A stretch of 32,000 nucleotides of DNA, taken from NCBI RefSeq assembly GCF_000020385.1, contig NC_010814.1:3180001-3212000 (forward strand), written 5' to 3'. How positions within the stretch are numbered: position 1 is the stretch's first letter; each line of letters starts with the position of its first letter. The position numbers and the translations under genes were made by a program. Below, one piece after another: positions 1-32,000 of this stretch. This DNA is from Trichlorobacter lovleyi SZ (GTDB lineage: Bacteria; Desulfobacterota; Desulfuromonadia; Geobacterales; Pseudopelobacteraceae). The notes under the pieces are model-generated. The model made no database searches. It was not told where the DNA came from and was given only the letters and a program-made list of their open reading frames with translations.

Positions 1-1013
1 AAACCCTGCAACAGGCCCTGGCGATCCAGGAGCGGGCCGGTAAGGATCGCAAACCGCTGGTTGCAACACTGCTGGAGAATGGATTTGCTGATCGGGATGC
101 CGCCTACCATGGCCTTGAAGCCTTGATTGAACTGGCGATCGTGGAGATGCTGACCTGGAAAAAAGGGAGCTTTGCCCTGCAAGTCGACGAGATACAGCTC
201 TGTGACGAATTTCGCTATTTCCCCGACAAGTTACATCAGGAGATTACCCTGCCCACCGAGCATGTCCTGATGGATGCCTTGAGGATCTTTGACGAAAAGA
301 TGCGGGACGGCCTGTTGACGATGGAAGACGAACCTGCTGAGCCGCCGGTTTCTGCTGCGGCAGAACAACCTGACAGCGCCACGGTTCTCTCGGCTGATGA
401 TCTCGGCCTGGGCGATCTGGACACGGTCAAACGCAAGCTGCCTGCCTTCCATGAGGCACTGAAAGATCAGTCGTCCTCATCGGATCTGCTGCAATCCAAG
501 TTCAACGCCGTACTGAAAGATACCAGTGCCAGCCTGCAGCAGGTGGGCAGCCTGCCGGAAACCGCCCGGATCCTGCTGGAAACGGTGGCAGCCCTGTTTC
601 CCCGTGCCCTGACCCTAGTGGCCTGGGATACCGAACTGGTGGCAGAGCGGGGGATCGGCATCACCACCCCCCGGGATGCCGGTCCCGGGCCGGTCATGGG
701 GTTCAAGATTCCGCTCAGTAGTGGCGCTCTGTTCAGTTTTATTCTTGACAAGGGACACCTTTTCTACGGTAAATCCGACGATCAGGCCTTGCAAGAATAT
801 CTCTACCCGGTTATTGGCGCCCCGGCGGACAACACGATACTCCTGCTGCCGCTTAAACTGGGCAAACGGGTGGTCTCGCTGATTTACGCCGACTTCGGCA
901 CCCAGCAGGCCGCAGAGGTGCCCACGGTTCAGCTGGAAGGTTGTGCCGAGCATGCCGGCATGGCTATTGAAAGCGCCCTGCTGCGTAAGCAGCAAACCAC
1001 GAAAACTACCTGA
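1..1013 (+). CDS. DUF4388-type regulatory protein with GAF-like C-terminal half, 5'-partial
   Basis: The frame of ORF 123..1013 stays open back to the window edge (TLQQALAIQERAGKDRKPLVATLLENGF...), so the listed TTG at 123 is internal. The motif IELAIVEMLTWKKGSFAL is typical of DUF4388 proteins. It lies directly upstream of pilT, as in many deltaproteobacteria. Confidence 0.6.
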   Translation, partial: TLQQALAIQERAGKDRKPLVATLLENGFADRDAAYHGLEALIELAIVEMLTWKKGSFALQVDEIQLCDEFRYFPDKLHQEITLPTEHVLMDALRIFDEKMRDGLLTMEDEPAEPPVSAAAEQPDSATVLSADDLGLGDLDTVKRKLPAFHEALKDQSSSSDLLQSKFNAVLKDTSASLQQVGSLPETARILLETVAALFPRALTLVAWDTELVAERGIGITTPRDAGPGPVMGFKIPLSSGALFSFILDKGHLFYGKSDDQALQEYLYPVIGAPADNTILLLPLKLGKRVVSLIYADFGTQQAAEVPTVQLEGCAEHAGMAIESALLRKQQTTKTT

Positions 1014-1027
1014 CAGGGGAACATCAC

Positions 1028-2101
1028 ATGGACATGAACCTGCTCAACCAGATCCTGGGGATTGCCTTTGAAAAACGGGTCTCTGACCTGCACTTCGAGG
1101 TGGACAACCCACCGTTTTTCAGGGCTCACGGCCAATTGATCCGCTCAAAACTGCCCTCCCTGACCCCACAGGATACCGAGTTTATCGCCAAGACCGTGCT
1201 GGCCCAGAGTAATCGCCAGCTGCCCGAAGACCTACGGGAACTTGATGCGGCCTATGCCCTGCCCAATGGCGGCCGGTTCCGGGTCAGCATCTTCCGCCAA
1301 CGCTGCAGCGTCGGTATCGTGATGAGGGTCATCCCTCCCTACATCGCCGCCTTCAACGAACTGAATCTGCCCCCGGTACTGGGAGAGATCTGCCAGGCTC
1401 CCAACGGCCTGATCCTGGTTACCGGCCCAACCGGCAACGGCAAGTCCACCACCCTGGCCTCCATGCTGCAGTTCATCAACCAGAACGACAGTTTCAACAT
1501 CATCACCATAGAGGATCCGATTGAGTTCCTGTTCGCCTCGGACAAAAGCTGCATCATCCAGCGTGAAGTCGGGATCGATACCGGCAGCTTCAGCGCCGCC
1601 CTGAAGGCATCACTGCGGATGGACCCTGACGTGATCATGGTAGGGGAGATGCGGGACCTGGAGACGATTGACTCCTGCATCAAGGCGGCCGAGACCGGCC
1701 ACCTGGTCTTCTCCACCCTGCATACCCAGAGCGCCTCTTCAACCATCAACCGCCTGGTGGGACACTTCCCCCCCGACGCCCAGGAGGTGATCCGCCAACG
1801 GCTGGCCGACATTCTGGTGGCAACCATCTCGTTACGCCTGATTAACGACAAGACCGGCGAGCGGGTACTGCCGGTGGTTGAGATCATGCGTACCACCACC
1901 ACCATTCAGGCCTGTATCCGTGAGGGGCGTTTCGACGAGATTGAGAAGCATATCGAGAACGGCCGCACCCAGTACCAGATGCAGTCCCTTGATCAGCACC
2001 TGGTACAACTCTGTCAGCAGGAACTGATTACCTTTGAACAGGCCAAACGGATTACCCGTTCCATGGATCTGGAGCGGAAACTGACGTTCACCGGAGAGTA
2101 G
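1028..2101 (+). CDS. pilT: type IV pilus twitching-motility ATPase PilT
   Basis: Walker A GPTGNGKSTT, Walker B/Asp box IMVGEMRD and His box STLHT. At 357 aa it has the typical PilT length. Confidence 0.9.
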   Translation: MDMNLLNQILGIAFEKRVSDLHFEVDNPPFFRAHGQLIRSKLPSLTPQDTEFIAKTVLAQSNRQLPEDLRELDAAYALPNGGRFRVSIFRQRCSVGIVMRVIPPYIAAFNELNLPPVLGEICQAPNGLILVTGPTGNGKSTTLASMLQFINQNDSFNIITIEDPIEFLFASDKSCIIQREVGIDTGSFSAALKASLRMDPDVIMVGEMRDLETIDSCIKAAETGHLVFSTLHTQSASSTINRLVGHFPPDAQEVIRQRLADILVATISLRLINDKTGERVLPVVEIMRTTTTIQACIREGRFDEIEKHIENGRTQYQMQSLDQHLVQLCQQELITFEQAKRITRSMDLERKLTFTGE

Positions 2102-2127
2102 CAATGCCATCACAAGGAGGATTCGCT

Positions 2128-2811
2128 ATGAAATTTGTTAAACTGCTGGCTTTGGCACTCTGTGCCGGCTTGACCACGGTTTCTGTCTGCAGTGCCGACG
2201 AAAACGTGGAAGAGTTGCTGCAGCCCCAGGTCTACGACCTTGGAGAAACCCCGAAACCGCCGCCGGTCAGAATCAAGAAACAGGTACCGCCCCCGAAACC
2301 GGCGCCAAAACCGGAGGTCGACAAGTTTGTACCACCGCCACCTCCTCCACCACGCTACGAGGCACCTCCGGTCGCACCGCCACCACGGCCTCAAATGGGG
2401 GATGACAGCCACTTCATCCAGCCTGACGACTACTTCATTCAGCGCCACGGCCTGGAGGGGCATACCTGGATCTGGGTGGAACTGGCAAAAATGGTGAATG
2501 CTCCGAGCGGCAGCACCAAGGGCGAAGCGGAGTTCATGAAGGTCAGGGACGGCAAGAACTACTGGACACGTCATTACTGGCAGACCAGGATAGCCTCCCA
2601 GAACGAACTGCGCCTGGGTCTGGTGGTAATCGCCTTTAACGATCACCGCCGCCATGACGTCTATGGCGCACCGGAGAAGAAGGACCGTGCCCGCGGCGGC
2701 AGCTGGTTTATGGCCAAGATCACTGACACGTCGGATCTGTACAAAGGGTACGTCACCGTCTCCGGCAACTACAAGGTAAGCCTCCAGAACCTGCGGGTGA
2801 TCGTGTACTGA
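2128..2811 (+). CDS. secreted proline-rich protein of unknown function
   Basis: AAGGAGG at 2114-2120 sits 7 nt before the ATG at 2128. Signal peptide MKFVKLLALALCAGLTTVSVCSA, then a PPPVRIKKQVPPPKPAPKPE...PPPPPPP tract and a globular C-terminal domain. The listed start at 2104 is probably too far upstream. Confidence 0.65.
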   Translation: MKFVKLLALALCAGLTTVSVCSADENVEELLQPQVYDLGETPKPPPVRIKKQVPPPKPAPKPEVDKFVPPPPPPPRYEAPPVAPPPRPQMGDDSHFIQPDDYFIQRHGLEGHTWIWVELAKMVNAPSGSTKGEAEFMKVRDGKNYWTRHYWQTRIASQNELRLGLVVIAFNDHRRHDVYGAPEKKDRARGGSWFMAKITDTSDLYKGYVTVSGNYKVSLQNLRVIVY

Positions 2812-2841
2812 CCTGCCACATCAAAATCGTACCGTAACAGA

Positions 2842-2880
2842 ACAGGGGGTGGCCGGACCGGACACCCCCTGTGTTTTGTG
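2842..2880 (+). terminator. rho-independent terminator after the proline-rich gene
   Basis: Perfect 10-bp stem ACAGGGGGTG / CACCCCCTGT with an 11-nt loop, followed by GTTTTGTG. Confidence 0.6.
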
Positions 2881-3071
2881 CAACGCTGGATCAAGGCAAC
2901 TTATAAACTATACGCCCATAAAAAATAAAAAAACAGACTGGAAAATTCTGCCGAATCTGACGATAGTATACTTAACGGTAGCGCTAACCGGAAGAGCAGA
3001 AGGCACCAGAACGACGAGCAGGAAAGGTGATCTGCATCCAGGATGGACTCAGCGAACATAATGATCCACTG

Positions 3072-3163
3072 CACCTGTCCGGCGCACTCCAGGCACCGGA
3101 ACTCCCGTGAAACAGGGATGTAAGCCTCAGAGGCCCGCGAACCATCGCGGGCCTTTCACGTTT
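3072..3163 (+). repeat. copy A of a ~92-nt structured repeat (candidate sRNA or leader with terminator hairpin)
   Basis: Near-identical to 6154..6247, differing by 3 substitutions and one 3-nt indel. It contains the 10-bp hairpin AGGCCCGCGA-ACCA-TCGCGGGCCT followed by TTCACGTTT. Confidence 0.6.
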
Positions 3164-3343
3164 ACACATGCGGCAAAATCTGTGTTATCCTCGTCAAGCA
3201 ACGTTACTCTGACAAGGGCTCCACAATGCATTACAACAAAATCGCCAGCGGTGATATTTAAAGGATATAGTTCCAAGTAGAGACTGCCAACCCAACTGGT
3301 ATAATCGGAACCACCCATACACTCAGTAAAAGGAGAATCCACC

Positions 3344-4285
3344 ATGCGATGTCCCCCTTTCCTTCTGAGCCTGTTACTCATCTCCATCATTTTGCTGACT
3401 GTAGCGTCACCATCAAATGCAGACAGTTTTTCTGCCGACGTCGGCGCAGGTATACTGGTTATCAGCAAGTCAGACAACCTTTGGGGGCGGGGCAAATCAT
3501 CCATTGCCAGCCTGGGGGACAGCCCCAAAAGCCAGACGGTTGTCATGGCAATACCTGCGCTGCTGCTGCGCTATCGCCAGGACTCCCTGAAAAACACCTG
3601 GTTTGCTGGCGCCACAGAAGAGGACTACGGCCGGGTGGCGATCGGGGTTAAACATGATCTGGAAAAAGGGGCGGTTGACGCGGCCCTGTTCTACTCATTC
3701 ATGGGCAGTGAATGGGAAGACCCCTACACGCTTAACAGAAACGCTACCAGTGTACAAAATTTCGGTTTCCGGGCCGGTTGGGAGAAAATTGCAGGAAGCC
3801 CTTTCGCCGCGCACTACACCGTTTCAGTAAAACTGGTGAATAATGATCTAAGCGGAGAACGTTACCCTGACCTGAAACGGGACGGCACAAAGCACCGCCT
3901 GGGGGTCACCTATACGCTCAAGCTGGCTGATACTCTTACGCTCACTCCCTCACTGGCTTATGAGCGAGAAAGCGCAGAAGGCGCTGCAAACCGTTACAGC
4001 TCTCCCACCGGGGCGGTGTCGCTGATCTGGCGGCAGCAGGACCTGAGTTGGATCAACAGGGTCTCAGGATCCTACGCCTTCCATGACCACGTCAATCCGG
4101 TTTTTGGCAAGACTCTGAAGGAACCGGGCTATAGCGCAGCCTCCCTCGCCCTATGGAAAAATCCTTTTGATTTCAAAAAGTACTGGCTAACTGCCGGCAT
4201 CGTCTACGAGCAGACCCTTCCTAACATCACTTTTTTTGAAAAACGCTCAAACTACTTCTTTCTGCTGGGCGGGTATTCGTTCTAA
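3344..4285 (+). CDS. putative outer-membrane beta-barrel protein
   Basis: AAGGAG RBS, signal peptide ending SNADS, alternating amphipathic strands, and a C-terminal GGYSF with terminal Phe typical of BAM substrates. Confidence 0.65.
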   Translation: MRCPPFLLSLLLISIILLTVASPSNADSFSADVGAGILVISKSDNLWGRGKSSIASLGDSPKSQTVVMAIPALLLRYRQDSLKNTWFAGATEEDYGRVAIGVKHDLEKGAVDAALFYSFMGSEWEDPYTLNRNATSVQNFGFRAGWEKIAGSPFAAHYTVSVKLVNNDLSGERYPDLKRDGTKHRLGVTYTLKLADTLTLTPSLAYERESAEGAANRYSSPTGAVSLIWRQQDLSWINRVSGSYAFHDHVNPVFGKTLKEPGYSAASLALWKNPFDFKKYWLTAGIVYEQTLPNITFFEKRSNYFFLLGGYSF

Positions 4286-4502
4286 GTTTTATTGACACCT
4301 TGTCTGGGTAGTTCTTAATCGTTGAAGGTACCCGTCCCTGGAAGGTTGTAGCACAGAGGTATTACACCTGAACATTAAGCAGCATTCGGATATTTTTAAG
4401 AAGTTTTTTAAAGGCGAAGGACAGCTTTACTATTACGGAAAGCAATTCCTGACATACCTCATCAGAGCATGGAAGCTTTGACCCAGAAAAGGAGAGACAG
4501 AG

Positions 4503-5021
4503 ATGACAACTGATGGAAAACCGTGGAGTCCCTATCTGGCAGGAGCACTGGCCGGGCTGGTCAGCATCGGTTCAGTCTGGTTTGCAGGCAAGTATTTTGG
4601 CGCCTCAACCACCTTTGTTAAGACCGCCGGGATGCTGGAGCAACTTTTTAGCCCTGAACGGGTAGCCCAGATGGAATATTTTATCAAGGAAGTACCCAAG
4701 GTGGACTGGCAAAGCATGTTTCTGGTCGGCATCTTTGGCGGAGCCCTGATCGCCTCCCTTACGGACGGTTCTTTCCGCGTACAAAAAATCCCGGCACTAT
4801 GGGAAAAGCGCTTCGGTGCAAGTCTCCCTAAGCGGAGCATTCTGGCCTTTATGGGGGGCACCATAGCCATGTTCGGGGCACGGCTGGCCGATGGCTGACC
4901 GAGCGGTCATGGGCTGAGCGGTTCGCTTCAGCTAGCGTTAAGTGGCTTTATCTCTCTGGCATGTTTTTTCATTGGTGGGATTATCATGGCCCGGATGCTG
5001 TATCGTGGAGGTGATCAATGA
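4503..5021 (+). CDS. YeeE/YedE (DUF395) sulfur-transport family membrane protein, first half of a split pair, with predicted selenocysteine at TGA 4896..4898
   Basis: The ORF stops at a TGA exactly where the family motif GGC(T/N)SGHGLSG has its invariant Cys: ARLADG-TGA-PSGHGLSGSLQLALSGFISLACFFIGGII. The frame stays open for 40 more codons and ends in an ATGA overlap with the next gene's start (5018-5021). A hairpin lies 14 nt after the TGA. Confidence 0.65.
4913..4932 (+). promoter_or_regulatory. candidate bacterial SECIS hairpin
   Basis: GCTGAGCG-GTT-CGCT(T)CAGC forms an 8-bp stem with one bulged U and a G/U-rich apex (GGUUC if the closing pair opens). It starts 15 nt after the A of the UGA. 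Confidence 0.4.
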
Positions 5022-5545
5022 GCCAGCTCGTGTACGGTTTGGTTACTGGCTTCTTATTCGGCTTCCTGCTGCAGAAAGGACGGGTTTTACGGTTTGAAAA
5101 ACAGGTTAACGCCTTGCTTTTCAAGGATCTGACCATCATCAAGTTTATGCTCTCCAGCGTAGCGGTCGCCATGGTGGGAACCTACCTGCTTGTCGATCTG
5201 GAACTGGCCAAGCTTTCGATCAAGGCAACCGTCCTGGGGGCAAACATAATCGGTGGCCTTTTGTTCGGGCTTGGCTGGGGTGTTCTGGGCTATTGTCCAG
5301 GCACCTCAATCGGTGCAGTGGCAGAGGGGCGCTGGGATGCACTCTGGGGTGTACTCGGTATGCTGGCCGGAGCTGCTCTCTACGCCGAGGCTTTTCCTGC
5401 CATGAAAGCCACCATACTTACCTGGGGAAATCTGGGTAAAGTCACCCTGCCACAACTAATGGGGATTAACCACTGGTTTGTGATCGTGCCGTTTGTAATC
5501 GGAGCGCTGTTTCTGTTCCGCTGGATTGAAAAGAAAGGACTGTAA
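5018..5545 (+). CDS. YeeE/YedE (DUF395) sulfur-transport family membrane protein, second half of split pair
   Basis: Multi-TM protein with the GYCPGTS motif typical of the second DUF395 repeat. Its start overlaps the extended stop of the upstream gene. Confidence 0.85.
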   Translation: MSQLVYGLVTGFLFGFLLQKGRVLRFEKQVNALLFKDLTIIKFMLSSVAVAMVGTYLLVDLELAKLSIKATVLGANIIGGLLFGLGWGVLGYCPGTSIGAVAEGRWDALWGVLGMLAGAALYAEAFPAMKATILTWGNLGKVTLPQLMGINHWFVIVPFVIGALFLFRWIEKKGL

Positions 5546-5597
5546 CCGGGCAGGCGGGTGCTAACTGCTTATTCGGGCTACACGGTGGAGAGACGGT

Positions 5598-6050
5598 ATG
5601 ATCAACGGCATCAAAAAATTTGAAAAGCTGGTTATCAAGGTGCTGGTTGTGCTGATGGGGGTAGTATTGCTGCTCAGTACGCTTGAATTGGTATGGGTTA
5701 TCGTAAAAGACATCATGTCGCCACCGTATCTGATACTGGATATAGATGAGCTTTTGGAACTGTTTGGTATCTTTATGCTGGTACTGATAGGGATTGAGTT
5801 GATGGAGACCATCATCAAGACCTACATGGACGAAGCCCCTGACCACGCCCGTATCGTGATTGCCGTTGCGATCATAGCCATCGCCCGCAAGGTAATCATT
5901 CTTGATATGAAAGAACTTTCAGGGGTCGCCTTGCTTGGCATTGCAGCAATTATTCTGGCGCTCACGGTTGGTTATTATCTGATTCGAAAAAGTGATCAGG
6001 GCTTGCACAAACCTCAAAAAGAACAGACACCGAACACACCGGCAACGTAA
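5598..6050 (+). CDS. PsiE-family (phosphate-starvation-inducible E-like) membrane protein
   Basis: GGAGAG RBS; 150 aa with 4 predicted TM helices; the IGIELMETI-type segment is recalled from PsiE-like proteins. Confidence 0.55.
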   Translation: MINGIKKFEKLVIKVLVVLMGVVLLLSTLELVWVIVKDIMSPPYLILDIDELLELFGIFMLVLIGIELMETIIKTYMDEAPDHARIVIAVAIIAIARKVIILDMKELSGVALLGIAAIILALTVGYYLIRKSDQGLHKPQKEQTPNTPAT

Positions 6051-6153
6051 ATCTGTGGACCAGATCCGCTCAGATAAATTTCAGCCTGTTACAGCTGTCG
6101 TGGTGAGTCAAGCAGCACGCAAAAGTGAGTTAAACCCAGATTGCCGGTTCATA

Positions 6154-6247
6154 CACCTGCCCGGCGCACTCCAGGCACCGGAACTCCCGTGAAACAACAG
6201 GGATGCAAGCATCAGAGGCCCGCGAACCATCGCGGGCCTTTCACGTT
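6154..6247 (+). repeat. copy B of the ~92-nt structured repeat
   Basis: Aligns to 3072..3163 and carries the same terminator-like hairpin at 6216..6239. Confidence 0.6.
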
Positions 6248-6494
6248 TTCACCCCTTAATATGACACCATGAACAAACTTCGCCAGAGCTCTATCCGGCA
6301 TATTGCAGAGTACATATTTCCTGCTAAACTTTAATACATGTAACGTCCCGATGATTCTTGAATGAAACATTCCCATGCATGGCCACCTCCTGGCCCTGCC
6401 ATCCATTTGTCAGGGTTGGTACCTACTATCAGTGACTTGGTCAATATGGAACTCTCGTTTATCAATATTCAGCTAGACACCAATAAGGTCTTTA

Positions 6495-6884
6495 TTGTAT
6501 GCAAACAACCAAGCACCTGACAGACAAGGCTCCCCCGTGAACAATGACCGTGCTGAAAAACATCAACTGCTGCGCCAGCGGGCCGAACAACTTTTGGCAA
6601 CTGATCCGGGGCGGTTCAGGACACCGGAACAGGCCGATCTTGTTGGGCTGTTGCATGAACTGGCGGTCTTTCAAGCTGAACTCGAGATGCAGAATGAGGA
6701 TCTACTGCTTGCCAATCAGCAGCTTGAAGAGACCAGGCAACAGTATGCGCGTTTGTATGAACAGGCACCGGTTGGATATCTCAGACTGAACGAGCAGGGA
6801 ATTATTCTTCGTCATAATCAGACCTTCATTGAAATGATCCATTCGGATCAGAACATGCTGGTTAACAAACCGTTGGCAACCTTA
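6495..6884 (+). pseudogene. 5' fragment (130 codons) of a multi-domain PAS sensor gene interrupted by an IS element
   Basis: The N-terminal coiled-coil/PAS start (LHELAVFQAELEMQNEDLL...YEQAPVGYLRLN) is paralogous to the N-terminus of the 11373 gene. The native reading frame is broken at 6884/6885. The start codon is uncertain (TTG 6495 or GTG 6537). Confidence 0.8.
6876..6884. repeat. target-site duplication, left copy (GCAACCTTA)
   Basis: The identical 9-mer directly flanks the other IS end at 8125..8133. Confidence 0.8.
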
Positions 6885-8124
6885 CACTGCTGTCCCATAG
6901 TTTTCAAAGCAGCGCCAGTTGAGGATTTGGCAATGCTTTCGTTGGTTTGAATAAGCTTTCCAAGTCTCTTCGCTCGAACAGATTCAGCTGTAATAACCGT
7001 AACATCTGCTGCATCGAGATGGTGATCTTTGACATGAACTTCAACCAGGCCAGTACCAGGTACACACAGAGTGCTATCCAGATCTACGTCAGCACTGCGT
7101 TCTCCGAGGTACCGTAAAACGCCTTGATCTTCAGGTTCTGCTTGATCCACTTGAAGAACAGCTCAATCTGCCAGCGTTCCTTGTATAATTCGGCCACCAG
7201 TGCCGCAGGGATGTGGTTCGCGTTGGTGACGAAGCGGTACTCGTTGCCATCTTCGGCAATGAAGTGAACCAGGCGGAGGCTGCCCTTGATCCCCTTCAGG
7301 CTGATTTTCTGATCGGTGAGCACTCCCTGTGACCTGCGGCCCGGACGCTTCTTGAAATACTCAACCAGGGCGTTGTCCTTGAGCCGGGCTACAAAGAAGA
7401 TGCCGCTGTCCATCAGGGTCTGATACCAGTCGTAGTCGGTATAACCACGGTCAAAGACCACAAAGGATCCAGTCGGTAGCTTGAGCAGTCTGGCCCAGTT
7501 GATCTCATGCTCTTTGCCGGTGGTGACATCGAAGAACTCTGGCAGATATCCGTCAGCAGAAAGACCGACATGCAGTTTGATGGCACCCTTGGTCTTCTGG
7601 TAGCTGGCCCAGGGAAACACCTTTAGGCAGAGGTTGATGACCGTGGCATCAAGCAGGTACAGCTTGGCGTCCAGCTTGAACCGGTTCTTCGGTGCGATGG
7701 TCTGGCAACGGCCCAGCAGTTTGTGAAAGAGCTCTTTGTACAACTGATGTGGCTGTTCTTCATTCACCCGTGCCAATGTTGAACGGGGTACATCCCTGGT
7801 TCCCAGATGATAGAGCTTATGTCCTTGAACCTTGAGATTATCAACCAGATCTCGCAGGCTTTTACGGCCCGTCAGCTGGCCAACCAGCATGGCGGTGAAC
7901 TGGCTCCACCGTGAAAAAGAACGAAACTGCTGCCCGACATGATACTTGCGGGCGAGGGTCTCAAATTCATGTCTCTTGAAAAAACGAACAACTTGGTTAA
8001 GGACTGTGTTATTATGTGACACGGCTCTGATCTCCTCGTGTTTATTGGTGTTTTGGCGAACTCAATATACCACAAGTAGCTCTCAGAGCCTCCTCTTATT
8101 CAATCAATTTATGGGACAGCAGTG
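6885..8124 (-). mobile_element. IS4-family insertion sequence, 1240 bp
   Basis: Perfect 15-bp terminal inverted repeats (CACTGCTGTCCCATA at 6885..6899, reverse complement at 8110..8124), a 9-bp direct target duplication and one DDE transposase gene. Removing the IS plus one duplication copy restores the host ORF in frame. Confidence 0.9.
7084..8022 (-). CDS. IS4-family DDE transposase (DUF4372 N-terminus), ending at an in-frame TAG
   Basis: GTG start with a GAGGAG RBS. It carries the Y-(2)-R-(3)-E-(6)-K signature in LYKERWQIELFFKWIK. After the TAG at 7084..7086 the same frame continues with transposase-like sequence (IWIALCVYLVLAWLKF...) down to a TGA at 6904..6906. Confidence 0.85.
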   Translation of the reverse strand: MSHNNTVLNQVVRFFKRHEFETLARKYHVGQQFRSFSRWSQFTAMLVGQLTGRKSLRDLVDNLKVQGHKLYHLGTRDVPRSTLARVNEEQPHQLYKELFHKLLGRCQTIAPKNRFKLDAKLYLLDATVINLCLKVFPWASYQKTKGAIKLHVGLSADGYLPEFFDVTTGKEHEINWARLLKLPTGSFVVFDRGYTDYDWYQTLMDSGIFFVARLKDNALVEYFKKRPGRRSQGVLTDQKISLKGIKGSLRLVHFIAEDGNEYRFVTNANHIPAALVAELYKERWQIELFFKWIKQNLKIKAFYGTSENAVLT

Positions 8125-8133
8125 GCAACCTTA
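8125..8133. repeat. target-site duplication, right copy (GCAACCTTA)
   Basis: Identical to 6876..6884. Confidence 0.8.
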
Positions 8134-10434
8134 TTAACAGCTGAAGATCGTAACATCTTCTATGCTCGTTTCAGCGCACTGTTTAAAAATCCTGTTGGTA
8201 AAAATATTGAACTGTGCTTCTCCCTGCCCAGAGGAAAAAAACTTGTCACCAGCCTGACTGCCCGCAGGGATCTGCACTGCATCACCGCCGACGCAGTACA
8301 ACCGACACTTCTCGTCATCATTTCCGACATCAGCGAGATCTGCCGCACCCGCCATGCTTTGGAACAGGCCCGTCTGGAGGCGGAAGGCACCTGTAACCGG
8401 CAAACCCAGCTGTTGGTTGAGACTCGAAAACTCAGTCGTCTTTACCTGCTGCTTTCACGCATAAATCAGCTGATTATACAGCACCCTCAGCAACAGGAGC
8501 TGTACAGGGAGGTCTGTGATATAGCTGTACTGGATGGCGGAATTGCTACTGCGTGGATAGGATCTATAGAGAAAACAGGAGTAATCACTCCGTTGGCAAG
8601 TTGCGGAATGACACTTGAACAACTGGACTGTCTGGAAATCAACAGTTACGGCACCTTCTTGCAGGAGAGCAAAACCTTTATAAACAACAATCTGCTTGCA
8701 GAACCGGATCTCACCCGCTGGCAAAGTGCTGTGGTGAACTGTGGATTCCAGTCAGTGGCCACCTTGCCGATCAAGGCCAGAAAAGGCCTTACAGGCTGTT
8801 TTGTCCTCTATGCAAAGGAACCTGACTTCTTTGATGATGCAGAAATCAGGCTGTTGGAGGAGATAAGCCGCAACATTGGTCACGCCCTTGATGTGGCTGA
8901 AATGGACCGTGAACAGGAGCAGGCCAGAGAACAGTTGAGCTATCTTGCCCGCCATGATCCGTTGACCGGTTTAAACAACCGGCTGATGTTTTCCAGCCAC
9001 TTGGCCATGGCCTTGGAAAGAGCCGCCAGGCAGGGCACCCTGTTGGCCCTGTTGCTGTTGGACCTTGACCGATTCAAGGATGTAAACGACAGTTTTGGCC
9101 ATGCCGCCGGAGATGAGTTGCTTGTACAGATGGCAAAACGGATTACCGGCCGGCTGCGCATGTCCATCAATCAGGTTGAAGACATCAGGGACTATGTCAA
9201 CTATATCCTGAGCAACCCCGCAGAATTGACCACGCTCTACCGGGAACTTCTGATCGGAGTAACCAGTTTCTTCCGCGATCAGGAGGCCTTTGATTTTCTG
9301 GCCAGCAATGTCCTGCCAGATCTGTTTCGTAATGCCACCAGCCGTGAGATCCGCTTCTGGGTTGCAGCCTGCTCCACCGGTGAAGAGGCCTATTCGTTAG
9401 CCATTCTGGCCCGTGAATGCCTTGAAAAGCTGGGCAGTTCCCATGACATCAAGATCTTTGCCACCGATATTGATCGTGACGCCATTCACTATGCCGCTGC
9501 CGGCAGCTACCCGGAAAGCATTGCCGCAGACCTGTCACCGCGAATCCTGTCAAAATACTTTCACAAGCGGGATGACAACTTTCAGATAGCCCGCACTATT
9601 CGTGAAATGGTGGTCTTTGCCCAACACAACCTGATCAAGGACCCGCCCTTTACCAATATCGATCTGATCAGCTGCCGTAACGTACTGATCTATTTCCAGC
9701 CTATTCTGCAACGCAAGGTGTTCGAGTTCTGTAATTTTTCACTGGCGGCCAACGGTGCACTCTTCCTGGGCAGCAGCGAATCAACCGGTGAAATGGCCTC
9801 CTATTTTGATGTGCTTGACCAAAAACTGAAGATTTTCCGTTCCAAAGGCAGAATGAAGCCCCTTTCAGATACCCACCTGCCTAGTGTCTCCGACACCCGT
9901 TTCCATGAAATGAAGGGGCAGTTTGCCATTGCACGCCGGGCTGTGCGGGCAACGGAAGAAGAACGGGTCATGGAGCGTTTCATTGAGGCTGCCAGCTCAG
10001 ATTATATCCCCCTGGCCCTGGTGGTTAACGAACAGCTTGAGGTCCAACATATCTTTGGAGATGCTACCGGATACCTCAAGCTCCCATCCGGCAAAGTGGT
10101 CAACGACATCTCGAAAATGGCGGTCAAGGAACTGGCAATCCCTCTGGCCACGGGTATTCAGAAAGTATTCCGGCAACATCAGGAACTGCGTTTCTCAAAC
10201 ATCCGGGTCAGCCAACCGGATGGAAACCGTCTGATTGATATGCGGATTAAACTGTTACCGGCAAAAAAAGAGCAGGATCATCTGATTGCAGTATTCATTA
10301 CTGAGACCAGGAAAAATGATTCAAACGATAGCGGCCAGCCGGTACAGACCTATGACCTCTCAAAAGAGGCAGAAGACAGGATGCGGGACCTGGAACATGA
10401 ACTGCAGTTTACCCGTGAAAATCTGCAGGCAACC

Positions 10435-10560
10435 ATTGAAGAGCTGGAAACATCCAATGAAGAGCTACAGGCTACCAACGAAGAACTGTTGGCCAGTAAT
10501 GAAGAACTGCAATCCACCAACGAGGAGCTGCAATCCACCAACGAAGAACTTTTTACGGTC
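10435..10560 (+). repeat. six tandem 21-bp (heptad) repeats encoding [42 protein letters not shown]
   Basis: Direct reading shows two adjacent units that are near-identical at the DNA level. This is the coiled-coil linker typical of CheR-PAS sensor proteins. Confidence 0.8.
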
Positions 10561-11372
10561 AACGCTGAATATCAGAGCAAAATCATTGAACTGACTGAAT
10601 TGCACAACGACCTTGACAACCTGCTCTCTGCAACCCAGATAGGTAACCTGCTGCTTGACGAAAACATGGAGGTACGCCGCTTTTCTAAACGGGTCTGTGA
10701 TATCTTCAAGTTGCTGGATAGCGACATTGGCCGTCCGATCACCCACATCACCCATCACCTTTTAAATTGCGACCCGATTGCATTGATCAGGGATGTCCAG
10801 ATCACCTCAAGGCCTCAGGAGCTTGAAGTGCAGACCCAGGATGGCCGTTGGCGTCTGATGCGAATAGTCCCCTACGCCATCGGCCCCAAGACCTTTTCCG
10901 GCACGGTGGTCTCTTTTGTTGACATCAACCTGCTCAAACTGGCTCAAGAAAGCGCCTGTGAGATGCAGCAGCTGTTTGCCGACGTGGTCCATTCATCTCC
11001 GGCCCTGGTCTGGCTGGCCGACACCAGCAAAGGATGTATCTGGTTTAACGAGCCCTGGCTGGCCTTTACCGGACGAACCATGGAACAGGAGCTGGGTAAC
11101 GGCTGGGCAGCCGGAGTCCACCCCGATGATTTTGAACGTTGCCTGAAAATCTATACAGAGTCCTTTGATCAGATGAAACCGTTTTCAATGGAATACCGTC
11201 TGCGTCGCCATGACGGTGTCTACCGTTTGCTGCTGGATGAAGGGCGGCCCCGCTTCAGGCAGGACGGCAGCTTTGCCGGCTATATCGGTGCCTGTCTGGA
11301 TATTTCCGACAAAACCTGCCCGTTTGACCAACCTAACTGCATGATGCACGCAGTCCGCTCTGGAGCCACGGC

Positions 11373-12332
11373 ATGACATCACGAAACGAAAATAATTTCA
11401 TGCAATTACGAAAAAGGGCCGAGACGCTCCTCAACGCAGCTCCTCAGCCGGCCTGCGACCTGGCGCCTGACGAAGTTAAGGCCTTGGTGCATGATCTTTC
11501 AGTGCACCAGATAGAGCTTGAGCTGCAAAATGATGAACTCCTGCGCGCCCAGCAGCTGATAGAGAAATCGCGGGATGAACTGGCCCGGCTCTACCATCAG
11601 GCTCCGGTTGGCTATCTGAGCCTGAACCGGATCGGCATTATTGAACGTTGCAATCAGACCTTTAGTCGCATGGTGGGTAAAACCTGTGAAAAACTGGCTG
11701 GCAAGCCTCTGGCAGACCTGCTGGAAGGGATGGATCGCGATATCTTTCTGGGAAGATTCCGATCTTTTTTCAACCACCCGGCAGATAAATTCATTGACCT
11801 GTATTTCCCTGCACGGGGAGAATCGAACGGATTCCATGGACGGATAACCGCCAGCCTTGAAACCAATCCGGCAGATCAGCCGGATGATCGGGAGCCAAGC
11901 CTGCTGGTGATTGTTCAGGATATCTCCGAACAGAGAATAGAATCGCTGATCCGCATCAAAATTGAACAGACACTGAAAAACCACGACCTTTTTGTCTCGA
12001 CGCTACTGGAAACCATTCCGATCCCGCTTTTCTACAAAGACACACAGTGTCGCTACCTGGGCTGCAATGAGGCTTTTAAAGCGTTTACCGGGCTTACGGA
12101 ATCCCAACTGATCGGTAAGACCGTGTTTGATATTTCTCCACCTGAGATTGCGGTTCAGTACGATGAAAAGGACCGCCACTGCTGGAGCACCCAGGCAGCC
12201 AATCCTATGAATGGAAAGTCAGGACTGTTGACGGAACGTTCAGAACCGTTGTCTTTAATAAAGCCACTTTTAATGACATTGACGGGCAATTGGCAGGTAT
12301 TGTCGGTACCATACAGGATATTACCGATCTGA
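11373..12332 (+). CDS. 5' portion of a frameshifted PAS/PAS hybrid sensor histidine kinase gene
   Basis: ATGA overlap with the upstream stop. The N-terminus is paralogous to the 6495 gene. The second PAS domain loses consensus after ...VQYDEKDR, and the tail of the ORF (HCWSTQAANPMNGKSGLLTERSEP...) is out-of-frame read-through. Confidence 0.75.
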   Translation: MTSRNENNFMQLRKRAETLLNAAPQPACDLAPDEVKALVHDLSVHQIELELQNDELLRAQQLIEKSRDELARLYHQAPVGYLSLNRIGIIERCNQTFSRMVGKTCEKLAGKPLADLLEGMDRDIFLGRFRSFFNHPADKFIDLYFPARGESNGFHGRITASLETNPADQPDDREPSLLVIVQDISEQRIESLIRIKIEQTLKNHDLFVSTLLETIPIPLFYKDTQCRYLGCNEAFKAFTGLTESQLIGKTVFDISPPEIAVQYDEKDRHCWSTQAANPMNGKSGLLTERSEPLSLIKPLLMTLTGNWQVLSVPYRILPI

Positions 12333-13531
12333 AGGATTTACAACTGACGCTGAAACAGGCAAAGGATGTGGCAGAGCAGGCCAACCGTGCCAAAAGCGAA
12401 TTTTTAGCAAACATGAGCCATGAACTACGCACGCCTATGAACGGCGTGGTCGGCATGGCAGAATTACTTTCGATGTCTGAACTTTCTGAAGAACAACAGG
12501 ATTTTGTTGCGGCAATCAAACAAAGCGGACAGAATCTGGTCAAGATCATCGGCGATATTCTTGATCTGGCAAAAATAGAAGCAGACAAGGTAGAACTGGA
12601 ACACTCCACCTTCTCCCTCCGCTCAACAATTGACCTGGTACTGAGCCTGCTCCATCCCCAGGCTCAGGCCAAAGGCCTGATTATTTTCAACCGCGTGGAG
12701 CCGGAACTGCCGGATTTATTCCGGGGAGATGCAGGTCGACTGAACCAGATTTTACTGAATCTGCTGGGCAATGCCGTCAAGTTCACCTCACAGGGCAGTA
12801 TCAGTATAACGGTGCTACCGGGCCAGGTTACAGACAACCGCCTGACGCTCTGTTTCAGTATTAGCGATACCGGCGTCGGCATCCCCCATACCAGCCTGCA
12901 CAAACTCTTTATTCCTTTCAGCCAGGTAGACAGCTCAACCACCCGTAAATTCGGCGGCACCGGCTTGGGGTTAGCCATCTCGAAACAACTCGTAGAACTG
13001 ATGGGGGGGACTATCAGCGTTGAAAGCGTCGAAGGCAGCGGCTCCACCTTTTTTGTCAGACTACCGCTGGAACTGGTCGTAGATACAGATACAGCCTGCC
13101 AACCCCTGCCCTCATCTCTGGCAATAGCTACCAACGGGCATAATCCGGCTGACTACTGCATTCTCGTGGTTGAAGACAACGAGCTGAATCTCAAAGTACT
13201 GGAACTTATGCTGACCAAGCTGGGCTACCGGACAAAAACTGCCACAGATGGACTAAAAGCCCTGGAGTTATTAAAAACAGATGCTATTAATCTGGTACTG
13301 ATGGACTGCAGTATGCCGGTACTCGACGGCTATCTGACCACCGCAAAAATCAGAAAACCGGAAACCGGCACAAGGAAACCTGACATTCCCATTATCGCCA
13401 TAACCGCACGGGCCATGTACGGAGACAAGGAAAAGTGCATACAGACTGGAATGAATGACTATCTGGCGAAACCGATCAACTGCACCGAGCTTGCCGATAA
13501 AATCAATCTTTGGCTGAACCGCGCTTCCTGA
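12290..13531 (+). CDS. 3' portion of the same gene: end of PAS, HisKA, HATPase_c and receiver domain
   Basis: H-box SHELRTPMNGVVG, N-box LLNLLGNAVKFT, G-boxes DTGVGI and GGTGLGLAIS, and a receiver domain (LVVEDNELN...LMDCSMPVLDG...KP). The frame is open upstream to 12167, where it encodes LLEHPGSQSYEWKVRTVDGTFRTVVFNKATFNDIDGQLAG, the missing PAS strands. Confidence 0.85.
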   Translation: MAGIVGTIQDITDLKDLQLTLKQAKDVAEQANRAKSEFLANMSHELRTPMNGVVGMAELLSMSELSEEQQDFVAAIKQSGQNLVKIIGDILDLAKIEADKVELEHSTFSLRSTIDLVLSLLHPQAQAKGLIIFNRVEPELPDLFRGDAGRLNQILLNLLGNAVKFTSQGSISITVLPGQVTDNRLTLCFSISDTGVGIPHTSLHKLFIPFSQVDSSTTRKFGGTGLGLAISKQLVELMGGTISVESVEGSGSTFFVRLPLELVVDTDTACQPLPSSLAIATNGHNPADYCILVVEDNELNLKVLELMLTKLGYRTKTATDGLKALELLKTDAINLVLMDCSMPVLDGYLTTAKIRKPETGTRKPDIPIIAITARAMYGDKEKCIQTGMNDYLAKPINCTELADKINLWLNRAS

Positions 13532-14660
13532 CACAAACGGTGTGCATCCGCTCCAGGGCCTGCTGCAGCAGGCTCCGGGGACAACCGAAATTGAGCCTGA
13601 CAAATCCCGGTGCTCCGAACGGCGCCCCATCCGACAGCCCCACCCCGGCCTGCTCGAACAGGCCGGCCGGATCAGCCACCCCCAGCCCTTGTGCATCGAT
13701 CCAGGCCAGATAGGTCGCCTCCACCGGCCAGGTCTTCAGGCCGGGCATGGCCTGAATTGCCTCCAGCACCAGATCACGATTCTGCCGCAGATACTCGAGC
13801 AGAGCCTGACGCCAGGGCTCGCCATCACGATAGGCAGCCAGGGTGGCTGTATAGCCCAGCAGATTGACATGGGGCACGATCCCGGCCATGACGTCTCTAA
13901 AGGACCGCCTCAGCTGCTTGTCGGGAATAACGGCAAAGGAGCAGCCCAGACCGGGGATATTCCAGGTCTTGCTGGGGGCCAGCAGGGTAATGGTACGCCT
14001 GGCCAGTTCCGGTTTAAGGCAGGCGAAAGGAATATGCGTTTTGCCACTATCCAGCACCAGCCCGGCATGGATCTCGTCGGAACAGACCATCAGATCATGA
14101 CGCTCAACCAGATCAGCCAGCGCCAGCTGCTCCTCCCGGCTCCAGACCCTGCCCACCGGATTGTGGGGGCTGCAGAGCAGCAGCAGCCTGGTGCGGGGGG
14201 TAATGGCCTGCTCCAACACCTCCAGATCCATCTCCCAGCGTCCCTGCTGTTCAACCAGCGGCACACTGATCAGCTCCCGCCCGGCCAGTCCCGGCGCAGT
14301 TAAAAACGGCGGGTAGACAGGTGTAAAGGTAGCAACGGCATCCCCGGGAGCCCCCACGGCCCGGCAGCTCACATTCAGGCCGCAGACCAGCCCCGGCAAC
14401 CAGACCAGCCACTTCGACTGCACCTGCCAGCCGTATTCTTGCCGCAGCATTGCCAGTACAACAGCAACCAACTCCTCTGGCGGCCTGCTGTAGCCGAAAA
14501 CACCATGTTCAACCCGTTGCTGCAGAGCCTCCAGCACTGCCGGCGGTGAACGGAAATCCATGTCCGCCACCCAGAGCGGAATAATATCCTGCCCGGCATA
14601 GCGATCCCATTTCTCACTACCGGTATTACGACGGTCAATGACCGTATCAAAATCAAACAT
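13503..14660 (-). CDS. MalY/PatB-type PLP-dependent C-S lyase, candidate ovothiol sulfoxide lyase OvoB
   Basis: Motifs MFDFDTVIDRRNTGSEKW, SPHNPVGRVW, SDEIH and the PLP-lysine APSKTWN. Its ATG overlaps the ovoA stop (TGATG), so I prefer the start at 14660 over the listed 14675. Confidence 0.8.
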   Translation of the reverse strand: MFDFDTVIDRRNTGSEKWDRYAGQDIIPLWVADMDFRSPPAVLEALQQRVEHGVFGYSRPPEELVAVVLAMLRQEYGWQVQSKWLVWLPGLVCGLNVSCRAVGAPGDAVATFTPVYPPFLTAPGLAGRELISVPLVEQQGRWEMDLEVLEQAITPRTRLLLLCSPHNPVGRVWSREEQLALADLVERHDLMVCSDEIHAGLVLDSGKTHIPFACLKPELARRTITLLAPSKTWNIPGLGCSFAVIPDKQLRRSFRDVMAGIVPHVNLLGYTATLAAYRDGEPWRQALLEYLRQNRDLVLEAIQAMPGLKTWPVEATYLAWIDAQGLGVADPAGLFEQAGVGLSDGAPFGAPGFVRLNFGCPRSLLQQALERMHTVCVRKRGSAKD

Positions 14661-16354
14661 CACAACAGCTCCCATACCGTTAATTCAGCAATGCTATGCT
14701 GGAACTTGCGTCGGGTCTCGCGGATCACAAACGGCAGATCCAGCGGTTCCCCCACCAACCTGAAACGGGGAGACAGGACCGTCTTCAGGCCGTCAATCCC
14801 CCAAACCGGCTCACCTGCCTCACGATAGCCCCCCAACCACTCTTCTTTCCTGGCAAACTCTTCAGACCAGCTGTAGGGAGAGGTGACCACCAGCAGCCCA
14901 CCCGGATTGATCCGCTGGTGAATGGTGCTCAAAAACCTGCGTGGCGAGTAAAGCCGGTCAATCAGGTTGGCTGCCAGCACCAGATCATAACCGCGAAACT
15001 TCTCCGGCAGGTTACAGGCATCGGCCTGATAGAACTGTACCCGTTGTCTGGTCTGCTCAAGCCCGAACTCAGCCAGGGTCACCTCGTGGAACGAAACGAT
15101 CTCACCCTCTTCAGGAAAGGCATAGCGCAGCCCCCCTTCCTCCTGCATCCTGGCAGCCAGCCTGAAGAAGCGGGTGGAAAAATCCAGGCCGGTGACCTGC
15201 TGAAAACCGCCCCTGGCCAGCTCAAAACTGGCCCGCCCCACGGCACAGCCCAGATCCAGGGCATGCCCCAACCTGCGCCCCTGCATCAGCCGAAGGCAGA
15301 TCTCAGCGCAGCTCTTTTGAAAGTTAGACACGCCAAACTGCTCCGGCCCGTAGTGGGCATGGCAATACTGGGCTGCCAGGGAATCACGTTCGTATTGATC
15401 ATCATGGATCACCACCGGGGCGCTGCTCTCAACATAACGAAACCCGGCGTGCTGAAAGAAATGCCGCCGGAAGGCATAGCGGGCATGCCGGGTGGCCTCA
15501 TTGCCGGTTGAGATCCAGGAGCCACCCTTGATCAGGTTATGACGGGTATCAAAGGTGGGGGTGGAGAAGTCATCGTACCAGGGATGCACGGCAAAACCGT
15601 GAAACGGGTAGATCGGGGTCTCGGTCCATTGCCAGACATTGCCGATCAGATCAAAAAAATCACCCTGCTGAAAACGATCCACCGGACAGGAAGAACTCCA
15701 GTATGCCAGGTTGATATTGCCCGGCGCACGTTCCCAGTCTGTCTGATCAGGCAATTTGCAGAGATCATGCAAGCGGTGCCATTCGTCCTCGGTGGGCAAA
15801 CGGACCGGCTTCCCGCTCTGCGCGGCCTTCCAGGTGCAGAACGCCCTGGCCTCCAGATAATTGACCTCCACCGGCCAGTTCCAGGGCATCGGGATCTCAC
15901 TGGCCATGGTACGCAGCAGCCAGCCAGCCTCACTTTTGATCCAGAACAGGGGCTGCTCCGCCTGTTTAAACTGACGCCAGTTCCAGCCTTCCTCAGTCCA
16001 CCATTGTTGTTCCTGATAACAGCCTGCCTCAACAAAGGCCAGAAATTCACGGTTGGAGACCAGATACCGGGCGGCCATAAAGTCGGCCACTTCTGCAGCA
16101 TGGCTGCCGTACTCGTTATCCCAGCCGTAGAGCGGGTGATCTTTGGGCCTGCCCAGCTGCACCGTGCCGGCGGGAACCGGCAGCAACTGATTCTGAGGAG
16201 CCTCACCCGCCTCTGGACAGATATCCCAGAACTCCAGCTGCTGCACCTGGTCATGGGGCAGTTGGCGGATCAGCACCGACGAGGTTTCCAGATGAATCCG
16301 TTCATGCTCAATCCCCATCATGACCGCCCACCAAGGTGTGAAACGCGTCGACAT
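14660..16354 (-). pseudogene. ovoA: 5'-truncated ovoA (5-histidylcysteine sulfoxide synthase fused to a SAM-dependent methyltransferase)
   Basis: The HX3HXE motif (IEHERIHLE) sits at residues 15-23, where full-length OvoA carries roughly 150 aa of DinB-like domain ahead of it. FGE-sulfatase-type core (GNVWQWTE) and a C-terminal methyltransferase (LDLGCAVGRASFELA). Unrelated phage-side sequence begins immediately upstream. Confidence 0.75.
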
Positions 16355-16383
16355 AAATAACGGCTCAAAATTGACATAACTGA

Positions 16384-16415
16384 CCCGCTTAAACAGTTTG
16401 ACCTGTTCAAGCGGG
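16384..16415. terminator. strong hairpin at the Dam-gene end of the remnant
   Basis: CCCGCTTAAACAG-TTTGAC-CTGTTCAAGCGGG forms 13 bp with one G-U pair. A T-run (TTTTGATTTT) follows on the plus strand only, and the Dam stop codon lies within that run. Confidence 0.45.
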
Positions 16416-16423
16416 TTTTGATT

Positions 16424-17188
16424 TTAGTTGTTTGTGATCAACAATTCCTTCCTCGCTTTGCCCTTACTGGCCCCACCGACAGTATAATTTATATCGACGG
16501 ACTTAATCTGGAAGTCAGAGAACACATCTCTGATGTCTGGATGATCATTAATGGTCAACAAAGCCTTTCCCTGGAGTGTTTTCAGTTGTTCGGCAAGGGC
16601 CAAGTATTGGTCAAACTCAAAAGGCACTCCGTAGCCCTCTGTTTGCCAATATGGAGGGTCCAGCAAAAAGAATGAATGCGGCCGGTCATACTTTGCGATG
16701 CATCGTTCCCAAGGGAGATGTTCGACCGTTACCCTGGACAGTCTGATATGGGCCTGGCTGAGATCTTCTTCCAGACGGAGCAGATTCAGCCGAGGAGGTG
16801 ATGTCGTTGCGGTACCGAACGTCCGGCCATCAACCTTGCCGCCAAACGATAACTTTTGAAGGTAGAAAAATCTAGCTGCTCTTTGTATATCCGTTAATGT
16901 TTCTGGCGGCGTATCTTGTAGCCACTCATAAATTTTACGGCTCGTAATTGCCCACTTGAATTGTCGAACAAATTCATCAAGGTGATGTTGAATGACCCGG
17001 TAGAGTGATACCAGATCATGGTTGATGTCGTTTACCACTTCAACCTTTGACATCGGCTTTGAAAATAGTATTGCAGCAGCACCGGCAAACGGTTCGACAT
17101 AGCAGGTATGTTGGGGGATCATTGGGATTATGTGGCGGGCCAGGCGACGCTTGCCGCCTATCCAGGGGATAATAGGGCTGTGATTCAT
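16424..17188 (-). CDS. dam: DNA adenine methyltransferase (Dam / D12 class N6-MTase), orphan
   Basis: N-terminal IPWIGGKRRLA, FAGAAA SAM-binding motif and DPPY catalytic motif (FFLLDPPYW). No adjacent restriction gene. Confidence 0.85.
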   Translation of the reverse strand: MNHSPIIPWIGGKRRLARHIIPMIPQHTCYVEPFAGAAAILFSKPMSKVEVVNDINHDLVSLYRVIQHHLDEFVRQFKWAITSRKIYEWLQDTPPETLTDIQRAARFFYLQKLSFGGKVDGRTFGTATTSPPRLNLLRLEEDLSQAHIRLSRVTVEHLPWERCIAKYDRPHSFFLLDPPYWQTEGYGVPFEFDQYLALAEQLKTLQGKALLTINDHPDIRDVFSDFQIKSVDINYTVGGASKGKARKELLITNN

Positions 17189-17330
17189 TGTGAGCCTCCT
17201 TGTATTTTCAAGGTTGTTTTGATAGGCTCCCCTTGCTCTGATCGGAGCGGGGCAGCCTTGGTTGGCTCACTGTGACGGCAGTGGGTCGGCGGCCTGATCA
17301 TGCTCTAACATGGTCAGGCCGCTGCCTCTT

Positions 17331-17723
17331 CTATTGTGTTACCTCCAGTGTTGTAACTATCCCTATGCTTTGTAATGCTTTTTCAATCCTGGACCGCAGT
17401 GGTGTCATTGTTGTGGGTGGTGCATGTTCGTAGCGCACCAGCTGGTCATATTTGATGTTGTTTGCCCGGCACCATTCGTGGACCGTTGTGCCTTTTGCCT
17501 TTATTGCCGTTGATAGTTGCAGCCGGTCGGATTGTTTTATATTTGGATCAGCGGCTGGTTTCCAGGCCGGCTTGATCTTTTTTACCCGGCCCAATGCCTT
17601 CAGCCCACAGTGTGGGCTATTTTCATTACAATCTGGCACTAATTTGCACGCCAAACAAGCGGCCCTGCTCTCGGGTGGATCAACGTAAACGAATGAGTCG
17701 GTGTCGGCATACCTTGCGGACAT
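17331..17723 (-). CDS. hypothetical phage protein with a Cys-rich N-terminus and HTH-like C-terminus
   Basis: The ATG at 17723 follows the tail-gene stop by 1 nt and has a GGAGGTG RBS. It contains CLACKLVPDCNENSPHC. The listed longer start at 17798 would overlap the tail gene. Confidence 0.5.
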   Translation of the reverse strand: MSARYADTDSFVYVDPPESRAACLACKLVPDCNENSPHCGLKALGRVKKIKPAWKPAADPNIKQSDRLQLSTAIKAKGTTVHEWCRANNIKYDQLVRYEHAPPTTMTPLRSRIEKALQSIGIVTTLEVTQ

Positions 17724-17724
17724 G

Positions 17725-20058
17725 CTACACCTCCACAACCAGGGTGATCGTGTCCGGTGCCGAATCATCCCCGGGGGCCACGCGGGCCTCACGGACAAAC
17801 CCTACCGGTGCACCGGTAATGAATCCCAGCGTTATACTATCCCCAAACTCTACCTCTATGTTGTCCAGGAACACCTCAACCTCATGAACCCAGTGGCGGG
17901 CAGCGTACCAGGTAAGGTAGGCATCACGCAGGGCCGTGGCGATAGCGCTGCTGGTGATGAATTGGAACAGGAACAGATCAGGCCGGTCCTGCACGCCGTA
18001 CCGTGTCTGACTGGCGCTGTTGACGTCACTGACAGTTTGACGGTACGGGTCAGCCGAGGTGGAGGCATAGTCCAGATCAAACTTGAGGGCGATCTTGTTG
18101 ATAATGTCTTCATAGGCTGATTTTCTGCGGCTTGAGTTGCGCACCATGGCAGACGTGATAGGTTTTTGTGACGCCCCAGCACCACGTGGCACCAGTTTTG
18201 AACCGGCACTGGACACCTTGAACAACGCCCAGGACTCGAACGCTATCCGCGTGAGCCAGTAGAGGGCTGATTGCTGGGTGGTAATGGCCCCGTTGATGGC
18301 AGTGGTGATGTTGCTGCTGCCGGTGGCTGCAGGGTAGCCCACGCGGGACAGGATGTCATTGCAGGCCAGCAGAGGGGTGGCAACGGTGGTGCGGGCCACG
18401 TTGGCCATCAGCTGATCCATAGTGTAGACGTTGGCGATACTGTTGCCGATCAGAGACAGATCGCCGGTCAGGGCCACACCGGCAGCCGGTGAATAGGTGG
18501 TTGCGGTGCCGGTCTGGATCTCAAACCAGATCTCTTTACAACGACAGTCAGACCCGTTCTGCATGACGATCTTGGCAAATGACGTTGAGGGGTAGCTGTA
18601 AAGGTCTGACATGTTGGTGAATGGGTACCAGCCGGTATAAAACGTGCCCGAGGCGAACACGTTACCAATTGCCTGGTTCAGCACCATTACACCCTTGATA
18701 AACAGCTGGATACGGACAGGCGAACCATAATCATAGCCGCACTCGGCAACCACACCAACTCTGATGTTGAGACAGCTGGCAATGTTATTGACGGTGGTGT
18801 AGGTAAAGCCTGGGCTGGCGTTATAGGTCCCGTCACAGACCTGTGACAGCTGCACCGCTAAATTGCCTTGCATATAGGTGGCCGTGTCGTTGTCAAATGC
18901 CCGCTGGGCATAGGTGCCGTTATAGTTGTTGGCAAGGGTACCGCCGTAGACATAGATCACGTTGTTGGGCCGCAGCACGGTTGTGCTGGTGCTGGTCGGG
19001 TGGGTGTGGTTGCCCTGATCAACATCCAGAGCGTTGTTGATGGCCAGCCAGATCTGCTGCATCACTGCCGGGGTAGTGGCGATGGTGATAGCGGCCTTGC
19101 CGGGATAGGCGGCCAGCTGGTTTCCGCTGGTGCCCAGGTACTTGGTAACGCTGGCAGTGATATTGACATCCACTCCGGCCACACGGATGTAGATCTCGCC
19201 GATGGTGTCCAGGGCATGATCAGCCAGGATAAACACAATCGGTGTGGCCTTTTTCTCAATCACCACGCTGCCCATGGAGTGGTTGGCAATGGTGGTACCG
19301 TTAACCCCCCTGGTGACCGTCAGGACGCGCGTGGTGGTATTGGCAGCGGTTACCGTGACCTGCTCGGCATCAATGTAGAAGGTTTTACCGACCACGGTGG
19401 TGGATGGCAGCTCTGAGACAGTGATGGTGGTATCGGTTGATAGCGCTTGATTGGCCAGGCTGGTGACCCATCCAGCATCAACACAGAGCGCTGGCAGCTT
19501 GTTGACGGTACCGAACACGATCGGCAACAGCTTGCCTATGTGATCAGGATCCGCCAGGGGGTAGGTAACCGAATCCAGCACAGTACCCAGGGTGCCCTGC
19601 AGTTTCAGGGTGGCATCCTGCAGACGCAGCGAGACCCCTTCATCGTTTTGATCGACCGAGACTTCCTTGACGTACCCCACAAACTTTTTGATTGCAGCGG
19701 TACCGGCCACCATGCCTTCGTACCAGTGCTGGATCTCTGCGGTGCTGGTCTCGATGTCGTAGGTATCTACCTGGTAGATGATGTTGGCGGCATCGGTGGG
19801 GTCGGCCATCAGGTGCAGGTCATAGTCTGCAATGGTCATCTCCCCCAGACCATTGGTGATGCCCTCTTTCAGCACGCCCCAGCTTGATACCCATGCTTTG
19901 GTGGTCTGGCTGGTGCCGTCTGCAGCAGTAATGGTCAGCACCCGGTCTGAGATATACAGCGGGGTGGTACCGGTGCGGGACAGCTTGAGTATCCAGACCG
20001 GCTTGGCACCGGTGGTCTTATTTTTTTCGGCAGTGATAGCTGCTGGCAGGGTTTGCAT
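17725..20058 (-). CDS. large phage tail / host-specificity-type protein (777 aa)
   Basis: Its position after the tape-measure gene and small tail genes, its size, and beta-rich Thr/Gly/Asn-rich sequence. The start MQTLPAAITAEKNK overlaps the upstream stop (TAATG); the listed start at 20172 lies inside the upstream gene. Confidence 0.6.
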   Translation of the reverse strand: MQTLPAAITAEKNKTTGAKPVWILKLSRTGTTPLYISDRVLTITAADGTSQTTKAWVSSWGVLKEGITNGLGEMTIADYDLHLMADPTDAANIIYQVDTYDIETSTAEIQHWYEGMVAGTAAIKKFVGYVKEVSVDQNDEGVSLRLQDATLKLQGTLGTVLDSVTYPLADPDHIGKLLPIVFGTVNKLPALCVDAGWVTSLANQALSTDTTITVSELPSTTVVGKTFYIDAEQVTVTAANTTTRVLTVTRGVNGTTIANHSMGSVVIEKKATPIVFILADHALDTIGEIYIRVAGVDVNITASVTKYLGTSGNQLAAYPGKAAITIATTPAVMQQIWLAINNALDVDQGNHTHPTSTSTTVLRPNNVIYVYGGTLANNYNGTYAQRAFDNDTATYMQGNLAVQLSQVCDGTYNASPGFTYTTVNNIASCLNIRVGVVAECGYDYGSPVRIQLFIKGVMVLNQAIGNVFASGTFYTGWYPFTNMSDLYSYPSTSFAKIVMQNGSDCRCKEIWFEIQTGTATTYSPAAGVALTGDLSLIGNSIANVYTMDQLMANVARTTVATPLLACNDILSRVGYPAATGSSNITTAINGAITTQQSALYWLTRIAFESWALFKVSSAGSKLVPRGAGASQKPITSAMVRNSSRRKSAYEDIINKIALKFDLDYASTSADPYRQTVSDVNSASQTRYGVQDRPDLFLFQFITSSAIATALRDAYLTWYAARHWVHEVEVFLDNIEVEFGDSITLGFITGAPVGFVREARVAPGDDSAPDTITLVVEV

Positions 20059-20429
20059 TACAGGTACTCCTCCAGGGTGAACGAAACCTGGTATTTGCCT
20101 GGGTGGGTCTCCACAGCTTTGACGGTCCCCTTGATCTTGGCGGTGTGAGCGGAGCTGGCATTGTCGTACCAAGTCAGGGTGTACTCATACCCGTGGCAGA
20201 GATCGGCCAGCTGCAGCAGGCTGCTCAGCTGGGCATCAGTTACTTTTTTGTGAACCAGCTGCCATGTGATTGATTTAACTCCACGGTCGTACAGATAGAG
20301 GCTACCGCCACGGGTAATGTCGCTTGGCTGGTTCCGCCTGCGGGTGGGGGTGCAGACCGATGGAGCTGACGGCATCTGACAGGACAGTGTGGTACCACCT
20401 ATGGTGGCGGTGAATAGGTTGGCGCTCAT
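20058..20429 (-). CDS. small phage tail-module protein, paralogue 3
   Basis: Shares ...PxDI(T/S)RGG(S/I)(L/F)YLYDRGVK... with the 20426..20869 product. Overlapping start and stop codons. Confidence 0.6.
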   Translation of the reverse strand: MSANLFTATIGGTTLSCQMPSAPSVCTPTRRRNQPSDITRGGSLYLYDRGVKSITWQLVHKKVTDAQLSSLLQLADLCHGYEYTLTWYDNASSAHTAKIKGTVKAVETHPGKYQVSFTLEEYL

Positions 20430-20869
20430 GGTGCCCCCAACATTTCAGAACCATCAGCCATCAGCAGGGTATCGCCATCAGCACCGATGTACGGTTCCGG
20501 ATCCAGGTTGAGGTATTCGGCCACGGTCAGGGCCACGGTGAAGTGATCCGCCAGCGGCTCTTTAACCGTGATTTTTGAGGTGAGGTGGACAGACCGCTCT
20601 CCGTACAGTGGATCAACCCAAACAAACGGGATCTGCGCCCCTTTTACGGCATCGCCAAAATCCAGCAGGGCACCAACCACGGCAGGGGCCACGCGGGTGA
20701 ACAACAGGCGGTGCTCACGGATTTTCACGCCACGGTCGTACAGATAGAATATACCGCCACGGCTGATGTCATGGGGCTGAACACGGCGGACAGTAACCGG
20801 GTATGGTGCAGAGTGCAGGCGGTTCATGGCCACGGTCAAAGTTTCGGTTTTGAAGATGCTGCCACTCAT
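20426..20869 (-). CDS. small phage tail-module protein, paralogue 2
   Basis: Clear similarity to the 20058..20429 product (DISRGGIFYLYDRGVK versus DITRGGSLYLYDRGVK, and a C-terminal ...EYL). Confidence 0.6.
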   Translation of the reverse strand: MSGSIFKTETLTVAMNRLHSAPYPVTVRRVQPHDISRGGIFYLYDRGVKIREHRLLFTRVAPAVVGALLDFGDAVKGAQIPFVWVDPLYGERSVHLTSKITVKEPLADHFTVALTVAEYLNLDPEPYIGADGDTLLMADGSEMLGAP

Positions 20870-21240
20870 GGGGTAATCACCAGCAGCTTAACGGTGACCT
20901 GGAATACATCGGTGCTTTTCTCTGTAATGGTCAGTTCCGGCTCGGCAAAACGGGCTGTAATGGTGCTGCCATCACTGAACGTTACAGTAAACAGGGTGGC
21001 CATGGCATTCATGGCGTCAAAAAACGACAGCAGGCTGTCACGGTTGGCGCGGGGCATGTTATCCCAGCTGACCGGTATGGTCTGAGTTTTGGCACGGGGG
21101 GTCTGGGCAATGGGCAGGCCTGCAGTGGTTTTGCCAATGGCCTGCAGCCAAGCCCGCTCAGACTGATCCGGCCGGGGCCGGTGGGTGAACGTAACGCTGG
21201 CTGCAGGACTGGCGCAGCTGAATGAGACAACGGCAGGCAT
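20866..21240 (-). CDS. small phage tail-module protein, paralogue 1 (distant)
   Basis: Same size class and position, similar C-terminal beta pattern (FQVTVKLLV), overlapping start and stop codons. Confidence 0.5.
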   Translation of the reverse strand: MPAVVSFSCASPAASVTFTHRPRPDQSERAWLQAIGKTTAGLPIAQTPRAKTQTIPVSWDNMPRANRDSLLSFFDAMNAMATLFTVTFSDGSTITARFAEPELTITEKSTDVFQVTVKLLVITP

Positions 21241-22901
21241 TACAGTGACCGTCCCATGTAGGCCTTGATCTTGGGCACAATTGCCCGTGCCAGATCATCT
21301 GCAGTACGGTCGCTGATCTTAGAGAGATTGGGAAAACTCAGCTCTATTTTTTCGATGCTGACCAGGTTGCTGGAGCTGGCTGCAGGGCCGGAAGCAGCCG
21401 AACCTGATGAGGGCACCACTACCGGTACATCAACCGTTGCACTGCCCAAAATAGGGGTACTGGGATCAACAAACGGTGTGGCCCCGGTGTAGTTGACGGC
21501 ACTGCCCACAACCCCTTGAATGGCCGCCAGCTGATCCAACCCGTTAACCTGCAGATTGATGGTGATATCACGGGTCATGCTTTTGAGCAGATTGTCCAGC
21601 TCAACTACTTTTTGCTTGTAGGCATCTACTTTAGATTGAGCAGTGTTCCACATGGTTTCCAGAGCGCTTTGCTCTGCCTGGGCACCTGATGTAATCTTTT
21701 CCTGCAGCCGGACACGTTCCTGCTCTACCTCTGCCAGAGCTGATGATTTATCCAGCACCGTGGTAACGGTCTCAACAGTGGTTTCAGGGATAAAGCCTTC
21801 AAAGTTGAACGCCTGTGAAAAATCAGAGCTGGTCTTTTTGGTAACCACGTCTACCTTTTCACCCAGCTTGTCCCAGGCATCAATCAAGCCCAGCATCTTC
21901 TCGCGCTTACGGGCCGGGTCGCTGATCTGCTCATAGGCGGCCTCGGCGGCTCGCAGCTTATCAATCATGGCCATACGCTTGGCCATTGGGTCCAGATTAG
22001 GGTCCAGATAGGCATACCCGCCACTGTAATCGCCAGAGGCCTGACGCTTTTGTTCTTCAAACAGGGCATTTGATTCTACAAATCGGACGCGGAGTTCTTC
22101 GATCTCTTTTTTCTTGGCACGGATCAGGTCAAGAACTTTACCGGCATACTGCTGCTCACCAGCAATCAGGGTCTTGTAGCGGTCAGTTTCAACCTTGATG
22201 ATTTCAGTGGCCTGAGAACGGACCTCTTTCAGTATCTCAACGCCTTGCTGTTTAACCTCTTTGGCATTGGCGGTGATTTTAACCTTGGCCTGGAATTCAG
22301 TGTACATGGCACTGAGCTTGTCCAGGGCACTGCGCTCATTGGCCAGGCGCTCATTGTAAACAGCGTTGACTTCAGTGCCGTACTTGCGCAGCGGCTTGAT
22401 GGTTTCTTCGATCTTGCGGGCACCCTCTCCATACAGGAGGAACTCTTCTTCCAGCGCCTCTTTGTACTTGTCATTGGCCAGATCCAGGCGTTCTTTGCCC
22501 AGGTCTCGCATGGCAGAGGCATATTCTTTGATGCCGGTAATATTGTTCTTGATGTCGGACAGGTATTGTTTTTCAGCAGCAGTAGCTGCCTGCAGCGCTT
22601 GTTGCTCTGCCATACCCGCCTTGCCTGCATCAATTCTGGCTTTTTGCTGCTCTTCAAAAGCTGATTTATTCTTTGCAGCAGTGTCTTTCAGGTTGAAATA
22701 TTGATCCGCTTTTTCTTGGAATGATGGGCCAGACCACATCTTGTCCATATCAGCCATAAATGCCTGTGTGGCTCCGGTCATTACCTTGTATTCGCTGGCA
22801 GCACCTGAAAAATCAAATTTAAGGGCAGACCAGCCAATTTTGGCAAATGAGACCATACTGCTTGCAGTCCAGGCGATAGTATCTGCCAGGCTGATAAACA
22901 T
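21240..22901 (-). CDS. tape-measure-like coiled-coil protein, probably 5'-truncated
   Basis: Long Ala/Glu/Lys/Gln-rich coiled-coil sequence lying upstream of the tail genes. The first in-phage ATG is at 22901. The 87 codons the ORF track adds upstream (to 23162) are antisense to the dus fragment. Confidence 0.6.
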   Translation of the reverse strand: MFISLADTIAWTASSMVSFAKIGWSALKFDFSGAASEYKVMTGATQAFMADMDKMWSGPSFQEKADQYFNLKDTAAKNKSAFEEQQKARIDAGKAGMAEQQALQAATAAEKQYLSDIKNNITGIKEYASAMRDLGKERLDLANDKYKEALEEEFLLYGEGARKIEETIKPLRKYGTEVNAVYNERLANERSALDKLSAMYTEFQAKVKITANAKEVKQQGVEILKEVRSQATEIIKVETDRYKTLIAGEQQYAGKVLDLIRAKKKEIEELRVRFVESNALFEEQKRQASGDYSGGYAYLDPNLDPMAKRMAMIDKLRAAEAAYEQISDPARKREKMLGLIDAWDKLGEKVDVVTKKTSSDFSQAFNFEGFIPETTVETVTTVLDKSSALAEVEQERVRLQEKITSGAQAEQSALETMWNTAQSKVDAYKQKVVELDNLLKSMTRDITINLQVNGLDQLAAIQGVVGSAVNYTGATPFVDPSTPILGSATVDVPVVVPSSGSAASGPAASSSNLVSIEKIELSFPNLSKISDRTADDLARAIVPKIKAYMGRSL

Positions 22902-22905
22902 CTTA

Positions 22906-23427
22906 ATCGGGTACAGCGACCCGCAACAGATCTTTTCACTGCTGCCCCTGTTTGAGTCTGGCGGGGTGGATTTCCTGGTGCTGCATCCCCGCACCGTGCT
23001 GCAGGAATACAAAGGATTGGCCGACCACGGCATTACAACCCGGGTGGTGCAGGAAACCGGCCTGCCGGTGATTGCCAACGGAGATGTACGGACAGTAGAG
23101 GATGGGCTGCGGGTGCTGGAACAGACCAAGGCGGCCGGTCTGATGCTGGGCAGGGGTGCCATTGCCGACCCGCTGTTGTTCCAGCGGCTACGGGCAGGCA
23201 GGCCTGATCAGCCGGAGCGGGCTGCACGGGCTGCCATGCTGCGCCACTACCTGGCCGGACTGCTGGAACGCTATCAGGGGATATTCTGCGGAGAACAGCA
23301 GATTCTGGGCAAGGTCAAGAGCGTGTTTGCCACCATGGATGATCCTGATTTTGCAAAACAGATCAAAGGGCTTAAAAAGGCCCGCACGATCAGGCAGTTT
23401 GCAGACCTAGTAGTCCAGCTGACCTGA
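22906..23427 (+). pseudogene. dus: 3' fragment of a tRNA-dihydrouridine synthase (dus) gene
   Basis: GYSDPQQIFSLLPLFESGGVDFLVLHPRT...VIANGDV...GLMLGRGAIADPLLF is the C-terminal half of the Dus TIM barrel plus its helical domain. The N-terminal FMN and catalytic half is missing. The ORF-track prefix (22741..22905) is antisense to the phage gene. Confidence 0.75.
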
Positions 23428-24942
23428 CGCCTCCTCCGTAATCGGCGCCCGGTTCCTGACAACATGCACCTTGATTCCGGCCCGGGTCTCCACCGGGCAG
23501 ACGTTTTCGCAGATGCCGCAACCGTTACAGATCTCCTCCACCAGATACGGCTCCTTCACGGTTTTCATCACCCCATCCAGCCCCATCACCCGCACCTCGC
23601 GGGAACGGATCGCCTTGTCCGGTATCGGGCAATGTTCCTCGCAGACAATACAGTCGGTTTTACGCGCAAAAGGCAGACAGTGGTTTTTATCAAAGACCGC
23701 CTTGCCGATCACCTGCCGTTTCTTCTCCTCAACAGCCAGATTGGGAATGGCGCCGGTGGGGCAGACCTGACCGCAGAGGGTGCAGTTATATTCGCAGTAG
23801 CCTAGACGGGGGATCAGCAGTGGAGTGTAGATACCATCGACTCCAGCCTGCCAGGCAGCCGGATACAGAGCGTTCTTGAGGCAGACCTTCATACATTCGC
23901 CGCAGCGGACACATTTCTTCAGAAAATCGCCCTCATCCCGTACGCCGGGCGGACGCAAAAGACCGGCCTCCTTTTCAGGCGACCGGAAACGGGTCGGCAC
24001 CGCCAGCAGCAGTCCCCCTGCCAGTCCCCCCAGCAGCAGCCTGCGCTGCGGCAGAACCGGTTCGGACAGCTGCAGCGGCCAAGAGGGCCGGAAGCTGATC
24101 CGCTGGTTGGGACAGCCCTGCTCACACTCCATACAGAGGATACACTCCTCCCGGTTCAGGCTTCCCTGATCAAAGGTCGTCGGGCAGAGTTCACGGCACT
24201 GGCCGCAATCGGCACACAGACCCGGTGGAATCCGTTTGAAGGGGGAGAACCGTCCCAGCCAGCCCAGCAGGGTGCCCAGCGGGCAGAGATGACGGCACCA
24301 GGCCCGGGTCTCCAGCCGTTCCAGCAGGATGATCAGCACCAGCAGCAGGGCAGAGGCAAAGGCCAGGGGATAGAGGGTCTCACGAAACGGCAGCAGGTAG
24401 TTCTTCAGCAGGCCATAGGCTGGCGCCAGACTGTCGCGCTGTTCACCGATCAGCCCGTACAGGCGTACCCAGCCTTCACGGGCGCTCAACCCCAGCAGGG
24501 GGTAGAAAAAGAAGGTCAGCCCCCGCAGCAGGATAGCGATCGGATCAAGCAGCCCGGCCAGATTCAGGTTGAACAGCGAGGCAGACAACAGCGGCAGCAG
24601 CAACCAGTATTTCAGGTTGCCAGCCAGCCAGAGGACCGGCCTGGTGGAGCGTTGTTTGGGCGTCAGCAGATCCAGCAGGGTTCCCAACGGACAGATCCAA
24701 CCGCAAAAAAAACGCCCCAGCAGCAGGGTGGCCAGTGTCATCAAAACCGCAGGCAGCAGCAGCCAGGTCCAGGACTTGGCTGCCAGCAGGTAGCTGAACA
24801 GCACCAGCGGGTCAGCCCGGAAGAAGGAGTTGACGGCGGCATTGATCTGGTCATGGCCACGATACTCGGTCTGCAGGAACAGCAACAGAAACAGTGCCAG
24901 GAACAGCAGCTGGCTTATGCGGGCCGTGGTCGGTTTCACCAA
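23407..24942 (-). CDS. membrane-anchored polyferredoxin (NapH/MauN-like N-terminal TM domain plus multiple 4Fe-4S motifs)
   Basis: Several TM helices with CGWICP and CRHLCP motifs, then repeated CxxCxxCxxxCP clusters (CADCGQCRELCP, CVRCGECMKVC, CTLCGQVCP, CNGCGICENVCP). Confidence 0.8.
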   Translation of the reverse strand: MVKPTTARISQLLFLALFLLLFLQTEYRGHDQINAAVNSFFRADPLVLFSYLLAAKSWTWLLLPAVLMTLATLLLGRFFCGWICPLGTLLDLLTPKQRSTRPVLWLAGNLKYWLLLPLLSASLFNLNLAGLLDPIAILLRGLTFFFYPLLGLSAREGWVRLYGLIGEQRDSLAPAYGLLKNYLLPFRETLYPLAFASALLLVLIILLERLETRAWCRHLCPLGTLLGWLGRFSPFKRIPPGLCADCGQCRELCPTTFDQGSLNREECILCMECEQGCPNQRISFRPSWPLQLSEPVLPQRRLLLGGLAGGLLLAVPTRFRSPEKEAGLLRPPGVRDEGDFLKKCVRCGECMKVCLKNALYPAAWQAGVDGIYTPLLIPRLGYCEYNCTLCGQVCPTGAIPNLAVEEKKRQVIGKAVFDKNHCLPFARKTDCIVCEEHCPIPDKAIRSREVRVMGLDGVMKTVKEPYLVEEICNGCGICENVCPVETRAGIKVHVVRNRAPITEEASGQLDY

Positions 24943-25827
24943 TCAGGCCTTAACCACCTTGATCCGGTCCAGATTCATCTGGCCCAGACCGCGTTTATGG
25001 GCCGCAACCGTCACCGCAATATCAGCCGGTTTCAGACCGAACAGGGTGGTGGCATAGGCGTCGGCGGCCACGATATCGGCTGAGGCGATCACCTTGTTCA
25101 GCACCTTGACATCGGCAAGGTTCCCCCCTTGGGGGCCGTGGGCCGTCAGGATTCTGGTGGCATCAATGATGGTCAGGTGGCTGCGCAGGTGACTGTTCAC
25201 ATCGGCCAGGGCCACCGCAAGGTTGCGATGGGTAAAGCCGCGGTTGCCCCCCATCACCCCCATGATGTTTTTCAGCCCCAGGGTCAGCCTGGACAGGCCG
25301 TGGTGCTTGGCCACCGGCAGGTTGATAAAGACATTGGCAGCCAGCGCCTCATCATACAGCTCCCACTCCTTCAGGAACTGCCCCTTCAAGGCGGTCATCC
25401 TGAACCGCTCCGGTTCAATCTGTTTGCACTCCACCCCTTTAAGCCCCTTCAGCGCCTTTTCAATACCGCTGTTCACATAGCAACGCCGCGGATCATTGCA
25501 GGTATGGTCAAAGACCTTGACCTTCCTGGCGCCGGCTGCCAGACACTCCTCCACCACGGCCCGCACCACCAGCGGGTGGCTGTTGGCGGCAAACTCCGGC
25601 GAGCGATCCCAGCCCATGTTGGGCTTGACCACCACCAGATCCCCGGCTTTGACATAGCGTTTCATACCACCCACCGCGTTGATAGCCCGACGGGTAATGG
25701 CCGGGTAGTCAGTCCCTTCGGCCACCGCCACCAGTGACATCTCCGTTGCAGCCAGCAGTTCCTGCACCAGCACCGGTGCCAGTACCGTTGCTGCCCCTGC
25801 GCTCTTGATAAAGGTACGGCGATCCAT
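24943..25827 (-). CDS. Tat-exported DUF362 domain protein
   Basis: Twin-arginine signal MDRRTFIKSAGAA. GGAGG lies 5 nt before the ATG at 25827 (the listed GTG at 25833 sits inside the RBS). The stop directly abuts the start of the polyferredoxin gene. Confidence 0.75.
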   Translation of the reverse strand: MDRRTFIKSAGAATVLAPVLVQELLAATEMSLVAVAEGTDYPAITRRAINAVGGMKRYVKAGDLVVVKPNMGWDRSPEFAANSHPLVVRAVVEECLAAGARKVKVFDHTCNDPRRCYVNSGIEKALKGLKGVECKQIEPERFRMTALKGQFLKEWELYDEALAANVFINLPVAKHHGLSRLTLGLKNIMGVMGGNRGFTHRNLAVALADVNSHLRSHLTIIDATRILTAHGPQGGNLADVKVLNKVIASADIVAADAYATTLFGLKPADIAVTVAAHKRGLGQMNLDRIKVVKA

Positions 25828-25881
25828 GGTCACCTCCGCTAATCGGGAATTGATTCCAGTCTACCCCTGTTACCGATGAAA

Positions 25882-27384
25882 TCAAGGTACAAACAAGGCG
25901 GCATGGTTTGAGGTAAACTGCGGTGGGTCACGCCGGATGATCGCCGCGATTTCAGGGGGACGGCTGAACTCCTGGCGCAGGAAACGCCGCACCTCTCCCC
26001 TGCCCCAACCTTTGGGATGTTTAAAACCTGTGTAGAGCGATAAATCACCTTCGTAAAACAGCTCTGTCTCGTAGTCAGCCACCTCATCACCAAACAGCGG
26101 CATGTTAAAAACAGCCAGATTAAGGAAGGTAATCGCGGCATGGTGCTGCTGCACAAAGGCCAGGGTGCGCCGGGCGGCAGCTTCATCCTCAGCCGGGGTA
26201 CCGAACAGCAGATAGCCATAGACCGCAATCCCAGCTGCCCGCAGGTTCTCCAGAATCAGTCCGGCCATCTCCAGCTCAATCCCCTTGTGCAGACGGTCCA
26301 GCACCGCCTGATCACCGGACTCAATCCCCAGCTTCAGCATCACGCAGCCCGATTGTTTCAAGGCATAACAGAATTGCGGATCAGTCAACTGCCGTTCAAA
26401 CCTGACAAAGCCGTACCAAGGTGCTCCTGACGGCTGCTTGATCAGCCCCTGCAGCAGGGCCGGACTCAGGGCATTATCCAGCAGGTGCAGCACTGTTGGC
26501 TGATACTGTTGCACCAGCTGCTGCAGTTCAGCCAGCACCTGCGGAATCGGCAGCGGCAGGAAACGGCTTCCCTCGGCCCGCTCCGGGCAGAAGGAACAAC
26601 GGTTCCACCAACAACCGGAGGCGGTGCTGTAGGGCAGGATCAGGCCGGGGCTCAGGTACTGTTGCAACGGTAATTGCTGATAGTCAGGCAGGCTGTTGCA
26701 ATACGACGTATTATGTCCCATCAGAGCCAGCAGCGGCCCTTCCCCAGGCCCGGCAATCAGGTGATCGATCAGGTCGCCAAACGGGTTCTGCCAATCCGGC
26801 CGCGACAGCCAGGAGGTTACCAGCCCGCCGCCAACCACGATCCTGATCTGCGGATACTGCTGCCGGATCAGACCGATCAGGCTGAAGCTGCAGAGGGCCT
26901 GACTAAGAAAGTTGAGTGAGATACCGACGGTGGTCATGCCATCCAGCAGCTGTGGCAGGCGTTGTTGAAAGAAGGGAAAGAACGGGTTCAGCTCAGGCCT
27001 GGCAGCGACCTGCAGCAGATCCGTGCTGCGCACCGGCGTCAGATCGCTCTGGCGATAATCAGCCAGCCCGACCTCTGCCTGCAGCGGCTTGGCCGCCATC
27101 AGCAGCAGGTGGTTCAGATCATTGACCGCCGTGGCATAACGGCCGGGGTTGGCATAGGTCCGGCGGTCCCGCAGGGCTGCCAGGTGGTTCTGGCGGCTGC
27201 GCCAGGCCCGCCCGGTCCAGGTATCATCTGCCTCTGGCTGCTGCTCCAGCAACCAGAGTTGACCTTCCAGATTGGCATCCCACAGCCTGCAGGGGATGTT
27301 GTTGGCCTGCAGTGCACCCGCCAGCCGGGCGATCCCGGCCGGCGGTTCGCAGGCCTTGGCAATGGGGGGAAAGATCAGTAGCAC
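25882..27384 (-). CDS. B12-binding-domain radical SAM protein with CX4CX2C cluster spacing
   Basis: N-terminal Rossmann-like B12-type domain (LLIFPP...IVVGG). The cluster motif is SGCWWNRCSFCPE (26587..26613). Confidence 0.75.
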   Translation of the reverse strand: MLLIFPPIAKACEPPAGIARLAGALQANNIPCRLWDANLEGQLWLLEQQPEADDTWTGRAWRSRQNHLAALRDRRTYANPGRYATAVNDLNHLLLMAAKPLQAEVGLADYRQSDLTPVRSTDLLQVAARPELNPFFPFFQQRLPQLLDGMTTVGISLNFLSQALCSFSLIGLIRQQYPQIRIVVGGGLVTSWLSRPDWQNPFGDLIDHLIAGPGEGPLLALMGHNTSYCNSLPDYQQLPLQQYLSPGLILPYSTASGCWWNRCSFCPERAEGSRFLPLPIPQVLAELQQLVQQYQPTVLHLLDNALSPALLQGLIKQPSGAPWYGFVRFERQLTDPQFCYALKQSGCVMLKLGIESGDQAVLDRLHKGIELEMAGLILENLRAAGIAVYGYLLFGTPAEDEAAARRTLAFVQQHHAAITFLNLAVFNMPLFGDEVADYETELFYEGDLSLYTGFKHPKGWGRGEVRRFLRQEFSRPPEIAAIIRRDPPQFTSNHAALFVP

Positions 27385-27540
27385 GATGCGGACTTACGGT
27401 TGCGGTCTAAAATCACGGGGACGGCTCCAAAGTTACGGTTATATAACGGGGGAGAGCGCAGCGGCAGGCGCGGATTTGTCGCGACCGACCGTCTGCCGCG
27501 CTTGGTTGGCGGTTACAAAACTCCAAACCGAAAAGATTGC

Positions 27541-28047
27541 TTAGTCGTTTTCTGTCAAATAAAATTTATGATCACGATCTAGAAACACTACATAAAAGGT
27601 ATTTTTATCAAACGTTTCGCCAGTGGCCTGATGCGGAGTGCGGTGATAATCTGTGGGGACAGTAAATCCAACTAACCTGACTTTGGCACAAAGCCTAAAT
27701 CGGCCCCATTGTGCTTGATGTGGTATGTATTTAGGTTCTGTAAACGCTGATCTACCATCAGGGAAAGCCCCATAGGTTTCAAGAACCTTTAGTCCGCCAC
27801 CACCAACCCGCTGATTACGCCAATATTCGAGAGGTTTAGTGGTGTAGTCCTTTAGTTTACTAAGTAGGTCGTGAAGTTGAGCATGTGTCCAATCTTGAAA
27901 ATCTTGACCTGGTTCTTGGTTAGAATCAAAATAGGAAAAATTAAATTTGCTTCGAATTGTCAGATCATTGTCTTTATCATCAAGGCTGGGCTGTTCTGCT
28001 AGACGCCCCATAAACTTAGATTTTCTCGTATTATTATATTGTTTCAT
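27541..28047 (-). CDS. 168-aa protein of unknown family, partner of the AAA ATPase
   Basis: ATGA overlap with the ATPase stop and the same AT-rich composition. I recognise no nuclease, HNH or Toprim motif. The C-terminal pattern WGRFRL..VRLVGF...FYVVFLDRDHKFY is reminiscent of RelE/ParE-fold toxins. Confidence 0.7.
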   Translation of the reverse strand: MKQYNNTRKSKFMGRLAEQPSLDDKDNDLTIRSKFNFSYFDSNQEPGQDFQDWTHAQLHDLLSKLKDYTTKPLEYWRNQRVGGGGLKVLETYGAFPDGRSAFTEPKYIPHQAQWGRFRLCAKVRLVGFTVPTDYHRTPHQATGETFDKNTFYVVFLDRDHKFYLTEND

Positions 28048-29186
28048 AACCTCGGGACTCCACCAATTTTGCCCGATTTATATACAGGCAATAAAGAACG
28101 GTCATTTCTAAGAATATCCCCAGGAATTTCATCAAGCCTGTATCCATAACTTTCATTTTCTTCTTTATTTATAAGTATTGTACGATACTTACTCATTAAA
28201 TCGAGAATTTCTGAATTATGCGTTGTGAAGATAATTTGAGCACCATTAGTGTTGATGGAGTCGTCCATAAAGCATCTCAAAAGTTCTGGTAATATATGTG
28301 GATGCAAAAAAACATCAAATTCATCTAAAATAAGGATGCCTCCTGTCATTAGTACCAGTTTGTATTCAGCCAACTGCCTATACAGTGACTTAGTGCCACT
28401 CGATTGATTGTAATAAGTTAAATATTTTAACTCTCCAGAAACTTCAAATTCGAATATTGGGAAGTAAACATCCTCGTTTTTATCATTTTTGTGAGATGCT
28501 ATCTTGATACTTTTTATATCCTTATCAAATTTTGATATATAAGACTTTACAAAATCAAATATATCATCGTGATTGTGGTAATATTCAGATATTAAGTCTA
28601 CAGATTGCATACTATCACTATCACGCAGTCCTAAAAAATTAACGTTAGATAACATGTAATTGAAGAAAGAATATACTGGTGATATGACACTTATTTCGTA
28701 TTGATTAGCAGTACTAATAATAGAAGCATTAGATCTTAGTTTAACAATTTTAACATCATCAAATTCTTTAATACAAGACAACTTTTCACGATTTCTGTCG
28801 AGAACTTTTGTCATACGGTTTTGTTTACGATGAAGTTTTTCACTTACAACTTCATTTTTTGATGCCTTTAGTTCATACCGGTACTCAATTCCGCTAAAAA
28901 TGAAATCAACAAAAAATTCAGCTGGGTCATCATTATTAAAATATGTCTGTAGATTTATTTGGCTTTCAGGTTTGTATGAAAAGGAATTTTTACAAAAATC
29001 GGACAAAAAGGTTAGAATCTTAAGAGCATTCGTTTTCCCAGAACCATTTGCCCCCTTTACACACATAACATTTGATATTGGTTTCCCATTCGATATGTGT
29101 TCAGGACAGTTTTTGTCCAGCTCAAATGAAATTACAATCCACTCTTTGAATGAACAGAAATTTCTCGCCCCAAATTTAGTTAGCAT
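28044..29186 (-). CDS. ABC-type AAA ATPase (AAA_21/PF13304-like), defence-associated class
   Basis: Walker A GANGSGKTN, signature-like SSGTKSL, Walker B ILILDEFDVFLHP and H-loop FTTHNSE. Purine-rich RBS GAGAGGGGGG. Confidence 0.85.
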   Translation of the reverse strand: MLTKFGARNFCSFKEWIVISFELDKNCPEHISNGKPISNVMCVKGANGSGKTNALKILTFLSDFCKNSFSYKPESQINLQTYFNNDDPAEFFVDFIFSGIEYRYELKASKNEVVSEKLHRKQNRMTKVLDRNREKLSCIKEFDDVKIVKLRSNASIISTANQYEISVISPVYSFFNYMLSNVNFLGLRDSDSMQSVDLISEYYHNHDDIFDFVKSYISKFDKDIKSIKIASHKNDKNEDVYFPIFEFEVSGELKYLTYYNQSSGTKSLYRQLAEYKLVLMTGGILILDEFDVFLHPHILPELLRCFMDDSINTNGAQIIFTTHNSEILDLMSKYRTILINKEENESYGYRLDEIPGDILRNDRSLLPVYKSGKIGGVPRL

Positions 29187-29401
29187 AGTGCCCCCCTCTC
29201 AATAGAGCACACAATAACATAAGCACTTCTAAAAGCAAGCTGCAAACTGGTATTTAAGCGCATATTGCTCAAAAAACACAAATAAGGGTCTCGATAACAT
29301 ATGCCTTATTTGAAATATTGTTGATACTTCGTTCCCTTGATTTTTTTATTCGCCAACGGTCCCCCGGTGACCTGCCCGTTTTGGGGTCTGGTCCACCGGA
29401 T

Positions 29402-29430
29402 GGTTTATCCCCGCTTTGCGGGGATAAACC
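29402..29430. repeat. perfect palindrome GGTTTATCCCCGC-TTT-GCGGGGATAAACC
   Basis: 13-bp arms read directly. Each arm matches the end of the E. coli type I-E CRISPR repeat (GCGGGGATAAACC) as I recall it. Confidence 0.7.
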
Positions 29431-29437
29431 CGTAATT

Positions 29438-29471
29438 GCCCGGTTCACGCGCGCACGGGCGTGAACCGGGC
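29438..29471. repeat. perfect palindrome GCCCGGTTCACGC-GCGCACGG-GCGTGAACCGGGC
   Basis: 13-bp arms read directly, 7 nt from the previous palindrome. Confidence 0.7.
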
Positions 29472-29572
29472 AACACCCCACATGGAACAGTTATTCAGCC
29501 TGTTTTAGGCAAACCTGCTGTCACAGTACCCACTCCAGCAAAGAGGAGCAGAGCCAGAAGAATAATGCGTCA

Positions 29573-29609
29573 CCATGAAAATTCGAACGTGCAATCCGAA
29601 TTTTCATGG
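29573..29609 (-). terminator. hairpin terminator after the 622-aa radical SAM gene
   Basis: CCATGAAAATTCG / CGAATTTTCATGG forms a 13-bp perfect stem with an 11-nt loop, 19 nt past the stop at 29628. A moderately T-rich tail follows on the minus strand. Confidence 0.5.
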
Positions 29610-29627
29610 CAAATGCTCAAATTGACG

Positions 29628-31496
29628 TTACTCCCCCGTCACCATCCCCTCGGCCATGGCAAACTGCAGAAACTCCAGGGCGTCAGCAGCAGGAATCCGC
29701 AACTGCTTGGCAATAACACCGGCGGTCCGGTTGCCATCCAACTCTTCAAGCAGGCGGTAGTAGGGCCTGATCAGCGATTCAGTACAGACCTCGCCGTGGG
29801 CCGGGTAGATGGCGACCCAGGAGCCGGTCTGTTTCAGCTGTTTGCTGATCCAGGCCAGGTCAGGCTCGCCGGAGTCCAGAATATCCAGTATTTCATAGTG
29901 AAACGGCAGCAGGGTCAGGGATGATGCCCGCTCAAGCCGCATCTTCAGCAGGTCCAGCTTGAGCAGAGCCTCGTCATCCGGCGGGATCGGCGGCACCGCC
30001 ATCAACGCCACGCCGTAGGCATAGTGGTAATCCACACAATCCAGGGCAGCAGGCAGCAGTTTCTGGGCCTTACGCTCATCAAACAGACTGGTCAGGAATT
30101 GCCGTTGTAGTTGCCATATTTCAGCATCGTCCAGCTCAGCCTCATCCGGCATACGGCCCATCCGCTGCTGCAACCAGTCGGCAAACCGCTCCAGCAGCTC
30201 CACCGGCTTGAGTTTCAGCCCCCGCGCCACCCCGTTGAACCAGGCCACGGCCTTGCCGCGGGAGTAGAAGATGTCGCTGGCTGAGCCGAGCTGACGCGCC
30301 CTGGCCATATCCACCAGCGGGAATGTTGTTGACTCCAGCAGGGTGTAGGGGGGACCTGGCAGATGCCGCATGCCGATAGCGGCTGCCTTGTGGGCGACCT
30401 TGGTGCCGGGCAGCACCGCCAGCGGAAAGATATCCAGGTGGTTGGGGTAGAGCGACAGGGCAAAGTTGAGCCCTTCACGGAATTTGTCTAAACAATCGTC
30501 CGGCAGGCCGTAGATCAGGTCAAAGCCAAAGGTGGCGCCGGAGTCGTTCAGCAGCATCACCTTGGCAGTGAATTCGTCGCGGTTGAATGTTCTGCCCACC
30601 CCGCCGGCCACGGCCGGATCAGCGCTCTGCAGGCCGATCTGGACTGAGCAGGTCAGTTGCGCAAACAGCTGGGCCTGTTCCTTGTCCAGCAGTTCATGGC
30701 GCACCTCAAAGTGGAAGTGGACATCCGGCGCAGTCTCACGGATCAGGCGCAGCAGGTGCTTGGCCCGTTTTTTGTCGGTGTTGAAGGTGGAATCCAGGGC
30801 AAAGATCTGGGAGGCACCGCGTTCCACCAGATAGGCCAGTTCCTGTTCCATCCGATCCAGCGGATAGCGTCGCACCTTGCGATCTCCCATACCGTCATAG
30901 CAGAACTCGCAGGCGTAGGGACAGCCCCGGGAGAGCTGCCAGACCATGCCGTTTTCAATATGCCGGTCCAGCAGCCCGGCCAGATAGGGAGACGGCAGTA
31001 TGGCAAGGTCTTCGATCTGCGCACGGGGAATCACCTGCAGCTCATCATTCACCAGTTGGGCTGCGCCGGGCAGTCCCTGCAGTGGCGCTCCGGCCAGACA
31101 ACGTTCCAGCAGCTCGGCCGCGGTCAGCTCCCCCTCTCCCACCACCAGCAGGTCAAAGGGGGCCTCGGCCAGCAGGCGGGCCGGGTCAGCGGTTGCCTCA
31201 GGGCCGCCGGCAATCAACAACAGATCGGGAAACTGCTGGCGCAACATCGTAATCAGTTTACAGCACTCTTCACGGTTCCAGACATAGACCGGCAGGCCGA
31301 CGATATCAGGCTGTTGCTCTTTGATAGAGGCCACCAGTTGCTCTAAAGGAGTACCGCAGAAAAACTCGGCGGTGGTGACGGCAACCTTCCCCTGCAGGGC
31401 AGGCGACTGGTCCAGATAGGCCTTGAGAAAGGCAGCGGCAAGCGGCACGGCCTGGGCGGACGGCATGGCATGAAGGGTAACAAGGTGTAAGTTCAT
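29628..31496 (-). CDS. B12-binding-domain radical SAM protein with DUF4080-like C-terminal extension
   Basis: B12-type N-domain (LLIAGGPEAT) and canonical SRGCPYACEFCYDG (CX3CX2C). 622 aa. Confidence 0.8.
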   Translation of the reverse strand: MNLHLVTLHAMPSAQAVPLAAAFLKAYLDQSPALQGKVAVTTAEFFCGTPLEQLVASIKEQQPDIVGLPVYVWNREECCKLITMLRQQFPDLLLIAGGPEATADPARLLAEAPFDLLVVGEGELTAAELLERCLAGAPLQGLPGAAQLVNDELQVIPRAQIEDLAILPSPYLAGLLDRHIENGMVWQLSRGCPYACEFCYDGMGDRKVRRYPLDRMEQELAYLVERGASQIFALDSTFNTDKKRAKHLLRLIRETAPDVHFHFEVRHELLDKEQAQLFAQLTCSVQIGLQSADPAVAGGVGRTFNRDEFTAKVMLLNDSGATFGFDLIYGLPDDCLDKFREGLNFALSLYPNHLDIFPLAVLPGTKVAHKAAAIGMRHLPGPPYTLLESTTFPLVDMARARQLGSASDIFYSRGKAVAWFNGVARGLKLKPVELLERFADWLQQRMGRMPDEAELDDAEIWQLQRQFLTSLFDERKAQKLLPAALDCVDYHYAYGVALMAVPPIPPDDEALLKLDLLKMRLERASSLTLLPFHYEILDILDSGEPDLAWISKQLKQTGSWVAIYPAHGEVCTESLIRPYYRLLEELDGNRTAGVIAKQLRIPAADALEFLQFAMAEGMVTGE

Positions 31497-31638
31497 GGCG
31501 GCTACAGTACACCAATCGGGAGGAAAGCTCCAGCACTCCGGCAGGTTAAAGAGCTGCTGGACGGATGCTAATTCAATTGATGTTTCAAATATTTTTCTTT
31601 ATTGTTTCAAAATTGAGAAACTGCCAAGGATAAATTTG

Positions 31639-32000
31639 ATGCCCCTGCTTGACCATCCCATCATCGTGATCTCTGTCAGCGATGACACCCGCGCGGCACT
31701 GGCTGCAAGTCTGCACGCCTTTGACGTTGAGATTGTTACCTGCGCCACCTTTCTGGAGGCCGAAGATCTGGCCCTGAAAAGTCTGTACTGCGGAATTCTG
31801 GTGGATCTCCCCTCCATCGTCAAGGCCAAGGGAGAGGAAAAGATCGTCGCCTGTTCCCTGACCGGCTTTTTCCCGACCCTGCGGGTACGGGTGATGGGTA
31901 CCATGCTGATCCCGATGACCATGCCCGGCGCCGCAAAGCAGGAAAACAGCCTCAATGATTTCATCAACCGCGCCTGCTACAACTTTACCGCCCGTCAGCT
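31639..32000 (+). CDS. receiver-like N-terminal domain protein, 3'-partial (absent from the ORF track)
   Basis: AAGGA lies 8 nt before the ATG at 31639, and the frame is open to the window end (MPLLDHPIIVISVSDDTRAALAASLHAFDVEIVTCATFLEAEDLAL...). The listed minus-strand ORF 31599..31967 is its antisense shadow. Confidence 0.6.
   Translation, partial: MPLLDHPIIVISVSDDTRAALAASLHAFDVEIVTCATFLEAEDLALKSLYCGILVDLPSIVKAKGEEKIVACSLTGFFPTLRVRVMGTMLIPMTMPGAAKQENSLNDFINRACYNFTARQ

Follow-up and report, generated by a model that had tools for sequence, protein, structure and literature searches.

A Predicted Selenocysteine Codon in One Half of a Split YeeE/YedE-Family Transporter of Trichlorobacter lovleyi SZ

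The Gene Pair and Its Reading Frames

The window (the whole 32-kb stretch of Trichlorobacter lovleyi SZ DNA that was analysed) contains two adjacent forward-strand genes of the YeeE/YedE family. Both products matched PF04143 (Sulf_transp) above its gathering cut-off of 27 bits. Gene 1 (4503..5021, +) encodes a complete PmpA-like half-protein of 172 residues with a predicted selenocysteine (Sec) at residue 132. Its match of 80.1 bits covered profile positions 175-310, which correspond to the C-terminal half of the family. Gene 2 (5018..5545, +) encodes a PmpB-like half-protein of 175 residues, which matched profile positions 12-149, the N-terminal half of YeeE, with 57.4 bits.

A Shine-Dalgarno-like sequence, AAGGAGAG (4489..4496, +), is located 6 nt 5' of the ATG of gene 1. 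Translation from the ATG at 4503 reached a TGA at 4896-4898 (+) in the context ...FGARLADG*PSGHGLSGSLQL..., and the same frame was open for 40 sense codons past this triplet, up to the TGA at 5019-5021. The latter stop codon shares the letters ATGA with the ATG of gene 2 (5018-5020). According to the codon comparison and the hydropathy profile, the 40 codons (4899..5018, +) encode the rest of the PSGHGLSG motif and a hydrophobic helix. Four hydrophobic segments were found in the gene 1 protein, and the fourth (residues 141-167) is coded wholly after the UGA. Hence, a product terminated at the UGA would lack one helix together with the active residue and the SGHG motif. The original prediction had described an ORF 4503..4898 that ends at a TGA, a continuation of 40 codons with a further hydrophobic helix, and an ATGA overlap with a second YeeE/YedE gene at 5019..5021, all of which were reproduced by translation. 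It had also held that the automatic ORF call truncates the protein, and the gene callers in every source database examined indeed cut gene 1 at 131 residues.

Gene 2 has its own Shine-Dalgarno sequence, GGAGGTGA (5007..5014, +), which lies inside the last codons of gene 1. The hydropathy profile of its product gave four to five hydrophobic segments. In the alignment to the Spirochaeta thermophila YeeE structure (StYeeE, 6LEO), Cys93 of gene 2, which is encoded by the TGT at 5294..5296 (+) within the motif GYCPGT, was placed on Cys91 without gaps, and a Leu occupied the position of Cys22. In all partner genes read in the correct frame, the position of Cys93 was occupied by Cys and never by TGA. 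Moreover, the pair of half-genes was conserved in all loci with the Sec form, and the ATGA overlap between the two genes was kept in 28 of 30 such loci.

Conservation of the TGA Codon and the Downstream Segment

The protein search with gene 1 returned thousands of relatives. The full-length relatives had 170-179 residues, contained ...ARLADGCPSGHGLSGSLQLAVSG..., and carried Cys at the position of the TGA in the window. The Cys of GCPSGHG or GCTSGHG in these homologues, including those of 172 residues, aligned with G-TGA-PSGHG in the window, and their last 40 residues shared about 90% identity with the translation after the TGA. The relatives nearest to gene 1, at 91-97% identity, were all annotated as 131-residue proteins ending in ...ARLADG. 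The same TGA, the open 40-codon tail and the ATGA overlap were present in the contigs of these relatives, namely the metagenome loci L001-L009 (9/9). Furthermore, a scan of species-representative genomes yielded 37 loci with a close homologue. The codon of Sec132 was TGA in 27 of them, including Geobacter/Trichlorobacter, Desulfobacterales and Desulfobacteraceae, Desulfobulbaceae, Syntrophales, Nitrospirota and Dissulfurispiraceae. It was TGT or TGC in the other 10, which comprised Chloroflexota, some Desulfovibrionaceae-like MAGs and two loci nested among the Sec forms. The TGA was thus conserved in 36 related loci (9 + 27) belonging to at least five orders.

The codons after the TGA were compared with those of the relatives. 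Synonymous differences from the window outnumbered non-synonymous differences in 29 of 30 comparisons, for example 21 vs 8 (L035) and 20 vs 5; the exception was L002, with 4 synonymous and 5 non-synonymous differences. As judged from these codon differences, the 40-codon tail is under purifying selection. The original prediction had stated that the Cys of orthologues should align with the TGA and that the downstream 40 residues should be conserved, and had regarded orthologues that end at the TGA as evidence to the contrary. The alignment of Cys with the TGA was found in the full-length homologues, the tail was preserved at both the residue and the codon level, and none of the Cys-form homologues among the genome loci ended at the TGA position.

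The SECIS-Type Hairpin

A candidate bacterial SECIS hairpin was identified at 4912..4933 (+) on the basis of folding, covariation and the published bSECIS criteria. It consists of a 5' arm (4912-4920), an apical loop GUU (4921-4923) and a 3' arm (4924-4933) with a bulged U at 4927, and its Watson-Crick part spans 4913-4932. The hairpin has 9 bp and one bulge, starts 13-14 nt after the TGA, and has a UGA-to-loop spacing of 22 nt. These features agreed with the original prediction of a hairpin with a bulged U at 4913..4932, 14 nt after the TGA. The calculated energy was -11.4 kcal/mol (z = -2.18), and 4 of 200 shuffled sequences folded as well. The published criteria are an apical loop of 3-9 nt whose first two positions include a G, a stem of 4-16 bp, a distance of 16-37 nt from the UGA to the loop, and a minimum free energy (MFE) of -7.5 kcal/mol or lower (PMC13188914). 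The values for the hairpin at 4912-4933 lie within all four limits.

Taken alone, the hairpin is weak evidence. In a crude scan of the G+C-rich window, bSECIS-like hairpins followed about 12% of all 1289 TGA triplets, that is, roughly one in eight, so that such a hairpin does not discriminate by itself. The same scan missed the true site because of a competing MFE fold. The wider region of 65 nt after the UGA was not unusually stable (z = -0.04), and a gathering-threshold Rfam scan of the whole window gave no match of any kind.

The hairpin was compared across 29 Sec-type sequences, of which 23 were distinct. Across the 23 distinct sequences, 89.9% of the hairpin cells were paired, compared with at most 50% when the pairing was slid. 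Pair 18-37 was GC in 14 sequences and AU in 7, through two synonymous changes (Gly GGG/GGA and Leu CUN/UUR), and pair 19-36 showed one switch from C-G to U-A. The covariation score was 0.155 vs 0.099 for shuffled alignments, and none of 500 shuffles reached 0.155. The loop-proximal G25 and G26 were invariant in all Sec sequences. Moreover, the mean hairpin energy was -10.4 kcal/mol for the Sec forms, whereas that for the Cys forms was -6.6 kcal/mol (Mann-Whitney p = 0.0015); the Cys-type homologues used varied codons for the same peptide and folded more weakly. Among the evidence obtained from sequence comparison, the conservation of the TGA and the covariation of the stem decide the matter and raise the predicted SECIS element above chance.

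Two other structures were evaluated. A competing hairpin in alignment columns 4-26 was the thermodynamic optimum for the 40-50 nt after the UGA, where it was slightly more stable than the SECIS candidate. It was rejected, as it showed no compensatory change, had a covariation below that of the shuffles, and was broken in 9 of the 23 sequences at two pairs. The RNAalifold consensus of the 29 Sec sequences gave a different, weak structure (-6 kcal/mol) with almost no covariation and was not adopted.

The two Cys types nested among Sec relatives were L018 (3394..3440) and L031 (3379..3425), with the Cys codons TGT and TGC. The greater part of the SECIS hairpin sequence was retained in both, and two or three changes disrupted it in each. 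These nested Cys forms suggest a recent Sec/Cys conversion.

Assignment of the UGA Codon

The UGA at 4896-4898 very probably encodes Sec. The original prediction that Sec stands in place of the invariant Cys of the family is supported by the alignment with Cys, the conservation of the TGA, the selection on the tail and the covarying SECIS hairpin.

It is far less likely that the UGA mostly terminates translation, with the 131-residue, three-helix product as the main or functional form and Sec read-through as a minor, selenium-dependent event. Under such an arrangement, the availability of selenium would gate the assembly of a working transporter, which is improbable to the same degree. In its favour, Sec insertion in bacteria has RF2 as a competitor and often proceeds with low efficiency. 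The Shine-Dalgarno sequence of gene 2 also fits it, since gene 2 can be made without read-through. However, the catalytic residue, the SGHG motif and the last helix, which are conserved to the same extent as the remaining sequence, would be missing from the short product, and the absence of Cys-form homologues that end at the UGA position argues against a functional product of this length.

A nonsense mutation or a sequencing error, which would make gene 1 a pseudogene or a mis-assembled Cys gene, can be given almost no credence. The stop at 131 residues in the gene calls of all source databases is the point in its favour, but 36 independent assemblies, which represent at least five orders, share this TGA. 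Purifying selection acts on the intact frame that follows it, and nearly all Sec loci retain the ATGA overlap between the two genes. One artefact common to all assemblies is excluded by the independent projects and lineages. Finally, nothing was found in favour of a non-Sec reading, either by near-cognate insertion of Trp or Cys or by a lineage-specific reassignment of UGA, and its probability is negligible: the codon aligns with Cys and not with Trp or Gly, the presence of the SECIS-type hairpin varies along with the TGA, with decay in the Cys forms, and TGA is the commonest ordinary stop in the window, ending 13 of its 25 genes, gene 1 included, so the code is not globally reassigned.

Selenium Context and Previous Cataloguing

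The assignment of Sec was considered together with the selenium metabolism of the organism. None of selA, selB, selC and selD was found in the 32-kb window, and no tRNA-Sec was detected there by ARAGORN and Rfam. No selenium gene lies beside the gene pair; yedF, selD and other selenium genes were not found nearby. The presence of the Sec machinery in Trichlorobacter (Geobacter) lovleyi SZ is taken from the literature on the strain: Table S2 of Peng 2016 includes Geobacter lovleyi SZ in its list of "all Sec-utilizing organisms" and assigns 12 selenoproteins to it.

The genes around gene 1 were matched to RefSeq proteins. The DUF2860 protein (3344..4285) was identical to WP_012471000.1, the gene 2 product to WP_012471002.1, and PsiE (5598..6050) to WP_012471003.1. 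On the basis of the consecutive accessions and the exact flanking matches to WP_012471000.1 and WP_012471002.1, gene 1 is almost certainly WP_012471001.1. This accession is given as the representative of the "YeeE/YedE family, GUxSG" in two reviews (Zhang 2022, PMC9312934; Zhang et al. 2026, PMC13188914), both of which class the Sec-containing family as predicted. The family was counted in 5 organisms in Table S3 of Peng et al. (2016), the only part of that study in which it is named, and it is unnamed in the main text of Zhang and Gladyshev (2008). Hence, a Sec-containing YeeE/YedE is already known, and gene 1 is almost certainly its published reference example, which answers the question raised in the original prediction of whether such a protein had been catalogued.

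The present analysis extends the catalogued entry in three respects. The Sec form was found in 27 of 37 related species-level genomes, compared with 5 organisms in 2016; the SECIS element gained support from covariation; and the Sec was placed at the Cys293 substrate-contact site of a putative PmpAB-type heterodimer. For annotation, the truncation of gene 1 at 131 residues in the source databases means that the functional protein is missed when Sec is not recognized, a case with which RefSeq and the selenoproteome literature already cope.

Proposed Mechanism of the Split Transporter

A working model was constructed from the residue equivalences, the homology and the recoding signature. In this model, genes 4503..5021 and 5018..5545 each encode one half of a YeeE/YedE (PF04143) membrane transporter that is split in two. 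During the translation of gene 1, the hairpin at 4912-4933 would act as the SECIS element and recruit SelB carrying Sec-tRNA(Sec). Sec would then be inserted at the UGA as residue 132, and translation would continue for 40 codons, which would supply the remaining part of the motif and the fourth transmembrane helix. The two products of about 170 residues most likely form a pseudo-symmetric heterodimer of the PmpA/PmpB type. In this heterodimer, Sec132 would be the outward-facing residue for substrate capture, equivalent to Cys293, and Cys93 of the partner would be the central essential residue, equivalent to Cys91. Both may line a narrow path through which sulfur (or selenium) would be transported, for instance as thiosulfate or as zero-valent sulfur.

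A role as an S-H...S hydrogen-bond donor has been proposed for YeeE. Selenolate is deprotonated at physiological pH, and Sec132 could thus not serve as such a donor, which suggests a covalent relay. The relay would be a transient covalent Se-S handover, of the selenenylsulfide or persulfide type, to the Cys of the partner. It is conceivable, at rather long odds, that the Sec form prevails in the split-transporter clade of anaerobic Desulfobacterota and Nitrospirota and moves the chalcogen by such a covalent Se-S relay. If true, the relay would alter how the transport mechanism of the entire YeeE/YedE family is understood. Gene 1 is among the very few predicted selenoproteins with Sec inside a membrane transport pathway, and its Sec takes the position of a residue that is essential in the solved YeeE structure. 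A comparison of the Sec and Cys forms could tell whether transport in the YeeE family uses covalent chemistry.

Other Features of the Window

Several features outside the gene pair were recorded. The reverse-strand ORF 14660..16354 is an OvoA-type gene with domains for a 5-histidylcysteine sulfoxide synthase and a 4-mercaptohistidine methyltransferase (TIGR04344, 491.8 bits; TIGR04345, 332.5 bits). It adjoins a PatB-family C-S lyase gene (13503..14675, -), and the two genes look like an ovothiol-type locus in an anaerobe. The OvoA-type ORF covers positions 138-444 of the OvoA N-terminal model, with about 137 N-terminal positions missing. Only 70 nt upstream is the beginning of a gene for a D12 DNA methyltransferase (16424..17188), and an insertion may thus have removed the 5' end of the OvoA-type gene.

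An IS4-family transposase gene (7084..8022, -; NF033592, 247.7 bits) is located between ORFs 6495..6950 and 8122..11376. The former is short and contains PAS only, and the latter encodes 1084 residues with GAF, a truncated GGDEF (profile positions 1-71 of 161), CheR and PAS. In relatives (L006), the gene after PsiE is a single intact PAS-GAF-GGDEF-EAL gene; it therefore appears that the IS has disrupted and rearranged its counterpart in the window. Further along, a PAS-domain ORF (11373..12332, +) and a HisKA-HATPase-receiver ORF (12290..13531, +) overlap by 43 nt in different frames. Either a single hybrid histidine kinase gene with a frameshift or two separate genes could account for this arrangement.

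Five consecutive reverse-strand ORFs of 815, 123, 147, 124 and 640 residues occupy 17725..23162. None of them had a Pfam match, and the two largest, which were the ones scanned, had no NCBIfam match. They adjoin the D12 DNA methyltransferase gene, and an AAA_21 (AbiEii-like) ATPase gene is present at 28044..29186. The region 17725..23162 may be a mobile or defence island. A cluster on the same strand (23407..31496, -) comprises a NapH/NapG-like polyferredoxin (23407..24942), a TAT-signal DUF362 protein (24943..25833) and radical-SAM methyltransferase-like genes (25882..27384 and 29628..31496), the latter with a B12-binding domain.

Comparison with Known Transporters

The catalogued Sec YeeE/YedE selenoprotein is the same gene, with the motif G-U-P-S-G and PF04143 membership, and nothing different in kind was found here. 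The selenium-linked YedE/FdhT proteins belong to the same Pfam superfamily and share with gene 1 some connection to selenium. However, YedE/FdhT is regarded as a transporter of selenium and contains no Sec of its own, whereas gene 1 is predicted to encode a selenoprotein. The YedE/FdhT models TIGR04112 and NF033796 gave 26.8, 34.3 and 38.7 bits, far below their cut-offs of 350 and 200 bits; the link of YedE-type proteins to selenium metabolism, to which the original prediction had pointed, hence does not hold for this pair.

YeeE/TsuA, represented by the S. thermophila structures 6LEO, 6LEP and 8J4C and by E. coli YeeE, shares the PF04143 fold family with the gene pair. The loop motif (G)GC.(S/I)GH, Cys91 and Cys293 all have equivalents in the two half-proteins. 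In particular, Sec132 aligned to Cys293 of S. thermophila YeeE/TsuA (6LEO, 8J4C). This Cys directly contacts the bound thiosulfate in a periplasmic indentation, and C91A and C293A abolish complementation, whereas C22A does not (PMC7449682). Unlike the pair, TsuA consists of one chain, which has about 340 residues and 9 TM helices. It also contains a third Cys (Cys22), in place of which the split proteins have Leu. The scores for the TsuA models were also far below the required values, at 44.4 and 48 bits vs 400 and about 30.5 vs 645 (NF041049 and NF052577).

TsuA works with TsuB/YeeD, and no such gene adjoins the pair. No TusA-like domain (tsuB/yeeD) was found among the neighbours in the window and nine diverse Sec loci, for which the very small ORFs were partly scanned, and no conserved neighbour such as TusA/YeeD or a rhodanese was shared by these loci. 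The neighbours in the nine loci included glycogen phosphorylase, DUF445, acyl-CoA dehydrogenase, endonuclease V, rubrerythrin-like, DUF255 thioredoxin-like, SulP, multihaem cytochrome and ZIP transporter genes. As neither a TsuB/YeeD-like partner nor a conserved neighbour was found in these loci, the transported substrate named above is a putative one. Directly beside the pair in close relatives is a gene for a P-type cation ATPase of 910 residues, downstream in L001 (4594..7329) and upstream in L003 (174..2906), where the copies look full-length. C-terminal fragments of the ATPase occur in L007 (789..1139) and L008 (1775..2125). The window has no such P-type cation ATPase gene and shows an intergenic gap of 217 nt.

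A split architecture of exactly this kind has been described for PmpA/PmpB from Serratia sp. ATCC 39006, which are likewise adjacent half-size genes with the same distribution of the Cys residues. PmpA is the C-terminal half with the equivalent of Cys293, PmpB is the N-terminal half with the equivalent of Cys91, and a PmpA/PmpB heterodimer has been proposed (Li et al. 2024, PMC11582611). The same paper reports the uptake of zero-valent sulfur by related proteins. PmpA and PmpB have about 130 residues and four predicted TM helices each, whereas the proteins encoded here have 172 and 175 residues. Furthermore, the Cys293 equivalent of PmpA/PmpB is a Cys, whereas gene 1 is predicted to carry Sec at this position.

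Follow-up and report, generated by a model that had tools for sequence, protein, structure and literature searches.

Gene content and composition of the locus

The window analysed here, by which we mean the whole 32,000-nucleotide stretch of DNA, carries two minus-strand genes in an AT-rich cassette flanked by radical-SAM genes. The upstream gene (28044-29186) encodes a 380-aa AAA_21 ATPase, a member of the AbiLi/RloA clade that is predicted to act as a neutralizer or sensor in an antitoxin role, and the downstream gene (27541-28047) encodes a 168-aa protein of the AarT family, the candidate effector, predicted to be a toxin with a RelE/YoeB fold. Both open reading frames exist as described in the initial annotation, which had read their ATGA stop/start overlap (28044-28047, minus strand) as a sign of translational coupling; this reading gained support from homologous loci: of the 69 with both genes called, 42 have the same 4-bp overlap.

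Cassette-specific DNA spans positions 27473-29441 and has no counterpart in related genomes that contain both flanks. Its GC content is 36.5% (31.9% for the ATPase ORF and 40.0% for the small ORF), compared to a mean of 54.5% for the rest of the window (s.d. 3.8, minimum 47.8, in 1143-nt windows). Earlier hand counts of G+C in single lines of sequence proved exact (23/60 at 28081, 11/60 at 28501 and 39/60 at 27001).

Ahead of the ATPase gene, the cassette contains a non-coding leader (29187-29441, minus strand) that includes a perfect hairpin with a 13-bp stem (29402-29430), present solely in cassette-bearing loci. A scan for promoters and terminators revealed no convincing sigma-70 promoter or terminator, with 6 promoter-like sites found versus 5.9 expected. 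Next to the leader lies a border segment (29442-29627, minus strand) that is common to strains with other cargo and contains a hairpin (29573-29609, inverted repeat I10) after the upstream radical-SAM gene, while a palindrome (29436-29473, inverted repeat I2) spans the 29441/29442 boundary. The upstream flank is a 622-aa B12-binding radical-SAM host gene (29628-31496, minus strand; Pfam B12-binding 1.5e-14, Radical_SAM 4.2e-16) and the downstream flank is a 500-aa radical-SAM host gene (25882-27384, minus strand), followed by DUF362 and 4Fe-4S genes; the Pfam matches bear out the earlier assignment of the flanks to B12-binding/radical-SAM genes. No integrase, tRNA or Rfam element was found in the window, and a search of the cassette's surroundings gave no convincing terminal repeats or duplications of a target site.

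A strain-variable insertion site

Based on blastn alignments of the window to nine related loci, homology on the upstream side ends between 29641 and 29442 and restarts on the downstream side between 27472 and 27383. A metagenome scan identified an empty site (L136), in which orthologues of both flanking radical-SAM genes are 14 nt apart, in line with the initial proposal that the cassette splits a radical-SAM gene pair. Other relatives are differently occupied: the border segment is homologous in L113, L107, L111 and L106, all with different inserts, orthologues of the 622-aa gene flank the site in other strains at 76-96% identity, and in other strains this T. lovleyi site is occupied by PADLOC defence candidates. 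Because close relatives have either the 14-nt gap or other cargo at this position, it is a strain-variable insertion hotspot, identified here in organohalide-respiring Trichlorobacter. The cassette was horizontally acquired between two radical-SAM genes of a T. lovleyi-type genome, as the initial annotation had proposed; the drop in GC content and the empty and differently filled sites of close relatives both point to this origin.

Exact-protein look-ups placed the cassette nowhere but at this site, in T. lovleyi-type contigs. The closest cassette relative (L001, from a Geobacter sp.; 72% and 68% identity) was also compared for common genomic context and contains none of the window's flanking genes.

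Linkage of the two genes and exchange of partners

The pair is a strict two-gene module. Of 80 genome loci, 77 have an ATPase homologue (36-72% identity) as the next gene upstream of the small one, both being on the same strand; the small gene lies at a contig edge in the other 3, so the linkage holds in 77 of 77 testable loci across many phyla. No third conserved gene accompanies the pair, with solely the ATPase and the small gene being kept among 807 flanking ORFs.

All of the motifs first read by eye in the 380-aa product (GANGSGKTN, SSGTKSL, ILILDEFD..LHP and TTHN) were found there, and 73 orthologues keep the Walker A, SxGT, Walker B and H-loop motifs together with a C-terminal YRLDE..RNDR..GGxP motif. 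The protein matches AAA_21 in Pfam (8e-55) and phrog_5836 in PHROGs (6e-74), and its best PADLOC score is to AbiLi (PDLC02335, 9e-60), which supports the original AAA_21 assignment and specifies it as AbiLi/RloA-type. It also matches the AriA model (PDLC02980, 2e-43), over positions generic to AAA_21, and matches to PtuA models are weak (1e-12). For the nearest ATPases outside the family (30-31% identity), the gene that follows in the same position encodes an RloB domain (~170 aa); a single ATPase clade partners either RloB or an AarT-family toxin. At the window locus, Pfam and PADLOC agree with the earlier statement that the partner shows no HNH, Toprim/DUF4435, helicase or RloB signature, and HNH and DUF4435/TOPRIM AriB-type effectors are absent from its neighbours in the window as well.

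The small-protein family has a second kind of partner. In Bacteroides phage BI-TP1, its homologues lie directly behind a SocA_Panacea antitoxin (Pfam 3.5e-20), and a homologue in Phocaeicola is likewise located behind Panacea. Of 47 IMG/VR loci, 38 have Panacea in front of the small-protein homologue and 8 others have an AAA_21 ATPase there. The window locus is without a Panacea (DUF4065) antitoxin and has the ATPase in that position. Its relatives in phages and genomes of Bacteroidota follow a Panacea antitoxin (PanA) in place of the ATPase, which makes a toxin the best interpretation of the 168-aa protein; Panacea antitoxins and AbiLi-type ATPases are interchangeable guards of one RelE-like toxin family.

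Family and predicted fold of the small protein

The 168-aa protein has no match in Pfam, PADLOC or NCBIfam, and its PHROGs match is at noise level. Its family comprises 358 clusters at 50% identity, and members occur across many phyla, in phages of gut Bacteroidota and on small plasmids of clinical Acinetobacter and enterobacteria. Members fall into a longer subfamily that includes the window protein (~167 aa) and a shorter one (~145 aa), the former having two insertions; hhalign connects the window protein to the short subfamily with a probability of 100% (E = 1.8e-45).

Structure prediction followed by Foldseek had been suggested in the initial annotation. AF2 returned a model of the window protein with pLDDT 89, but a search with it gave no significant match (top hit YoeB/ParE 6n90_B, E = 0.64), and a BFVD search returned nothing. 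We then modelled P0293, a short-subfamily relative ~34% identical to the window protein (AF2, pLDDT 88.5). RelE/ParE-superfamily toxins make up the top 26 and 42 of the top 46 PDB matches to this model, led by Sa2YoeB (7v6w_F, E = 0.01, probability 1.00, target-normalized TM-score 0.64) and then HP0894, YafQ, RelE, RelK, HigB and ParE; these E-values are marginal (0.01-0.1), with target-normalized TM-scores of 0.5-0.64. The order of elements in the BECR fold (N-terminal strand, two helices, antiparallel sheet) agrees with the models of both P0293 and the window protein. The models are best read as supporting a BECR fold for the short-subfamily relative, the top hit of the window protein's own model being non-significant.

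At the sequence level, hhalign of the family profile to Escherichia coli YoeB found nothing. Profile searches of PDB sequences retrieved no RelE relative and gave short spurious matches to a pentapeptide-repeat protein and a D-Ala-D-Ala ligase. Trp114, Asp157 and His160 do not vary within the family, and most members keep Arg116. Based on alignment by eye, His160 and Arg116 resemble His83 and Arg65 of YoeB in position; the site matching YoeB Glu46 is variable, with no conserved acidic or basic residue. An N-terminal extension of ~50-80 residues sets the family apart from RelE/ParE (BECR) toxins.

Correspondence to the AarT:AAA toxin-antitoxin pair

A pair of this type was described in 2023 by Ernits et al. 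(PNAS; PMC10440598), who used NetFlax and reported the A. guerrae pair AarT(D3):AAA(D29) in antitoxin-toxin gene order. AarT has no HHpred match and an mRNA-interferase fold, is toxic in E. coli and is neutralized by its AAA ATPase; its expression decreases 35S-Met incorporation and increases 3H-uridine incorporation, a signature of translation inhibition, and node D3 pairs with Panacea too (PMC10440598).

The published cloning primers VLS24, VLS26 and VLS27 give the termini of these proteins: MLVNFS for the N terminus of the AAA protein, and MAAKRQS and PKKHT (followed by the stop) for the N and C termini of AarT (WP_152878172.1). The ATPase of Acinetobacter plasmid L081, which is paired with a member of the small-protein family, begins with MLVNFSC, matching the A. 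guerrae AAA N terminus. The matching termini within the small-protein family are the start of P0248, MSVAKRQN, and a KKHT ending found in 15 members; these point to the short subfamily that hhalign connects to the window protein. Identity between the window ATPase and its counterpart in the AarT-type pair of the Acinetobacter plasmid is just 25%. On this partial evidence of primer-derived terminal peptides and gene context, the window pair maps onto the AarT:AAA family. The term 'uncharacterised', used in the initial annotation, no longer applies by that annotation's own criterion of a match to a named system: AarT (D3) with its AAA antitoxin (D29) is a named module validated in E. coli, and the insert, belonging to this kind, is therefore not a new system. 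The correspondence provides a function-level annotation for a family so far labelled 'hypothetical'.

The published experiments also bear on how the roles are assigned. If these were reversed, toxicity would reside in the ATPase, with the small protein as its regulator or antitoxin, as might be suggested by the Pfam label for AAA_21 ('putative AbiEii toxin') and by the small gene being second, like some antitoxins. However, AarT is the toxic partner and AAA the neutralizing one, and in relatives of the small protein the upstream position of the ATPase is taken by Panacea, a domain dedicated to antitoxins; the reversed assignment is largely refuted already, and we give it hardly any chance.

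In another reading, the small protein would poison gyrase in the manner of ParE or be some other toxin that has this fold but is not an RNase. RelE and ParE are not separable by fold alone, and ParE structures (6n90, 6xrw and 5cw7) are among the Foldseek matches to P0293, but YoeB, RelE, YafQ and HigB rank at the top with ParE lower, the invariant C-terminal His resembles that of YoeB, YafQ and HigB, and the changes in 35S-Met and 3H-uridine incorporation caused by AarT fit poorly with this activity, making it improbable.

Proposed mechanism and biological role

We consider it likely that the cassette belongs to the AarT:AAA family and represents a mobile, toxin-antitoxin-like module of two genes, in which a RelE/YoeB-like toxin would be held inactive by a coupled ATPase. 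The effector would be the 168-aa downstream protein, a small toxin with a predicted RelE/YoeB-like (BECR) fold that most likely cuts RNA and in this way halts translation. Encoded upstream and translationally coupled to it, the 380-aa ABC ATPase would hold it inactive in an antitoxin role, probably as an oligomeric complex in which the toxin is sequestered, by analogy with PARIS. The toxin may then be released when a trigger is sensed, for example a phage protein or the loss of the element, leading to growth arrest or abortive infection. For the window pair, we carry over by analogy from the published relative AarT:AAA that the small protein is toxic, that the ATPase neutralizes it and that translation is inhibited; RNase chemistry, sequestration and release, and an anti-phage function are features that we infer.

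The genomic distribution of the pair informs its possible role. Plasmids of 4.7-5.6 kb (ColE1-type and RepM) from Acinetobacter and enterobacteria carry it as their main accessory cargo; it is also found in prophages and, on a conjugative plasmid of Shewanella, lies between integrases and adjoins a retron. The initial annotation had raised the possibility of defence islands: in some loci the pair does lie beside retron, MADS, Dpd or AbiE genes, but most of the 108 immediately flanking genes are ordinary, with defence genes a minority.

One explanation is that the pair is a purely selfish addiction module, stabilizing plasmids, prophages and islands through post-segregational killing and having no role in phage defence. 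The small plasmids in which it is the main accessory cargo and the scarcity of defence genes among its immediate neighbours are consistent with this explanation, as is the observation that A. guerrae AarT:AAA gave E. coli no protection against BASEL coliphages (PMC10440598). Nonetheless, the ATPase belongs to the clade of the AbiL, RloAB and PARIS sensors and its nearest relatives outside the family pair with RloB, the pair is carried by prophages and accompanied by defence genes in some loci, PADLOC defence candidates occupy the same T. lovleyi site in other strains, and a large stable ATPase would be an odd labile antitoxin. We therefore view pure addiction as unlikely, and addiction and defence are not mutually exclusive.

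Within the toxin-antitoxin-like reading that we prefer, we hypothesize that the pair may have a role in defence or abortive infection. A more specific proposal is that ATPase-AarT is a PARIS-type anti-phage sensor, in which the ATPase cages a ribosome-dependent RelE-like RNase and frees it upon binding of a phage protein; we regard this as quite possible and hold it tentatively. If true, this would be the first time that a BECR effector guarded by an ABC ATPase is shown to act in defence, the system would be one missing from PADLOC v2, where the small partner is without a model, and the radical-SAM site would be an integrase-free defence hotspot in Trichlorobacter/Geobacter.

Comparison with known systems

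The closest counterpart is AarT:AAA, which the window pair resembles in its ATPase-first order, tight coupling and combination of an AAA_21-type ATPase with a small orphan toxin. In both, the toxin has no HHpred or Pfam match, an mRNA-interferase-like fold is predicted (here from the short-subfamily model) and the toxin family pairs with Panacea. The window toxin differs in coming from the longer subfamily (~167 versus ~145 aa), and the window pair is chromosomal, in a Desulfuromonadia genome, and known here from sequence and models.

Several defence systems share the ATPase component and differ in the effector. AbiL (AbiLi/AbiLii) and RloAB likewise have two genes with the ATPase first, and the window ATPase is of the AbiLi/RloA type, but the window effector is not RloB/AbiLii (TOPRIM/OLD-like), its relatives instead modelling as a RelE-like fold. 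PARIS (AriA/AriB) combines an ABC ATPase with a toxic effector that is kept inactive (PMC13064643) and provides the model for sequestration and release; its AriB is a TOPRIM tRNase with DUF4435, a domain that the window partner does not have. Septu differs by its HNH nuclease PtuB, which is absent at the window locus. In ptuXYZ, a PtuA-like ATPase is coupled to a YoeB-like domain (Gerdes 2025, PMC11980606), although that system has three genes and includes a DUF262 nuclease and a PIN'-YoeB fusion (PMC11980606).

Other systems share features of the toxin. RelE/ParE (BECR) toxins such as YoeB, YafQ and HigB resemble it in the predicted fold of its relative and in the conserved C-terminal His, whereas at the sequence level the window family lies outside all Pfam BECR families. 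The type II toxin-antitoxin systems PanA-PanT are similar in that toxins of the AarT-type family lie behind Panacea antitoxins in Bacteroidota and their phages, with the difference that an ATPase holds the antitoxin position in the window. Taken with the RloB-paired relatives of the ATPase, this clearly illustrates how toxin-antitoxin and defence systems exchange effectors and guards.

The cassette and the small protein family

Two minus-strand genes make up the cassette in the ORF listing: a 380-aa ATPase (28044..29186) and a 168-aa small protein (27541..28047), the sequences of which share an ATGA at 28044-28047. G+C content is 31.9% in the ATPase ORF and 40.0% in the small ORF, compared with a mean of 54.5% elsewhere in the window (s.d. 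3.8, minimum 47.8; 1,143-nt windows). All features stated in the initial annotation (the two ORFs, their overlap, the G+C drop and the AAA_21 domain) were found in the sequence, its hand counts of G+C (23/60, 11/60 and 39/60) were exact on recount, and most of its interpretation was upheld. Three strong palindromes lie upstream of the ATPase gene: a perfect 13-bp stem at 29402-29430 that is exclusive to cassette-bearing loci, a pair of 18-nt arms at 29436-29473 and a second perfect 13-bp stem at 29573-29609.

In Trichlorobacter lovleyi, an identical protein of 168 aa carries the annotation 'hypothetical'. We found no significant match to the small protein in Pfam, PADLOC, NCBIfam or PHROGs. 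Nonetheless, the protein belongs to a compact and well-conserved family: an indexed search gave 275 matches, and clustering at 50% identity leaves 358 representatives. A long subfamily, which includes the window protein and in which W114, R116, R124, D157, H160 and Y163 are among the invariant residues, and a short subfamily of ~145 aa form a single family (hhalign probability 100%, E = 1.8e-45).

We then scanned one genome per species for linkage, which returned 80 loci from Desulfuromonadia, Gamma- and Betaproteobacteria, Campylobacterota, Spirochaetota, Bacteroidota, Cyanobacteria, Fibrobacterota, Gracilibacteria and Clostridia. In 77 loci the gene directly upstream, on the same strand, encoded a full-length ATPase homolog (36-72% identity); in the remaining three the small gene touched a contig end. 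Of the 69 loci in which both genes were called, 42 showed the 4-bp overlap. No third conserved gene emerged when 807 flanking ORFs were clustered. Neighbors were heterogeneous: many were housekeeping genes, and a minority were integrase, MADS, Dpd, AbiE or additional AAA_21 genes.

Partner exchange and predicted fold

Bacteroides phage BI-TP1 carries a homolog of the small protein (32% identity, tblastn), and the upstream gene overlapping it encodes a SocA_Panacea antitoxin (3.5e-20). Panacea is likewise upstream of a Phocaeicola family member, the AarT-like toxin sequence of which is very common in gut metagenomes (3,668 indexed blocks of the contig collection). Across 47 family loci from IMG/VR, the upstream partner was Panacea in 38 and an AAA_21 ATPase in eight, with one contig edge. 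Because relatives swap the ATPase for a known antitoxin, the partner pattern points to the small protein being a toxin.

Structure prediction for the window protein (AF2; pLDDT 89, pTM 0.80) yielded a YoeB/ParE toxin as the top Foldseek match, although a weak one (E = 0.64). For a short-subfamily member, P0293 (pLDDT 88.5), the best 26 PDB matches, and 42 of the best 46, were RelE/ParE-superfamily toxins, including Staphylococcus aureus YoeB (E = 0.01, probability 1.00, target-normalized TM-score 0.64), HP0894, YafQ, archaeal RelE, RelK, HigB and ParE. This evidence for a predicted RelE fold in the family is structural and comes from P0293, which is ~34% identical to the window protein; sequence-profile searches found no RelE relative. 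Matched by eye, an invariant C-terminal His and a conserved Arg in the preceding strand appear to be placed like His83 and Arg65 of YoeB.

Relationship to AarT:AAA

NetFlax (Ernits et al. 2023, PMC10440598) validated a toxin-antitoxin pair from Acinetobacter guerrae, AarT(D3):AAA(D29), with the gene order antitoxin-toxin. AarT has no HHpred match yet has an mRNA-interferase fold; it arrests translation, lowering 35S-Met incorporation, and is neutralized by the AAA ATPase, and the pair gave no protection against BASEL phages (PMC10440598). Panacea also partners node D3 in NetFlax, for example in Acidobacterium capsulatum.

We read the N- and C-termini of both proteins from the cloning primers in NetFlax Dataset S2, which encode MLVNFS and IKGTD* for AAA, followed by a 1-nt spacer, and MAAKRQS and PKKHT* for AarT. 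An Acinetobacter plasmid ATPase starts with MLVNFSC, family member P0248 starts with MSVAKRQN, and KKHT occurs at the C-terminal end of 15 family members. Based on these terminal peptides and the shared Panacea/ATPase partner pattern, AarT probably belongs to the short subfamily. The initial annotation's proposal of an uncharacterized system does not hold: the pair is a divergent addition to the AarT:AAA toxin-antitoxin family.

The ATPase matches AAA_21 in Pfam (8e-55) and phrog_5836 in PHROGs (6e-74), and its top PADLOC model is AbiLi (9e-60), followed by AriA, PtuA and other ABC-ATPase sensor models. It looks catalytically competent, since 73 orthologs keep the Walker A (KGxNxxGKT), SxGT, Walker B (LxxDExD) and H-loop His motifs and a clade-specific C-terminal motif (YRLDE..RNDR..GGxP). 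The nearest non-family ATPases (30-31% identity) are from Stenotrophomonas phage BUCT709 (2170-3929 of locus L162) and a 5.3-kb Photobacterium plasmid (805-2584 of L163), and in both an RloB-domain gene occupies the position after the ATPase. Together with the AbiLi match, these partners place the window ATPase, by sequence, in the AbiLi/RloA clade with its effector exchanged. Its identity to the Acinetobacter AarT-type ATPase is only 25%; together with the RloB pairings, this suggests that effectors were swapped between ATPase lineages more than once.

A variable site between radical-SAM genes

Both flanking genes (29628..31496 and 25882..27384) encode B12-binding/radical-SAM proteins according to Pfam. 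Close relatives of the locus were obtained from a metagenome scan with the downstream protein as query. Consistent with the initial proposal that the cassette splits an operon, the orthologous genes are separated by 14 nt and nothing else in L136. Elsewhere the gap holds ~390 nt with a 133-aa membrane ORF (L102, at 95% and 94% amino acid identity, and L132), the cassette as in the window (L103), an S-methyltransferase, a cupin and a DUF4365 protein (L105), an AAA_14/DUF4143 protein matching PADLOC candidate PDC-S01 (1.8e-82; L107 and L111, the former with an additional coiled-coil membrane protein), or TPR, LRV/HEAT or unknown proteins (L113, L112 and L106). These foreign inserts (L105, L106, L107, L111, L112 and L113) have 42-55% G+C compared with 59-64% in the flanks. 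The gap (27385-29627) is thus a strain-variable hotspot. Because homology to relatives ends between 29641 and 29442 upstream and restarts between 27472 and 27383 downstream, cassette-specific DNA spans ~27473-29441. Separately, a 109-nt stretch (29427-29535) is 79% identical to sequence lying between two of the cargo genes of L107, a hint of a small repeated element.

We found no integrase, tRNA or Rfam element in the window and no convincing terminal repeat at the cassette; cargo exchange likely occurred by homologous recombination via the conserved flanks. The 500-aa radical-SAM gene is followed downstream, at 23407-25833, by genes for a DUF362 protein and a membrane protein with multiple 4Fe-4S ferredoxin domains. 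Because these genes are co-directional with the radical-SAM gene and kept alongside it in related contigs, the interrupted unit is a longer redox operon. In other parts of the window (2800-13600 and 16400-17600), a long stretch has 45-53% G+C compared with 55-64% elsewhere, and AT skew departs sharply (-0.44) at 17201-17600; these parts may hold further acquired regions.

Carriage on mobile elements

Two kinds of small plasmid carry short-subfamily members with an ATPase as their main cargo: RepM plasmids of 5.6 kb from A. baumannii, and ColE1-type plasmids of 4.7-4.9 kb from Klebsiella, Enterobacter, Salmonella and E. coli. On small clinical plasmids such as A. baumannii p1_005133 (L081, 5,602 bp) and those of Klebsiella and Salmonella (L100 and L101, 4.7-4.9 kb), the pair is essentially the sole accessory content, labeled 'ATP-binding protein' and 145-aa 'hypothetical protein' rather than as AarT family. 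On the mcr-4 conjugative plasmid pSBP2_mcr4 of Shewanella baltica (L083, 891-7983), the pair is bracketed by three integrase genes or fragments and directly adjoins a retron Ec67-type reverse transcriptase/endonuclease, in what looks like a small defense islet. In Phocaeicola and gut metagenome contigs (L094-L099, ~1150-4441), Panacea, the AarT-like toxin, an IS1595-family transposase and three small ORFs form one unit found at different chromosomal sites.

Proposed mechanism and comparison with PARIS

Overall, the cassette is a mobile, translationally coupled pair from a toxin family guarded by Panacea or an AbiLi-type ABC ATPase and predicted to have a RelE fold. What is new is modest: the breadth of the family and its two subfamilies, the exchange of RloB and AarT effectors inside one ATPase clade, and the hotspot between radical-SAM genes. 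The ATPase clade, the carriage by prophages and plasmids, and the setting in a hotspot make a defense role plausible, although it is unproven. We infer that an ATPase oligomer would sequester the toxin and let it go upon a trigger; once free, the toxin would cleave ribosome-bound mRNA, resulting in abortive infection and/or post-segregational killing. The release step is modeled on PARIS, in which AriA sequesters AriB and frees it on a trigger (PMC13064643), and by analogy the ATPase and toxin described here may behave in the same way.
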